Of a DNA stretch of 64,000 nucleotides, positions 1 to 64,000 are shown piece by piece. Numbering within the stretch: position 1 is the stretch's first letter; every line of letters begins with the position of its first letter. Made by a program: the position numbers and the translations under genes. The notes under the pieces are model-generated. The model made no database searches and was not told the origin of the DNA. It saw nothing but the letters and a program-made list of their open reading frames with translations. Source of the stretch: Candidatus Woesearchaeota archaeon (lineage in GTDB: Archaea; Nanobdellota; Nanobdellia; SCGC-AAA011-G17; PNOQ01); contig JBDRML010000016.1 of assembly GCA_043812195.1 (NCBI GenBank), forward strand, positions 64,001 through 128,000. The letters are read 5' to 3'.

Positions 1-487
1 CGAATACAACGTAAGCGAGAAAGTCTATTCCTTTATTAAGATTTCCATTAATAAAAATACAATTATCTTCCAAATAAAAATCTTCATCAGCAGACGAATC
101 TAATACAACCACAAAATTATCCCCATCACAATCAATAATAGGTAATGTGCTGTTATCATCCAAACTACCAAATTGACTAATTATACCAGCAGAAGTAAAA
201 ACATCTCTCAATCTGGCTCCCTGATACCCATTACTTTTATCAACAACATAAATCAAATTGCCTTTAATATCTATAGGACCCATATCTTCTACTTCACTTG
301 GCAAATATGTAAAAGTTTGATAAGAATTAGTTCTTGAAACAAAAGTGGCCCATCCTTGATCAGTTTGTTGAAATTTATATCCGTTGTATTTTTCAGAACC
401 ACCCCCACTATAAATAAATCCCAAAGTACTCATTACCATTATAAATATAATAAAAAGAGCTGCAAACAGATTTTTAGATTTTTTCAT
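1..487 (-). CDS. Membrane-anchored hypothetical protein (3' end outside window)
   Basis: ATG at 487 opens MKKSKNLFAALFIIFIMVMSTLGFIYSGGGSEKYNGYKF...; N-terminal TM; the frame stays open to the window edge; missing from the ORF track. Confidence 0.75.
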   Translation of the reverse strand, partial: MKKSKNLFAALFIIFIMVMSTLGFIYSGGGSEKYNGYKFQQTDQGWATFVSRTNSYQTFTYLPSEVEDMGPIDIKGNLIYVVDKSNGYQGARLRDVFTSAGIISQFGSLDDNSTLPIIDCDGDNFVVVLDSSADEDFYLEDNCIFINGNLNKGIDFLAYVVF

Positions 488-569
488 AAATAATTAGAAT
501 TTAATCTTAATTAAAAAGGTTTCGTAAAAAATTAAAAAGAAAAAAAGAAAGAAAAAGTGTAAAATTTAT

Positions 570-2777
570 TTACACTATTTGTTCTGTTCCAGTTAGGCCA
601 CTAGCTGCTACACTACTTGCTGCTCTTGCAGTATCTGCTTTCTCCCATCCAGCTACAATCAATGCCATCTTATCGCCATCTTCCATTAACTTAATAACGG
701 CTGTATCTGCTGCGATTCCAGAAGCACTTTCACAAGCTGGGTAAGTTAAGCTCATCCATTCTGCAGTTAAGCTATTAACACATGGTCCACCAACAAGGAT
801 TAAATTGTTATAACCAGCTGCTCCAGATTCAGTTACAAGTACTGCTTCAACATTTGTTGCTGCTCCACCTTCATAAACTCCTACATTAGCTTTTACCTGA
901 TCACCAGGAATTTGTAATGTAAACAAGTCGTTGTCTCCAGAAGAATCAGTTTCATCTGCCCTGATACCATATCCAGTTAACAAGTCATATTTCTTAGCTC
1001 CAACCATTACTCTTTCTACAGCAGTTGCAGTTGCACTTGGTGCCAATGTTGCTCCCCATACAACTTCAGTACTTTCAGAGTTATCTGTAGTTCCAAATCC
1101 TAGATAGTTACCAGCTGTAGCGTTTGTAGATTGTATTCTCCACCATAAGTTATCATTCACATCAGTTGCGTTATCTGGAATAATCCCTAAATACCATGCG
1201 TCATCTGCACCAATATCTCCGTATGATCCAAAAACCATATCTGTAGATTTAGTATTTCTGTAGTTCACATATCCCCATGCAGTATAATTAGCATTATTAG
1301 ATATATTTCCTGCGTGTTGCACCTTGTTATCTGAGTCTGTATAGAAGATTAAAGTTCTTCCTACATCCCTATCTGCTGTAGCAGAATTATTTCCAGCAAA
1401 AGTGGTATTAGTCCATAAAAAAATCTCGTCTGTTTTTATATCAGATGTTATCTTTGCTGTACCTGCAGCCTCTATTGCACTTTGATCAAGCACCAATCCC
1501 TCATTTTCATCAGACACTATAGAAATAACAATAGCTGCGCTTGGGAAAAGTCCTGCATTGGTAAGATCTTCTGTATTTTGACTATCTGTATAAATTTGTA
1601 CCTGCATATAGTCATCATCAGCCACATTGAAGTCTTTAACTCCTATGTAAGCATATCCCTCTGGCAATCCATAATACTCTCCAGTTCCAGCAGGGTCTTT
1701 ATTATAGTTATATGCTTCAAAGTCGTTTTCTATACAAACCTCATTAAAAGATCCAGATGCTCCAGATGTCAAAGCTCCTGCTTGCAATCCCTTAATATCC
1801 CAAACCCAATCAGGATTATTCTTATCACAATCAGGATCACCATGTGCGTCACTTGGAGAACAATATGTAGGATACTTATCTCCATCTTTATAAGTTACTC
1901 TAGCGTCTTCACCAATCACGAATGTTGCAACTGCTTCAGCTGCAGTACCAACACCAGCTATAGCAGAGTCCAAATAAACATCGATTTCTCCTTCAGAAAC
2001 TGTAGAACCTTCACTAATTGTTCTCTGGTCATTTCCAAAATCAATAATAGCACTAGTTCCATCTACAGCAACTACTTCCATTGTTATTCCATTACCAGAG
2101 TATACTTCTCCTGTGTGTCCAACCCAAGTATCACCAACTTGTGCAGTAAAAGATGAGTTGCTTGCAATAGCGTCAACTCTTAATGTCTTTCCTAAAAACA
2201 TCATATCAAATGGATTTGAAGTACTAACTATTCCACTCACATTAATATGTTCATCAAAAGTATAACAATACTTAATTGCATCTTTTCTAATCTCTAACTT
2301 AGGATCCCATTCATACTTATCATCACTACTTGTTAGACTAGTTTCCATATCAAAGTTATTAGCAGTAGCTGTTATTTGAAGTTCATGATGGTAATCATAA
2401 CTTGTTCCAGCAATACTCACTTCTGCATCATCAAAGATAGCAGAATCTGAGTCATCATAAATTGTATCCAAACCAGTACTTGTTGCAATGTTATCTTGTA
2501 ATTTAATTTCTTCTATCTGAATTAAATCCCCTAGACCTGCAGCTTCAGCTGTAGCTAAACCATCAAAATATGTTTTCAAAGTGCTTCTTGCAGCGTCATC
2601 ATTTGTTCCAGCAGCGCTACCTACAACCATTGCAGTATCTACATAAGAATCACTTACAATAAATGGCGCAGGTAAATCAGCTAAAGTTTCTCCAGCTGCG
2701 AATGCGCCCCCGAAAGCAGACAATAACATTAGTCCACCAGCACCAGCTGCTGCTACTTTTTTAATTATTCGTTTCAT
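570..2777 (-). CDS. S-layer protein
   Basis: Signal peptide; N-terminal LADLPAPFI..VVGS.A...D and C-terminal NLILVGGPCVN..IVAGW..DT..A motifs typical of archaeal S-layer proteins; strong SD (GAGGAGGTG). Confidence 0.85.
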   Translation of the reverse strand: MKRIIKKVAAAGAGGLMLLSAFGGAFAAGETLADLPAPFIVSDSYVDTAMVVGSAAGTNDDAARSTLKTYFDGLATAEAAGLGDLIQIEEIKLQDNIATSTGLDTIYDDSDSAIFDDAEVSIAGTSYDYHHELQITATANNFDMETSLTSSDDKYEWDPKLEIRKDAIKYCYTFDEHINVSGIVSTSNPFDMMFLGKTLRVDAIASNSSFTAQVGDTWVGHTGEVYSGNGITMEVVAVDGTSAIIDFGNDQRTISEGSTVSEGEIDVYLDSAIAGVGTAAEAVATFVIGEDARVTYKDGDKYPTYCSPSDAHGDPDCDKNNPDWVWDIKGLQAGALTSGASGSFNEVCIENDFEAYNYNKDPAGTGEYYGLPEGYAYIGVKDFNVADDDYMQVQIYTDSQNTEDLTNAGLFPSAAIVISIVSDENEGLVLDQSAIEAAGTAKITSDIKTDEIFLWTNTTFAGNNSATADRDVGRTLIFYTDSDNKVQHAGNISNNANYTAWGYVNYRNTKSTDMVFGSYGDIGADDAWYLGIIPDNATDVNDNLWWRIQSTNATAGNYLGFGTTDNSESTEVVWGATLAPSATATAVERVMVGAKKYDLLTGYGIRADETDSSGDNDLFTLQIPGDQVKANVGVYEGGAATNVEAVLVTESGAAGYNNLILVGGPCVNSLTAEWMSLTYPACESASGIAADTAVIKLMEDGDKMALIVAGWEKADTARAASSVAASGLTGTEQIV

Positions 2778-3108
2778 TTAATCTAAACACCTCCTCGTGT
2801 TCATTTTTTCATTGTATCAAGAACACTGTCACCTCTACAAATGTCATACTGTCGTCTTATTAATCTTAATTAAATCTAACGCATTTCGTCTATTTATAAA
2901 CATTTATACACTATAGTAAACAAAATAATGTCAATTCCTTATAATTTAGCAATTTCAAGCCCCAATTCCTTATAATTTCAATTATAGAAGATACTTCTAT
3001 AAAAAACATCATTTCTCACAAATTACAACATAAAATATCTTTCATCAAAAATTTGAAAAGCTTTTTATATTGATAGTAATTCCCACCCAACAATAGAAAA
3101 ACTTATAA

Positions 3109-4097
3109 ATGTAGTCACCCATATATTAAATATGAATTTAGAAGTAAGAAATGTTGGGAAAAAGAAAAAGTATTATTTAGCTCACTCATTCAGAGAAGGA
3201 AAAAAAGTAAAGAAAATAAGAAGATATTTAGGCTCAAATCTAAATAAAATTCAACTAGAAAAACTAAAAGAAAGATCAGAAGAAATCATAAAGCAACAAA
3301 TAGAAAACTATAAGATCATAGCAGATCCATTAAAACACGAATTAACAGAAAAAGAATTAGAATTCCTAAAAAATTTAGAAACAAAAGGAAAAATAGAAAT
3401 AAAACATCTTTCCAAAGAGCAATGGACTAAATTCACAGAGCTTTTTACATATAACACAAATGCCATTGAAGGCTCTGAAGTAAATCAAAAAGAAGTTAAA
3501 GAAATTTTAGAAGAAAACAAATGGCCAAAAGAAGTAGATAGGGAAGATATTTCAGAAACATACGGGGTAGCAGAAGCAATTGAATTCATAAGAAAAACAA
3601 AAGAACATATATCCCTTTCCTTGATTAAAAAAATACACCAAATAATTTTCAAAAATTCCAAATCATTTGCAGGGAAATTTAGAACCAAAGGTATTGAAGT
3701 AGCTATTAGGGATAAATTAGGAAATATAGCCCATATAGGGGCTCCTGCCAATAGAATTAGAGGATTATTAGAAGAACTAATAGATTGGCATAATAAAAAT
3801 AAGAATAAATATCCCCCAATACTATTAGCCGCTGTTGTTCATAATCAATTTGAAAATATCCACCCTTTTCAAGATGGCAATGGGAGAGTGGGAAGGCTAT
3901 TGTTAAATAATATTTTATTAAAAAATAACCTGCCTCCAGTAAATATAAGTCTTGGAAATAGAAGAGAATATTATTCAACTCTACAATCTTATCAAAAAAA
4001 AGGAGACATAAAACCCACAATTAAATTGATTTTAAAAGAATATAAAGAATTAAAGAAAGAATTAGGTGTCTACAAAAATTAATGATGTAGTCACCCA
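3109..4097. promoter_or_regulatory. ATGTAGTCACCCA motif pair flanking fic (3109-3121, 4085-4097) plus an inverted copy at 4065-4074
   Basis: Identical 13-mers, the first directly after the TTATAAA TATA box; GGTGTCTACA is a 9/10 inverted match. Confidence 0.6.
3132..4082 (+). CDS. Fic family protein with N-terminal beta-sheet domain
   Basis: Canonical Fic motif HPFQDGNGRVGR; TYNTNAIEG helix. Confidence 0.92.
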   Translation: MNLEVRNVGKKKKYYLAHSFREGKKVKKIRRYLGSNLNKIQLEKLKERSEEIIKQQIENYKIIADPLKHELTEKELEFLKNLETKGKIEIKHLSKEQWTKFTELFTYNTNAIEGSEVNQKEVKEILEENKWPKEVDREDISETYGVAEAIEFIRKTKEHISLSLIKKIHQIIFKNSKSFAGKFRTKGIEVAIRDKLGNIAHIGAPANRIRGLLEELIDWHNKNKNKYPPILLAAVVHNQFENIHPFQDGNGRVGRLLLNNILLKNNLPPVNISLGNRREYYSTLQSYQKKGDIKPTIKLILKEYKELKKELGVYKN

Positions 4098-4144
4098 ACA
4101 TCAAAACATTATTTTTTACAAATTACAACATAAAACTCAAATGC

Positions 4145-5413
4145 CTATAACAACCATTTCCACAAAGAAATATATTTTATCTTTTTACCATTAATTCTCT
4201 CTTCACCATCCTTATCATTGGTTATAATAACTAAATTATTGCATTTAAGCTCTATACTCGCTTTCAATAATGATTTAATCTCTCTGCTTTTCGTATTTTC
4301 ACTTTCAATATCATAGCATACCTGAATTAGTTCTTTAATCTTTAATCCTTCCTTAACAACAAAATCAACTTCATTTTGTTGATGGTCCTTCCAATAATAA
4401 ACTTCAGTATTAATTTTATCGTTTTTGAACTTTCTTCTTAATAATTCTATAACGACTATATTTTCGAATAATTTACCATTATCTTTCGACAACCTAAAAC
4501 TAACAAAATTGCAGAATCCATGATCAACAGAATAAACCTTTTTAGGAGCAATTATTTGCTGTTTCAATTTATTTGAATATCTTTCCAAAACTATTATCAA
4601 AAAAGCTTCCTTTAAATAATTAACATAGTTTTTAATCGTATGAGGATCTTTTATATTAAATATTTTAGAAAGTTTTGAATATGTAAATTCACTAGAAAAA
4701 TTGCTTATGAGATAGCTAGAAAGTTCTCTAAAAGTGCCTTTTTTTTCAATAGCATATCTTCTCAAACAATCTTTGTTTATTATATCCTCGTAAATTCTCA
4801 CAACCATATTTGAGCCAAACTTTGCAAATTCAGGAAATCCGCTGCCATGAAGATACTTATTAAACTCCCGCCTTATTTTGGCGCGATCTTCAGTTGCATA
4901 AATATTAGGCTTAAAGCTTAATGTTTCTTTAAATGAAAACGGATATAAAACAAAATCTATGTATCTGCCAGTTAAATGAGTAGCTAACTCACCGGATAAT
5001 AATTTAGAATTACTGCCGGTTATAATAACTTTCTTGCTTCTTCTAAGCCTTGTCGCAAATAATTCCCAGCCAGTTACATTTTGAATTTCATCCAAAACTA
5101 CAAGGTCTATATCACCATACATTTCATAAAATGCTTCCAATATTTTATTCAAATCAGATGTCTTGACATTAATCAGCCTTTCATCGTCAAAGTTTATATA
5201 AGCAAAATTTTGTTTTAATTCTTTTGATAAAATCAGAGAAAAAATAGACTTTCCGCTTCTTCTAACACCAAGTATAGCAAGTATATTAGGATACTTAAGA
5301 TATTTTTTCTCGTAGTCTATGAGCTCTCTTTCTACTATTTTCTCTTCACTAAATTTCTTTTCCAGCTCTCTCCTTTGGTCTTCTATTATCCTTTTTAGTA
5401 TCTCTAATTGCAT
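4145..5413 (-). CDS. AAA_14 / DUF4143 ATP-binding protein
   Basis: Walker A GVRRSGKS, Walker B LDEIQ, TGSNS, LTGR, C-terminal EVDFV; ATG at 5413 is the likely start. Confidence 0.9.
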   Translation of the reverse strand: MQLEILKRIIEDQRRELEKKFSEEKIVERELIDYEKKYLKYPNILAILGVRRSGKSIFSLILSKELKQNFAYINFDDERLINVKTSDLNKILEAFYEMYGDIDLVVLDEIQNVTGWELFATRLRRSKKVIITGSNSKLLSGELATHLTGRYIDFVLYPFSFKETLSFKPNIYATEDRAKIRREFNKYLHGSGFPEFAKFGSNMVVRIYEDIINKDCLRRYAIEKKGTFRELSSYLISNFSSEFTYSKLSKIFNIKDPHTIKNYVNYLKEAFLIIVLERYSNKLKQQIIAPKKVYSVDHGFCNFVSFRLSKDNGKLFENIVVIELLRRKFKNDKINTEVYYWKDHQQNEVDFVVKEGLKIKELIQVCYDIESENTKSREIKSLLKASIELKCNNLVIITNDKDGEERINGKKIKYISLWKWLL

Positions 5414-5632
5414 AGGAATCAAAACACAAACATCTTTATAAAGTTTGCGGTTACGAACTACATACTTTTAAACCTTTATTTTTCACAAATTACAACATAA
5501 AATTCAAATTCCCAAGATCTCCTAAAAGATTCAGAATTAATGCCTAAAAAACAATCTCCAACTACGCTCAAACTATGCCATTATTCACAAAAAGTTTAGT
5601 ATTCTTAAATAAAAAGTGAATAATAGAAACAT

Positions 5633-6043
5633 TTATTTTTCACAAATTACAACATAAAATTCAAACTCTCCAGACCTTCTAAAAGATTCAGAATTAATGC
5701 CTAAAAAACAATCTCCAACTCTAATTTCTTCACCACTACTGCATTCCATTACAAATCCAGAATCCTCATCAACAAAATTCATATTCCCAGATACAAAATT
5801 TCTCAATGTATTACAATCAACTTCTTCACCCAAACAACAACTAGTTGCTAAATCTCCAAAATTAGTTCCGCTAACATCAGCTTTAGCCAAAGCATTAGCA
5901 AAATTATACGCTTTATTATTCAAATAAACATTCCTATCATCTCCTCCACTCCTAGAAAACAATAAAGCAAACAACCCAATAAACACAACTAACAAAACAA
6001 TAATAACCAATCCAAATGTTTCTATTTGTCCTTTTTTAAACAT
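5633..6043 (-). CDS. Class III signal peptide (pilin-like) protein
   Basis: MFKKG/QIETFGLVIIV followed by a hydrophobic stretch. Confidence 0.7.
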   Translation of the reverse strand: MFKKGQIETFGLVIIVLLVVFIGLFALLFSRSGGDDRNVYLNNKAYNFANALAKADVSGTNFGDLATSCCLGEEVDCNTLRNFVSGNMNFVDEDSGFVMECSSGEEIRVGDCFLGINSESFRRSGEFEFYVVICEK

Positions 6044-6488
6044 ACCTCTCTACCTCCAGAACACCAACATAATACTTCTCATCCCATGCATTATACACAC
6101 TAACAGGACTAGTTATTTTTCTTATTCCAGTATAACTTGATAATTTATTATCATACAAAACTAAAGTATCAGCAGAAACTTTCAATGTAATTTTCTTATA
6201 ACCGAACAAATTCTTATAATATTCATTATCACTCACATCAGCAAAAGCTCTTGCCTTATAAAAATCAATACTTCCTTTTTGATCTCCTCTAACAGAATAA
6301 CTCAATTCAGGCATACTAGGAACAAAACTAATCATATCTTCAAATTTATCTTCTTGATACTTCTCATTTAGATTCTCAATAGATCTAATTTGAAATTGAT
6401 AAAACAAAACAAAACCAATCAATAAAATAACCACAACTATAAATATAACAAATCCTGTTTCCTGTATTTGTAATTGTCCTTTTTTCAT
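6036..6488 (-). CDS. Class III signal peptide (pilin-like) protein
   Basis: MKKG/QLQIQET plus TM. Confidence 0.7.
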   Translation of the reverse strand: MKKGQLQIQETGFVIFIVVVILLIGFVLFYQFQIRSIENLNEKYQEDKFEDMISFVPSMPELSYSVRGDQKGSIDFYKARAFADVSDNEYYKNLFGYKKITLKVSADTLVLYDNKLSSYTGIRKITSPVSVYNAWDEKYYVGVLEVERYV

Positions 6489-7309
6489 TAATAAATTACC
6501 TCACAACCATGATTATCCAAAGCCTCATTCAAACTAATAATTGAATTAATATTATCATCTCTTAAAGCACCTATAATTTGTCCATATTCAGCACATTTAC
6601 TTCCAAAATATTGTGCCTTCTTGATATAAAGTTCTTTCAAACTATTCTTCCTTTCTTCTAAATAATTCTTACTACATTCAAAAACATCCGGACTTGAAAA
6701 CATCGCACCATAAACAAAAACATTATCTCCATTATAATTAAAATATTTATCTTCATTAACATACCAAATCTGATTTCCATTAAAAGCTATAACTTTTTTA
6801 TTAGGATTAGGTTCAGCACCTCCAAAATAAACCAAAACATCAGCATTCCCTTCACTAGTTATTTTCAATTCATTAGGTATCTCATCCATAAATTCTTCAT
6901 TAACACCAGAAAAATAAAATTTCAAATCAGAATTCCATAAATAAACCACAGTATCAATCAAATAAGGTTTTTCATAATTCTGACTCCACATACTAAAAGG
7001 ACCTTCGCTTTTATCTTCAACAAAGATTACACTACTAGATTCAATAGACTGATCTTCATTAATATACATCCTCTCACAATTATATTCTAAAACAAAATCT
7101 GAAAAATCTTCTCCAAAAACTTTATACTGAGAAATTCCTTTAGCACCCAAAATAGAACTATCCAAAGCCCTTACAATCTTACCATTTTCTTTACTCTGCT
7201 CTAAATCAATATATCTTACACTAAAGAATGCAAAAAATATTAAAAACAACGCACCAGCAATAATAACAAAAATCCAATTAAACTGAATGCCCTGACCTCT
7301 TTTTTCCAT
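6488..7309 (-). CDS. Class III signal peptide (pilin-like) protein
   Basis: MEKRG/QGIQFNWIFVII plus TM. Confidence 0.7.
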   Translation of the reverse strand: MEKRGQGIQFNWIFVIIAGALFLIFFAFFSVRYIDLEQSKENGKIVRALDSSILGAKGISQYKVFGEDFSDFVLEYNCERMYINEDQSIESSSVIFVEDKSEGPFSMWSQNYEKPYLIDTVVYLWNSDLKFYFSGVNEEFMDEIPNELKITSEGNADVLVYFGGAEPNPNKKVIAFNGNQIWYVNEDKYFNYNGDNVFVYGAMFSSPDVFECSKNYLEERKNSLKELYIKKAQYFGSKCAEYGQIIGALRDDNINSIISLNEALDNHGCEVIY

Positions 7310-7414
7310 AACCTAAATTCAGAATTATTATTTAAATAGATTGTGTTAAGGTAAAAACCCAAAGGTTTATATATATTAACGTATTTATGTTTTTTAACGT
7401 AAGGAGGTTTAAAA

Positions 7415-7657
7415 ATGGTGAGCATCACATTATCTGTCCCAGAAGAAATTAAAAAAAGCATGGAAACATTTTCAGAAATAAACTGGTCTGGATTTGTCAG
7501 AAAATCCATCATAGAAAAAACACAAGAACTAACAAAAAAAGAAGAGTTATTAAAAGAATTAGAAAAAGAAAAAGATATAATAGATTGGTCTGTAAAACTT
7601 CAAAGAGTATCAAGGAAAGGAAGATTCCAAGATTTAAAAAAGAAGGGATTAATATGA
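7415..7657 (+). CDS. RHH/CopG-like antitoxin (VapB-like)
   Basis: MVSITLSVPEEIKKSM..INWSGFVRKSI RHH pattern; SD AGGAGG; ATGA overlap with the PIN gene. Confidence 0.8.
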   Translation: MVSITLSVPEEIKKSMETFSEINWSGFVRKSIIEKTQELTKKEELLKELEKEKDIIDWSVKLQRVSRKGRFQDLKKKGLI

Positions 7658-8082
7658 AATTGGTAACTGATACAAACATATTATTCACTTTTTTCTGGAA
7701 AAACTCCTATACAAGAAAATTATTCATAAATCAAGATTTAGAATTAATATCTCCAGAATTCGCTTTAGAAGAAATAAAAAAATATTCCGAAGAAATAATT
7801 AGAAGAGCAAAAATATCAAAAAAAGAATTTCAGGATATCAGAAAAGAACTCGCTCTTATGGTTGAATTTATACCTTTAAAAGAATATTCAGAATATTTAA
7901 AAAAAGCATCAGAAATTTCTTATGATAAAGATGATGTTGATTTTATTGCTTTAGCTTTAAAACTAAAATCCCCCATATGGTCTAATGATAAAGAATTTAA
8001 GAAACAAAATAAAATTAAAGTTTACTCTACTCTAGAAGTTTTAAAAGAATTAAACTATGGATCAATTAATAATGAAAAGTAA
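7654..8082 (+). CDS. PIN domain toxin (VapC-like)
   Basis: LVTDTNIL...DKDDVDFIALA..IWSNDK; start moved to ATG 7654. Confidence 0.85.
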   Translation: MKLVTDTNILFTFFWKNSYTRKLFINQDLELISPEFALEEIKKYSEEIIRRAKISKKEFQDIRKELALMVEFIPLKEYSEYLKKASEISYDKDDVDFIALALKLKSPIWSNDKEFKKQNKIKVYSTLEVLKELNYGSINNEK

Positions 8083-8209
8083 AAAAATGCCAGAAAATCC
8101 TTTAAAAGATTGTTTAGGAATTCTAAAAAAAGATAAAGAATGGGAAGAATTAGAAAAAAATCTAAAAATAGATTGGAAAAATTTTAACGAAAAATTAAAA
8201 AGGACTTAA
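8072..8209 (+). CDS. Small 45-aa ORF, possibly an antitoxin C-terminal remnant
   Basis: MKSKKMPENPLKDCLGILKKDKEWEELEKNLKIDWK..; resembles the L..FG.LK tail of AbrB-type VapB. Confidence 0.35.
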   Translation: MKSKKMPENPLKDCLGILKKDKEWEELEKNLKIDWKNFNEKLKRT

Positions 8210-8213
8210 AGGA

Positions 8214-8705
8214 TTAAATATGTTCCGCTAATACTAATTCTCCTTTATTAGTAAATCTAATGTCAATTTTATTATCAATTAAGTTATCACATAATGGATT
8301 CAAACCTTCAATATAAATTCTTTCGAATTCTTTAGATCTTAATTTCTCATCAGCAAAAAACACATTTTCATCTTGAAAACCAGAATAAGACAAATTAATA
8401 AATTCTCTCAAATTAAAATTATTAACCAAACTTAAATCAATTTCACTATTTCTATCAATAATACAAATTTCAGAAATACTATTTGGAATATTAATATTTT
8501 CTAAAGACATTATACTTCCAAAACTATCATGATAAACCTTACTTTCAACTTCCTCTATATCACTAACAAATCTTTGATACTCAACTTCCTGTCCAGTATT
8601 TATAACATTAATAATAGCTTTCACTCCAAAAAATAAAATAATAGCAGCAACTATCAAAAGAAAAATATACACAAAAGGTTGCCCCATTAATTGTCCTTTT
8701 CTCAT
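8214..8705 (-). CDS. Class III signal peptide (pilin-like) protein
   Basis: MRKG/QLMGQPFVYIF plus TM. Confidence 0.7.
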   Translation of the reverse strand: MRKGQLMGQPFVYIFLLIVAAIILFFGVKAIINVINTGQEVEYQRFVSDIEEVESKVYHDSFGSIMSLENINIPNSISEICIIDRNSEIDLSLVNNFNLREFINLSYSGFQDENVFFADEKLRSKEFERIYIEGLNPLCDNLIDNKIDIRFTNKGELVLAEHI

Positions 8706-11700
8706 CTTGGATAAACTGTAAATGGATTAGTATTCTTATTGTCCCATTTATCTAAACACTTAATATAATAAACATCTTCACCTAAAGAAGCATAGTGTTC
8801 TTTCTCGTTTCTAGCAGAAATCATAGTAAAGACTGTATCTTCATTTTCATCCTGCACATCAAAGTTATCTTTCTCACTACTATATTTACATACACTTTCT
8901 TCATTCATCAAAACATGTAATTGCTGACTTGTTGTCCAAACTCTTAATAAAATAGGAGCATCTAAGTCCTTGAATATAACTATAGTTCTTTCTTCCTGCA
9001 CCACATTACCAGCAAAATCAGTACACTCATATAAAACAGGATAATGCAGACCTTCAGGAGTTCCTTCAATATCTTCATGTAAAGTCTTATGTGTTCTTGA
9101 AAACAAAGTAGTTACATTATACCAATTATCTCCTATCTGATATTTACATATAGCATCATTTCCTGTTTCAATCTCAATTTCAAATTTATCATCATATGTT
9201 TCAAATGTTGCATTAGGCTCAATAATATCCATTTCAAATGTTGGCCAAATCATTGCAGTCCATAAGTAAGGATCTTCCATAACATTAGATTCCTCCCCAA
9301 TATCAGGTACATCTCCACATTTAATCCATAATGGACAGAAAGTACTATTAAATGGTTTTGTAATTCCATTACCTTCAGGTATATTAATTTCTTCACACCA
9401 GCCAGCTTCTCCTAAATTAAACTCAGTTTGGAATTTCTGGCAAGTTTCATCAGTCTGACTACATGGAGTATTTCCTTTACCACCAAAGCTTGTCATATCT
9501 CCATAATTCAAAGTATCATTATCCTTAGAATATTTACAATCTTGAACATTATTCTTATCATAAGCATACAATATAAATGGAATATTTGTAGTTCCTTCAG
9601 GTACATTAATATTCACAGGATTAATATAATCAATAATTGGAGGCAATTCATCAGGAGCCTCTTTAAAACTAAAACTCACATAATCTTTATCTTCTTTATT
9701 AGTATTTCCAGCTATATCTTGGCATTTAATATAAATATAAGTTTTGTCTCTAACTTTATCTTCAGCTCTAAATGTAATATTCACTCCATGATCAGCAGAT
9801 GCACCCCATGGGAATGAAGTCATATCATCATATTCAGTACTTCTAGCAAAACTATATTTACAATGTCCTATTTCACTAGTATTTATTTTTAGAAGAGTAT
9901 AAGAAGTTTCCCATTCAATTTTATCACTAATTTCTAATTTTCTTCCTTCACCCTTAAATTCTTGTATTGTTAAATTATCTTCACCCTTAAATTCAATCTC
10001 TATAGATTCTAAATAAGGGGAACTATGATCATCAGGCTCAGAAGGCAAACACAATCCTCCAACAACCCCATTTTCTTCAAAAGGAACATAACTACACCAA
10101 TCACTCTCAGCTCCTAAAATCTTACATCTCTTTTCAGTGCAATCCCATTGTCCTTCTAATCCACACTCAGCACAATGAATATTATCAGTATATGGTTTCT
10201 CCGGAATACATTCTCCTGTTTTAAATGAGGTTGTTACAGTATAAATTGAAGCTATATATGATGCTATAATCAAAATCTTACTAACAGCCTGAGAAGAAAT
10301 TTTACCAAATAAACCACCACTAGAAACTTCACCACCTTCAAGAGTATAAGCAACCCCTTCAACACTTTGTGTCACTTGTAAATTAAATTTTACTAATGGA
10401 GAAATCATATTAGGAGCAATCTTAGAAAATACAATAGTTAAAACATTAGCAGCAGCAGAATAATAGAATGAATTAGGAAATTTTCTATCAGAATCAATAC
10501 CACTAGCCTCAAATATTTCATTTTTTTCTTCTTCGCTCAAAATCTTATCTAAATGGTTAGCCCAAGATAAGATATAAGATAATCTCAATTTATCATTATA
10601 ATATAAATCTCCAGCATCTTTCGGAGTATCGTGTGTACCTGTAGCAGCAGTATAACCATAAACAATAGATAAAACACCCCAATATATTACCGCACCAAGC
10701 GACATAAATCCACCAACAACACCAGACGCACATGCAGCCCACCCTGGGAACCCAACACCAGGAAGTGCAGCAACAACACCACAAACTGCAATCATAGATC
10801 CCATTGTACCTACAGCAATTGCTCCAGTAGTTGCAAGCCCTGCTGTTGAAAAACCATCAGCTTCGAACTGGCAATCTCCTAAAGCATTACACTCAAAATC
10901 AGTACAAACATTTACAGAACCATCGCCACCTTTTCCACACTGGCTACATCTATTTCCTGAATCACCATATCCTTCAGCTCCTTCACCAGGAGGATACAAA
11001 GCATTACAACTTCCAATTGGTGCCCAAACATCCCTATCATAACCTTCCTCTTGCATTAAAGGTCCACCACCACAATTACCAAAATCAGAACATTTATCTT
11101 GATTATTAAACCACCCATTATCATCAGTACATTGTTTGCCAACAACATTAGCTAAAAATTGTCCAACACCTGGCGCATAATTAAAAAAATCAATCACAGA
11201 ACGCCCATCTCCACAATCCTTATGACATTTTTCCCAGGCATTATCAACCAAATCAGCCTCTACCCTTGTTAAATTTCCAATCTTAGTTACAGATTCTTCA
11301 CATCTCATTCCCCTATTTTTATCATCATAATCAGGTTCTATTTCTCTATTCTGGCATGTTAACACATAATTATGCAATCCAGTACTTTTTCTATCATTCA
11401 AAAAATGTCCAGAAAGAACATTCATACAAATAGACTCTCCACTTTTAAAAGTATTTGGCCATGTATTAGGAGAATCTTCAACACAATCAGTACTTAAACA
11501 AACCGCATCTTCACCACCAACCACATTATCAGGGTCATCACACATTCCACCAGGCCTGCATTCATCAAATATTTCTTCTCTATTTCCATCAGAATCATAA
11601 TAATAAACATCCCACTTATCATCATCAGTAGTTCCATCGCCGCAGCTTTTAAACTTATGACCTTCTCTATAACTAGGACACCCAACAACTTCAGAACATA

Positions 11701-12313
11701 AAGTACTTTCAAAGAAATTAGCCCTTTCAAATCCAGGAGCATCTTTAAATCTATCTAAAGGACCATATTCACAAACTCCACCACCCGCACTCTTATAACA
11801 TCCAGTTACAGAACCAGAACATTCTAAATTACAATCTTGTCTATTTGTAATTCCACCAATAAATTGTTCGCCACCTAAATCAGTTCTACAAACTTTTTCT
11901 TCTTGAACACTACAAGAACCAAATTGTATGCAACATCCAGATTGACAAGCACTAACAGATTCCTTAGAAGCACCTAAATGAAAAGTGCCGCCATCTGTTT
12001 TACATCTAACTTCTTCAACATTATCTAAACAACCACCAACATCAGAAGGGACACATGCACCTTTTTGACACTCATTTATTTCTCCTTTAGTCTGAAAATT
12101 CCATTCATGCCCTCCTGCACATCCACCATAAGCATCCCAACCTTGTCCATTAGAAACTTCAACACAATAATCTCCATTATTAGTTAAACCGCAAGTATCA
12201 ACATTAGCAGCTGAAACTTCTTCAGTATTTAAAACCAAAGCAAAATTAATAACAGCTACAATCATTATAACTGAGAAAAATACAGCAATTGATTTTCTAA
12301 TAGCATATTTCAT
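8702..12313 (-). CDS. Large Cys-rich secreted/membrane protein with Ig-like C-terminal repeats
   Basis: Signal peptide, many Cys motifs, central Gly/Ala hydrophobic segment, repeated CKYS..C.D..GN modules. Confidence 0.7.
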   Translation of the reverse strand: MKYAIRKSIAVFFSVIMIVAVINFALVLNTEEVSAANVDTCGLTNNGDYCVEVSNGQGWDAYGGCAGGHEWNFQTKGEINECQKGACVPSDVGGCLDNVEEVRCKTDGGTFHLGASKESVSACQSGCCIQFGSCSVQEEKVCRTDLGGEQFIGGITNRQDCNLECSGSVTGCYKSAGGGVCEYGPLDRFKDAPGFERANFFESTLCSEVVGCPSYREGHKFKSCGDGTTDDDKWDVYYYDSDGNREEIFDECRPGGMCDDPDNVVGGEDAVCLSTDCVEDSPNTWPNTFKSGESICMNVLSGHFLNDRKSTGLHNYVLTCQNREIEPDYDDKNRGMRCEESVTKIGNLTRVEADLVDNAWEKCHKDCGDGRSVIDFFNYAPGVGQFLANVVGKQCTDDNGWFNNQDKCSDFGNCGGGPLMQEEGYDRDVWAPIGSCNALYPPGEGAEGYGDSGNRCSQCGKGGDGSVNVCTDFECNALGDCQFEADGFSTAGLATTGAIAVGTMGSMIAVCGVVAALPGVGFPGWAACASGVVGGFMSLGAVIYWGVLSIVYGYTAATGTHDTPKDAGDLYYNDKLRLSYILSWANHLDKILSEEEKNEIFEASGIDSDRKFPNSFYYSAAANVLTIVFSKIAPNMISPLVKFNLQVTQSVEGVAYTLEGGEVSSGGLFGKISSQAVSKILIIASYIASIYTVTTSFKTGECIPEKPYTDNIHCAECGLEGQWDCTEKRCKILGAESDWCSYVPFEENGVVGGLCLPSEPDDHSSPYLESIEIEFKGEDNLTIQEFKGEGRKLEISDKIEWETSYTLLKINTSEIGHCKYSFARSTEYDDMTSFPWGASADHGVNITFRAEDKVRDKTYIYIKCQDIAGNTNKEDKDYVSFSFKEAPDELPPIIDYINPVNINVPEGTTNIPFILYAYDKNNVQDCKYSKDNDTLNYGDMTSFGGKGNTPCSQTDETCQKFQTEFNLGEAGWCEEINIPEGNGITKPFNSTFCPLWIKCGDVPDIGEESNVMEDPYLWTAMIWPTFEMDIIEPNATFETYDDKFEIEIETGNDAICKYQIGDNWYNVTTLFSRTHKTLHEDIEGTPEGLHYPVLYECTDFAGNVVQEERTIVIFKDLDAPILLRVWTTSQQLHVLMNEESVCKYSSEKDNFDVQDENEDTVFTMISARNEKEHYASLGEDVYYIKCLDKWDNKNTNPFTVYPR

Positions 12314-13146
12314 TCTTCAATTATAAAGTGAAATCTTAAAGCTTCACCATCCTCCTCATCTTCATATCCTTCTAAATACCACGGCTTAAATCCTTCATCA
12401 TTAGGACCATTTGCAATTGAAGCAGCTAAAATATCTCCCCCTTGCTCATGATCCCACACATAATCATCAATTTCAAATCCTTCTCCACCACATTCTCCAT
12501 TCACAACATCAATAGCAATCATATAAATGTCAAACAAATTAGAATCCAAATCAATAGATAAATCTCTAAAATCAGTGCTATAACCAGATTTACTTATTTT
12601 AACTGGAAAACTAACATCCTGTCTTATTTTTTTAGGTAAAATATCAGGAGCATCTAAATTCAATTTTAAAAATTCATAATCTAAATCCAAACCTTCTCTT
12701 TCAAATTCTACAAAAGAACTACCAATACAATTCTCCAAATCTTCTCTCTGCTCAGCACTATTCATAAATAACTTTATCTGTTTAGCAACATTAAAAAGCA
12801 AAGGCAATGTATTTGCATCACCTTTACAAGCATAACCAATACTTATATTTTCAAAACATTCTTCAGAATTTAAATCATAATCAACACACACATTTTCATA
12901 ATAAACAGGATTGTAAAATCCACCTTGCCAAGAAACTAATCTAACACCTTCCATCAGCTTAGAACTCACACAATTTCTAACAACATTCTTAATAGGTTCA
13001 ACTCTAGCAGAAACAAATCTCTCAGCTTCTTCATCATCTAAATCTCCTTTAAATATAGTATCTCTAAAAAAGAATAAAAGCCCAACTATAATTAAAACAA
13101 CAATACCCAGAATAATAAAAATTGTTACTTGACCTCTTTTATTCAT
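12310..13146 (-). CDS. Class III signal peptide (pilin-like) protein
   Basis: MNKRG/QVTIFIILGIVVL. Confidence 0.75.
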   Translation of the reverse strand: MNKRGQVTIFIILGIVVLIIVGLLFFFRDTIFKGDLDDEEAERFVSARVEPIKNVVRNCVSSKLMEGVRLVSWQGGFYNPVYYENVCVDYDLNSEECFENISIGYACKGDANTLPLLFNVAKQIKLFMNSAEQREDLENCIGSSFVEFEREGLDLDYEFLKLNLDAPDILPKKIRQDVSFPVKISKSGYSTDFRDLSIDLDSNLFDIYMIAIDVVNGECGGEGFEIDDYVWDHEQGGDILAASIANGPNDEGFKPWYLEGYEDEEDGEALRFHFIIEE

Positions 13147-13359
13147 TATTAACTTAAAAACAAGATAGAAACTTATAAACTTTTCCTTTTATTAGTTTAC
13201 GACATAAATAAAATATAAAAACTATTAAAGATTTTTCCATTATTTAACACCTTAAGCTATTTCTAAGATATATTAATATAACTTACTTTTGTCCAGTAAC
13301 TATATCAATCTTGAAACTATTAATAATTAGAAAAAACAAGATTTATAATATTTAATTAT

Positions 13360-13701
13360 TCACCTACCTTCTGCCCCTATCACAATTTTATTTCCAATTT
13401 TTGTTATAGATATTTCAGTATGCTCATCCAATTTAAGTTGTTTTTCTAAGTCACTGGGTATTCTAAATGTTAAACCACCCCCGCTTTTTGACAGATGTCT
13501 ATAAAGCTTTAACGGCTCAGGCCAAACACCTAATTTTCTTGCTACTTCAATTGTTTTTTGTGTTTCTTCTTCAAAAGGGAACTCTTCATTACAATTAATA
13601 CATCTCTCCCCCTTAACTATAAACACATAACCTTCAATTTCTAATACTATATCCTCTACTTTTATTAAATTTCCTTTCTCACATGTTAGACATTTTCTCA
13701 T
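13360..13701 (-). CDS. YgiT/MqsA-type Zn finger fused to an AbrB-like domain (antitoxin)
   Basis: CLTC...CINC Zn ribbon; C-terminal SGGGLTFRIPSDL swapped-hairpin motif. Confidence 0.75.
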   Translation of the reverse strand: MRKCLTCEKGNLIKVEDIVLEIEGYVFIVKGERCINCNEEFPFEEETQKTIEVARKLGVWPEPLKLYRHLSKSGGGLTFRIPSDLEKQLKLDEHTEISITKIGNKIVIGAEGR

Positions 13702-13940
13702 TTTCCTTCAGCTCCAGTTATTATGAAAATTTCTTTATAATCCTCATCCTTTATAAATATTAATTTCCTACTTTTTCTTTTTGTCCTCATATATGCCTCA
13801 TATTTATTTTTGCCAACTTTGTCAATCTTATACGCATTCTCCAATGCATTTTTTAGTGAATAAATATCATAATCCCACTTTCTCATCCATGTTAAAATAA
13901 AATGCTTGCTTGGTCTAATTTTGTAGTTACTTATGTCCAT
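13698..13940 (-). CDS. DUF4258/RelE-like putative toxin
   Basis: SKHF near the N-terminus, IFIIT at the C-terminus; ATGA coupling to the Zn-finger antitoxin. Confidence 0.6.
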   Translation of the reverse strand: MDISNYKIRPSKHFILTWMRKWDYDIYSLKNALENAYKIDKVGKNKYEAYMRTKRKSRKLIFIKDEDYKEIFIITGAEGK

Positions 13941-14046
13941 ACTTTTTCACTACTTTTTGTGGTATTTTTGATATATATAAATCTTTCTTTTTTAGTAGCT
14001 AAACGGTTACTTTTTTAGAACCCTCATTTCACTTGTCTATCAACTA

Positions 14047-14796
14047 CTATTTGTTCTCAACTCTCGGAGCCAAGATAGTCATCAAATGTAATTTATCAGT
14101 AACTCTGTACTCAACTTGTAATGGATAGTCATCAGAAAACTTTATAGAAACATTATCAGCCAATCTAGCACCTTTTACAATTTTTTTCAAATACTCTGCA
14201 GAATATTTTGCTTTTGTAATTTTATCATTATCAAACTTAAACTTATTTTCCTCACTTCTTCTAACTTCAAATCTTGCATCACTAACATTTCCACTAGATT
14301 CTAAAACAAAAATATCACCATCTGCAACTAAAGAAATAGAATCCGCAACAATTCCCATATCATCTACAGCATCACTAAAGAAATGTGCAGCTATTTCAAC
14401 ACTAGCAGCAAAATTCAAATCTGGAACATTCTGGGCTTTATCCTGTAAATCAATTAAACCTATATTAAAACTTCTATTAATCTCTCCTTTCAAATCAACT
14501 TTTAATTTATTCTTGCCTTCATCTAATTCCATTATAATACTATCAGAAGGTTTAGCTCTGCCTAAAATCTGTCTAAACAAATCTAAATTAATAGCAAAAC
14601 TTTCTTCATCCTTAACATCATACTCGACAAAAGCGCTACTTAACAAATTAAAAACAACCATGGCAACATTAGCAGGATCCATAGCAACTATCTCTAATTT
14701 ATTAGAATCCAATTTAATCCGAACATCATTAACAAGTTCAGAAATGATATTTATACCTTCTTTCAAAAGTCGTGGTTCAGCTAATACTAATTTCAT
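14047..14796 (-). CDS. pcn: DNA sliding clamp PCNA
   Basis: AMDPANVAMV, YSAEYL, DYPL, LAPRVE motifs; likely start ATG 14796. Confidence 0.97.
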   Translation of the reverse strand: MKLVLAEPRLLKEGINIISELVNDVRIKLDSNKLEIVAMDPANVAMVVFNLLSSAFVEYDVKDEESFAINLDLFRQILGRAKPSDSIIMELDEGKNKLKVDLKGEINRSFNIGLIDLQDKAQNVPDLNFAASVEIAAHFFSDAVDDMGIVADSISLVADGDIFVLESSGNVSDARFEVRRSEENKFKFDNDKITKAKYSAEYLKKIVKGARLADNVSIKFSDDYPLQVEYRVTDKLHLMTILAPRVENK

Positions 14797-14842
14797 CAAA
14801 AAAAGAGATGGGTATCTCATTTAAATCTATTTCGATTCTGTA

Positions 14843-15169
14843 CTAATACACTCGCCATCTATATCCGCATTTAGTACACTCATAAAATTGGGTTTCAGAC
14901 TCATCACTTGACCTTGTTTGTAATGTCCAGTAATATGCTTGTTTATTTCCACATTTCTTACAATCTTCTTTAACTTTTGGTAAAGTCTCTACTTTTTTAT
15001 CACTAACCTCAATTTCTTGACTTTTAGTTAAAGCAACTTTTTCTTTTAAAATTATATTCTCGCTCTTTCCTCTAGGAGAATAATTACAACTAGGACATTT
15101 CATTTTTTTCTTATCACTATCAAGAATCATTATGGTCCCACACTTTTGACAAAATAGATTCGCCATCAT
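14843..15169 (-). CDS. tfs: Transcription factor S
   Basis: Two Zn ribbons; QTRSSDESET acidic hairpin. Confidence 0.93.
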   Translation of the reverse strand: MMANLFCQKCGTIMILDSDKKKMKCPSCNYSPRGKSENIILKEKVALTKSQEIEVSDKKVETLPKVKEDCKKCGNKQAYYWTLQTRSSDESETQFYECTKCGYRWRVY

Positions 15170-15170
15170 T

Positions 15171-15740
15171 TTATATCAACTCCGAAAACGCAATTTTTAA
15201 CCAGCCAAGATAAGGCACCTTAAAAACGGCCCTCCCAACAACTCTATCTTCTGTAATATCTAATTCATTTAATCCTTGGCCACTATCCACATTATTATCT
15301 CCTTTTGTCTGGAAATGATACTCTCCATCTACATCCCAAACCTTTACAACCCTATGTATGATTGGATTGTCTAAATTTGATTGAAATACTAGTATATCCC
15401 CTATATTTATATTTTGTGGAGATTCACCAACTAGTATCATAATATCTCCTTTATTAAATCCATTCTTAAATTCAAAGTTTTCAAAGTCTTCTATTTTTAT
15501 ATTATTACTCTCGTACCATTCTTTATTATCTTCCCACCAAGCAAAAAAATCATTATTATCATGCTCCATACTCCCAGAAACAACAGCCACAATAGGAAAC
15601 CCAGTTCCCAATAGTAAACCTAATCCAGGATATATTAAAAATTTAACAATTATAAATGCTAATACAAAAGATACTAACCAACTCCAAACTGAATCACTTT
15701 TCCATAAAAAATTCCAAGTCTTTTTTAAAGTACTAACCAT
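15171..15740 (-). CDS. Signal peptidase I (Sec11 type)
   Basis: VVSGSMEH, IIHRV, TKGDNN motifs. Confidence 0.93.
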   Translation of the reverse strand: MVSTLKKTWNFLWKSDSVWSWLVSFVLAFIIVKFLIYPGLGLLLGTGFPIVAVVSGSMEHDNNDFFAWWEDNKEWYESNNIKIEDFENFEFKNGFNKGDIMILVGESPQNINIGDILVFQSNLDNPIIHRVVKVWDVDGEYHFQTKGDNNVDSGQGLNELDITEDRVVGRAVFKVPYLGWLKIAFSELI

Positions 15741-15767
15741 AAGAATATATGACAAAAATAACCCTTT

Positions 15768-16040
15768 TTAAATCTTTTGAATTTTCTGAAGAATTTCGTT
15801 GTTTTTTTTCTTAAGTCTATCAACAGCATCAAATAAAGCTTTTCTAGCTTCTTTCTTGCCAGAAGTCTCTACAGTCAAAACAGGATTACTAACTAATGGA
15901 TGTTCTATATTATAACCAGAAATAGTTACATCAGCCTCATTCCACAACTCTTGTCTCAAAGCATCAGCTAAAGTATGATCTTCTCCAATTATCTCAACAT
16001 TAATTAATTTCTTATCCTCTTCTAAAACTTTAACTTCCAT
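15768..16040 (-). CDS. rpoL: RNA polymerase subunit L (Rpo11)
   Basis: GEDHTL...GYNIEHPL motif. Confidence 0.95.
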   Translation of the reverse strand: MEVKVLEEDKKLINVEIIGEDHTLADALRQELWNEADVTISGYNIEHPLVSNPVLTVETSGKKEARKALFDAVDRLKKKNNEILQKIQKI

Positions 16041-16086
16041 TTTATAAATGGAAAAAATATAGTCTTTTAAACCTTTCGTTTTTCAA

Positions 16087-16452
16087 TTATTTAACAAATT
16101 CAACATTATCAAGATTTTCAAACTCTTTATCTCCTGTAACAAACTTCCATTTCCTATTTATTGATATAGCATATCCCAAACAATCTATATAACTAAATTT
16201 TTTTGGTTTAAATTTAGATTTTAATTTTGAAGCAAGTTTTATATCTTCTATGTCAAATGATATTAAAAGTTCTTTAAATTTTTCAGTTATTTCATCCGCT
16301 TTTCCCTCTCCAAAAGATTTAAGAATAGCATTATGTAACTCTAAAAGATTAAGTAATGATGTAAAATTTATAGTGTCCTTAAACTTTTCATAATTATTAT
16401 TTTCCTTAACAATTTCAATTAATGCATAAGTGTCTAAGAGATATTCTTCCAT
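16087..16452 (-). CDS. PIN domain toxin VapC
   Basis: LLDTYALIE..FSYIDCLGY..VTGDKEF. Confidence 0.9.
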   Translation of the reverse strand: MEEYLLDTYALIEIVKENNNYEKFKDTINFTSLLNLLELHNAILKSFGEGKADEITEKFKELLISFDIEDIKLASKLKSKFKPKKFSYIDCLGYAISINRKWKFVTGDKEFENLDNVEFVK

Positions 16453-16688
16453 TTCCTTTTTTCAGCTTCATACTCCTCTTTTCTAATCTCATCCTTAAAT
16501 TTCTGTGTATCTATTTTCCAATTCTTTAAAGTCCCAAAAGTCTCTCTTAAAACATTCCTGCCTTCTCTTTTAACCAAAACTGTAACTTCATCTCCTTCTT
16601 TTATATTCTCATCTTTAACTTCACCAATAGGTATAATTACACCAAACGAATTTCCCCATTTCCTTAATTTAGATTTGATTTCTATCAT
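16434..16688 (-). CDS. AbrB/MazE-type antitoxin
   Basis: LRKWGNSFGVIIP..IKEGDEV. Confidence 0.9.
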   Translation of the reverse strand: MIEIKSKLRKWGNSFGVIIPIGEVKDENIKEGDEVTVLVKREGRNVLRETFGTLKNWKIDTQKFKDEIRKEEYEAEKRKWKNIS

Positions 16689-16733
16689 GTATAAACAGTA
16701 TAATTATTTATATAAAAACCTTTCGTTTTTCAA

Positions 16734-17198
16734 TTATTCTACTTTTTTGAGTATATCACCAATAGTCACAGCCTTATCCCCAAAATTCACAGATTTTTCT
16801 TTTTTAGACATACTTTGCTCAACACTCTCAACCAAATCTATTGCTAAAAACACAGAAATTTTTTTAGCTAATTTAAAACTAGGTTTTAATCTTCCAGTCT
16901 CTAACTGATGTATCACAGATTCTTTCTCAGCAATAGCTTTAGCCAAATCTTCTTGTTTCATTCCTCTTCTCTCTCTAGCTCTTTTAATTCTATCTGGAAA
17001 ATCCTCTTTAATAATATCCACATATTGAAAAGTAGCTTCTTCCTCTCGTCTCCTCTCTAATTGTTTTTCAACAACAGGTTGATTAACCGCAATTACATTG
17101 CCATGTTTAGAACAATCAAGACAAATTCTCATCATCGCACCTTCAACAATAGCATCAACTAATTCACCACCTTTTCCACACATTTCGCAACCAACCAT
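16734..17198 (-). CDS. Archaeal multiprotein bridging factor aMBF1
   Basis: CEMCG..CLDC Zn ribbon plus HTH; C-terminal TIGD. Confidence 0.92.
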   Translation of the reverse strand: MVGCEMCGKGGELVDAIVEGAMMRICLDCSKHGNVIAVNQPVVEKQLERRREEEATFQYVDIIKEDFPDRIKRARERRGMKQEDLAKAIAEKESVIHQLETGRLKPSFKLAKKISVFLAIDLVESVEQSMSKKEKSVNFGDKAVTIGDILKKVE

Positions 17199-17235
17199 AC
17201 AAAAGGTAATCTACTTAAAATTAAAAAGATTGTGG

Positions 17236-17892
17236 TTATAAAAAACTCTCAATATCTTCAAAACTATGCAATCCATGCAAAACAACAGATTCATCAATCA
17301 TCACAGCAGGTGTTTCTTTAACATTATAAGTGCTAACAAATATATCAATCACACTAACATCCAAATCAATAGGTAATGGAATCAACATTATATCTCTACC
17401 ATATTTTTCTTTTAAATCTCCTAAAATACCAGATTGAACTTTCTGTTCCTGTTTTTCAAAATCAGAATTAGGATCATCCTTATAAAAATAAACAACATTA
17501 TGATAATCAGCATTACACCTCTCTTTCAATAAAATAGCATTCATAAAAAACTCAGTCTTCAACAAAGCATACTTTCTTTTTTCTTTAAGCAATTTTTCAT
17601 CAAATTTATTAGCTTGCTCATTCAACTCTATCTGTCTTCCTCTAGCATAAATAGCATCTGAAAACTCTAAATTTTCTTCAATTGCATATTCACAAAAATC
17701 TCTTCCCAATAACTGATAAAAATCAGTCCTTAATTTAGAATCTTGCCATCTCAACTCCAAATCCTCATAACCATCTTGAATACCCTCGGTTCTAATGCTT
17801 TCTATATAAACACCCAATAAAAGCCCAACTATAAAAATAACCAAAGTAGCTATTGCAGCTTTCCAAAATACACTCTTTTGATTCTCTACCAT
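17236..17892 (-). CDS. Membrane-anchored protein with thioredoxin-like C-terminus
   Basis: N-terminal TM, helical region, VYFY...YNVKETPAVMID. Confidence 0.6.
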   Translation of the reverse strand: MVENQKSVFWKAAIATLVIFIVGLLLGVYIESIRTEGIQDGYEDLELRWQDSKLRTDFYQLLGRDFCEYAIEENLEFSDAIYARGRQIELNEQANKFDEKLLKEKRKYALLKTEFFMNAILLKERCNADYHNVVYFYKDDPNSDFEKQEQKVQSGILGDLKEKYGRDIMLIPLPIDLDVSVIDIFVSTYNVKETPAVMIDESVVLHGLHSFEDIESFL

Positions 17893-19106
17893 TCACTATA
17901 CCCCTTAATCCATTTAAAAAATGAAACTATCAAAATAACAGGAAACGTAGTTAAATAAAACAAAGCATATATAATAAATGAAAACCTAATTTTCACTTCA
18001 GCTTTCTTCAAAGTTCTTAAAGAAATTATAATTCCAACCAAAAAAATAAGAACTAATAAAATACCAAAAACAGTCAACACATTAGGCAAAAGATTAATTT
18101 CCGGCATCCTGGCTAATCCTTCCCCTGCTTTCACACTATAACTAGCAAGTATGACCCAATTAAAAAGTCTATGCAAAATCACACCTAAAAACACTGAAAA
18201 CCCTGCAAAAGATAAAATTATATGCGTTAAAAAGAAAGGAATCACAAATACACCAAACATTGCGTAGTTTGTCTTAAACATATACTTCCTATGCTTCCAA
18301 AAAGTCTGAAAACCTCCAACACTCCACCGTATTCTCTGTCTCCACCAAACCTTAAGTTTACTAGGAGCTAAAGTAAAAGAATGTGCAATAGATTCCATCC
18401 TTATCTTATATTTATATCTTAACAAATTCCACGCTATTTCAATGTCTTCAGTCATAACATTTTTATCAAAACCTCCAACTTCATTCAAAGCAGATTTTCT
18501 ATACATGCTTAAAGATCCTGGAGTAACAAACACACTATCTAAAAAATCTAAAATCCTTCTTGTCCATGCAATTAAAGCATATTCCATAGCCTGCATTTTT
18601 TCCATAAGATTATTTTTATTCTTAACTAAAGCAGTTCCAGTAACAGCACCAACTCTTTCATCCTTAAAATGTCTAGACATCTTCCTAAATGCTATCGATT
18701 CAGGGTGAGAATCACTATCAATAATTCCAATTAATTCACCTTTAGCTATTTTAGTAGCTTGATTAATAGAATCTGGTTTTCCACTATTTGGCTTTGTAAA
18801 AACTTTAACTCCCCTATCTTCAAATGTCTTAGCAATTTCTTCAGTTCGGTCAGTACTGCCATCATTCACCACAATAACTTCAAATTTATCTTTAGGATAA
18901 TCACTAGCTAAAACAGATTCCAGAGTATCTGCTATTGTATCTTCTTCATTATACGCAGGGATTAAAACAGTCAGACTAGGAGTATAATCTTCAGGAGTAT
19001 CATCAAAATATTTAGACCTATTCTTAAAAAATACCATCAATGTGACTAATGAAAAGTACAGAGATGTCAAAATATAAAACAAATATACAATAGTTAAAGC
19101 GTTCAT
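17886..19106 (-). CDS. GT2 processive glycosyltransferase (PgaC/IcaA-like)
   Basis: IPAYNEE, DGSTD, DSD, TED, QRIRW; flanking TMs. Confidence 0.92.
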   Translation of the reverse strand: MNALTIVYLFYILTSLYFSLVTLMVFFKNRSKYFDDTPEDYTPSLTVLIPAYNEEDTIADTLESVLASDYPKDKFEVIVVNDGSTDRTEEIAKTFEDRGVKVFTKPNSGKPDSINQATKIAKGELIGIIDSDSHPESIAFRKMSRHFKDERVGAVTGTALVKNKNNLMEKMQAMEYALIAWTRRILDFLDSVFVTPGSLSMYRKSALNEVGGFDKNVMTEDIEIAWNLLRYKYKIRMESIAHSFTLAPSKLKVWWRQRIRWSVGGFQTFWKHRKYMFKTNYAMFGVFVIPFFLTHIILSFAGFSVFLGVILHRLFNWVILASYSVKAGEGLARMPEINLLPNVLTVFGILLVLIFLVGIIISLRTLKKAEVKIRFSFIIYALFYLTTFPVILIVSFFKWIKGYSEW

Positions 19107-19155
19107 TCTACCTCAAAAACAGAAACCCCAGAATTATTATAAAGATTGTGATTAA

Positions 19156-19680
19156 TTATAAAGTTTTCAAACCTTCTAAACTAATTTCATTTCCACCATC
19201 TAATCTCTCTTTTAATTTATCTTCAACTACATCAAAATAATCATAAAATTTAGGAGTCAACTTCAACAACCTAGTTCTTCCAAATTTCTCAGTCACTATA
19301 AAATTTTCTTCCTTCAACTTCCTAACATGATCATAAGCCTTATTTCCCCTAATTCCAATAATATCTGCCTGGATTGCTGGTTGTCTATAAGCAATAATAG
19401 CCAAAGTCTCCTGAGTAGGTTTATCTAACTCAGCATCGCTTAATAATTGTTCAGTTAAATAAATATATTCTTTCCTTAAATTTAATTTCCATCTATTATT
19501 CTCAAAAACAACCTCTAAAGCCCCTTCCTTTTTCCCATATTCCTCTTTTAATTCTCCCAAAATCTGTTTTAAGTATCCCACACTACCAATCCCTGCTAAT
19601 TTAGATATTTCATCAATAGTCAGAAATCTCCCTGTAGTAAACAATACAGCTTCAACTCTATGCTTAGGATTATCTTCCAT
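19156..19680 (-). CDS. scpB: SMC-Scp complex subunit ScpB
   Basis: VEAVLF, ETLAIIAYRQP..IRG, TPKFYDYF. Confidence 0.93.
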   Translation of the reverse strand: MEDNPKHRVEAVLFTTGRFLTIDEISKLAGIGSVGYLKQILGELKEEYGKKEGALEVVFENNRWKLNLRKEYIYLTEQLLSDAELDKPTQETLAIIAYRQPAIQADIIGIRGNKAYDHVRKLKEENFIVTEKFGRTRLLKLTPKFYDYFDVVEDKLKERLDGGNEISLEGLKTL

Positions 19681-19759
19681 AAATACATATGTGTTTTCTT
19701 AATTTATAAATCTAATGCTAAAAAGAAAGATTTAAAACAAATCCAATAAATTTAGATTT

Positions 19760-20341
19760 ATGAGAGAATTCATATATTTTTCAAGAGATGCAAGAACTTC
19801 TGGTAATTTTCAAGATTTAATGAAAGCAGGTAGAATGGATATAGCCTGCCACACAATAATAGCAGCCTTTTTCCTATCTCATAATTTAAGAGAAGACGTA
19901 AAATTGCATTTAATTTTTTACGGTCCTCCAGATCCACCAAAACATTTAGAAATTATAAGCTCAGAAAGGTTGCACGAATTCTTAAGTAAAAAAGACGTAG
20001 CAGGACTAATAAAAAGAATGTTATTCAAATATAAAAAAGGAAAGAAAACAGAACCATTTCCATCCTGTTTCATAGAAAAAAAGCCATTATTAAATTTAAT
20101 AGAAGAATTAAAAAAAGAAGGTAAAGAAATATACATTCTAGACAAAAAAGGAAATTCATTAAGAAACCAAAAACTATCAAATAAATCTGTATTTTTATTA
20201 GGAGATCACAAAGGAATACCACAAAAAGAAAAAAAGAGAATATCAAAAATCGCAGAAAAAGTTTCAATAGGTCCACAAATGTATTTTGCTAGTCACACCT
20301 TAACTATTCTACAAAATGAATTAGATATAAGAAATCTTTAA
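19760..20341 (+). CDS. trmY: tRNA (pseudouridine54-N1)-methyltransferase
   Basis: AGRMDIAC, FFLSH..R, FLLGDHKG, SIGP..YFASH SPOUT motifs. Confidence 0.9.
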   Translation: MREFIYFSRDARTSGNFQDLMKAGRMDIACHTIIAAFFLSHNLREDVKLHLIFYGPPDPPKHLEIISSERLHEFLSKKDVAGLIKRMLFKYKKGKKTEPFPSCFIEKKPLLNLIEELKKEGKEIYILDKKGNSLRNQKLSNKSVFLLGDHKGIPQKEKKRISKIAEKVSIGPQMYFASHTLTILQNELDIRNL

Positions 20342-21438
20342 ATCTTAAACCTTAAAATTGCACCCATGCCACCAATTTTTCCCAATTGTTGACCTTCAGC
20401 ACTATCAATAGAAATCATTACAACACTAGCACCTATATCTTCTGCTTTCTTCTCCAACTCTTCAACTATTTTATCATCTAAATCTTCAGACAACAATAAT
20501 ACATCAACAGCACCCATTTCTAAAGCCTTCCTAACATCTTTCTCTTTGTAAACACCTTTATTGCCACCCTTAGTAGACATAGAATTAAAAAACCTCTCCA
20601 TAATTTTCTTTTCTTCTATAATTCCTTCTTTACCCAAAACATCGTGACTCTTATCCACAAGCTCATTCAAACCAAACTCTCCAGTATAACTTAAATCCTT
20701 TACACCAATTATTTTTTCTTTAATTCTAGCATGCAAATAATCACCATCTAAAAAAGTATCTTTAGTAGGACCAGGACCTCCGACTATAATTCCTTTTAAA
20801 TCTTCCATCTCAATAAATTCTTTATTACAAGCACTTCCAACTTTCTTAAAAAAATTATGAGCAGCCTCTTCTCTTAATCTAGCATACCTGGCTTGTGATT
20901 GTCCGCCTTTAGTAGTTTTTCCAGGAACATCAGATGTAAAATTAGCAATCTTAGCAATATAATTTCCTTTCAAATATCCCAAAGTTCCTTCTCTCCTATC
21001 AACAACAAGTAAACCATAAACACCTTTATGAACCATCATATCTTTCAAAATATCAACCACAAAAGTCTGATCACATCTATAAAGACGAATATTCAAAGGA
21101 TGTGAAGGTTCAATACTAAACACTTGAATATCAATCTGGTTCTCTTTATCACTAATATTACCACCAAAAACAGCTAAACCATTTTCAGGTGTTTTCTTAA
21201 ATAATCTCAAATGTCTAATAACTTTCTCCAAAGCATCAATAACATTAGTTCTAGTTCTTTTATCTTTAATATTAGAAGCAGTTCCTTGTTCTTCCATTAA
21301 ATGATGAATAATTTTAATCAAATCATAACCAGCAGGAACATAAACACTAACTAATTCAGTATGTCTACCTCTATACTGTTCCAAATTCTCAATAAATTTC
21401 CTTAACTCTCTCTTTTGTTTTACTTCCATATCATTCAA
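20338..21438 (-). CDS. prf1: Peptide chain release factor aRF1
   Basis: TASNIKD, YRCD, KGGQS motifs. Confidence 0.97.
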   Translation of the reverse strand: MNDMEVKQKRELRKFIENLEQYRGRHTELVSVYVPAGYDLIKIIHHLMEEQGTASNIKDKRTRTNVIDALEKVIRHLRLFKKTPENGLAVFGGNISDKENQIDIQVFSIEPSHPLNIRLYRCDQTFVVDILKDMMVHKGVYGLLVVDRREGTLGYLKGNYIAKIANFTSDVPGKTTKGGQSQARYARLREEAAHNFFKKVGSACNKEFIEMEDLKGIIVGGPGPTKDTFLDGDYLHARIKEKIIGVKDLSYTGEFGLNELVDKSHDVLGKEGIIEEKKIMERFFNSMSTKGGNKGVYKEKDVRKALEMGAVDVLLLSEDLDDKIVEELEKKAEDIGASVVMISIDSAEGQQLGKIGGMGAILRFKI

Positions 21439-21471
21439 AATTCAAAGCCCCTGGAACGTATTTAAACCTTT

Positions 21472-22116
21472 CTAATGAATATTTTTAATGTGCCCAACTA
21501 ACTTTCTCTTCTTATGATAATGGGTAATCTTAACTTTAGTTAACTTTTTTCTCTTTTTCTCTAATCCAAATAAGATAAAGAATCCAACCAATGCCATCAG
21601 ACCTACAAAAATAAAAGTATAACTAAATCCAATAAATTCTGCAATTAAAGCTCCAATTAAAGCCGTTACTGCAGTTCCTATCCCTGCTAAAGTGGAATAT
21701 AAACTCCACTCAAAACTTTCATGCTTTTTATCCAAATGAGTACTCCATAATCCCAACCAAGTAGGATGAGCAAATCCTGCTCCAATACCATTCAAAATTT
21801 GAGCTAAATAAATATGCCAGATATTGGTAGAAAAAATATAAATAAACGGAACTATAGAAATCAACAAAGTTCCAAAAATCAGCCATTTTACTTTATTATC
21901 ATGTGAGTCTACATATTTAGAAAAAGGAAGTTGAATAACACTTCTAGTAAGGATAAATAAAGCACTAGCCAATCCAGCAGCAAATATTGTTCCACCAATT
22001 AAATTTTCTTTTATAAAAATAGATAATATTGGAGCTATTAACCCAAAACCAGTAATCAAAAAAATATCAGAAAGCATCAACAATCTAATTGTCTTATTAA
22101 TTTTTACTCCAAACAT
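21472..22116 (-). CDS. Half-size (6-TM) MFS protein
   Basis: Six hydrophobic helices with an MFS-like pattern (PFSKYVD; GIGAG..P). Confidence 0.75.
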   Translation of the reverse strand: MFGVKINKTIRLLMLSDIFLITGFGLIAPILSIFIKENLIGGTIFAAGLASALFILTRSVIQLPFSKYVDSHDNKVKWLIFGTLLISIVPFIYIFSTNIWHIYLAQILNGIGAGFAHPTWLGLWSTHLDKKHESFEWSLYSTLAGIGTAVTALIGALIAEFIGFSYTFIFVGLMALVGFFILFGLEKKRKKLTKVKITHYHKKRKLVGHIKNIH

Positions 22117-22155
22117 AAATAGATTATTAGATTCTCCTTTTTTAAATTTAACTAA

Positions 22156-24543
22156 TTACTTCCATGATATTTTCAACTTATTCCCAAACGTTATTTGCTT
22201 TGCCCTACAAACAAATTTCAAATCTTCCAAGAAATCATTTATCTCTTTCTCATGTTTTTTATCTAAAACTAAAACAACTTCCTCTTTCAAAGATTTTTTA
22301 TGTTTAGTCTTAAACTTTCTCACTTCAGATATAACTCCAACGCAATAATCTCCAACTTCTTCTAATTTATCATCAACTTTAATCTCTTCAGGCCACTCAC
22401 TTAAATGAATACTTTTTAATTTCTCTTTCTTAACAAAATAATCTTGATAAATTTCCTCAGTTATATGTGGAACAATAGGCGCCATCATTTTCAAAATACT
22501 CAATAAAGAATTATACAATGTATACTGTCCAGATAATTTAGCATCTTCTCCTCTTTTATCAGGATTATACATTCTATCTTTAACTATTTCCAAATAATTA
22601 TCACAAAAATCTTCCCAAAAAAACATCTCAACATGTTTCATAGCATTACTAGTATCATATTTATCAAAAGATTCAGTAGCTTTCTTAATCACTTTATTTA
22701 ACTTTAATAATAACCAATTATCAAAAGCCTCTAACTTAATTTTCTTAGTCTGATAATCTTCTAATATATCAATACTAAATTTAGATGCATTCCATAATTT
22801 AGTCAAAAATCGATTACCTGCAATTAAATCATTTTCCTGATAAGATAAATCCTCTCCAACTTTAGCACCACCAACCCAATATCTAACTACATCAACACAA
22901 TATTTCTCTAACAATTCATGACTCCACACAGCATTGCCTTTACTTTTATGCATACCTTTTCCTTCAGGATCTAACACAAAAGTTCCAATCATAACGTCTT
23001 TCCATGGAATACTCTTAAAATGTAAAAATGATTTCAAAATAGTATAAAATGCCCATGTTCTAATAATATCATGAGACTGAGGTCTTAAACTCATTGGAAA
23101 ATTCTTTTTATAAAATGCCTTATTACCTAACCATTTCATAGCAACTTGAGGAGACATACTAGAAGTCATCCATGTATCCAATACATCACTATCAGCAACA
23201 TAATTAATAGACCCACATTTACATTTCTTCTTAGGTTTAATCATTGTAGGATCAACAGGTAATTCTTTTTTATCAGCAACTAAAGATTTTCCACAATCTA
23301 CACAATACCAAACAGGAATAGGAACTCCATAAAATCTTTGTCTAGAAATACACCAATCCCATGCTAAATTCTTAGTCCAATCATCATATCTAATCTTATA
23401 AAACCCAGGATACCAATTAATTTTTTCACCTTGCTTTAATAATTGATCTTTATACTTCAAAGTTTTAATAAACCATTGCTTTGAAACCAAATACTCAACA
23501 GGAGTTTCACATCTCCAGCAACAATTAACACTTTGAACAACCTTTTCTTGCTTAACCAACTTACCTTCTTTATTAAGTTTATTAATAATCTGTTCTCTTG
23601 CTCTTTGAAAAGTCAAACCCTCATACTCTCCAGCATTTTCATTCAATAAACCTTCTTCAGTAATAATAGATCTTAAAGGTAATTTATGTTCTTTCCACCA
23701 TAAAATATCAGTCGTATCTCCAAATGTACAAACCATAACAATTCCAGAGCCAAATTTCATATCCACTTTAGAATCTTTCATAATAGAAACTTTATGTCCA
23801 TAAATAGGAACAATAGCATTTTTACCAATTAATTCTTTATACCTTTTATCATCAGGATGAACAAATATTCCAACACAAGCTGCAAAAAACTCTGGCCTTG
23901 TAGTTGCGATCTCTATTTTATTTCCATCCTCTAAATCAAAAGTAACATAATTTAATTTAGTTTCTCTCTCTTTACTTTCCAATTCAGCCTGTGCTAAAGA
24001 AGTCTGATGATAAGGACACCATAAACTAGGTTCTTTATTTCTATATAAATCTCCTTTTTCAAATAATTCAACAAAAGATGTTTGTGCAACTTTCTGAGCA
24101 TCTTCTCCAATTGTAGTATATAATAAATCCCAATCATAACTATGACCCATTTTCTTAAAAAATCTCTCAGCATATTCTTCCTCTACTTTCTTAGATTCTT
24201 CTAAACATAATTTTCTGAATTCAGCTCTTGATGTATCTCCCTTAGAAACTTTAAATTTCTCTTCAACATATTTTTCAGTTGGTAAACCATTATCATCAAA
24301 TCCAGGAGCAAAATAAACATTAAAACCTTTCATTCTTTTGTACCTAGCAATAAGCTCAAATTGAGTATAATGTAAAGTATGTCCAATATGTAAATGCCCG
24401 GATGAAGCATATGGCGGCGGAACATCTATAGAATAAACAGGTTTCTTACTCTTAAAATCAAATTTGAAGATTTTACTCTTCTCCCAAAACTCCTGCCATT
24501 TATTTTCAACAGATTTAGCATCATATATTTTGGATAGACTCAT
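22156..24543 (-). CDS. valS: Valine--tRNA ligase (archaeal type)
   Basis: HIGH, DWCISRQR, DTW, GMHKS, anticodon-binding helical domain. Confidence 0.95.
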   Translation of the reverse strand: MSLSKIYDAKSVENKWQEFWEKSKIFKFDFKSKKPVYSIDVPPPYASSGHLHIGHTLHYTQFELIARYKRMKGFNVYFAPGFDDNGLPTEKYVEEKFKVSKGDTSRAEFRKLCLEESKKVEEEYAERFFKKMGHSYDWDLLYTTIGEDAQKVAQTSFVELFEKGDLYRNKEPSLWCPYHQTSLAQAELESKERETKLNYVTFDLEDGNKIEIATTRPEFFAACVGIFVHPDDKRYKELIGKNAIVPIYGHKVSIMKDSKVDMKFGSGIVMVCTFGDTTDILWWKEHKLPLRSIITEEGLLNENAGEYEGLTFQRAREQIINKLNKEGKLVKQEKVVQSVNCCWRCETPVEYLVSKQWFIKTLKYKDQLLKQGEKINWYPGFYKIRYDDWTKNLAWDWCISRQRFYGVPIPVWYCVDCGKSLVADKKELPVDPTMIKPKKKCKCGSINYVADSDVLDTWMTSSMSPQVAMKWLGNKAFYKKNFPMSLRPQSHDIIRTWAFYTILKSFLHFKSIPWKDVMIGTFVLDPEGKGMHKSKGNAVWSHELLEKYCVDVVRYWVGGAKVGEDLSYQENDLIAGNRFLTKLWNASKFSIDILEDYQTKKIKLEAFDNWLLLKLNKVIKKATESFDKYDTSNAMKHVEMFFWEDFCDNYLEIVKDRMYNPDKRGEDAKLSGQYTLYNSLLSILKMMAPIVPHITEEIYQDYFVKKEKLKSIHLSEWPEEIKVDDKLEEVGDYCVGVISEVRKFKTKHKKSLKEEVVLVLDKKHEKEINDFLEDLKFVCRAKQITFGNKLKISWK

Positions 24544-24594
24544 TATGCTTATGGCTGATAAGTATGTTTTTTAAAGCTTTTGGAAATGAATTAT

Positions 24595-24894
24595 TCATAT
24601 ATCTTTATCTTTAAGTCTCTTATTAATATCATTTATTTTATTTATAGTGTGATCCTTAAACTCTTCTAATCTACCAATCGAACCTTTCATAGGAAAAAGT
24701 ATAGCAAGGATAAGAATTTGTAAAGTTAATAAAACACCAACAGTCCACATAACAATAGTTGCCATATCTGGGCTATGCCCTGTTAATTTTAATATTAACA
24801 TATAAATAACAAACATAGAAAGCAAAACTGCAAGAATTGTTAGAATAATTATAATAAAATTATTTATTTTGTTTTTAATCTTATTATTTACCAT
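24595..24894 (-). CDS. Small two-TM hypothetical protein
   Basis: ATG 24894 with SD AGGAG; two TMs plus a coiled-coil tail. Confidence 0.6.
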   Translation of the reverse strand: MVNNKIKNKINNFIIIILTILAVLLSMFVIYMLILKLTGHSPDMATIVMWTVGVLLTLQILILAILFPMKGSIGRLEEFKDHTINKINDINKRLKDKDI

Positions 24895-25081
24895 AATCCA
24901 CTCCTTAACAGATAAATTAAATACAAAACTAATAAAACAACCAGAATCCAAAATAAAAAATTTAGTTGACCTTTTTTTAACATTATTAATAAAATTAGTT
25001 ATCTTAACCTATTTAATCCTTTCGCCAAAAACCACATCAAAGAAAACATTTAAAAAGGAATTACACGCTAGCCAATTTAAT

Positions 25082-25212
25082 GGGCCCATAGCTCAACCTG
25101 AAAAGACATAGTTAAGTCTAATCTTTGGTTAAGGAGAGCACCAGATTTTCAGGTGAAACTGAAGTCCCAGGTCAGATATCTGGCCATCCGGGTTCAAATC
25201 CCGGTGGGCCCA
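25082..25212 (+). tRNA. tRNA-Phe(GAA) with three BHB introns (25101-25132, 25145-25157, 25165-25177)
   Basis: Spliced form GGGCCCA TA GCTC AACCTGGGA GAGC A CCAGA CTGAAGA TCTGG CCAT CCGGG TTCAAAT CCCGG TGGGCCC A gives a full cloverleaf; each junction has a 4-bp helix and two 3-nt bulges. Confidence 0.88.
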
Positions 25213-25269
25213 CTTTTTTAAAACTTTCCAAAATATTTATAAACAACTAAAAACAAAATTAAGATATAA

Positions 25270-25818
25270 ATGAAAAACAAAAGTGGTGCAATTGAACTTT
25301 CTGTAACAACAATTATAGTTGTAGTAATTGGAATCACATTATTAACTTTAGGTTTAGTATGGGTTCAAAATATATTCAAAGACTTAGGAGAAGTTAGTGA
25401 TAATAGCTTTGCAAGAGCAAAGCAATTAATTGAAGGGATAGAAAAAATAGACAAACCATTATCAATAATCCCAAGTCCAATAGAAGTAGAACAAAATGGT
25501 GAAGAAGTAGCAATAGTAGTAATAGCTAATTTTGAACAAGAAACAAAAGTAGTAACTGTCGGCATGGTACAACCAGAAAATGATGTTCTTTGTGGGTTCT
25601 TTGATGTTCTAAGTTCAAATAGAAAATTAAAAGCAGAAGCACCAAATAATCCTTATACTTTAGGTTCAGGAGAAAGAGTAGAAATAGCAATTGCAGTCAA
25701 AGGCAATGATGCTGATTTAGGACTAACAGGCTGTAATGTTCAATTAGTTGGAGACATACAACAAACTAAAACTTTAAACGTAAGAGTAACACCAAAATCA
25801 AGTGGAATTTTCGGTTAA
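25270..25818 (+). CDS. Class III signal peptide (pilin-like) protein
   Basis: MKNKSG/AIELSVTTIIVVVIG. Confidence 0.75.
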   Translation: MKNKSGAIELSVTTIIVVVIGITLLTLGLVWVQNIFKDLGEVSDNSFARAKQLIEGIEKIDKPLSIIPSPIEVEQNGEEVAIVVIANFEQETKVVTVGMVQPENDVLCGFFDVLSSNRKLKAEAPNNPYTLGSGERVEIAIAVKGNDADLGLTGCNVQLVGDIQQTKTLNVRVTPKSSGIFG

Positions 25819-25856
25819 AATCAAACTTAGTTTTGTTTACTAAGTCACAATTTATC

Positions 25857-26939
25857 TTATTTTGCTTTTTTAATTATCTTTTCTAATTCTACAATAAAAT
25901 CTTCAGTATCAACAAAATAGTTAGGATATGCTTTTTCCAAATCTTTAGGAGTGTCTGTACCTACACGAACAACATCATAATCATTTCTCCCTTTATGTCT
26001 TTTTTCTAATTCAGAATAATCTTTAATAGCTTGTTCTTCTTGTTTTTGAAGATATGTTTTAATACTTAATTTTCCCCCCAAAATATCTAATTCTAATAAA
26101 AAAAACTTTGCTTTTCCTTTCATCTTCTTTCTTACTTCTTCATTAAAAAATTTCATTGCATGTGCCCATCCTTCCATACGATGAATAACTTCCAATTCTT
26201 TTGCCTTTTGTTTAATTTGAGAATACAATTTTTCTTTATTAATAGGGGTGTTATCCACAATTGGATAATTTTCCTTTATAGCAAAAGCTGAACTTACTAA
26301 TTTAAAGAAATCCGCCCAATCTGAAATTCCCTCATTAAACTTAATCGCTTGTCTTGTAAAAAAATCCACAGTTTCAACAGCAGTAGCCCAAAGATGTTGT
26401 AGTTTTGATCTTATCTGAACTTCAACACGTAACCCATTATAATCCGTCTTTCTCTTATCACTTTTATATTCATATATAACATGAAAACTCCTATATCCAT
26501 CTTTCTTAGGAGAATCAACATAATTTTTTTTCCCAACTCTTCTATGTTTTAAATTTCCTTTTAGATAATAATTGTTGTAAATTTTTTTAGCAATTTCTAC
26601 ATTTTTAACAATAGCCCTACATCCTGCAATATCTTGCATCTGCGATAATTGCATAGTTGGATTGCGCCCTTCATACTTTCTATTTAATTTATTAACAATT
26701 GATGTAGCTCTTTTAAGTCGTTGAGCAACCAAAGCATCCTTGTCACATTTTTTAGAAACATTTTTTAAAGTCATCTGAAAGATATGTAAAGGGTAACTAT
26801 GTATGGCCCTCCAACTATTCAAAATTTCAGTAGCTTTAACCATATCTTCCTCCAAACTATTAGCATCTTTTAATATTCTTCCTGCTTTATTCAATTCATT
26901 TTTGTCATATCTTGGTTTTTTCCATGCCATACACATCAT
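25857..26939 (-). CDS. RelA/SpoT-domain protein (small alarmone synthetase-like)
   Basis: RLKR..SI..KL, QDIAGCR, GYRSFH, EVQIRS.LQHLWA synthetase motifs. Confidence 0.88.
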   Translation of the reverse strand: MMCMAWKKPRYDKNELNKAGRILKDANSLEEDMVKATEILNSWRAIHSYPLHIFQMTLKNVSKKCDKDALVAQRLKRATSIVNKLNRKYEGRNPTMQLSQMQDIAGCRAIVKNVEIAKKIYNNYYLKGNLKHRRVGKKNYVDSPKKDGYRSFHVIYEYKSDKRKTDYNGLRVEVQIRSKLQHLWATAVETVDFFTRQAIKFNEGISDWADFFKLVSSAFAIKENYPIVDNTPINKEKLYSQIKQKAKELEVIHRMEGWAHAMKFFNEEVRKKMKGKAKFFLLELDILGGKLSIKTYLQKQEEQAIKDYSELEKRHKGRNDYDVVRVGTDTPKDLEKAYPNYFVDTEDFIVELEKIIKKAK

Positions 26940-26968
26940 AAGAAATTAGAACTATTTAAATATATCTA

Positions 26969-27099
26969 TTTTGCGCGGTTAGTATTTTTAGAAGAATATT
27001 TTTATGCACTTTCTATTTATATACGACAAAAGATAATATTAAATTATAATACTTAGTTTTGCGCAGTTTAATCTTTAATAAATGTAGATTTTGCGCAGT
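26969..27099. repeat. Three TTTTGCGC(G/A)GT copies, each next to a TATA-like element
   Basis: 26969-26980, 27057-27068, 27089-27099; GCGC is rare in this AT-rich DNA. Confidence 0.7.
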
Positions 27100-27233
27100 A
27101 ATTGATTGAATCCAACAATTAGAAGAAAAAGCGATCTAGAAATAATTAAATTAGAATTTTAAATGCAAACCACCAGTCAAACATAGCAAACAAACCAAAA
27201 GCTTTTTAAAACCAATATTTCTGCCAATACTCT

Positions 27234-27638
27234 ATGAAAGCTTACGATATTAAAACAGACGAAGTAATTAAAAGAACAGCTGAAAAGCTAAAGAAAATAG
27301 AAGAAATAAAAGCACCAGAATGGTCTAAATTTGTAAAAACTAGTCCGGCAAGAGAAAGGCCTCCAGTAGAATTAGATTGGTGGTATGCAAGAACAGCATC
27401 AATTCTAAGAAAAATCCAATTATTAGGCCCAATAGGGACAAGTAAATTAAGTAAAAAATATGGTGGAAAAAAGAATAGAGGCCACAAACCAGAAAAATTC
27501 TTTAGAGGTTCAACTAAAATAATCAGAACAATATTACAACAATTAGAAAAAGCAGGTTTAACAGAACAAGCTCAAAAAGGAGCGCATAAAGGAAGAATAG
27601 CAACCAAAAAAGGATTATCATTATTAAACACAAAATAA
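27234..27638 (+). CDS. rps19e: 30S ribosomal protein S19e
   Basis: PEWSKFVKT..RERPP..DWWY.R.ASILRK..YGG. Confidence 0.97.
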   Translation: MKAYDIKTDEVIKRTAEKLKKIEEIKAPEWSKFVKTSPARERPPVELDWWYARTASILRKIQLLGPIGTSKLSKKYGGKKNRGHKPEKFFRGSTKIIRTILQQLEKAGLTEQAQKGAHKGRIATKKGLSLLNTK

Positions 27639-27639
27639 A

Positions 27640-27813
27640 ATGGCCAGAAACATATCTACAGGTAAAAAAACCAGATTAGCAAAAAAAGGTAAACAAACTA
27701 GATGGGCACCTTTTTGGGTAGTTCCAAAAGCAGCAGGAGTTGGGAAAAAAATTCATCCATCAAGATTCACAGCAAAAAAAAGAAGCTGGAGAAGAACTAA
27801 AACTAAAGCATAA
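27640..27813 (+). CDS. rpl39e: 50S ribosomal protein L39e
   Basis: MARNISTGKKTRLAKKGKQTRWAPFWV...RSWRRTK; lies between S19e and L31e; missing from the ORF track. Confidence 0.9.
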   Translation: MARNISTGKKTRLAKKGKQTRWAPFWVVPKAAGVGKKIHPSRFTAKKRSWRRTKTKA

Positions 27814-27815
27814 AA

Positions 27816-28310
27816 ATGGTAATAGAAAGAATATACACAATTAATTTAAGAAGAGAATTCCAAAAAGCTCCAAAATATAAATACACGAGCAAAGCAATTA
27901 GAGCTTTAAAAGAATTTCTAAAAAAACATATGAAATCAGATAATGTAACTATAGGAAAATACCTTAATCAAGAAATCTGGAAAAATGGGCCTAAAAATCC
28001 TCCAGCAAAAGTTAATATTAAAGTAACAAAAGATGAAGATAAAATCTATGCAGAATTAGTTGGTGCACCAGAAGAAATAAAAATAGAACCTAAAGCTAAA
28101 AAAGTCAAACCAGGTAATTTAAAAGAAAAATTAGAACAAGCTATAAAAGCAAAACCAAAAGAAGAAATTAAAGAACCTATAAAAAAAGATGAAGTTCCTA
28201 AGGCAGAAGAACTAGCTAAAAAGAAAGAAGAAACAAAAAAGAAAGTAACTAAAAAACCAGAAAAAGTTCCAACTGCAGCAGAATTAAAAGCAAAAAAGAA
28301 ATCTAAATAG
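27816..28310 (+). CDS. rpl31e: 50S ribosomal protein L31e with a Lys/Glu-rich tail
   Basis: ERIYTINLR..KAIRALKEFLKKHMK..LNQEIWKNG. Confidence 0.95.
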   Translation: MVIERIYTINLRREFQKAPKYKYTSKAIRALKEFLKKHMKSDNVTIGKYLNQEIWKNGPKNPPAKVNIKVTKDEDKIYAELVGAPEEIKIEPKAKKVKPGNLKEKLEQAIKAKPKEEIKEPIKKDEVPKAEELAKKKEETKKKVTKKPEKVPTAAELKAKKKSK

Positions 28311-28493
28311 ATATTTTTTAAGATTTATCAATATTCCAAAATAAGAGGTTGGAGGAAAAAATGTCAAACAAAAGTTTAGATTTGGTAAAAATATTAGTAA
28401 AAGAGTCATTTGGAAAAAGCCTGGAAACCAATGAATAATTCAGAAAAACTTAAATTTTACAAAGACATGATAAAAATATTTGAGGAGGTAAAC

Positions 28494-29449
28494 ATGGAAG
28501 AAAAATTCCCATACGAAAAAATAAAAAGAAAAACATTGATAAAAAGAAAGGCAATTACAAACCCCAAATTTAAAGAAAATAGAAATCCAATTGAATATGG
28601 AATTGTAAACATAAACAAATTCAGTGGTCCTACGAGCCACAATACTACAGACTACATGAAAAAAATATTGCACATTAAAAAAGCTGGTCATTCCGGGACC
28701 TTAGTGCTATAAAACAAGGAAATCCTGGTGTAACTGGCACTTTAGTAATAGCAATAAATGATGCAACAAGAGTAGTTCAAACCCTATTAAAAGGTGGAAA
28801 AGAATATATTTGCTTAATGCATATCCATAAACCAGTAGAAGAAAAAACAATAAGAGAAGTTATGGATAAATTCATAGGAAGCTTAACACAAAAGCCACCA
28901 GTAAGATCAGCAGTTAAAAGGGTAGAAAGACAAAGAGATATTTATTATTTAAATATTTTAGAAATAGATAAACAAGATGTTCTTTTCAAAGTTGGATGTC
29001 AAGCAGGAACTTACATCAGAAAACTATGTGACCAAATTGGAAGGAAATTGGGAACAGGTGCAAACATGACTCAATTAGTAAGAACAAGAGTAGGGCCTTT
29101 TAATTATAAAGACTCAAAAACACTTCACGAAATAAAAGATGCATTTGAAGAAAAAAAATTAGATAAAATTATTCTCCCAGTAGAATCAGCAATTCAACAC
29201 TTACCAAAGATTTGGATAACAGACACAACAGTAGATCCTGTTTGTCATGGTTCAGATTTAGCAATTCCAGGAATTTCAAAACTAGAATCAAACATAAATG
29301 AAGATGACACAGTTGCAATCCTAACATTAAAAGATGAATTAGTCTGTTTAGGCATAGCAAAACTAACAGACAAAAAAATAATGGAAAATGAAAAAGGAAT
29401 TGCAGTAAAAACAAAAAAAGTTTTCATGATAAGAGGAACTTACAAATAA
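28494..29449 (+). CDS. cbf5: Pseudouridine synthase Cbf5; exons 28494-28704 and 28722-29449, 312 aa after splicing
   Basis: NKFSGPTSH..KAGHSGTL|DPGVTG..KEYIC..QKPPVRSAV..GTYIRKLC plus PUA domain; removing 17 nt joins the two track ORFs; SD GAGGAGGT before ATG 28494. Confidence 0.93.
28705..28721 (+). other. 17-nt BHB pre-mRNA intron in cbf5
   Basis: GGA-CCTT-AG^T-G...C-AAGG-AA^A-TCC is a canonical BHB; removal restores GAT (Asp) and the reading frame. Confidence 0.88.
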
Positions 29450-29551
29450 ATTAATAAAATTCAACTTCTCCGTGGTTACACAATGTTTAAATAAGAAAAA
29501 ACTCAAAATTAAATTAACATAGTTATAAAATTCAAAAGGAGGTAAAACTTA

Positions 29552-29902
29552 ATGGCAAAAAAAGGTAGAACTCCATGGGACAAATGGTCATTTAATCTGG
29601 CATGGATATTAGCAGTCCTTTTAGCATTAGGTGGATCATTCGGATTAGCATTTACATCCGGAAGTTGGTGGCCACTAATATTGTTAATCTTAGGACTGGT
29701 AGTTGGTTTCATGCATTCATTAAAAGACGTTACACCAATGGTATTACTAGTATTAGCAGTTGCTATATTTGGAACATCAAGCCTAGCATTAATTCCATGG
29801 CTCGGAATTTTCGTTGCAACCGCAATAGCTCAGTTTATGGCATTCTTAACCCCTGCAGCATTAGTAATAGCACTAAGAAAGGTCTTTGAGATAATGAAAT
29901 AA
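29552..29902 (+). CDS. Small four-TM membrane protein
   Basis: Hydrophobic; LILGLVVGF..F.TPAALVIAL pattern; SD AGGAGGT. Confidence 0.75.
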   Translation: MAKKGRTPWDKWSFNLAWILAVLLALGGSFGLAFTSGSWWPLILLILGLVVGFMHSLKDVTPMVLLVLAVAIFGTSSLALIPWLGIFVATAIAQFMAFLTPAALVIALRKVFEIMK

Positions 29903-29977
29903 ATTTCCATTTTTATTTTTTTATTTTTAATTCTAAAAAAGAAAGATTTTAATACTGATTAAGAAAGTTATCAAAGT

Positions 29978-31573
29978 ATGACTAGTAATACCCATTGGGC
30001 AACTAAAGCAGCAGAAAACATAATACATAAGTACCCTCACAAAAAGATATACACACTAGCTGCTGGAATTTCTCCAAGTGGAACAGTCCATATAGGAAAT
30101 TTTAGAGATTTGATCACAGCAGAAACAGTAGAAAGAGAATTAAAAAAGAAGGGTAAAAAAACAAGATTTATTTTCTCATGGGATGATTATGATAGATTCA
30201 GAAAGATACCAAAAAATATTCCTTCAGAATTTGAAAAATATTTAGGATTACCTTTATCAAAAATACCAAGTCCGTTCAAAGGAAAAGAAAAATCATATGC
30301 CGAGCATTTTGAAAAAGAATTAGAAAAATCTCTTACCAAACTAGGAATAAATCCAAAATTTATATACCAAACACAGATGTATGAATTAGGAAAATATAGA
30401 AAAGGAATCATAACTGCTATGAAAAAAAGAAAAATCATAGCAGAAATATTAGCAGAATTCAGAACACAGGGATTCACTAAAGAAGAAATAGAAAACTATT
30501 ATCCTTTAGAAATATATTGTGAAAAATGTAAAAAAGATACAACAAAAATTACATCTTTCGATGAAAAGAACACAATTGTAGAATATACATGCTCGTGTGG
30601 TTATCAAACCAAAGTAAATATATCAAAAAAAGATATCGGAAAACTACAATGGAAAGTAGACTGGGCAATGCGTTGGGCATACGAAGATGTCTGCTTTGAA
30701 CCAGGCGGACAAGATCATTCTTCCCCTCAAGGAAGTTACCAAGTATCAAAAAGAATTGCAAAAAAAGTATTCAACATAGAACCACCCATATACCAACCAT
30801 ATGACTTTATTGGTCTATCTGGACTATCTAGTAAAATGTCAGGATCAACTGGAATAAACATAAGCCCAGAAGAAATGTTATTAATATATGAACCAGAATT
30901 ATTACGGTGGTTATTCTTAAGAGTATTACCAATGAAAAGATTCAACTTCTGTTTCGATTCAGAAATAATAAGGCAATATGAAGAATTTGATAAAGAAATA
31001 AAAAAATATTTAGAAAAAAAACTAAGTGAAGAAAAAGAAAAAGCATTAGAATTATCACAATCAAAAACAAATTTCATTAAAAAAAATAACATTCCTTTTA
31101 GACTTATATCCAGTATAGGCCAACTAACTCAGGGAAACTTAAAAGAAATAAAAAGAATATTAAAAGACTTAAACACTAAATATAATAAAGAATCCATAAA
31201 AAGAAGATTAATACTATCTGAAAATTGGTTAACAAAATATTCTCCAGAAAATAAAATTATGCTTTTAAAAGAGGCAGACAAAAAATATTTCAAAAAATTA
31301 AGCAAAGATGAAAAAAAACAAATTGAAAATTTCTTCTTAGAAATAGAAAAAAATTGGGAACTGGAAAAATTAACCAACTTAACATATAAAATCCCAAAAA
31401 AAGAAGGATTAAGTGAAATTGAAATCAAAAAAAGACAAAGGTTGTTTTTTAAAAATGTTTACATGTTATTAATAGGAAAAGAAACTGGACCAAGATTGGC
31501 AACCTTTATGATTTCAATTGGTAAAAAGAAAATAAAAGAAATGACAAAAGAAATCATTCTGAAAAAAGAATAA
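29978..31573 (+). CDS. lysS: Lysine--tRNA ligase, class I
   Basis: GISPSGTVHIGN, KLQWKVDW.MRW, KMSGS, GPRL. Confidence 0.96.
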   Translation: MTSNTHWATKAAENIIHKYPHKKIYTLAAGISPSGTVHIGNFRDLITAETVERELKKKGKKTRFIFSWDDYDRFRKIPKNIPSEFEKYLGLPLSKIPSPFKGKEKSYAEHFEKELEKSLTKLGINPKFIYQTQMYELGKYRKGIITAMKKRKIIAEILAEFRTQGFTKEEIENYYPLEIYCEKCKKDTTKITSFDEKNTIVEYTCSCGYQTKVNISKKDIGKLQWKVDWAMRWAYEDVCFEPGGQDHSSPQGSYQVSKRIAKKVFNIEPPIYQPYDFIGLSGLSSKMSGSTGINISPEEMLLIYEPELLRWLFLRVLPMKRFNFCFDSEIIRQYEEFDKEIKKYLEKKLSEEKEKALELSQSKTNFIKKNNIPFRLISSIGQLTQGNLKEIKRILKDLNTKYNKESIKRRLILSENWLTKYSPENKIMLLKEADKKYFKKLSKDEKKQIENFFLEIEKNWELEKLTNLTYKIPKKEGLSEIEIKKRQRLFFKNVYMLLIGKETGPRLATFMISIGKKKIKEMTKEIILKKE

Positions 31574-31639
31574 TAAACCTTATAAACCCCCCATTCTCTC
31601 TTAAAATACATTAAAACGCATTTAGGAGGTGCAACTAAT

Positions 31640-31801
31640 ATGTTGATTGTAAAATCAAAAATAAAGGAAAATGTTGGTGACTTAAATGTATCAAGTGACT
31701 TCGCAACTGCGCTTGATGGAACTATTAAAGACTTAATAGAAAAAGCCGCTGCAAGAGCAAAAGCCAACGGTCGAAAGACAGTGCAAGCCCGCGATCTTTA
31801 G
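31640..31801 (+). CDS. Minimal 53-aa histone-fold protein
   Basis: MLIVKSKIKE...NVSSDF..AL...IEKAAARAKANGRKTVQARDL; SD AGGAGGTG; missing from the ORF track. Confidence 0.88.
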   Translation: MLIVKSKIKENVGDLNVSSDFATALDGTIKDLIEKAAARAKANGRKTVQARDL

Positions 31802-31826
31802 ATCGTGGCTTTTTATTTCTTTTTTA
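31790..31826 (+). terminator. Hairpin plus T-tract after the histone gene
   Basis: CGCGATC-TTTA-GATCGTG stem over the stop codon, followed by T-runs. Confidence 0.5.
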
Positions 31827-31900
31827 TTATATATTCTTTAATATAGATTGACAAGTACCTACATAGAGTTTATAAATAAATTTCTCCATTAAAGAGATAT

Positions 31901-32848
31901 ATGGAGATAGGTATAGATTCATCAATTGAATGCAAAATTTGTCAAAAAAACATGAAGACAATTACAAATAGCCACTTAAAAAAACATAATATAACACCTA
32001 AAGATTATAAAAAAAGATTTTCAGTAACTAAACTTCAAAGCGAAGATAGTAATAAAAAATTTATAAATTCTATGACTGGGAGAAAACTTCCTGAAGAACT
32101 AAAAAGAAGGCTTTCTAAAATCCATAGGGGAAAAATCATTAAAGAAGAAACTAGAAGAAAAATAAGTAACACCCTTAAAGGAAGAAAAGCAAGCAAAGAA
32201 CGTATAGAAAAATTAAAAGAATTTTATAAAATTCACGGGTGTTCAAATAGGGGAAGAAAACATACTGAGAAAACAAGAAAAAAGATAAGTGAATCCGGAA
32301 AGGGAAGAATCCCGTGGAACAAAAACAAAAAGTGTTTTTATAAAATAAAAATAAGTAAAAAACTAAAGGGAAGAAAATTAAGCTTGGAGACCAGGAAAAA
32401 AATGAGCATAGCGTTCAAAGGAAGAATAATGTCAAAAGAAGCCAAGGAAAAAATGAGTATTGCAAAAAAAGGAGTACCACTATCATTCGAACATAGAAAG
32501 AAAATTATGGAATCACAACGGAGATGTCCAAATAAATTCGAAAAGACATGTATAAAATTATTTAAAGAAAACAATTTACCCTTAGAATATGTGGGAGATT
32601 ATAGAAACAAAAAATTTTTTATAGGGGGAAAGGTTCCGGACTTCGTATCAACAAACAACAAAAAAGTGATAATAGAAGTATTTCATGATTATTTCAAAAT
32701 TAGACAATATGGTTCAGTAGAAAACTATAAAAAAGAAAGAAAGAAAATATTCTTTGAATATGGATGGAACACTTTATTTTTTACATATTATGAAATAAAT
32801 TCAAATCCTAATAAATGCATATCAACTATAATGGAGGAACTAAAATGA
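31901..32848 (+). CDS. NUMOD3-repeat protein with a C-terminal Vsr/DUF559-like endonuclease (homing-endonuclease-like)
   Basis: N-terminal CKIC..HLKKH Zn finger; many G(R/K)K.S.ETR.K(I/M)S repeats; PDF..IIEV...YF nuclease motif. Confidence 0.8.
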   Translation: MEIGIDSSIECKICQKNMKTITNSHLKKHNITPKDYKKRFSVTKLQSEDSNKKFINSMTGRKLPEELKRRLSKIHRGKIIKEETRRKISNTLKGRKASKERIEKLKEFYKIHGCSNRGRKHTEKTRKKISESGKGRIPWNKNKKCFYKIKISKKLKGRKLSLETRKKMSIAFKGRIMSKEAKEKMSIAKKGVPLSFEHRKKIMESQRRCPNKFEKTCIKLFKENNLPLEYVGDYRNKKFFIGGKVPDFVSTNNKKVIIEVFHDYFKIRQYGSVENYKKERKKIFFEYGWNTLFFTYYEINSNPNKCISTIMEELK

Positions 32849-33234
32849 CATCAAAGAGTAAGGGAACTCGATATGAGCGAGAATTGCTACATATGTTCTA
32901 CAGTACAAATTCATGGATTGCTAGTAGGATGGCTGGTTCAGGCTCAATTCCAATTCCCTCTCCAGATTTAATAGCAGGTTATAAAAACAGATCTCTAGCA
33001 ATAGAATGCAAGGCTCTCAAAAATTGCTATTATCATTTCGCAGAATTTAAGATTAAAGAATTACTAGAATTTTCAAACAAATTTGGAGCAGAACCATGGC
33101 TAGCTATAAGATTCAATAATAAGGGCTGGCACTTCATAAAACCTGAGGATTTAAAAGTAAGCCCAAAAGGATATTCTGTAAATCTAGAACTATTAGAAAC
33201 AAAAGGAATTAAATTTAATGATTTGATAAAATAA
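32845..33234 (+). CDS. hjc: Holliday junction resolvase Hjc
   Basis: SKGTRYEREL..RMAGSG..PDLIA..AIECK; start ATG 32845. Confidence 0.93.
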   Translation: MTSKSKGTRYERELLHMFYSTNSWIASRMAGSGSIPIPSPDLIAGYKNRSLAIECKALKNCYYHFAEFKIKELLEFSNKFGAEPWLAIRFNNKGWHFIKPEDLKVSPKGYSVNLELLETKGIKFNDLIK

Positions 33235-33271
33235 CAAAACTTTTTAATATCATTCAACTATCTAAAATAAA

Positions 33272-34702
33272 TTGAAAATAATAATTACAATATTTATTCT
33301 CCTAATAACACTGCAAACAGTAGAAGCTTTAACAATAAACGAAATAAACTACAATCCAGAAGGAAATGATAACAATAGAGAATACCTAGAAGTAATAACA
33401 GAATTAAACTTAACTGGTTTCATAATTCAAGACGCAAACTCAGAGGACATTTTAGAACCATTAAAAGAAATTAATTCAACATACGCATTAATAGTAGAAG
33501 AAGGATTTGATTATACAAATATCAATGCTTCAATATATTCAGCAGGTGCAGCAATTGGAAATAATTTAAACAATGATGAAGACTATATAATAATAAAAAA
33601 TAACACAGAAATTCTTGATGTAATCCACTATTATGATTATTGGGGAGCAGACAACAATGGAAAATCATTATGCAAACTTCCAGATTTAACAGGTTCATGG
33701 CAAGAATGTGCTCAAACTCCAGGTTCAATAAATTCAGAATTCATGCAAGATTATACAATTAAAATATCAGAATTCTTACCAAATCCAGAAGGAGATGACA
33801 ATGCACCAATGCCAGATGGAGAGTGGATAGAATTATTCAACTATGGAACTATACCTATAGACTTAACAAGTGTAATCTTAAAAGACAATGCAAACCATAA
33901 AATCATAATATCATCAACAACTACTTATAACCAAACTATACAATCAAATAATTATCTAGTAGTTTACACAAACGGCTTTTCAGGATTCCTCAATAATGAA
34001 GATTTAGAAAAAGTAAAGTTATATGATCCAAATAATAATTTAATAGAAGAAATGAGCTACACAGATTCAATAGAAGGAAATTCATGGTCAAAAATAGATA
34101 ATTATTGGAAAATGACAAAACCAAGTCCAAATAAAGAAAATTACAAAGAAGACCAAGAAAAAGATTCAACAATAGAAATAGCAACAATATATTTAGGAAA
34201 TGATAACCAAGCAAGATTTGGAGATAACCTAAGAGTTAAAGTAGATGTATACAAAGGAGATGAAACTAAAAATGTTATTGAAGCTTACATAGAAAGAAAT
34301 GATAAAAAAGTAAGTAAAATAACAAAATTCAACATAGAAAAGAAATACTCAGAAAACACATTAACAATTCCAATTCAAATTATTCCAAACTGCAACCTAA
34401 AAGAACCTGAAGGAAATTATAAATTAATAGTGAATGGATTAGGAACAAATGATAAAGAAGATATAAAAATAGAAGGAATTACAAAAGATTTATGTGAAGA
34501 AATAAAAATAATAAAAGAACAGTCAACATCAGAAAAAATAGGTTCCGAAAACATTATAAACGAACCACAAAGTCAAATTATTAGTAATCCAATAATATAC
34601 GAATCAACATCAGAAAAAGCAAATAAACAAGCAATATACTTTTTTAGTATAGCACTGATATTAACCCTAATTCAATCACTAAGAAAAAAATGGAAACCAT
34701 AA
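33272..34702 (+). CDS. Lamin-tail-domain surface protein
   Basis: Two INEI.YNP / ISEF.PNP..EWIELFN..TPG modules; signal peptide; C-terminal TM. Confidence 0.85.
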   Translation: MKIIITIFILLITLQTVEALTINEINYNPEGNDNNREYLEVITELNLTGFIIQDANSEDILEPLKEINSTYALIVEEGFDYTNINASIYSAGAAIGNNLNNDEDYIIIKNNTEILDVIHYYDYWGADNNGKSLCKLPDLTGSWQECAQTPGSINSEFMQDYTIKISEFLPNPEGDDNAPMPDGEWIELFNYGTIPIDLTSVILKDNANHKIIISSTTTYNQTIQSNNYLVVYTNGFSGFLNNEDLEKVKLYDPNNNLIEEMSYTDSIEGNSWSKIDNYWKMTKPSPNKENYKEDQEKDSTIEIATIYLGNDNQARFGDNLRVKVDVYKGDETKNVIEAYIERNDKKVSKITKFNIEKKYSENTLTIPIQIIPNCNLKEPEGNYKLIVNGLGTNDKEDIKIEGITKDLCEEIKIIKEQSTSEKIGSENIINEPQSQIISNPIIYESTSEKANKQAIYFFSIALILTLIQSLRKKWKP

Positions 34703-35106
34703 AAGTAAAAACAATAATAGAAATTGTAGGAACTCCAAAAGAACATGTAGAAGAAACTATAAACAAAGTTGTAACTTTAATCAATGAAAATAAAAAATTC
34801 GATTTAATATCTCAAGACGTGGCAGAAATAAAAGAAGTAGATTTAGTAACAGATGTCAAAAACGTATGGTCAAGTTTTGGTGAATTTGAAATAGAATTCA
34901 AAAATATTTTAGACTTAACAGATTTCTGCTTTGAGTTCATGCCATCTTCAGTAGAAATTATAGAGCCAGAAATAGTAAAAACAGATGGAAAAGATTTAGG
35001 ACAATCATTAAACGATTTTTTAGCAAAATTACATCAATATGATATGACCCTTAAAAAAATTATTCTACAACAAAGAGCAAATCTCAAGAAGCAAAACGAG
35101 AAGTAG
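34690..35106 (+). CDS. Conserved archaeal hypothetical protein
   Basis: IIEIVGTPKEHVEE..S.FGE.E..FMPSSVEIIEP pattern. Confidence 0.7.
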   Translation: METIKVKTIIEIVGTPKEHVEETINKVVTLINENKKFDLISQDVAEIKEVDLVTDVKNVWSSFGEFEIEFKNILDLTDFCFEFMPSSVEIIEPEIVKTDGKDLGQSLNDFLAKLHQYDMTLKKIILQQRANLKKQNEK

Positions 35107-36334
35107 GCAACCAAAACCCCTTATTTTGTTTTTTTCTATGTTTAATATAAAGAATATAAATCACAAATAAAATTACAGCAAAAATAAAACCAAATAAAAT
35201 CCAATAATTAGTTTCACCATCTTCTTCAGTTTCCGGCTCATAATTCTCTTCATCACCAATAAAGATAGAATCATCTGGAAGAACAACATCAGGAACAGAT
35301 TCTTCAACAAAATAAATATCAAAAACAAACTCTTTAACATCCCCATAATTCATAATTAACTTACCTGTATAATATCCTAAAGCATTTTTATCACTATTTA
35401 AACGCACATTTTGTTTAGCAATCTCACCAGGACTTAAAATATCTAAATTAGAATACCCTAATGAAGAAATCAAACTAATGTTCCCTTCCAAACTAAATTC
35501 TATATCTTCAACTGTTAAATTACCTTTATTCTGAAACTCTATAGAAATATACTTAGACTTATTTTTATTTATTGTTATATTAATAAAATCTTGTTCAGTT
35601 AAAAATTCAATAGAAACACCTTCAATACTAATATTTTCTTCAGGAGTATTATTAATTGGAGTTTCATTCTTTACAGCAACACCTTCACCACCTAACCAAA
35701 TAGGAATAGAATAACTACCTCCATTATAATTAATACTCAAATATTTTGTATCAACATCACCTATTAATTCACTAACATAAACATCTAAATAACCACTAGT
35801 AGACAAAGGCAATTCATCTTCAGACAAACTAATATATTCACTATCAACAGAAAAATCAACTAAAGTAAGTTCTCCATGATTATACAAATAAATATTAAAT
35901 GTATTTTGACTATCTAAATCATCAGCCATTATAATTCCAGGATCCACAGAAATAACAGTCTCCTTTTCAACAATTGTAAAATCTGCAGAAAAATCACCTT
36001 GAACCAATAATCCATTCTCATTAGTATAAATTACATCTTCAACAACAATAGAATAATTATCTAAATCTAAATCAATTGGCAAATTAAAATAAACATAATA
36101 ATCATCTTTTAACTTATTCAAAAAAGGTGTTACAGAAACTCGATTCATAGAACCATCAATTAATTTTATATTATTAATAGACAATTCTTCTTCAATTTCA
36201 TCAATAATAAGATATGCCTGCAAAGTTTCTCCAGCTGCATATTCAGTTTTACCCAAATTTATTTCAACAGCAGAACCATAAACAGAAAATAAAAAACAAG
36301 ACAAAACTAAAGCAACCAACAGAATTAGTTTCAT
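35084..36334 (-). CDS. Ig-like surface protein with C-terminal TM
   Basis: Signal peptide, beta-rich repeats, TM plus basic tail. Confidence 0.7.
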   Translation of the reverse strand: MKLILLVALVLSCFLFSVYGSAVEINLGKTEYAAGETLQAYLIIDEIEEELSINNIKLIDGSMNRVSVTPFLNKLKDDYYVYFNLPIDLDLDNYSIVVEDVIYTNENGLLVQGDFSADFTIVEKETVISVDPGIIMADDLDSQNTFNIYLYNHGELTLVDFSVDSEYISLSEDELPLSTSGYLDVYVSELIGDVDTKYLSINYNGGSYSIPIWLGGEGVAVKNETPINNTPEENISIEGVSIEFLTEQDFINITINKNKSKYISIEFQNKGNLTVEDIEFSLEGNISLISSLGYSNLDILSPGEIAKQNVRLNSDKNALGYYTGKLIMNYGDVKEFVFDIYFVEESVPDVVLPDDSIFIGDEENYEPETEEDGETNYWILFGFIFAVILFVIYILYIKHRKKQNKGFWLPTSRFAS

Positions 36335-38112
36335 TTTTTGTCTTTTCTAAGTAACTCCCTTGCCTTCTTCAAGGATTCATCTAATTGTTTTTCTAACGCA
36401 GTCTCAGCACCAGAACGTTGAGGTCTAGGTTGCATTCTAGGTTGAGCCATTGCAGCAGATCTTGCAGGAACCCTCTGTCTAGTCATAGGATAACTAGGTT
36501 GAACAGGTTTATAGACCCCTTTTCCTTTTCCAAATTTACCCTTAAAAAATTTATTATAAGCAAAGTAAAATGCGATAGCAGCAACTAATACAATAATACC
36601 AACTATTAACCAAACAATGCCAGAACCCTTATCCTTTTTTTCACAATCTCCAGAGTCTATATTACATTCATAACCATCTTGACATTCACTATCTGTTCTA
36701 CACTCTGGTTCTTTTTGATCTTTATTTACACAAGTATTAGTAAATAAATCACAACGCAAATTAGAACCAACGCAATCTATATCACTATTACACCTTCCAG
36801 GAGGAAGGTCACCAGCTACACAAACACAATCAGGAGTACAATCATATTCATATCCTTTATTACTACAATCCTCTTTTAAAACACAATCATCAGTTTTAGA
36901 ACATCCAGCTTGGCTATTTGGAGTACACTTATTATATCTACATGTAAATCCTATATTACAATCATCATTAATTGTACATTCATCTCCTTCACCACCCTCA
37001 TCACCATCGTCATCATCGTCATCATCGTCATCATCTCCATCAGTCTGTCCTAAATCTCTACTAAAAGCAGCATACAAAACAACAGAAGTAGTTAAAATGT
37101 CACCACCCCAAGAACCATCGTCTCTTTGTTTAAACTTCAACCACTCTAAAGCCTCAGAAGCTGCAGCGCCATTTCCTTTCTTCAAGGCCATATAAGCAAT
37201 TGCAGTTTGAAACTCATCACCATCAAAACTACCATCACTTTTCTGTAAATCAACTAATCTAGAAATACTTTCTCCAGTAACTAAATACAACAAACTAAGT
37301 TCAACAACAGCATCATGACATTGAGATCTCAAATAAGGCTCACTATAAGTATCTTCTCTCATTAAATCTAAAGACCATGCAGCAAATGCAGTGTCAGTAC
37401 AACTACACTGATGTCCACTACCAAAACATCCATTCTCAATAACAAAAGGCCTATCTTCATCAACTATATAATATTCATTATTATAAGTTCTAAACAATAT
37501 AGAAGGACTAACTCCTCCTAAAAAACAAGAAATATCCATAGATTCATTTAAATCAGCAGAATTCCCCTTAATACATTCTTCAAAATCAACCCAATTAGGA
37601 TCAGAAAGATAACAGTCATCTGTACTTACATCAGTTCCATTAATAATAAATTCAAAAGTATCACCATCATAAGTAACCTTACACTGGCCTTCTTCATCAT
37701 TAACTAAAAATTGTATTAACCATCTACCATCGCTTAAAGCAGTAAACTGTTCATCTAGTAGCCATTCAATATTGTCATCAACATCATTTCCTTCTTTCCA
37801 CAAAGTAAGAGTAGCCAAAGCACTACTAGAAATACTATCCCAATGATCATTACTCTCTTGGTCTTTTAATTCAGCAATACCATTAGTTACATCATAACCT
37901 TCATTTCTCAATGCCAAAATAGTAAATGCTAAAGCATCAGTAGATAACTCCCAATCTTTATCAACAGTCTTATTATACAACCAATCAAAACCTTTAGAAG
38001 AACTATAACTTACATTAGATGCAGCATTCACAAAACTAATGCTAATTAAAAATATAATAAAAACTATTCCACCTAACAAAAACCTCTTTTTAGTATCCAT
38101 GTATCTACTCAC
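36331..38112 (-). CDS. Prenyltransferase/squalene-oxidase-repeat surface protein with Cys-rich repeats
   Basis: Q.DGS(F/W) repeats, poly-Asp linker, C..D.DC repeats, TM, cytoplasmic tail. Confidence 0.75.
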   Translation of the reverse strand: MSRYMDTKKRFLLGGIVFIIFLISISFVNAASNVSYSSSKGFDWLYNKTVDKDWELSTDALAFTILALRNEGYDVTNGIAELKDQESNDHWDSISSSALATLTLWKEGNDVDDNIEWLLDEQFTALSDGRWLIQFLVNDEEGQCKVTYDGDTFEFIINGTDVSTDDCYLSDPNWVDFEECIKGNSADLNESMDISCFLGGVSPSILFRTYNNEYYIVDEDRPFVIENGCFGSGHQCSCTDTAFAAWSLDLMREDTYSEPYLRSQCHDAVVELSLLYLVTGESISRLVDLQKSDGSFDGDEFQTAIAYMALKKGNGAAASEALEWLKFKQRDDGSWGGDILTTSVVLYAAFSRDLGQTDGDDDDDDDDDDGDEGGEGDECTINDDCNIGFTCRYNKCTPNSQAGCSKTDDCVLKEDCSNKGYEYDCTPDCVCVAGDLPPGRCNSDIDCVGSNLRCDLFTNTCVNKDQKEPECRTDSECQDGYECNIDSGDCEKKDKGSGIVWLIVGIIVLVAAIAFYFAYNKFFKGKFGKGKGVYKPVQPSYPMTRQRVPARSAAMAQPRMQPRPQRSGAETALEKQLDESLKKARELLRKDKK

Positions 38113-38157
38113 AACATAATTAAGAGTAAATTATTTAAAAAGTTATTGTTTTAGAGT

Positions 38158-40968
38158 TTATTTAAATAAACTTTCAAAAGGAGATATAATCCACCCAACC
38201 ACAGAACCAGTTAAGCCCTTATCCTTCCCCTTAGCCTTTTCATTGGATTTTCCATTAGAATCCTTATTTTTATCTTTCTCTTCTTGTTTATTTTGTTTTT
38301 CTATTTGCCTAGCTTTCTTATTCTCTTTAGTCAATTCTGATATTTTTTGATTCTTTTCATATAAAGTGTTTATAGCTTCAAGTACAGAAAATTTAGACTC
38401 TTCTGAAACAGAGACATATACTAAATTTAAATCATAACCTCCTTGAAAAACATCCTCTTCTAATAATTCTTCAATTTCTTCAGTATCTTCTCCAGATAAA
38501 ACCGCATCTTCAACCATGATTTCAGTCTCCTCTATCTTATCTTGATATTCTATCAATAACTCTTCAACTTCTTCTTCTAATGTTTTTTCTTCATCTTCAA
38601 TTATTTCTTCTTCTAAAACAATCTCTCCTTGATCTTTCAAATAATCATCTTCAGAAATAAACAACTCTTGAAATATTTCTTCCTTAACTTCTTCTAAAAT
38701 TATCCTAGCTTCATCTAAACGTATTTCAGCAGCTTTCTGGGGTGCAGATTCTTTTAATCTTTCTACAGCTTCTTCTTTGTTTTCATCAGAAAATTCTATA
38801 GCATTCTTAATATTCCCTTTCATTAAGCCTGCAACCCTAGTATCCTTTTTCAGAGCTTCCCCCAGAATCTCTTTGTGAGCCAAACCAGACTCTGCAATTA
38901 ATTTGTCAGTTTCAGGCAAATATTCGTCTTCTTTTATTGCTGCTCTGACAACTTCCCGATTTTTTTGGAGATGGTATTCATAAGATTCTAATGCTAAATA
39001 AACATCTTTAGCCTCCCCATTTTCCAATAGCACAAACATTTCTGCTAATCTCTCATCAGCATATTTATTCAATTTTTCTATTTTTCTATTTTTATCAAAA
39101 GTTAGAGCGAGTGATATTTCTTCTTGAAGAACTTCAAAACCATAAAAAGGGGAATCAGGAGTCAATCCAGGATCAGGACATTTATTTAACCAACCTAAAG
39201 GCAATTTACTCTGTTTTTGCAAACCATAAGGAAAATCTCTTTTCATTAATCCTGGAGGTAACCAATTGCATGTTTCATTTGAAGGAGTTTCATTCACGCC
39301 ACCACATTCACCACAATCAGTTTTACAGTCACTACAGCTTTCATCTTCATTGCAAGTTCCATCTCCACAATAAGAAGTTTCATTAACAGGAGTCTTATTT
39401 CCTCCACAGATTCCACAATCTATTTCACAATCATAACAAGTTTCATCTTCATTGCAAGTTCCATCTCCACAATAAGCTCCTTGTACAACACACGCCCCAT
39501 CAACACATAAACCCCCATATTGATCGCACACAAAATATCCCCAATTTCTCAGTCCAGCAGTAGGTCCACACCAATTCTCAATCAACCTCCCTTTTGAATC
39601 GCAACTATCTGTATATTCTTTATATTCATTAGGCATTCCAGGAATATACTGATATGCATTAAGTGTTCCCTTTGCAAAAAGATTAAAACCAATCATATGC
39701 TCTTCATCCATATCGGTATCATTGCATTCTGGGTAATATGGTTGAAATGATTTTGTCTCAGATTGATGGACTTGACCATTAGAATATCCTTTAACGTAAT
39801 AAGAATAAACACTATTAACATCGCTCGCTTCCCCATCGCCATATGAAACACCTACAGTTTCCTGTTTATTTGAGTACAATAAATGGAAATCACCACCATC
39901 AATACTTTTGTATAACTCAAAAAAAGCTGGTCGGGAATCATCATAAGCAAATCCTATTGCAAGGTAAACACTATTTTCTTTTGAATTTGCTACTTGTTGA
40001 ACATTCAAAACAAGATTAGAAGATTCATTAACAGGAGTTTCATTAATACCCACTCCAAAATTAACACACTCCCCATAAGAACATCCACTATAACCATTCT
40101 CTACGCAATCGATTAATTTATATTTAGGGTAATCTCCAACACAATATAATTCCTTTAATACACTAGGATCAGTTTTAGAACATCCATCATAATACGTATA
40201 TAGGGTGTTTCCATAAACTCCTCCAACACTCCCAAAAGTCCCGTAATCCAAACCACCATCGTGATCTCCACAACTATATTGGCCATTAGCACAAGTAAAG
40301 TATTTCGCACAATCTTCAGGACAACCAGAACAAGTTTCTTCAAAAGGATTACAAATCCCATCGCCACAAGAAGGCTCCGGTATAACGCATGCTCCATCAA
40401 AACAAACAGCACCATAACGATCACAACCAATATGTATAGTTTGTGAAACTGAAAAACCAGAAGGTCGACACCATTTTTCCATCAAAGTTACCTCTGAATC
40501 ACACATTTCAAAAGTTCCTTTTACAAAAATATTAAATCCAAGCAAATGTTCATCATCTTTATCCTCATCATTACAATAAGGATAAGAAGGTTGAATTGAT
40601 TTTGTCTCAGATTGATAGACTTGGCCATTAGAATATCCTTTAACATAATAAGAATAAACAGTATTAACATCGCTTGCCCTACTATCTGCCCATGAATTCG
40701 AATACAATGCAGTATTACCAGAAATTTTCAATTCAAAATCTCCACCATTAACACTCTTATAAACTTCAGTATATGCTATTCTATGATCATTAAAGCCCCA
40801 GCCAACAGAGGTATAAAGTTCATTATCTAAATAATCTGCATACAGCTTAAGGTTAAGGTATAAACTTCCATCAGTTATAGGAGTATCATTAACCCCAGCA
40901 CTCACAGTTCCAGAAATCAATAGAAAAAACACAATAGAAAAAACAGAAATAAACATTAATTTATTCAT
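38158..40968 (-). CDS. Secreted Cys-rich protein with a DUF5667-like domain and acidic helical tail
   Basis: CGDG.C repeats, C.D.D.G modules, PGLTPDSPFY..YADERLAE; internal duplication 39748-39826 vs 40597-40675. Confidence 0.7.
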   Translation of the reverse strand: MNKLMFISVFSIVFFLLISGTVSAGVNDTPITDGSLYLNLKLYADYLDNELYTSVGWGFNDHRIAYTEVYKSVNGGDFELKISGNTALYSNSWADSRASDVNTVYSYYVKGYSNGQVYQSETKSIQPSYPYCNDEDKDDEHLLGFNIFVKGTFEMCDSEVTLMEKWCRPSGFSVSQTIHIGCDRYGAVCFDGACVIPEPSCGDGICNPFEETCSGCPEDCAKYFTCANGQYSCGDHDGGLDYGTFGSVGGVYGNTLYTYYDGCSKTDPSVLKELYCVGDYPKYKLIDCVENGYSGCSYGECVNFGVGINETPVNESSNLVLNVQQVANSKENSVYLAIGFAYDDSRPAFFELYKSIDGGDFHLLYSNKQETVGVSYGDGEASDVNSVYSYYVKGYSNGQVHQSETKSFQPYYPECNDTDMDEEHMIGFNLFAKGTLNAYQYIPGMPNEYKEYTDSCDSKGRLIENWCGPTAGLRNWGYFVCDQYGGLCVDGACVVQGAYCGDGTCNEDETCYDCEIDCGICGGNKTPVNETSYCGDGTCNEDESCSDCKTDCGECGGVNETPSNETCNWLPPGLMKRDFPYGLQKQSKLPLGWLNKCPDPGLTPDSPFYGFEVLQEEISLALTFDKNRKIEKLNKYADERLAEMFVLLENGEAKDVYLALESYEYHLQKNREVVRAAIKEDEYLPETDKLIAESGLAHKEILGEALKKDTRVAGLMKGNIKNAIEFSDENKEEAVERLKESAPQKAAEIRLDEARIILEEVKEEIFQELFISEDDYLKDQGEIVLEEEIIEDEEKTLEEEVEELLIEYQDKIEETEIMVEDAVLSGEDTEEIEELLEEDVFQGGYDLNLVYVSVSEESKFSVLEAINTLYEKNQKISELTKENKKARQIEKQNKQEEKDKNKDSNGKSNEKAKGKDKGLTGSVVGWIISPFESLFK

Positions 40969-41072
40969 TTACTTAAAATCACCTCAAATATTTTAATAAT
41001 ATATTAGATATTTAATACTTTCTGAAATAATAAAAAAGTAAGTTATATAAAATTCCTAAAAAGTATTAATTC

Positions 41073-41648
41073 ATGCTTAAACTACCAATAAAAGTAAAAA
41101 ACATAGAATTCTTTGATAAAGGAAAAAGATCTTTAATATACACAGGAACATACAAAAATAGTAAAGTAGCAATTAAAGTAAAGAATCCAACTTCTAAAGC
41201 TATAAATAGAATAGAAAACGAATCCAAATATCTAAAGATTTTAAACAAATACAAAATAGGTCCTAAACTAATAAAATCAAATAAAAAATGCATAATCTAT
41301 GAATTTATAGAAGGAAAACAATACATAGAAATAATCAAAGCAAACAATAAAACAAAAGTAAAACAAATATCAAAAAAAATATTAAATAAATGCAGACAAA
41401 TAGATAAACTAAAAATAAACAAATTAGAATTCATAAGACCAACAAAACACATTTTCATTAAAAATAATAAAGTTAAAATAATAGATTTTGAAAGATGTTA
41501 TAAAACAGACAAACCAAAAAATGTCACACAATTCTGCCAATTTCTTCTAAACAATAAAATTTTGCCAAAATCTTCAATTAAAATCATAAAAGAATACAAA
41601 AATAATCAAACAGAGAAAAACTTCAAAAAAATTCTAAATGAAATTTAA
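41073..41648 (+). CDS. Atypical Ser/Thr kinase-like protein (RIO/Bud32-like)
   Basis: KGKRSLIY, VAIK, NE..YL, IIDFER; no HxD catalytic loop. Confidence 0.7.
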   Translation: MLKLPIKVKNIEFFDKGKRSLIYTGTYKNSKVAIKVKNPTSKAINRIENESKYLKILNKYKIGPKLIKSNKKCIIYEFIEGKQYIEIIKANNKTKVKQISKKILNKCRQIDKLKINKLEFIRPTKHIFIKNNKVKIIDFERCYKTDKPKNVTQFCQFLLNNKILPKSSIKIIKEYKNNQTEKNFKKILNEI

Positions 41649-42235
41649 ACAATTTTATTCTTATTGACCTTAGCAACATCTAATAATTTCTTATCTGCTT
41701 GTTTAAACAATTTTAAATAAATTTTTTTAAAATAATTATTAGAAACATGAGTTTTCAAATCCACATCTTTAAAACAAATCTCAGAAAAACCACCACTTAC
41801 AGTAATGGAATATTTTTTCCCCCTATATATTTTTTCAATACTCTCTCTAATTCTTTCTCCAACTTCTAAAGCATCTGCTAATCTAGCAAACTGCAAAACT
41901 ACAACAAACTCATCACCACCCCATCTAGATAAAACATCACCCAATCTAGTATTTTTTTCTAAAACTTTAGCAAATTCAATTAAAACTTTATCACCTTCTT
42001 TATGTCCTTTTTTATCATTAAATTGCTTAAATCCATCCAAATCAAAAATACCCAAACATAAACAACTTTTAGCTCTTCTAGCCATACTTATAGCAGAAAT
42101 AACTTCATGTTCAAATCCAGTTTTATTTGATAAACCAGTTAATGAATCTCTAAAAGAAATTACTTTAAGTTTTTTAACCTCTCTTTTTAAATTTCTATTT
42201 TCAGATTTTAAATTTTTAATTAAATTCTCAGACAT
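41645..42235 (-). CDS. GGDEF-domain diguanylate cyclase
   Basis: DSLTGL.N, DLDGFK.FND..GH..GD.VL, RLGD I-site, RWGGDEF; N-terminal coiled coil. Confidence 0.9.
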   Translation of the reverse strand: MSENLIKNLKSENRNLKREVKKLKVISFRDSLTGLSNKTGFEHEVISAISMARRAKSCLCLGIFDLDGFKQFNDKKGHKEGDKVLIEFAKVLEKNTRLGDVLSRWGGDEFVVVLQFARLADALEVGERIRESIEKIYRGKKYSITVSGGFSEICFKDVDLKTHVSNNYFKKIYLKLFKQADKKLLDVAKVNKNKIV

Positions 42236-42280
42236 TACAAAAATTAATAAAAAAACATACTTATAAATCTTACCAAAATA

Positions 42281-43204
42281 TCATTTCTTTTTTAATTTAT
42301 AAAAACGGGCATCATCATCTTTCTTTAAAAAAGTCATTTTATTAAATGGAATATTATGTCTATTTCTAATTATTAACCATATACTAACAGCAACAACAAT
42401 CAATACTCCAACGCCTACAGCATACGGAATTATACCCTCAATAAACAATTTACCAAATGGAAATTCTGGTTCTCCATTATCTCCATCAACAATTACACAT
42501 CCAGCATCTTCATCGCTACATATATACCCTTCTTCACAATTAATATTACTAGACCATTCTAAACAATTATCATTATCATAATGTCCACATTCCCTATAAC
42601 TAATATTAGTCAAACAACTAAAATCAGCAGCAGCACAATCATTACTACAATTACCGCCTAAAACATTACTTACATCTGTTTCATTATTATCATTAGCATT
42701 TAAACAACCAGGATCTAAAGGATAATCAATTAAGCCATCATTATCATTATCATCGTTATCATCACACTCAGAATCTGCTCCGGGAGGACCAGGAGGATCA
42801 AGACAAGTCCCACAATCAGCTACACAACTACTACAAGTCTCACCACCATTACATTCACCATCTCCACAATAAGCATCTACACATTCACTAATTAAATCAA
42901 GATTAGTTAAACCAAAAGACTCAAAAATAGAAGAACCAACTATTTCTCCTCCAATATAAAATCCAATTTCATCTTCAACATTATTAATATCTCCTTGAAT
43001 AATAATATGATAACCTCCACTAACAACCACAATATTAGAATAATCAGAACCGTCTAATTTAATTAATAAACTAGTCCCATCAGCAATAGGATCATCATTA
43101 TCACATTCAACATCACCATAAAACTCATGATAAAGAGGAGGTTGAGCAAATACTATCCCAGCTAACAAAAACACTGCAAATATCCATATTATTATATTTT
43201 TCAT
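42281..43204 (-). CDS. Cys-rich membrane-anchored surface protein
   Basis: Signal peptide, CGDG.C, C.D..DND.DG..D, C-terminal TM. Confidence 0.7.
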   Translation of the reverse strand: MKNIIIWIFAVFLLAGIVFAQPPLYHEFYGDVECDNDDPIADGTSLLIKLDGSDYSNIVVVSGGYHIIIQGDINNVEDEIGFYIGGEIVGSSIFESFGLTNLDLISECVDAYCGDGECNGGETCSSCVADCGTCLDPPGPPGADSECDDNDDNDNDGLIDYPLDPGCLNANDNNETDVSNVLGGNCSNDCAAADFSCLTNISYRECGHYDNDNCLEWSSNINCEEGYICSDEDAGCVIVDGDNGEPEFPFGKLFIEGIIPYAVGVGVLIVVAVSIWLIIRNRHNIPFNKMTFLKKDDDARFYKLKKK

Positions 43205-46200
43205 AGTCTTGAAAATAATACCTCTTTAATTATTTGCCATATTCTTTGGAATAAACTTATTTCTGGTGCAAACCTAAATGATTCAGAAGCTTCTATCCAA
43301 TATAAATTACCTGGTTCAAAGTTATCAACATACGGATCCAATTCAACATAATTGTCAGCACCATCCCAACCCCATACAGAAATTACATATCCAATATTGC
43401 TTCCTAAATAATCAGATATCAAAACAGGAGCTTCTTCACTTATTCCAACTAAATTCCAACCCACATTTAAGTCTATTGTTTCAATAATTGTATTTCCTTC
43501 TAAAGTTATACTATCGATATTTTTCATTATTATTATATAGGCCTTTTTAGTTTCAATTATATTTAATGTATTAAATTGGAATTTGTCAGGATCTGTATGA
43601 TAAACCTTCCAACCATTATCATAAGTATAAATAGAATCAAGAGTATCACGGCTTATTAATTCTGAAAACACAGATTCTACAGACATATCATCCAATAATA
43701 AAGATATTGAAATAAAGTTTTGTCCAGGTTCAAAATTATAAACATAAAAGCATGTACATTCAGAATCATCACAATCCACATATCCATCACCATCATTATC
43801 ATAATTATCACTACATGTGTCTACGCAATCAAATTGATTGTCAACACAAATACTTAAACTACTTCCCTCACTTCCCTGTTCCGGAGGAGCATTCTCAGCT
43901 AAGTCACAAGAATCAATTCCTGTTATTGCCCAGTCACAACTTCCAAATCCATCACAATATCCCTGACTTGGCAATTTATAATCAAGAACATTATAAGCAC
44001 CATTTCCTCCACCAGTATTAGAACATAAATAAGTATTATCACATATTACATCTGTTCCCATATAAGAAACTAAATTACAATCTTCATTAGCATCTGCACA
44101 CTCATCAATTCCTTTACAATATTGAACATCCTCATAATCACTACATGTATTATCTAAAGGATCACAATCATAAAGAGAACAATCTAAATCTTGTGTTTCA
44201 TCATAAAGAGGATTAGGATTATTATTATTTTCACAAATGCAGCAGGTTCCACAATCTCCTCCATTCATACTACAATCTCCCCATAATCCATTAGCTAAAC
44301 ACGTTTGAGTTCCTAAACATACATCACTTCCACAAGCTTGTGTATCTCCAGGATTACATGCAAAACAATCAGGATCATTTCCATCAAATAATCCATCACA
44401 ATCATCATCTAAACTATTAGAACAACTACTTTCAATTCCACCACAATCTGAATCTATTTCATCCTCACAACCATCACCATCATTATCATAATTATCACTA
44501 CATGTGTCTACGCAATCAAATTGATTATCAACACAAATACCTAAACTACTTCCTTCACTTCCCTGTTGCAGAGGAGCATTTTCAGCTAAGTCACAAGAAT
44601 CAACTCCTGTTATAGCCCAATCACAACTTCCAAATCCATCACAATATCCCTGACTTGGCAATTTATAATCAAGAACATTATACGAATTATCACCTCCCCC
44701 TGTATTAGAACATAAATAAATATTATCACAAAGCATTCCTACTAATTTAAATTCATCAAGAGGGCAGTCAACACTACTACCTGTACAATATTCAGCTAAG
44801 TCACAAATTCCATTAGCTACCCTGCATTCAAATGTATCTGGTCTAAATAAATCAGAAGGACAGTCAACATTTACACCGTCACAATATTCGACTAAATCAC
44901 AATCTCCTGCAATAGCCCTACATTCTGTAGTTGGAAGCATAATTTGTTGGTCACATTCATTATTGCCTAAATTACAAGTTGCACTAGCACAATCTCCAAC
45001 TAAACTACTACAATCATTATCTACTTGACAACATAAAACACCACCCACTCCATTTTGTCCAGCACAATCTGTATCAAAACAATCCACATCTCCATCTCCA
45101 TCATCATCATCACCGTTATCACAGATTTCACCAAAAGACATAGATTTTACAAAACTTAATACTCCTTGATCAGAAGCAACATACATGCTTCCACCACTAT
45201 TTATACTAACAAGATTTCCATTAACATAAACATCATATAGCTCATTAGGAATAAGATCAACAATAAGAAAATCAACCGTTCCACCAGCGTTAACAAAAAA
45301 TTGTGTTGAAGAAATCTGTTCGCCGCCCTTACTAAACATCACCACATTTTTACTTTTTAATAATGCACCAGACATCTTATTATCATTAGAATTAATAAGC
45401 ACAGAATCAACCATAACAGTTTGTCCATTATCGGTTGCCCAAAAAACTTCCAAAAAATAATCTTCATTACCTTGATTCTTATTTTTAATTTCTATACGCC
45501 AATCACCTGCAGGTGTAACTGGATAATATTGAGGATTATTCCTAGTTTGACGTTTTTGTTCTGTATAGGCAGTTGAATGATAACCTTCTTCCTCAGGAAA
45601 TACCAAGCTTGGAGGATTATTATTTCCTTGATACCACCATTCATAAGAATCTCCAAGAGCATCATAACCAACAGGATCAAAATCAAATCTAGATTGGACA
45701 AACTCATTATCATTAACATTAGCACCTCCAATTTTATGTATTAAAACATCATTTAGTACAGGAAGTAATGTTTTACCAAATAATTTTGAATTTCCTCTTT
45801 CTACTGAAAATAAGGTTGAATCATCTGATTCAAAGACTCCACCATAACTAGTTCCTTCTATTATGTTTTCACTACCATCAAGAACCGGTTCTTCTACCAT
45901 ATGCCAAACAGTAGTTTTATTAAATTGCGGATCTGCTTTTACTCTATCAAAAACAACAAACAAATCTGGTCTAAGATACACAAATTGTCGTGTCCATTCT
46001 TCAACCTTTCCGGGTCTAAATGCATAAGAAGCATTAGATCCTTTTAAATAAACATACTCATCAGAATCCTCAAACTCAGATATTTCTCCTGCATAAGAGG
46101 CTGGTTCTCCACCAGCAGCAACAAATGGAAATTTCTCGGCACCAACCACCAAATCACCGCAACACTCTCCGCCATCATTATCAAAAGGCATAGAATATTC

Positions 46201-47847
46201 TGTTCCTCCAATATTTAAAACATAATCACCAAAATCCTCATTTGGATCATAAACAAGTAAACTATTATGTGCCACTGAACGAATATACCAATTCTTCATA
46301 AAATACAAATAATCAGCACACATAAAATTAGCACCCTTTATAAGAAGCGAATCATCTCCTCTTGAAATAACAAAGTGATTACGTGCACCGTGTATCCAAT
46401 CCAACCATGGATATGCTTTATGTCCATCAAAAAACATTCCGTGAACAGAAGAATCATAAGTAGGGCTATCTCCTGATATATTCCAATCACTTCTAAAATA
46501 AACAGAATCCATGCCTGTAAAATACTTTGACCTTGGTAAATTTATATAATCTCCAACAGGAACTGCATCATCATAATACATAAAAAATTGAGCGTAGCAT
46601 ATCTCTGTCTTACATCTTTCTTTATAGTACTCAGCTACTTTTTTAAGAATTGGATCTTGATAAGCATATGAATGAATAGGAGCTACATATTTCATATCCA
46701 TATAAGGAATATTATATTTACCAACATAATCTCCATATTTCCTATCTGATCTCATTCTATACAACCAAAAATAAGCGCTATTCTGTAAAAAAGAAGATTG
46801 ATCCCATATATCTAATTCTGTATCTGTAAAACCTGATTGAAAAGTCAATGCAGCAATATAAAAATTTTCAGACTTACTAGAATAACCCCACATTTCTCCA
46901 GTAGTGTACAGTTCATCATAAGCTGGAATTTTAATATCTTTAATATATTTAATAGTATCATTTACAGCCAAATAAGAAAGAGTATCATTAATATCTTCAT
47001 CATATATAGCTAAGTAAGGAGCCAGATAGTCTATATAAAATAAGCTATAAGCTGAATTAAACCATGCTCTTGGATATGATTCATTATTATAGTAATAATC
47101 CACTTTATCAATTATATACTGTTCATAAATTGGTTTCTCTTCTGGAGTTAATTCATCATAAAACCAATCATAATACAATACAATAAGATCATATTCCATT
47201 ATAAAACCATTATTTGCAGAAATACCAGTAGTTATATTATACATAGCTTCATGTGCCCAATCACAAAGTTCAACATCTTGACTAAATAAACATGCAGGCA
47301 CTGCCATTTTTTGTGCATATCCATCACTCCTTCCACCAATACCCATATATCCTCTTGAAACAGACATCATTTTATTAAATTGTTCACTTAAAACACCAAA
47401 ACTATTACAATATCCTTCATATCCTAAAGTTCCAACCTTACATCTAATATTATTAACTAACTCAGGTGTAAGCAAAATTCTTGGATGCCCTGGACGCACA
47501 TGAAAAGGACATTCATTTCCGCAAATCACACCACAATCAATACCTTCTTCACCATCATCCATAATACCATTATCACATAAAGCAGTAATGGGTCCACCGC
47601 CATCACTTTCACCTTCAGCTGGAGAAAATAAAGGTTTAAAGAAAGGTGCCTCTTTACCAATAAGCAAACTTGGTCTAGGATTATCTTCCTTAACATCTAT
47701 TAATTTAGAAAGAGTAATTCCCTTTAAATCCGGAACTATACTGATTAAAACAAAAATTGTTAATAAAGAAATAAATAAAATACCTATAACTATTCTATTC
47801 CTATTAATAATAGGTTTCCTCTTTTTTGAACTCATTACGATTATCAA
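43201..47847 (-). CDS. Heparinase II/III-like polysaccharide lyase with disintegrin-like and Ca-binding Cys-rich repeats
   Basis: HPRILL, FRSDW, HF.I.RG..L, AHNSLLV, FVVFDRV; CR...G.CDL.EYC.G...CP twice; GWNL tail repeats. Confidence 0.75.
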   Translation of the reverse strand: MIIVMSSKKRKPIINRNRIVIGILFISLLTIFVLISIVPDLKGITLSKLIDVKEDNPRPSLLIGKEAPFFKPLFSPAEGESDGGGPITALCDNGIMDDGEEGIDCGVICGNECPFHVRPGHPRILLTPELVNNIRCKVGTLGYEGYCNSFGVLSEQFNKMMSVSRGYMGIGGRSDGYAQKMAVPACLFSQDVELCDWAHEAMYNITTGISANNGFIMEYDLIVLYYDWFYDELTPEEKPIYEQYIIDKVDYYYNNESYPRAWFNSAYSLFYIDYLAPYLAIYDEDINDTLSYLAVNDTIKYIKDIKIPAYDELYTTGEMWGYSSKSENFYIAALTFQSGFTDTELDIWDQSSFLQNSAYFWLYRMRSDRKYGDYVGKYNIPYMDMKYVAPIHSYAYQDPILKKVAEYYKERCKTEICYAQFFMYYDDAVPVGDYINLPRSKYFTGMDSVYFRSDWNISGDSPTYDSSVHGMFFDGHKAYPWLDWIHGARNHFVISRGDDSLLIKGANFMCADYLYFMKNWYIRSVAHNSLLVYDPNEDFGDYVLNIGGTEYSMPFDNDGGECCGDLVVGAEKFPFVAAGGEPASYAGEISEFEDSDEYVYLKGSNASYAFRPGKVEEWTRQFVYLRPDLFVVFDRVKADPQFNKTTVWHMVEEPVLDGSENIIEGTSYGGVFESDDSTLFSVERGNSKLFGKTLLPVLNDVLIHKIGGANVNDNEFVQSRFDFDPVGYDALGDSYEWWYQGNNNPPSLVFPEEEGYHSTAYTEQKRQTRNNPQYYPVTPAGDWRIEIKNKNQGNEDYFLEVFWATDNGQTVMVDSVLINSNDNKMSGALLKSKNVVMFSKGGEQISSTQFFVNAGGTVDFLIVDLIPNELYDVYVNGNLVSINSGGSMYVASDQGVLSFVKSMSFGEICDNGDDDDGDGDVDCFDTDCAGQNGVGGVLCCQVDNDCSSLVGDCASATCNLGNNECDQQIMLPTTECRAIAGDCDLVEYCDGVNVDCPSDLFRPDTFECRVANGICDLAEYCTGSSVDCPLDEFKLVGMLCDNIYLCSNTGGGDNSYNVLDYKLPSQGYCDGFGSCDWAITGVDSCDLAENAPLQQGSEGSSLGICVDNQFDCVDTCSDNYDNDGDGCEDEIDSDCGGIESSCSNSLDDDCDGLFDGNDPDCFACNPGDTQACGSDVCLGTQTCLANGLWGDCSMNGGDCGTCCICENNNNPNPLYDETQDLDCSLYDCDPLDNTCSDYEDVQYCKGIDECADANEDCNLVSYMGTDVICDNTYLCSNTGGGNGAYNVLDYKLPSQGYCDGFGSCDWAITGIDSCDLAENAPPEQGSEGSSLSICVDNQFDCVDTCSDNYDNDGDGYVDCDDSECTCFYVYNFEPGQNFISISLLLDDMSVESVFSELISRDTLDSIYTYDNGWKVYHTDPDKFQFNTLNIIETKKAYIIIMKNIDSITLEGNTIIETIDLNVGWNLVGISEEAPVLISDYLGSNIGYVISVWGWDGADNYVELDPYVDNFEPGNLYWIEASESFRFAPEISLFQRIWQIIKEVLFSRL
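43784..44730. repeat. ~260-bp intragenic duplication (43784-44043 vs 44471-44730)
   Basis: Near-identical nucleotide blocks encoding CDN.YLCSNTGGG...CSDNYDNDGDG. Confidence 0.85.
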
Positions 47848-47870
47848 ACTATTTTAGTATTTAAAGATTA

Positions 47871-48989
47871 CTAATAATCTCGTTCTAATACATAAATTTC
47901 CCTATCAATAATACTTTTATCTTTTTTATACATAATAGGCAATTTAATATTGTCACAAAGCTTAACTATTTTAAATCCAGTTTTCCTAAAAAGCTCATCA
48001 AAATCAATCTTAACTCTTCCACTTTTTGTTTTAAACATAGGAAAAATAATAGCAACTTTTCCATTTTTTTTCAAAACATCTTTCAAGGAATTAAAAAACT
48101 TAGAATAAAGTTCATTTAAATTTGAAATAATTTTCAAAGCTTCTTCACGTGTAGGTATTTTTTTTAAATAAGGTCCTAAAAAAGGCTCACTAACAACACA
48201 ATCTATAGAATTTTTTTTAAATATCTTATTTATATTAACAACATCATTATTATAAATCTTAAATCTTTTATTAATTTTATATTTATCAACTGTAAACTTA
48301 ATATTTTTCAAAGCACTCTTAGAAGTATCTTTTTCTAATTCAACCCCAAAAACATTAATATTCATCAACAAAGCTTCTTGTAAAATAATTCCCATTCCAC
48401 AAAAAGGATCTAACAAAATACTATTTTCTTTAGCCTGTGACAAATTGATTAAAATCTTAGCTAACCTAATAGAAATGCTCTTAACAAAATCATTGTATGG
48501 TCTCTCATCATCCCTTTTTTTATATTCAGAAGGATTAGAAACAGCTACAGTCTTAGAAACACAATTATCAAACAAAATAAACTCTAAAATATTTTTATTC
48601 ATATCTCTAGGATCAAAACTTAATTTTTCTTTCTTTTTTCTATTTGCTTTGATTTTATTTTCTTTAAACCATTTTTTTAAATAATCTTCAAATTTTTCAA
48701 ATAATTTAGATTTACCATAAACACCTATACAATAATTTAATTTATTCTTAGTTCCATCATAGACATTTATATCATCAAAATTTTCTTCAGAAACTACTAG
48801 CCCGATTTTTATAATTCCTCCCAATCTAGAGATAGCCTTGCTATAATCAAATTTATCTAAACTAAAAACTGCAATTTCATCATTACATTTTTTCAATTCA
48901 TAATTAATATTATTTACTTTAAAATAACTTATCAATTCCAAAAAAGACAATTCAGGATCTCTTCCTAAAACAAACACATAGTCCTTCAT
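47871..48989 (-). CDS. Trm11-like tRNA m2G10 methyltransferase
   Basis: LAKILINL..LLDPFCGMG.IL.EA, VSEPFLG; likely start ATG 48989 (ATGA overlap). Confidence 0.8.
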   Translation of the reverse strand: MKDYVFVLGRDPELSFLELISYFKVNNINYELKKCNDEIAVFSLDKFDYSKAISRLGGIIKIGLVVSEENFDDINVYDGTKNKLNYCIGVYGKSKLFEKFEDYLKKWFKENKIKANRKKKEKLSFDPRDMNKNILEFILFDNCVSKTVAVSNPSEYKKRDDERPYNDFVKSISIRLAKILINLSQAKENSILLDPFCGMGIILQEALLMNINVFGVELEKDTSKSALKNIKFTVDKYKINKRFKIYNNDVVNINKIFKKNSIDCVVSEPFLGPYLKKIPTREEALKIISNLNELYSKFFNSLKDVLKKNGKVAIIFPMFKTKSGRVKIDFDELFRKTGFKIVKLCDNIKLPIMYKKDKSIIDREIYVLERDY

Positions 48990-50269
48990 TTTATCAATAA
49001 CCATTTCCATAATGGAATAAACCTAATACCTTGCTCTTTCTTTTCTAAATCTCTGGTTAACACCATAATCTCTTTAGTTTTTTTAAATAGTTTCTTAAAT
49101 TCTAATAAAGATTTAATCTCCCTCTCATCAATTTCATTTGCATAGCAAACATTTATAGCAGTTAGAGTTTGGTCCCTATTCTTAATCACAAAATCAACTT
49201 CTCCTTTATTTTTCCAATAATAAACATCCTTTTCTCTCCTTTTTAGTTCAATAAAAACCAAATTTTCTGCCAAACGTCCTTCATCCTTTGAAAATTTAAA
49301 TGAAACAGCATTCCTTAAACCATTATCTATACAAAATATCTTAGAAGCAAGAATCTTTTGCTCTTTAAATGAATAAGAAAAATGATCCAAAATAAAAAAC
49401 AAAAAGCTCTCATTGTAATAAGATAAATAATCCTTAATAGTATCATAAGAAATGCCCAAAGAATTTCTTAAGTTCCTCAAAGAAATCAAACTTGTAAAAT
49501 TTGTTACTAAAAATAATGCCAAATCTTTTACTTTTTGGCTATTTAAATTATATCTGTCAATAACATCTTTATATAAAATATCATCAAAATACTGTTCTAA
49601 AATTTTAATTTTGTATCTTTCTGGTTTAAAGAAAATTTCTGGAAAGCCTCCTAAACTTAAATATTTCTTAAAATGTTTTAATATTATATATTTTGTTTTC
49701 TCCAATAAAATACCTTTTTTTAGCTTCACTTTATCTACGAATATTTTTTCAAATAAAAGATATTCAGCAAAAGAAAGAGGAAACACATCAAATGTTAAAT
49801 TTCTTCCTGTAAGAAGAGTAGAATACTCTTTTTTTAATAAATAAGAACAAGAACCTGAAATAATAAATTTATCATCAGTTTTTAAATCATATTTTTTTCT
49901 AATCCACTGCTCCCATCCACTCTTTTTATGAATCTCATCCAAGAATATATATGCTTTTTTATCAGGGTTCAAACTTTCTTTATACATATTATATATATCT
50001 TCAAGACCTAAATTAACTAATTTTTTATCCTCCAAATTTACAAATAATATTTGTTTTGGATTTATTCCTTTTTTAATCAAATTATCAACCATTTGATACA
50101 TTAAAGTGCTTTTCCCAGACCTCCTAACACCAGTAATTACTGTTATCTCTCTAATATCAATAGAATTAACCAAATCAATATAATCAGACCTATCTTTTCC
50201 TTTCAAATCCCTTATTAATCCTGGCTCTTCCCACCAAGGATTCCATTCTTTTAAAATTTCTATTATCAT
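48986..50269 (-). CDS. AAA_14 / DUF4143 ATP-binding protein
   Basis: NPWW, GVRRSGKS, FLDEI, LTGR, GGFPE, EVDFV; paralog of 4145..5413. Confidence 0.9.
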   Translation of the reverse strand: MIIEILKEWNPWWEEPGLIRDLKGKDRSDYIDLVNSIDIREITVITGVRRSGKSTLMYQMVDNLIKKGINPKQILFVNLEDKKLVNLGLEDIYNMYKESLNPDKKAYIFLDEIHKKSGWEQWIRKKYDLKTDDKFIISGSCSYLLKKEYSTLLTGRNLTFDVFPLSFAEYLLFEKIFVDKVKLKKGILLEKTKYIILKHFKKYLSLGGFPEIFFKPERYKIKILEQYFDDILYKDVIDRYNLNSQKVKDLALFLVTNFTSLISLRNLRNSLGISYDTIKDYLSYYNESFLFFILDHFSYSFKEQKILASKIFCIDNGLRNAVSFKFSKDEGRLAENLVFIELKRREKDVYYWKNKGEVDFVIKNRDQTLTAINVCYANEIDEREIKSLLEFKKLFKKTKEIMVLTRDLEKKEQGIRFIPLWKWLLIK

Positions 50270-50322
50270 GTTACGTTTTAGTGTAACATCTTATATATAA
50301 ATGTTACGTTTTAGTGTAACAT
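50268..50322. promoter_or_regulatory. Two identical 22-bp palindromic operators around a TATA box
   Basis: ATGTTAC-GTTTTAGT-GTAACAT at 50268-50289 and 50301-50322, flanking TTATATATAA. Confidence 0.75.
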
Positions 50323-50476
50323 TCACTTCTTTTTCCTCCCCTTAAGTTTGAAATAAACAAACCTTCATTTTATCAACAGCCATTTCCATAATGGAATAAA
50401 ACTAACTTATTCTTAGATAGTATGAAAAACCAAACATTTATATAATCTTTCTTACATATCTTACTACTAAGAAAAA

Positions 50477-50731
50477 ATGAAAGAAGAAATAAAAGATATA
50501 AGGACCGTAAAAATAACGGAGAAAGGGCAAATTTGTATTCCTAATGTTGCGAGAGATCTCGCAGGATTTAGTAAAGGAACAAAAATAAGCATAGTAGTTT
50601 ATAATGATAGAGTCGAATTAAGACCCTTAAAAAAAATTAGCAAAGATATGCTTTCTGCTTTAATCTCAGAGGAAGTTCTTGCAGAAGCATGGAATACTCC
50701 AGAAGAGGATGAAGCATGGAAAGATTTGTAA
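50477..50731 (+). CDS. AbrB/MazE antitoxin
   Basis: VKITEKGQICIP..R; C-terminal WNTPEEDEAWKDL. Confidence 0.88.
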   Translation: MKEEIKDIRTVKITEKGQICIPNVARDLAGFSKGTKISIVVYNDRVELRPLKKISKDMLSALISEEVLAEAWNTPEEDEAWKDL

Positions 50732-51057
50732 ATTACGAAAAGGGTGATGTGGTTATTTTTCAATTTCCTTTTTCTGAAGGGGAAAAGGTAAAAAAGAGAC
50801 CTTCTTTAGTTGTAGCTAAACTCAAGGGAAATAGTGTTATACTCTGCCAGATTACTGGACAACCAAGACCAGACCCCAACATACTTGAATTAAAAAGTGA
50901 GGAATTTCTATCAGGAGGAATTTTTAGAGATAGTTATATTCGCCCATCAATTTTATTTACAATTAATAAATCTCGGATAGATTACAAGGCAGGAAAACTA
51001 AAACAAGAAAAAATTAAACAGGTTGAAAAAGAACTTATAAAAATTTTTACTCAATAA
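50716..51057 (+). CDS. PemK/MazF toxin
   Basis: KGDVV..FPFS...KKRP.LVV..CQIT. Confidence 0.9.
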   Translation: MERFVNYEKGDVVIFQFPFSEGEKVKKRPSLVVAKLKGNSVILCQITGQPRPDPNILELKSEEFLSGGIFRDSYIRPSILFTINKSRIDYKAGKLKQEKIKQVEKELIKIFTQ

Positions 51058-51076
51058 AATTCCCCCCAAGATTAAT

Positions 51077-52285
51077 TCATTTTTTCTTCCTATTCTTAAA
51101 TTTGAAGTATACAAACCAGCCTATATTAATTATCACTAATAATCCTATAGCAATTATAGTCCAATTAGCTCCGCCTCCACCAGGACCTCCAGTAACAGCA
51201 CCTGTTCCAAATGCATCAAAATATATAGAAGTTAAAGATATATGTGCTTTCATATCTTGCGATTTGCTTTGTTGATTATAATAAAGAACAATAGTTGCAT
51301 CATAAACTCCTTCATCAATTCCAGCTGTATCCCAATATGCAATCAATGTTTCTTTGGACAATGCAGATACGTCCTCGCTAGCGCTCTTAAATTTACCTAT
51401 TTCTGTCCCGCTTTCTTTAATAATCAATTCTGTATAAACTTCTTTCATAATATCTGCCCAATTATTTTCAACCAAAATTTCAAATTTGGCTATTTGACCT
51501 AATTTAAAGTCTCTCACACTAATATCTTTTATCTCAATTTCAGCATTACCAACATTAAAAGTCTTATCAGCTTCTGTTACATCTCCGTCATAACTAACAC
51601 TTAATTTAGCATAATATTTTCCAGGATTAATACTTCCACTCCATACAGCATTAAACTCTGCTCTTTCTTTAGATTCAATAGAACCAGATTCAGAAACAAC
51701 ACTAGCTATTTTCTCATTAGTAGGTCCATAAATATCTATAGTTCCTTTAGCCTCGACAATTTTTTGAGTACCCAAATTATTTACAACAACTATAAAATTA
51801 ACCTGATCAGTTCTTCCAGTTTCAGCTACTTTTAATTCAGCAATAGCGTATTTTCCAGGATAAGGAACATTAATTTTTAATTGTGAAACAACAGCTATAC
51901 TTGCACTAACAGATGTTCCATCTAAAGCTTGTTTTATAGGAATCTCTCTAGCTACAATCTCTATAGTATGTTCTCCAGGTTTTTCTATATTCTGAGGCAG
52001 TTTATATTTATATGAAACTTCTTTCTGATCTTCAGAAGAACTAAATATCAATTCAGTAGTACTTAAACTTACTAAATTAGCTAACTCACCTTCAGCATAT
52101 AAAACAACTTTCATATCTTTTTGATCATTATTAACGATTTTAATTCCAACACTCTCTTCTAAACCTGGCTCAAAATAAACAACCTTCCTAGCAGGAGCAA
52201 TACCTAAAGCAAAAACATTTTGTATTAATAAAATTGCAAAGACTAACAAAACAATACACAATCCTATTTTTTTATCCATTTTCAT
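51077..52285 (-). CDS. Ig-like membrane-anchored protein in the giant-protein operon
   Basis: Signal peptide, LGIAP.., N.G, PGKY.A beta-sandwich repeats, C-terminal TM. Confidence 0.7.
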   Translation of the reverse strand: MKMDKKIGLCIVLLVFAILLIQNVFALGIAPARKVVYFEPGLEESVGIKIVNNDQKDMKVVLYAEGELANLVSLSTTELIFSSSEDQKEVSYKYKLPQNIEKPGEHTIEIVAREIPIKQALDGTSVSASIAVVSQLKINVPYPGKYAIAELKVAETGRTDQVNFIVVVNNLGTQKIVEAKGTIDIYGPTNEKIASVVSESGSIESKERAEFNAVWSGSINPGKYYAKLSVSYDGDVTEADKTFNVGNAEIEIKDISVRDFKLGQIAKFEILVENNWADIMKEVYTELIIKESGTEIGKFKSASEDVSALSKETLIAYWDTAGIDEGVYDATIVLYYNQQSKSQDMKAHISLTSIYFDAFGTGAVTGGPGGGGANWTIIAIGLLVIINIGWFVYFKFKNRKKK

Positions 52286-52761
52286 TTTTGCCTTATAGTA
52301 TAATTCTCTCCTTTCTCAATATTTATTTCATCATCAATATCTAAAACAGCACCACCTGTAATTCCACCAATTAGAATAGGAGTATTTCCTTTATTCCTCA
52401 ATTTATTATCTACTTCTACTTTAATCATAGAATCAATAATAAAATAACCAGTAATACTTTCTTTATCATTTGAAATGACTTTCCAGTAATATTCTCCAAA
52501 TTCTAAATTGTCTTCAAACTCAAATTTATTATCCTCCAATAAAACATCAACTATTGGAGCATTAAACTCAGAATCTTCTCCAACTAACAATCTATAATCA
52601 TTATCAAATCCGCTCCAGCTCAAAACCGGTTCTCTATCATAAATCACACCAACAGGAGATAATAATATAATATTATTTAATAAAATCACAATTCCAATTA
52701 TTACTATACTTACTACTAATGAAATCCATCCAATCATCCTTTTTTTATTTTTTATTTTCAT
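52282..52761 (-). CDS. Small membrane-anchored FN3/Ig-like protein
   Basis: TM followed by P.LSW..Y.L.V..EF..P..YYWKV. Confidence 0.65.
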   Translation of the reverse strand: MKIKNKKRMIGWISLVVSIVIIGIVILLNNIILLSPVGVIYDREPVLSWSGFDNDYRLLVGEDSEFNAPIVDVLLEDNKFEFEDNLEFGEYYWKVISNDKESITGYFIIDSMIKVEVDNKLRNKGNTPILIGGITGGAVLDIDDEINIEKGENYTIRQK

Positions 52762-55700
52762 ACTTCAGACATTACTCCCTTAAACACTACTTCTGATGTC
52801 TTAAATCCTACAGGCTCATCAATCGGTGTAGTCAATAAAATATCAACTTCAGCAGTATCACTAGCAGCATTATATAATAAATCTCTTATAACAACAACTA
52901 AATCTGCAATAATCGATGTCCATGTAGTTATAGAACCAGTTGTATTAAACGAACCAGCTTCGCCAGTGCTGTCTGCCTTAAACTGATAATTATCCTCTCC
53001 CAATAAAGCCTGTTCAAATAATTGTGAAGCATTCACACTAACATTAGTTAAAACATTTCCATCATTCTCAACAACAAATGGAGAAGGAGTATTATCAGTG
53101 CTATTATCAGTAGCACCTGGAGCCAAATTTCCAAAGTCAAGAGAATCTGTAACTAATGATATTGATAATAAACTTTCTATTGTAAAATTCCAAGTAGCAC
53201 TCCAAGTTCCATTTCCAGCACCAAATCCAGAATCTGCAGCTCTAACTTTCCAATAATAATTTGTATCAAGACTTAAAGTACCATCAACAGGGGTATACGT
53301 TAAAGCTTCTATTTCTGATACATTTATTTCAGGAGCGCCAAATCCAGAATCATCATCCACCTGAATCTGAAAATTAAAGATATCATTATCTGAATCGCTA
53401 GCATTATTCCAAATAAAAGTGGGTGACCTATCTCGAGTTACATTCTCATCTTCAGGAGAAGACAAAGTTACTTGGGTAGGCAAAGTATTCAATATTTGAA
53501 CAGAAGTCGAATTATATCCATCCCCCACATTATCACCATCTGAAGGTATTATTTCGCATATCCATTCTTGCTGTTTATAAGTATCTGAAGTATTCGTTAA
53601 ATTAACAGCAGATGTTGTTCCATTTTTAACTTCAAGCTGTCCAGTTTCATAAACATCTCCACTAGTATTATTAAACCAATTATAATTTGCTAAAACAGTA
53701 GCATTATCTGGGTCTATTATTGTAAAAGTGCAATTAAGAGCATTATCAGTATATGCTGTAGAGGGATATATTATAGGTGTAGATGCATTTGGTGTTAAGT
53801 CTGCAACATATTCTAATTCAATAGTGTCTGTGAATACTGAATTATGTGAATAATCTGAATTTTTATTTTTATAATGTTCAATATAATAACCTTCAGCAGC
53901 AAATTCTATTTTTTTGTATTCTTTAGGAGCATTAAATTCTAAATAATATTCATCTCCTTGATTCATAATTAAATAATTATTATCAGATTTGCTTAATAAA
54001 ATCTTATTTATAAGATTATCATCAAAACCGTATTTGTCTTTTCCAATAGATTTTAATTCAATTACTTTTTCTCCGTTAACCAATAAATAAATTTTATCTA
54101 GATAAGTTGTTTCATCTAATTCTTCAGTTATTTTTAGTTTGATTTTATTATTTTCAATCTCACTGTTACTTATATCTGTAAATGATTCATATTCTTTTTC
54201 AGGAGCTGTTGCTCCTGCAATAAAGTCTGAATTAAATTTATATTCTTCATTTTTATAAATATAAACAAATGGGGAAACAAGTCCGTGGCAATCATCCCAG
54301 TTAATACAAGCTGTGCAATCAATATTGCAACCTTCATTCCCTGCACAAGTAATACCATCTTCCACATAACTATCATACCAATAGCCACCTGTCCATTCGC
54401 ATACCTCTTGTTGTCCTGAATCACAAACCTCATCGCCTTCTAAAATACCATTACCACAATTAGCACCAACATACTTCCTACTACTAACCAAAACAGCAAC
54501 TCTCTTATCACTTGAATTTATAAAATCATTAGCACCAGAACTAATAGTCTCAAGTACAGTCTGATCAGTAGCACCAGTAAAGTCAGTATAATTAACTTGA
54601 TACCAAAAAGCTCCAGTCCAATTCCAAAAACTAATATTAGTCAAATAATTAGCCTCAGTCTCCCCATAACCTTCCCAAGTAACAGTTAAATTAGCAACAT
54701 CAGTATAATTTATAGTATAAACAAATATCTGACTGTCAATTTCTCCATCTGTAGCAGCCAATGTAGTACTCCATCTAGTATTATCACTAGAATTTACTGC
54801 ATTGTAATCATCTTCTGTAGAAGTATTATCAAAATCACTCGGAACAGTAGGCACCCCCAAATTCTCATATGCTATAAAACTATTATTGATAGTAAAAGAC
54901 CAATTAGCACTCGCCCAATCACTAGTTCCCTCAGCATCATAAGCCAAACAATTCCAAATATATCCGCCATTTGTAACATTAGTTAAATTAAATTTCACAA
55001 TGCCACTAGTTCCACTAACATCTATTGTTAGATTACTAGTCCAATATCCACTTTGATTGGTGTACAAAGTAAGATTTTTTAAATTTACATCTTCGCTAGC
55101 ATTACAAGTCAAACTAATATGAGGAGATATTGTATTATAAGTAGTGTCTGGAGATTCTAGTGTCACATTCGGTGCTAAATTAGTATTATAAGTCAAAGGC
55201 ATATAATCAATCTCCCCTTCTCCTAAATTATAACCAGCTTCACAAATTCCATCTCCACTACTATCTGTACAATTCTCAGAATATCCAGTTTCAGTAGGAT
55301 TAGCCCAGTAATTTCCAGCTATAAAGCTCCCGCTAATTATATTAGTTCCACTTTCTTTTGTAGCATTCCAAAAATTATCAGCACCATTAACAGTAGGTGC
55401 ATTATTACTATTATTAAAGAAATTATCATAAACAAAATTGTTATCATCTGTACTTACAGAAAAATAAATTCCATAATTAGAATTATTTGTAATATTCATT
55501 CTAGTAAAATTATTATTATTAAAACTACCATTTGAAACAATACCATCATAATTATCCCTTATAATTGAATCACTAAAATTATTATAATCGTTTCCAGAAA
55601 AAGAATAAATCCCTCTATCATCAGTACCATCTTGATCTTCAATAGTTAAATTATAAAATGCATTGTAATCAGAACCAGATAAATACAATCCATTTCTAAC

Positions 55701-58700
55701 ATTAGCATAGAACCTAGAATCTTTAACTATATTAAAGTCTGCATTACTAAAAACAATTCCATCACGAGAATTAGTATGCAATGTTAAATTAGTAAAGTTG
55801 TTATAAGTTATAACATTAGTAGAAAATCCTTCAAAACCATTAGCAGTTGCAGTCAAATTATCAAAATAATTATTATCAGAATTACTTATTAAAAACCCAT
55901 GAACATCAGCATCATCACCAGATGTATTATATATAAAAGATTCATCAACATAAGCCCAATAAACACCATAATTAAAATCACTTAAATGACAATTTCTTAT
56001 AGTTATATTAGTTAATTCATTACCTGAAGTACGGGCAGAGTATATTGCATTCCCAGAAATTGTTCCATCTAAAGCATAATTTCCACAATCTAATTCAACA
56101 TCATCAGAATCAATAATTATACAATCAGAGTTATAATCACTAACACTAGCATTTATTCTATAACTGCCTGGACCAGTAATATTATCTCCACATGTAACAT
56201 TATTAGTAATAAAAGATACGCTGCTATTAACACCAGTTCCATAACTTATTCCATCATAAGGTATTATCCCACATGTCCAATTTTCTCCATTCGAAGTATT
56301 TCCACTGCCCAAATAAATTATAGCTTCAGTATTATTAATCACTTCATCCTGTCCACTTAACTGAACAACTCCATCTTGATACCAAGTATAATTAGCCAAA
56401 ATAGTGACATTATCTTTATCAGTCAAAGTAAATGTACAATTCAAATTATTATAAAGTTTAGCTGTTGTAGGAATTAAAGTTGGACCTGATTTAATAGTTG
56501 ATTTTGCATAAACATCTAATACAATATAATTACTATTCAAAGAGCCACTTAACCCAGCCCCTTCTTCAGCAGAAACCAAAACAACCACTTTGTTAGTACT
56601 AAATTGAACATAATTAGTAGGGGAAGTTGTAGATGCTGTTAGATTCATATCCTTAGCTTCATCAAAATCATAACCATCAAATGGTGACCACCCTTCAGCC
56701 ACATAATTCAATAAAGAAATATTTGTATTTTGTATAGATACGCTAGCAGGTCCATAACCTACCCAACGGACAGTAAGGTTACCTATATCAGCAGCAGCAA
56801 AATCACTATAAAAAACAAATATCTGAGATTCAATTCCACTATCTGCGCTTAAATCAGTTTGCCATCTCACTAAATCACTAGAATTTAAAGCATTATAATC
56901 TTCTTCAAGAGCTTCAGAATCAAAATCACTATCATCAGTTGGAGTTCCTAATTTTTCATAAGCTCTAAAACGATTGCTTATATTAACTGTCCAATTTGAA
57001 TTACCCCAATCACTATTATCATTAGTATCATAAGCCAAACAATTCCATATATAACCGCCATTAGTCACATTAGTCAAATTAAATTTAACACTTGAGTTTC
57101 CACTAATACCCACACTTTGATTCAACATCCAGCTACCCGTCTGATTAGTATAAAGAGATATATTATTCAAATTTCCATTATCAGTAGCATTACAAGTTAA
57201 ACTAACATATGGAGAAATTGTAACATAACCTGTATCTGGAGATTCTAACGTTACATTTGGTGAATCAAAATCTCCAATTGTAATTTCTCTAACCTCTGTA
57301 GAATTAGTTGCAGAAAAAGAATCAATTGCAAAAGTTTGGTATGTATAATTCCCTTTATCCAAAACACTAGTAGCATTTTTAGTCTGATTTATATTTAGGT
57401 TCCATTTACCAGAATCATATTTATTTAAATTAGATTTATACATAAATTGAATCTCATCTGGACTAAGACTTTTGTTCCAAATTCTGACTTCATCAATTAG
57501 ACCATTCCAGCCCGTAACAAAAATATTATGTTGACTTATCTGTAAAATACCATTAGAATGTGTAATTCCATCCGTATAAACACTAGAATCAACTAAAATC
57601 CCATCAATATATAACATTACTGTTGTTCCATTATAAACTCCTGTTAAATATATCCATTTATTATCATCTGCAATTGTAGTAGTTGCAATATTAGTATAAT
57701 TAGTAACCCAAAATGCTATATCATTATTAGTCTCAATACTCCCCAACATATAACCATCTTCCCAATTACCATTACTCATTTTTGATACAACACTCCCATA
57801 AATATGCCAATCATAACGATAAACCCATGCAGCTATTGTTATATTAGCAGGTTTTAAAGAACCAGAATCATTAACCTGAATACCATCATCAGCGATACCA
57901 GTAGAAAATCTTCCAGCTCCACCATATTTTCCACTAGAATTCCATCTCATACTATATCCAGCTGTAGAAGATCCACTATTATTATATCCACTTAAATCAA
58001 CCAAGTAAGAATTCTCACCACCCTCACCAGAAATATCTTCACCAATCTCACTCACATTATCAAAATTATACATCAAAACAAGATTATCATCATATATTGA
58101 ATAATTAGTTCCATTCCAATTATATATAACTTGATTTATGTCATCACCGCTATCATTTATACTTACATTTATAATAAAAGAAGTATTCAATGTTGATGTA
58201 GCATTCGCAGGCGTAGGTTCTGAAAAAGATATGCTTGGAGCAGGATAAGTTCCAGAATTTAATTCTATATAGTCTGTGTATAATGTATTATGTAAATGAT
58301 TCTCATTAGAAGCAAAATTTATATTATCTGAATTAGAGTATTTATTATCTTGAGCATTTAAATTTCCATTAATTAATGTAGAACTAAAAATTAAAAGAAT
58401 TATTAAAATTACCATAAAAATAAACTCCAAAATAAATATCCATTTTTCATTTTTCTTAATAACAAACAAATAAGCTAAAACAGCAAAAGGAATTGAAACA
58501 AAAATTAGATATTTTATAGGATAAAAGATAGGAACTAAAATAAAAGAAGCAGCTAATAAAATGCCTATTATTCTTTTGCCATTATTTAACCCGAAAATGG
58601 TAGGAATTGTTTTTATTGAATTAAATTTATCTCCATAATAATCTTTAATATCTTTTAATGTTGAAGATATCGTAAATATAAAAAAGATTAATAAAATAAT

Positions 58701-61700
58701 TTCAGAGGGGATTATAGAAAAAGTATTTTCTCCTAAAATTAAGGAGGCCCCAAATAATACAGCCAATAAACTACATAATCCAATAAGAACATTAGGTATT
58801 AAAAAGTATTTTCTAAATCTAAATGGTGGAGCAGAATATATAAAAGAATATGCAATCATAAAATAAATAATTAAATTAGTAGAATAATAATTCACAAAAG
58901 CAGCAAATAATACAGAAAGTATGAAAAATAATAAGATATAAATTTTATAAGTTTCCTTATTTATTATTCCACTAATAAGAGGTCTATTTTTATTAGAAAT
59001 CTTATCTATTTTTACATCAAATAAGTCATTAAGACCCACTGCAAACAACCAAGCAAATATCATTGATAGCAACAAAAAGATAATTTTTAGTATGTTAAGA
59101 TCCATTATATTCCCATTTTTATAGAAAATTGCAAGAGAAATACCAAGAAGAGTTAATAAAGAGTAATGAATTGTCCTAAATAGTCTTATATTTTTTAATA
59201 GGATTAAACAAATCTTTTTGTTTATTTTAAAAAATTTGAAATCAATAAATTTTTGTATCTTAATTCCGTGATTAATCAACAAAAAGATAATTATAGTAAT
59301 AACACTAATTACAAAAAGTATAATAAAAAAGTCTAGGGGATACTTTAATGTATAATCAATATTAAAAATAGATAACACAAAATCAAAAATAGCAGGTAAT
59401 GCCATATAAAAAAATATGATGGTATAAACTCCTAAGATAGATATTAATGTTCTTATCCAACTTTTTGTTTTAGATAATATGTAAACACCAACCATAAAAC
59501 AAATTATTGCTATTTCAATCTTAATACCAATTGTAGCCCCAAAGTTAAATAAAGATGAATTATAAAATGAAAAATAATTTTTCAGTATATTATTAAATAT
59601 ATAGGTCATTATAAAATGTTTATTAAAATAAAGGATAGCATCCAATAAAGGTGCAATTAATGTAATAAGCCAACCAAATGTTACAATCTTGGATACTTTT
59701 GAGATATTCTCTTTAGATACAAAAGCTAAAAATAATGTAATTGAAAAGAATAAAGCTATCCAAAAAAATGAAAATTCAAAATGATGTAACCAAGATAATA
59801 ATAAAGAAGGAGTCTCTATAATATTTTCCAAAAAATCTCTAATTAAAGTTATTGATAAAAAAGAAACAATCCATAATAAAATAGGTGCTCTAATATTTTC
59901 TATCTTACTAAAAAAAGCGTTACAATTAGCAAGTTTATCATTAATATATTTATTTTTCAATCCAGTATAGATTAACAATCCAAGAAGGGAAATTACAAAC
60001 ACAAAAATTAAAATATATCTAATTAATTCTTTATCATTTGCCTGTAAATTTTTTTCTTGTATTTTTCCTAAATCATTAAAAGTTTCATTGTTAAATTCAT
60101 TTATTAAATTATTTTTTATATAATAACCCTCAGCAGCGAATTCTAAATTGGTGTAATCATAAGGTATCGTAAAATCTATATAATATTCATCACCTTTATT
60201 TACAATTAAATAATTATTATCTGATTTTTCCAATAATGATTGGATGTTATAGTTAGAGATATTTATTCCAGTTATTTTATCATTATCAATTCTTAAATAA
60301 ACATAATCCAGATAAGTCGTTTCATCCAACTCTTCTGTTATTTTTAATTTTACATTTCCATTATTATTTTTTAGATTACTTATATCTGTAAATGATACAT
60401 ATTCTTTTTCTACAGAATTTGCTTTAGGAATAAAATCGGATATTTTGTAATATTCATTTCCATCATAACCATACAAAAATGGTGAAGCTGGTAAAGAATA
60501 ATTTACTTCCACAAAAACAAGAGTTATTCTTATATCAATAGATCTTCCTGCTGAAACTGATTTTGCTCTTGAGTGAACAGTAACAGAATTTATCATTGAA
60601 TCGGTTGGAATATTAGAAGAAGGAATATCATATAACTCTGTAACTCCATATCCACCTTCAATATTTTCATGTATACCTATCTGTAAAGAATCTATGTCTG
60701 ATATTTCCCATGAATTACTATCAGAGGGCCTTGTTGTCCATGAACTACTAAAGTTTAAGTAGCTAGTTGGGGTAGACATACCAACACCACAAGTTACTAT
60801 ACTATTTTCTAAAACACATCGAGAATGTCCCATATAAACAAGTGGCTGAATACTTGTTTGAGCCACATATGTAGTGTCATCATCTGCAACGCTCTCATTA
60901 ACTTTATCATAATGAGATCCAGAATCTGGATATTGAGTAGTATAATTAGTACTAATTCCTGCAGCATTAGGTCTTAAAATAGCTCTGCATGTTCCATCAC
61001 CATTATCAAAATGTCCTTCTCCACAACTAACAGCACCTGCAGCATATTTTACACTACTAACCAAAACAGCAACTCTTTTATCACTTGAATTTATAAAATT
61101 ATTAATTCCAGATCCAATAAATCCATAAAGTGTCTGATCTGCAGCACTAGTAAAATCAGTAGCATTAACTTGATACCATTGGCTTCCTGTCCAATTCCAA
61201 AAACTTATATTTGTATAATATCCTGCCTGTGTTTCTCCATAACCTTCCCAAGTAACTGTTAAATTATCAAAATAAATATCAGTAGTATTAAAAACAAAAA
61301 TTTGGCTATCATATTCTCCATCTGCAGTTGCCAAATCAGTTACCCAATGAGAATCATCACTTGCAGTAAGGTTTGTATATCCACTTGAGCTTGCTTGACT
61401 AGTATAATTATCAAGTGAAATTGGAATTCCTATTGTCTCAAAAGCACTTAATTTACCACTACTGTAATTATATGCAGTATTATTAGCATAAGCAATTTGC
61501 CCACCATAATTAAATTCCAAATAATGCCCACCACTAGTCAAAACCTTACTAAACTCATAACCAGTTTCATTGCAAGAATAATCTGAAATAAAAACAGAAT
61601 CATTAATCCAAGAATAATCTAATAAATTATCACCACATTTTACTTCTAAAAACTTAAGGTCATAATTTTCATTTTCATTACTCCATTCAGTACCTTCAAT

Positions 61701-63161
61701 TGTTCTTATACTTAAATTAGCCTCGCCAGTTGTATTAAACATTACAGTCCAATTTCCGCCGACCATTGGATAGCTCCGAACATTTAATATGGTTATAGAA
61801 ACTTCATAAGTCTCATTACTCAAACTAGGAACAATCCACTCTATATAATCAACCAAACCGTTTTCATTTAAATCATAAGCATCAAAACTAACTTCTTTTT
61901 TAGAATCGTTAACCAAATGATATAATCTAACAGAATTTAGATTAACATCACTTAAATTAGTATATGCTAAAATATTTACATAATGTTCTTCACTAGAAAT
62001 AGTTATTATTTTCCTAAAATTATCAACATAAGATTCATCAGAAACAGGTCCAGGCATTAAATACTCAACTTTAACTTCTTCAAGAGGAACACCAATCTTA
62101 ATTTCTTTATCATTATTTTTAACTTTTTCTTCATAAATAACTAAACCTGTAAATGAAAATATCTTATTTAAAAATTTTAATATTTTTTCAAAATCTTTTT
62201 CAATATTCTTAACAACATTACCTGTAATAAGATTTCCAGAATCAGATTCTTCTTCAACTATATCTCCTATTTCTTCAAATTCTATTTCTGTCTCAACATT
62301 ATTCTTTATTTCTTTGACAGAAGTAATATTTGCATCGCCAGGTAATTTTATTGTCAAATTACTAGTTTCTTTATTTAATTTTATTCTTTTTTCCCATCTA
62401 ACTGGTTGGTTTATAGTAACATTATAATAAGTTGTAGTTTCATTTCCAGAATCACTTATATTAATTAAACTAACATTAGAACTAATATTAGATAAATTAC
62501 CAGAAATATTAAAAGAAACATTTGTAAAATTACCAGAGATATTGTTCTCATTTAAAGATAAATTTAAAGGAATTATAATGCCGCCAATGCTTTCATTAAT
62601 TTCAACACTTTCATTTATTTCAATACTTTGATTAATTTCAGTTGCATTAACATCTGTTTGATTTGTCTCACTCTCATTAATTTCAACTTCAGTCTCATTT
62701 GTTTCAACACTTTCATTTAACTCAGTTTCATTAATTTCTATACTTTCATTAATCTCTCCTTCTTCTATAATTTCACTTTCATTAATTTCATTTAAAATTT
62801 CACCATCAGAAATAACTTCTTCTTCTCCCCCAGAATCACCATCATCAATAATCTCCTCTTCAGAAATAACCTCTTCAGAAATAACTTCTTCACTATCAGC
62901 AGAAGAATCAGAAGAAACTTCTTCTTCACTAATCAAATCCACAATATCAACAACATCTAAACCAGTATAAGAAAAATAGCCAGCTAAAGCAAAAATAACA
63001 AAGAATACACCAATTAAAAGAGCTGTAAGTAAACTAGAAGCTTTTGGCTTTTCAGTTCCTAAATAAACGCTTTTTACTTTGCCATCTTGAGTTCTGACAC
63101 TCTTAAAATAGTATGGACCAAATTTTTTTCCACCTCTTTTAATATATTTCTTATAGACCAA
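52758..63161 (-). CDS. Giant surface protein (~3470 aa): LamG, beta-helix, Ig repeats and an embedded UbiA prenyltransferase
   Basis: Likely TTG start 63161 with SD GGGGTG; LamG (W....GVYNG....LYIDG, IDEVRIWN), NosD/beta-helix, UbiA motifs NDLFD..ID..N..RP and KDIKD..GD. Confidence 0.85.
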   Translation of the reverse strand: MVYKKYIKRGGKKFGPYYFKSVRTQDGKVKSVYLGTEKPKASSLLTALLIGVFFVIFALAGYFSYTGLDVVDIVDLISEEEVSSDSSADSEEVISEEVISEEEIIDDGDSGGEEEVISDGEILNEINESEIIEEGEINESIEINETELNESVETNETEVEINESETNQTDVNATEINQSIEINESVEINESIGGIIIPLNLSLNENNISGNFTNVSFNISGNLSNISSNVSLINISDSGNETTTYYNVTINQPVRWEKRIKLNKETSNLTIKLPGDANITSVKEIKNNVETEIEFEEIGDIVEEESDSGNLITGNVVKNIEKDFEKILKFLNKIFSFTGLVIYEEKVKNNDKEIKIGVPLEEVKVEYLMPGPVSDESYVDNFRKIITISSEEHYVNILAYTNLSDVNLNSVRLYHLVNDSKKEVSFDAYDLNENGLVDYIEWIVPSLSNETYEVSITILNVRSYPMVGGNWTVMFNTTGEANLSIRTIEGTEWSNENENYDLKFLEVKCGDNLLDYSWINDSVFISDYSCNETGYEFSKVLTSGGHYLEFNYGGQIAYANNTAYNYSSGKLSAFETIGIPISLDNYTSQASSSGYTNLTASDDSHWVTDLATADGEYDSQIFVFNTTDIYFDNLTVTWEGYGETQAGYYTNISFWNWTGSQWYQVNATDFTSAADQTLYGFIGSGINNFINSSDKRVAVLVSSVKYAAGAVSCGEGHFDNGDGTCRAILRPNAAGISTNYTTQYPDSGSHYDKVNESVADDDTTYVAQTSIQPLVYMGHSRCVLENSIVTCGVGMSTPTSYLNFSSSWTTRPSDSNSWEISDIDSLQIGIHENIEGGYGVTELYDIPSSNIPTDSMINSVTVHSRAKSVSAGRSIDIRITLVFVEVNYSLPASPFLYGYDGNEYYKISDFIPKANSVEKEYVSFTDISNLKNNNGNVKLKITEELDETTYLDYVYLRIDNDKITGINISNYNIQSLLEKSDNNYLIVNKGDEYYIDFTIPYDYTNLEFAAEGYYIKNNLINEFNNETFNDLGKIQEKNLQANDKELIRYILIFVFVISLLGLLIYTGLKNKYINDKLANCNAFFSKIENIRAPILLWIVSFLSITLIRDFLENIIETPSLLLSWLHHFEFSFFWIALFFSITLFLAFVSKENISKVSKIVTFGWLITLIAPLLDAILYFNKHFIMTYIFNNILKNYFSFYNSSLFNFGATIGIKIEIAIICFMVGVYILSKTKSWIRTLISILGVYTIIFFYMALPAIFDFVLSIFNIDYTLKYPLDFFIILFVISVITIIIFLLINHGIKIQKFIDFKFFKINKKICLILLKNIRLFRTIHYSLLTLLGISLAIFYKNGNIMDLNILKIIFLLLSMIFAWLFAVGLNDLFDVKIDKISNKNRPLISGIINKETYKIYILLFFILSVLFAAFVNYYSTNLIIYFMIAYSFIYSAPPFRFRKYFLIPNVLIGLCSLLAVLFGASLILGENTFSIIPSEIILLIFFIFTISSTLKDIKDYYGDKFNSIKTIPTIFGLNNGKRIIGILLAASFILVPIFYPIKYLIFVSIPFAVLAYLFVIKKNEKWIFILEFIFMVILIILLIFSSTLINGNLNAQDNKYSNSDNINFASNENHLHNTLYTDYIELNSGTYPAPSISFSEPTPANATSTLNTSFIINVSINDSGDDINQVIYNWNGTNYSIYDDNLVLMYNFDNVSEIGEDISGEGGENSYLVDLSGYNNSGSSTAGYSMRWNSSGKYGGAGRFSTGIADDGIQVNDSGSLKPANITIAAWVYRYDWHIYGSVVSKMSNGNWEDGYMLGSIETNNDIAFWVTNYTNIATTTIADDNKWIYLTGVYNGTTVMLYIDGILVDSSVYTDGITHSNGILQISQHNIFVTGWNGLIDEVRIWNKSLSPDEIQFMYKSNLNKYDSGKWNLNINQTKNATSVLDKGNYTYQTFAIDSFSATNSTEVREITIGDFDSPNVTLESPDTGYVTISPYVSLTCNATDNGNLNNISLYTNQTGSWMLNQSVGISGNSSVKFNLTNVTNGGYIWNCLAYDTNDNSDWGNSNWTVNISNRFRAYEKLGTPTDDSDFDSEALEEDYNALNSSDLVRWQTDLSADSGIESQIFVFYSDFAAADIGNLTVRWVGYGPASVSIQNTNISLLNYVAEGWSPFDGYDFDEAKDMNLTASTTSPTNYVQFSTNKVVVLVSAEEGAGLSGSLNSNYIVLDVYAKSTIKSGPTLIPTTAKLYNNLNCTFTLTDKDNVTILANYTWYQDGVVQLSGQDEVINNTEAIIYLGSGNTSNGENWTCGIIPYDGISYGTGVNSSVSFITNNVTCGDNITGPGSYRINASVSDYNSDCIIIDSDDVELDCGNYALDGTISGNAIYSARTSGNELTNITIRNCHLSDFNYGVYWAYVDESFIYNTSGDDADVHGFLISNSDNNYFDNLTATANGFEGFSTNVITYNNFTNLTLHTNSRDGIVFSNADFNIVKDSRFYANVRNGLYLSGSDYNAFYNLTIEDQDGTDDRGIYSFSGNDYNNFSDSIIRDNYDGIVSNGSFNNNNFTRMNITNNSNYGIYFSVSTDDNNFVYDNFFNNSNNAPTVNGADNFWNATKESGTNIISGSFIAGNYWANPTETGYSENCTDSSGDGICEAGYNLGEGEIDYMPLTYNTNLAPNVTLESPDTTYNTISPHISLTCNASEDVNLKNLTLYTNQSGYWTSNLTIDVSGTSGIVKFNLTNVTNGGYIWNCLAYDAEGTSDWASANWSFTINNSFIAYENLGVPTVPSDFDNTSTEDDYNAVNSSDNTRWSTTLAATDGEIDSQIFVYTINYTDVANLTVTWEGYGETEANYLTNISFWNWTGAFWYQVNYTDFTGATDQTVLETISSGANDFINSSDKRVAVLVSSRKYVGANCGNGILEGDEVCDSGQQEVCEWTGGYWYDSYVEDGITCAGNEGCNIDCTACINWDDCHGLVSPFVYIYKNEEYKFNSDFIAGATAPEKEYESFTDISNSEIENNKIKLKITEELDETTYLDKIYLLVNGEKVIELKSIGKDKYGFDDNLINKILLSKSDNNYLIMNQGDEYYLEFNAPKEYKKIEFAAEGYYIEHYKNKNSDYSHNSVFTDTIELEYVADLTPNASTPIIYPSTAYTDNALNCTFTIIDPDNATVLANYNWFNNTSGDVYETGQLEVKNGTTSAVNLTNTSDTYKQQEWICEIIPSDGDNVGDGYNSTSVQILNTLPTQVTLSSPEDENVTRDRSPTFIWNNASDSDNDIFNFQIQVDDDSGFGAPEINVSEIEALTYTPVDGTLSLDTNYYWKVRAADSGFGAGNGTWSATWNFTIESLLSISLVTDSLDFGNLAPGATDNSTDNTPSPFVVENDGNVLTNVSVNASQLFEQALLGEDNYQFKADSTGEAGSFNTTGSITTWTSIIADLVVVIRDLLYNAASDTAEVDILLTTPIDEPVGFKTSEVVFKGVMSEV

Positions 63162-63325
63162 CGAACACCCCTTCCCACAATCGAGACCCACCACCGCAAA
63201 TTCCGCCCATGCAAGTTCTAGAACCTATAAATTCAAAAATATCAGCATCAATTTCCTTCCCAGAATCGAAGCCCAAAACACTTCCCATTATCAGGGCTTT
63301 TCCTTCCCAAAACCTAAATTTAATC

Positions 63326-63375
63326 TTCATTTTCTCTACTCTGCCATTCATTTTCTCTACTCTGCCATTCATTTT
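63326..63375. repeat. 21-bp tandem repeat (2.4 copies)
   Basis: TTCATTTTCTCTACTCTGCCA twice, then TTCATTTT. Confidence 0.85.
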
Positions 63376-64000
63376 ATTACAACTTTCCAGTGTCCTCCTT
63401 TTGCAGGACCGACTCTTTTCAGTAATTTCTTTTTCTTAAGTTTGGATAAGTTCTCTTCAATTTTTCTTGAAGAAATCTCAATTTGTTTAGATAATTCAAC
63501 TGCTGAAATAGAAGGTTTTTTTATAATAAGTTCAAGTATTCTTTTTTGGTTTTCTGTTAATTTTTCTCCGACCCTTTCTCCGACCCTTTCTCCGACTCTT
63601 TCGGACAATTCTAAAGAATCTTTACTTTTAAAAAATATAACCCTAAAGAAACCATTTGTTTTAAATTTTACTTTTAAATCCCTTTCCTTAATTTCTTTTT
63701 TAATTCTATTAATTCCCGAACCTACTTTTTCAATTAAATTTAATCTATGGAAAACGTCAAAGAGAATTGGATTTCTAGGCATACTTATTTTTCCCAAATC
63801 CTTTTTATCAAAAAATAATTCACCTTTGTTAACAATTTCTACCCTATCATCAAATATTTCTACAAATACTCCAAATCTATCTTCAAAATAATCTCTATGG
63901 ATTAAAGCGTTTATTATCGCTTCTTTTAATGATCTATAAGGTATTTCGGGAATTTCTTTTCTAGGACCAAATCCTTTAAATTCATATTTTAATCTTAAAT
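63369..64000 (-). CDS. HATPase_c_4 + wHTH regulator (RecG-like/AlbA family), 5' end outside window
   Basis: Frame open to the window edge: EAIINALIHRDY..IFDDRVEI.N.G..RNP..EKVGSGI; ERVG repeats; RVGPAKGGHW. Confidence 0.85.
   Translation of the reverse strand, partial: LRLKYEFKGFGPRKEIPEIPYRSLKEAIINALIHRDYFEDRFGVFVEIFDDRVEIVNKGELFFDKKDLGKISMPRNPILFDVFHRLNLIEKVGSGINRIKKEIKERDLKVKFKTNGFFRVIFFKSKDSLELSERVGERVGERVGEKLTENQKRILELIIKKPSISAVELSKQIEISSRKIEENLSKLKKKKLLKRVGPAKGGHWKVVIK

Follow-up and report, generated by a model that had tools for sequence, protein, structure and literature searches.

Copies of a pilin-like gene end border single-gene cassettes in the surface operon of a Woesearchaeota archaeon

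Organization of the array

The stretch of DNA analysed here (64,000 nt from a tiny Candidatus Woesearchaeota archaeon of groundwater, referred to as the window) contains a pilin-like gene, without a match in Pfam, whose 3′ end recurs three times further along the minus strand (Table 1). The live gene end is designated R0 and the orphan copies R1, R2 and R3. The initial annotation had ordered the elements as pilin-like gene end, spacer, first copy, AAA gene, second copy, fic, third copy and S-layer upstream region, and this order stands, with a correction of the spacer from about 70 to 63 nt.

Table 1. Coordinates of the array and associated features within the window
Feature	Coordinates	Strand	Remarks
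S-layer gene	570..2777	-	Usual direct downstream neighbour of the pilin-like gene; Pfam S_layer_C, synteny
R3, shortest orphan copy	3003..3045	-	~30-43 nt; FYVVICEK, stop TGA; adjoins S-layer upstream region
Fic promoter (TATA-plus-operator region)	3098..3121	+	Operator motif ATGTAGTCACCCA
Fic gene	3132..4082	+	316 aa; SoFic/PDC-S04-like; opposite strand; Pfam 7.7e-23, PADLOC SoFic 4.4e-37
R2, orphan copy	4103..4145	-	~43 nt; reads AFEFYVVICKK-stop; homology begins 2 nt past AAA stop codon
AAA_14 + DUF4143 ATPase-nuclease gene	4145..5422	-	425 aa; PADLOC candidate PDC-S01; Pfam, PADLOC
AAA cassette promoter region	5423..5469	-	TTTAAAAGTATGTAGTT..AACCGCAAACTTTATAAA; starts directly past R1
R1, orphan copy	5470..5563	-	Last 29 codons + stop; 94% identical to R0
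Cargo-less unit between R0 and R1	5564..5626	-	63 nt; 9-bp inverted repeat ATTATTCAC..GTGAATAAT
R0, live gene end	5627..5720	-	29 codons + stop + ~7 nt beyond
Pilin-like gene (host of copied end)	5633..6043	-	ORF, 136 aa; class III signal-peptide type N-terminus MFKKGQIE..
Small ORF + PIN_2 gene	7415..8082	+	Between two operon genes adjacent in most relatives
End of pilin-like gene 8214-8705 (pil163)	8189..8237	-	Its orphan copy is in L045
Second AAA_14/DUF4143 cassette	48983..50405	-	Gene 48986-50269; 44-nt direct repeats, 41 identical

All four copies contain a 27-nt core, TTTTATGTTGTAATTTGTGAAAAATAA, found on the minus strand at 5633-5659 (R0, the true gene end), at 5476-5502 (R1, 0 mismatches) and, more distally, at 4109-4135 (R2, 1 mismatch) and 3009-3035 (R3, 2 mismatches). 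None of 100 shuffled sequences matched it, and the 938-kb genome has just these four copies, all in a stretch of ~3 kb; the pattern is found 0 times in the genome contigs and 0 times in the viral contigs of the other collections searched. The homology stops at the same place in R0-R3, 6-8 nt beyond the stop codon (..T(A/G)A(A)(T/G)GTTT), and this common right edge of the four copies is att-like, the left edges being unequal (94, ~40 and ~30 nt). Within the window, an 18-nt core is invariant across the four copies. R0 and R1 are each 94 nt long and their flanks are unrelated on both sides, so that they do not represent a simple tandem duplication. Single-strand folds of the four junctions are unremarkable (z of -0.41, +0.39, -1.15 and -2.02).

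The translations first read from the copies, ..FYVVICEK-stop, ..FYVVICKK-stop and ..FYVVICEK-stop with TGA, are confirmed, as is the view that the copies differ mostly at silent positions: within the repeats there are six silent codon changes and two replacements (GGA>TGG and GAA>AAA), where random change is expected to be silent in ~18% of cases. The W variant of R1 and the ..ICKK end of R2 are absent among the five homologs found in 5.8 billion proteins.

Genes and units between the copies

The 63-nt unit between R0 and R1 is without cargo and is identical in the window and in a second strain (contig L045, described below); its fold is not better than those of shuffled sequences (z -0.41). 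The AAA unit is minimal, consisting of R1, a 47-nt promoter, the AAA ORF, 2 nt and R2, and its promoter block is common to the AAA cassettes at two other loci (L063 and L092). The AAA protein matches AAA_14/DUF4143 (Pfam E values of 1.4e-32 and 7.1e-25) and, at full length, the PDC-S01 model PDLC04787 (PADLOC 1.2e-105, residues 27-425). In an alignment of the family the Walker A and B motifs are conserved along with D300, E320, E351, D353 and K357, and on sequence grounds we assign the gene to PDC-S01/COG1373, with intact ATPase and PD-(D/E)XK-type motifs, as a candidate defence gene. One report lists PDC-S01 as a candidate defence family (PMC12988326), and a classification of nucleases places DUF4143 in the PD-(D/E)XK superfamily (PMC3424549).

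The Fic gene is probably of SoFic type, since both the SoFic model and the Fic domain match it; against the NCBIfam equivalog it scores 50.6 bits, below the cut-off of 550. A second copy of its operator motif lies at 4074-4097, adjoining the fic stop. Of 29 Fic homolog loci, 22 have the motif 15-53 nt ahead of the start, and four have it near the stop on the plus strand. The 24-nt repeat that flanks fic was considered as a target duplication and rejected, since it corresponds to this Fic-family operator motif. The composition of the cassettes is not foreign (GC 0.28-0.29, compared with 0.298 for the window), a search of positions 1-12000 against Rfam gave 0 matches, and a scan for bacterial-type promoters and terminators, which is ill-suited to archaea, returned promoters below the shuffle expectation.

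Comparison with a second strain

L045 is an independent metagenome contig from a second, nearly identical strain. Its units are in the same order as in the window and one Logan contig from run X1 spans R3 without difference, and the array is therefore not an assembly artefact. The proposed difference in cassette content between strains is not seen at the array, where L045 and the window are identical in content. What does differ is the sequence of the tail copies: from 6595 to 2715 the strains have 17 differences within the tail copies (274 nt) and 15 in the 3607 nt outside them, a 15-fold concentration. These copies act as hot spots of recombination between the two strains. Several of the alternative bases at strain differences are present in another tail copy, and a GTA>GTG variant occurs in three of the four L045 copies and in none of those in the window.

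When the changes are polarised with the second strain, live copies have seven synonymous changes and one replacement, compared with one synonymous and four replacement or stop changes between the R1 copies of the window and L045, the latter containing an in-frame TAA. The orphan copies at this locus are decaying, and selection on the live copy would be enough to account for the silent bias seen here. The suggestion that the copies are once-functional allele ends is not required by the silent bias at this locus; it finds support in the foreign tails at other loci (L085 and L140, see below).

Further differences between the strains lie outside the array. The S-layer allele has been replaced, with identity falling to 50-78% from ~2530 to ~880. 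In L045, a VapB + PIN cassette that is missing from the window lies next to an orphan pil163 tail (8795-8844), and this orphan tail is the visible breakpoint of the cassette. At the 7415..8082 site L045 has a diverged allele of the small ORF and PIN_2 gene. Reads from runs X1, X4, X5 and X6, available as short, shallow Logan contigs and searched at 85% likeness, contain joints with sides of 20-38 nt, none of them at a repeat edge; no junction of an excised circle or an empty site appears in them, at a depth too low for this to count for or against excision.

The surface operon in related genomes

Homologs of the pilin-like gene were found in 51 of 61 genomes searched, including the organism's own. 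At all 17 related loci examined, the gene is the last of a conserved surface operon and is followed by the S-layer gene. The gap between the two is 180-277 nt at 14 of these loci and 2855 nt in the window, so that the AAA and Fic genes are insertions relative to those 14; at the remaining three the S-layer gene is matched in its C-terminal part only. This bears out the earlier reading of the locus as one with inserted cassettes. The proteins of the relatives are only 30-47% identical and their DNA is not alignable to the repeats; a search for tail copies 3′ of the pilin-like gene in the 17 relatives gave nothing beyond chance 11-mers. Defence genes have thus landed repeatedly in a cell-surface operon that is conserved among Woesearchaeota-type archaea.

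Recurrence at other loci

Direct repeats with a score of 20 or more flank the AAA gene at 16 of 76 distinct homolog loci, in other archaea and in bacteria, compared with 0 of 380 mismatched controls; at two of the 16 the repeat consists of the end of the AAA gene itself or of a tandem paralog, and 60 of the 76 loci are without a flanking repeat. The second AAA cassette of the window has repeats that are likewise its own gene end. The flanking repeats are local sequence, different at each locus, and some of them are tRNA ends (49/49 at L156 and 25/27 at L121). Where they copy the end of a neighbouring gene the ratios of synonymous to replacement differences are 10:1 (L085), 9:2 (L140), 5:2 (L067) and 2:1 (L064), the synonymous share expected for such copies being 16-23%. 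The tail copies at L085 and L140 differ at species-level synonymous divergence, and a foreign allele tail was involved at these loci. The two tail copies at L085 match the closest relative almost equally, at 52 and 51 of 66 positions, which does not single out the native one.

The genome-wide scan for downstream copies of gene ends that the initial annotation had proposed was productive. Such repeats accompany 15 of the 836 ORFs of the organism's genome (G000), including a PIN gene and two of three genes each for AAA and Fic proteins. A Fic gene follows the gene for RNA polymerase subunit D and a small ORF follows that for ribosomal protein S7, with the host tail duplicated in both cases.

Homologs of the AAA protein with 69-72% identity are found in Methanofastidiosia, Methanosarcinales, Micrarchaeota and Nanoarchaeota, but within the organism's own family just two of 24 genomes have homologs at E <= 1e-20. 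No relatives were confirmed in the viral contig collection.

Recombinases

Pfam searches of 54 ORFs of the window, a set without two giant ORFs and the second AAA gene, identified no integrase or transposase, and searches of the whole genome with PF00589, PF00239 and PF07282 gave 0 matches on the contig that contains the window (C16), which agrees with the initial statement that the window has neither. The additional suggestion that Xer or other recombinases be sought was borne out only in part: the genome encodes four tyrosine recombinases and one serine recombinase, but none on the array's contig, the PF00589 matches being confined to contigs C36, C1, C15 and C45.

Comparison with known systems

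The array can be compared with several systems in which genes accumulate between repeats. At fda in Streptococcus thermophilus, the ICESt1/CIME elements represent accretion of integrative and integrase-less elements at the 3′ end of a protein gene. The present array is similar in having tandem units, direct repeats that copy the target gene end and some units without an integrase, and repeats of the gene 3′ end lie at each unit boundary. It differs in that no integrase was found on its contig, in having one gene or none per unit, and in the many unrelated targets within a small genome; no cognate integrase is present in the array or in an element with the same att, the core occurring nowhere else in the genome. 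Integron arrays and CALINs also consist of single-gene cassettes in series at one fixed insertion point. However, the repeats here are coding ends rather than attC hairpins, the cassettes have their own promoters and lie in both orientations, and IntI is absent. Integrons would have an adjacent IntI, attC sites that are imperfect palindromes varying from cassette to cassette, and mostly promoterless cassettes in a single orientation; here C16 has no IntI, the repeats are homologous coding ends with the fold scores given above, the AAA cassette has a promoter block and fic is on the opposite strand.

A closer likeness is to restriction-modification (RM) genes, for which insertion with long target duplication has been described (Furuta, Abe and Kobayashi 2010, PMC2853133; Nobusato et al. 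2000 as cited there). As portrayed in that work (PMC2853133), defence or nuclease genes are inserted without a mobility gene and flanked by direct repeats of more than 30 bp of the target, sometimes over a gene 3′ end; here too the insert is free of mobility genes, with repeats of 94 and 43 nt and an R3 of 30-43 nt. The same account has no archaeal case surviving the RM screen (PMC2853133). The present case differs in being archaeal, in consisting of a single-gene ATPase-nuclease candidate and a Fic gene with three units in series at one point, and in that the copies at related loci differ like alleles of different species and not like fresh duplicates.

The mORFs of fungal mitochondria are a further comparison, in that they bring a foreign gene C-terminus with them (Beaudet et al. 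2013, PMC3630166; Allomyces atp6 as cited there). Their layout, as given there, is similarly one of gene core, replacement tail, mobile ORF and native orphan tail, with tails that differ mainly synonymously (PMC3630166). Those ORFs are described as LAGLIDADG or GIY-YIG and often fused in frame (PMC3630166), whereas the ORFs of the array are free-standing with their own promoters and encode AAA_14 + DUF4143 and, on the other strand, a non-nuclease Fic protein. The array resembles both long target duplication and mORFs, with an archaeal, single-gene, serial form that differs from each. Titles, abstract openings and some passages of the literature on DUF4143, COG1373 or PDC-S01 make no mention of flanking duplications, and very common AAA-type genes appear to move by a route not yet described. 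PDC-S01 is enriched in Archaea with repeated domain crossings; among DPANN archaea there is an enrichment of SoFic and of single-gene candidates. The locus offers a compact example, with three events at one nucleotide position, two strains with recombining copies and a polymorphic neighbouring array.

Possible origins of the array

We give roughly an even chance to the proposal that the array arose by three insertion events just 3′ of the pilin-like gene that ends the conserved surface operon, involving tail-carrying units and recombination at the gene end. Each incoming piece would be a compact unit together with a copy of the host gene's end, two of the units being promoter-bearing single genes (AAA_14/DUF4143 and Fic) and one being without cargo. 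Recombination at the gene end would place the unit directly past the stop, at the same point 6-8 nt beyond it, so that the host gene would remain whole and an incomplete tail copy without function would be left beyond the unit. This proposal builds on the observed anatomy, on the insertion relative to relatives, on the hot-spot behaviour of the tails and on the recurrence at other loci and genomes; the order in which the units arrived, their donor and the enzyme involved are inferred. It is close to the serial, att-like cassette model first suggested, which is supported in part, by the insertions, the tail copy bounding each unit, the fixed right edge, the hot-spot tails and the breakpoint of the VapB/PIN cassette in L045, but not by an array-linked recombinase.

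Just short of an even chance is the further proposal that the pieces were joined by the cell's own homology-guided recombination, either as a Campbell-type single crossover or by homology-anchored illegitimate joining, with DNA of a related lineage. Campbell-type insertion leaves the insert bounded by duplicated homology, and in homology-facilitated illegitimate recombination a conserved gene provides the anchor on one side. Judging from model organisms, homologous crossover over such short stretches (30-94 nt, with 80-95% identity) would be inefficient. Such joining explains neither the common junction of the three units nor their trimming to promoter and ORF; one junction point for three different units is expected of a site-specific enzyme and not of purely homology-guided or illegitimate joining. 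After insertion, the copies would go on trading sequence through gene conversion, and crossover between tail copies can delete or release cassettes. A broader proposal, which we regard as improbable, is that PDC-S01, Fic and PIN modules form a class of recombinase-free mobile cassettes, in which replacement ends of conserved host genes, carried along as portable landing sites, would act as integrase-less att sites and allow small arrays to form, as a prokaryotic counterpart of mORFs and with the ATPase-nuclease aiding its own spread.

The shared junction also fits site-specific accretion, in which an unlinked tyrosine or serine recombinase would use the pilin-like gene end as attB for small integrase-less units that resemble cis-mobilisable elements, each with an attP containing part of the gene end; they would integrate in succession, the newest adjoining the gene. 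We think this unlikely, even though the right junction is the same in four copies with an invariant 18-nt core in the window, tandem att-bounded units fit a known pattern at gene 3′ ends, tRNA ends flank the AAA homologs L156 and L121, and the genome has four tyrosine recombinases and one serine recombinase, as well as another cassette array, on contig C1, whose repeat is palindromic (this repeat is not in the window). The array's contig has no recombinase that could be found; at least eight cassettes with unrelated flanking repeats occur in one 0.94-Mb genome with few recombinases; repeat lengths vary from 17 to ~165 nt with no core common to the loci; the core lacks the palindrome of a dif-like site and does not fold in any remarkable way; and the 157-bp unit (63 nt + R1) is implausible as an integrating circle. 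A more doubtful alternative is homing, in which AAA_14/DUF4143 would cut cassette-free alleles close to the gene end and repair would copy in the cassette and its replacement tail, with the native tail downstream. The layout is that reported for mORFs, namely gene core, inserted C-terminus, endonuclease ORF and native C*-terminus (PMC3630166), DUF4143 is placed by one study in the PD-(D/E)XK superfamily (PMC3424549), catalytic-type residues are conserved in the AAA family, and flanking repeats are ~10x commoner at AAA homologs (16/76) than at genes of the organism's genome (15/836). Yet the same scars are borne by Fic and PIN genes, by a radical SAM gene and by small unknown ORFs, without such a nuclease, the cargo-less and Fic units of the array are left unexplained, and the targets differ at each locus, unlike those of a sequence-specific homing enzyme.

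It is very improbable that the copies formed in place, through slippage, as tandem duplicates or as a target duplication from a long staggered cut, and then diverged, with the cassettes arriving by unrelated events. Decay of orphans is seen at the array (the in-frame TAA of L045 R1, and one synonymous change to four others) and the silent changes are mainly on the live copy, but the unrelated flanks of R0 and R1 leave no tandem unit, each copy is exactly at a cassette edge, and an orphan would not stay recognisable at the species-level synonymous divergence of L085 and L140. We give least credence of all to a silent store for pilin variation, like pilE/pilS in Neisseria, or to a target of a diversity-generating retroelement. 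The copies span 8-29 codons and alter one or two residues, and the same scars lie behind housekeeping genes, although the host gene does encode a pilin-like surface protein whose tail copies trade sequence. A real diversity-generating retroelement is present on contig C29 with the sole reverse transcriptase of the genome, and all 13 of the 13 mismatches in its repeat pair are at template adenines. Both the silent-store and the retroelement reading of the array were rejected, the latter because the R0/R1 mismatches are mixed (G>A 2, A>G 2, T>G 1, G>T 1) and not adenine-specific.

Copies of a gene end in the array

The pilin-like gene at 5633–6043 (minus strand), which ends in ..FEFYVVICEK*, is followed by three further copies of its last 27 nt on the same strand, with 0, 1 and 2 mismatches at R1, R2 and R3, respectively (coordinates in the table; R0 is the live gene end). 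No match to the 27-nt end was obtained in 100 shuffles. The array of downstream gene-end copies described in the initial annotation is borne out, with three extra copies and none elsewhere in the 938-kb source genome (45 contigs, estimated 90% complete). The homology among R0–R3 has a common right limit, 6–8 nt past the stop at ..(T/G)GTTT, and variable left limits. A tandem duplication giving R0 and R1 was considered and rejected, because the flanking sequences are unrelated on both sides. An exact 16-nt direct repeat, AAATTATAAGGAATTG (minus strand), is present in the S-layer upstream region at 2932–2947 and 2963–2978.

Features of the tail-copy array (window positions)
Feature	Position	Strand	Remarks
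R0	5627–5720	minus	94 nt common with R1, 94% identity
63-nt unit		minus	gene-less; between tail copies R0 and R1
R1	5470–5563 (27-nt copy 5476–5502)	minus	94 nt common with R0, 94% identity
AAA_14+DUF4143 gene	4145–5422	minus	between tail copies
R2	core 4109–4135	minus	homology over about 43 nt
Fic gene	3132–4082	plus	opposite strand to AAA gene; between tail copies
R3	core 3009–3035	minus	homology over about 30–43 nt
Fic-flanking 24-nt motif	3098–3121 and 4074–4097		core TGTAGTCACC

Comparison with relatives

The named relatives of window genes are Woesearchaeota, Nanoarchaeota and Pacearchaeota MAGs. Homologs of the pilin-like gene are present in 51 of the 61 genomes searched (including the source genome), and of 20 such loci fetched 17 gave a usable tblastn match. 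The genes of the surrounding surface operon (giant Cys-rich protein, pilin-like, 273-aa protein, pilin-like, pilin-like) are matched in all 17, though not each gene in each locus; for example, the operon gene big1203 is missing in L026, L032, L033 and L040, and the pilin-like gene pil163 in L042. The S-layer gene is matched in 17/17 loci and the 162-aa gene in 16/17. The distance from the pilin-like stop to the S-layer start is 180–277 nt in 14 of the 17 and 2855 nt in the window; in the remaining three the match is limited to the C-terminal part of the S-layer gene. None of the 17 relatives has a downstream copy of its own pilin-like gene end beyond chance 11-mers. The proposal that cassettes were inserted here is upheld by these spacings, which indicate that the units between the pilin-like and S-layer genes are an insertion.

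Differences between two strains

The only other public match to the core is L045, a metagenome contig whose gene content and order agree with those of the window; the comparison of the array is one of two strains only. There are 63 differing positions from 7330 to 2640. In the stretch from 6595 to 2715 the tail copies, 274 nt in all, hold 17 differences (R0 8, R1 7, R2 1, R3 1), and the remaining 3607 nt hold 15, of which five are in the AAA gene, four in fic and none in the 63-nt unit. Upstream of the repeat, the R0 tract runs on for 30 nt (5750, 5737, 5732), and the seven R1 differences are packed in 36 nt, with none in the surrounding 156 nt. Several of the alternative bases occur in another tail copy, and a GTA>GTG change is found in three of the four L045 copies and in no window copy.

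The initial annotation had described the differences among copies as mostly silent. Between the strains, the live ends differ by eight synonymous and two replacement codons out of 45 (18% synonymous expected), and the R1 orphans by one synonymous codon and four replacement or stop codons, with an in-frame TAA in the L045 copy. On this pattern the tail copies exchange sequence, the live end acquires patches of diverged alleles, and the orphans decay. The suggested link between tail copies and recombination agrees with the concentration of differences there, although gene content and order of the array are the same in both strains.

About 20 of the 63 differences lie in 170 nt of the 273-aa protein gene (7069–6900), a patch resembling a short segment acquired from a divergent lineage. 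The S-layer gene (570–2714; L045 1218–3443) is only 50–78% identical between flanks of 97–100%, and the identity break falls inside the signal peptide, so the allele has been replaced outright between the two strains.

A neighboring pilin-like gene (8214–8705) ends directly ahead of a PIN_2 module in the window. In L045, its last 21 nt and about 25 nt beyond are present as a free-standing sequence (L045 8795–8844). Before it come a VapB gene and the first part of a PIN gene, which the contig end truncates. One breakpoint of the strain difference is therefore at this orphan tail copy, the other lying beyond the L045 contig.

Flanking repeats at other loci

Of the 240 genomes of the order (source genome included), 101 have homologs of the AAA gene (E ≤ 1e-20), against only 2 of 24 in the organism's own family; other families and phyla supply the best matches, at 65–72% identity, and those in bacteria are at 52–57%. 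Among 109 loci fetched, 80 have a full-length gene with at least 350 nt on each side, and 76 of these are distinct. Flanking direct repeats (score ≥20) were found in 16/76, compared with 0/380 controls in which the upstream region of one locus was paired with the downstream region of another; the 16 include a tandem paralog (L074) and a case involving the AAA gene's own end (L092). The repeats have a different sequence at every locus, two being tRNA ends, and they typically stop 35–140 nt ahead of the ATG; past the stop codon they resume after 0–30 nt in about ten loci. Where one copy lies within the coding end of an intact neighbor, synonymous changes outnumber replacements (L085, 10 to 1; L140, 9 to 2; L067, 5 to 2; L064, 2 to 1). 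At the L085 site the AAA gene is absent in 11/11 family relatives examined, and the two copies agree with the closest relative about equally well, at 52 and 51 of 66 positions, and with each other at 53/66. This divergence is at species level, so one L085 copy derives from another lineage.

The genome-wide scan for downstream gene-end copies that the initial annotation envisaged also yielded cases: flanking repeats occur at 15 of the 836 source-genome ORFs that are 100 aa or longer, including two of three AAA genes, two of three Fic genes and one PIN gene, with some located after the genes for RNA polymerase subunit D and ribosomal protein S7. Fic homologs have a flanking repeat score of at least 30 in 3/24 cases (0/192 controls). 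The same surface operon contains AAA or Fic homologs in three other genomes (L084, L205, L079) and is a recurrent landing place in the order. The sequence comparisons indicate that the flanking-repeat cassette pattern is general.

Several individual layouts are worth recording. Among the three other surface operons, the inserted gene is an AAA homolog between the giant Cys-rich gene and a pilin-like gene, or a Fic homolog between two pilin-like genes. The window's second AAA_14/DUF4143 gene (48986–50269) has 44-nt direct repeats on both sides (48983–50405) that are the last codons of the gene itself, both differences being synonymous, and is adjoined by a MazE/PemK pair (50477–51057). A Fic gene follows the subunit D gene (L178, contig C42, 1589–3364) and a 105-aa ORF the S7 gene (L175, contig C29, 965–2251), and in each case the last 36–43 nt of the host gene recur after the ORF; the L178 Fic ORF terminates within this copy. 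In the window, a PIN + MazE-type pair (16087–16688) follows the gene for RNA polymerase subunit L, and exact 23-nt direct repeats flank its PIN gene.

Cargo genes

The AAA gene matches the PADLOC candidate PDC-S01 (1.2e-105) and the Fic gene matches SoFic/PDC-S04. DUF4143 is placed in the PD-(D/E)XK nuclease superfamily in the classification of PMC3424549, and Walker A, Walker B, D300, E320, E351, D353 and K357 are 91–100% conserved in an alignment of 78 family members. The 24-nt repeat flanking fic was rejected as a target duplication, as the motif belongs to Fic homolog loci generally: its core TGTAGTCACC lies 15–53 nt upstream of the start in 22/29 loci and near the stop, on the plus strand, in 4/29. 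The Fic genes of the order (L185–L213) share two copies of (A)TGTAGTCACC with a 31-nt spacing, one about −22 and the other about −53 relative to the start, and in some cases the motif recurs at the stop; it is probably an autoregulatory operator.

Joining of the units

The anatomy of the array fits units that carry their own copy of the host gene end and attach at one set position just past the stop. An incoming unit would bring a copy of the host gene end and be joined just behind the stop of the host gene, by host recombination with the tail as guide. A site-specific enzyme is well in play as the joining agent, and the junction point common to all units speaks for it. We nevertheless favor host recombination, because the targets within this one small genome, which has few recombinases, are many and unrelated, repeat lengths vary, divergence at other loci is allele-like, and there is a 157-bp unit without cargo.

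The ATPase-nuclease might itself have a homing role, like the mobile endonuclease ORFs (mORFs) of fungal mitochondria, whose layout of gene end and inserted ORF, as presented in PMC3630166, resembles that seen here; this would account for neither Fic nor the empty unit. The nearest described phenomenon, on the account in PMC2853133, is the "insertion with long target duplication" reported for restriction-modification genes, its mechanism unexplained.

Recombinases and other elements

A Pfam search of 54 window ORFs (the two giant ORFs and the second AAA gene being outside the scan) revealed no integrase or transposase, as the initial annotation had stated. As for the Xer or other recombinases that it proposed to look for, the genome encodes four tyrosine recombinases, one serine recombinase and one TnpB-like gene, all on contigs other than that of the array.

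In another cassette array (L179, contig C1, 33500–53400), a GC-rich hairpin motif, AGCGAGAGGTnTCTCGCGCTCTC, occurs 12 times. At least four of these motifs come after a copied end of a 1061-aa gene, and the end copies differ mainly synonymously (6 to 2, 4 to 0, 4 to 2). L226 (contig C29, 87857–91513) is a genuine diversity-generating retroelement, with a reverse transcriptase (PF00078, 1.8e-25; 1501–2157) adjoined by an 84-nt repeat pair (2399–2482 and 3526–3609) in which 13/13 mismatches are at template adenines. At window 31901–33234, a protein with NUMOD3, a motif characteristic of homing endonucleases, overlaps the beginning of an Hjc Holliday-junction resolvase gene.
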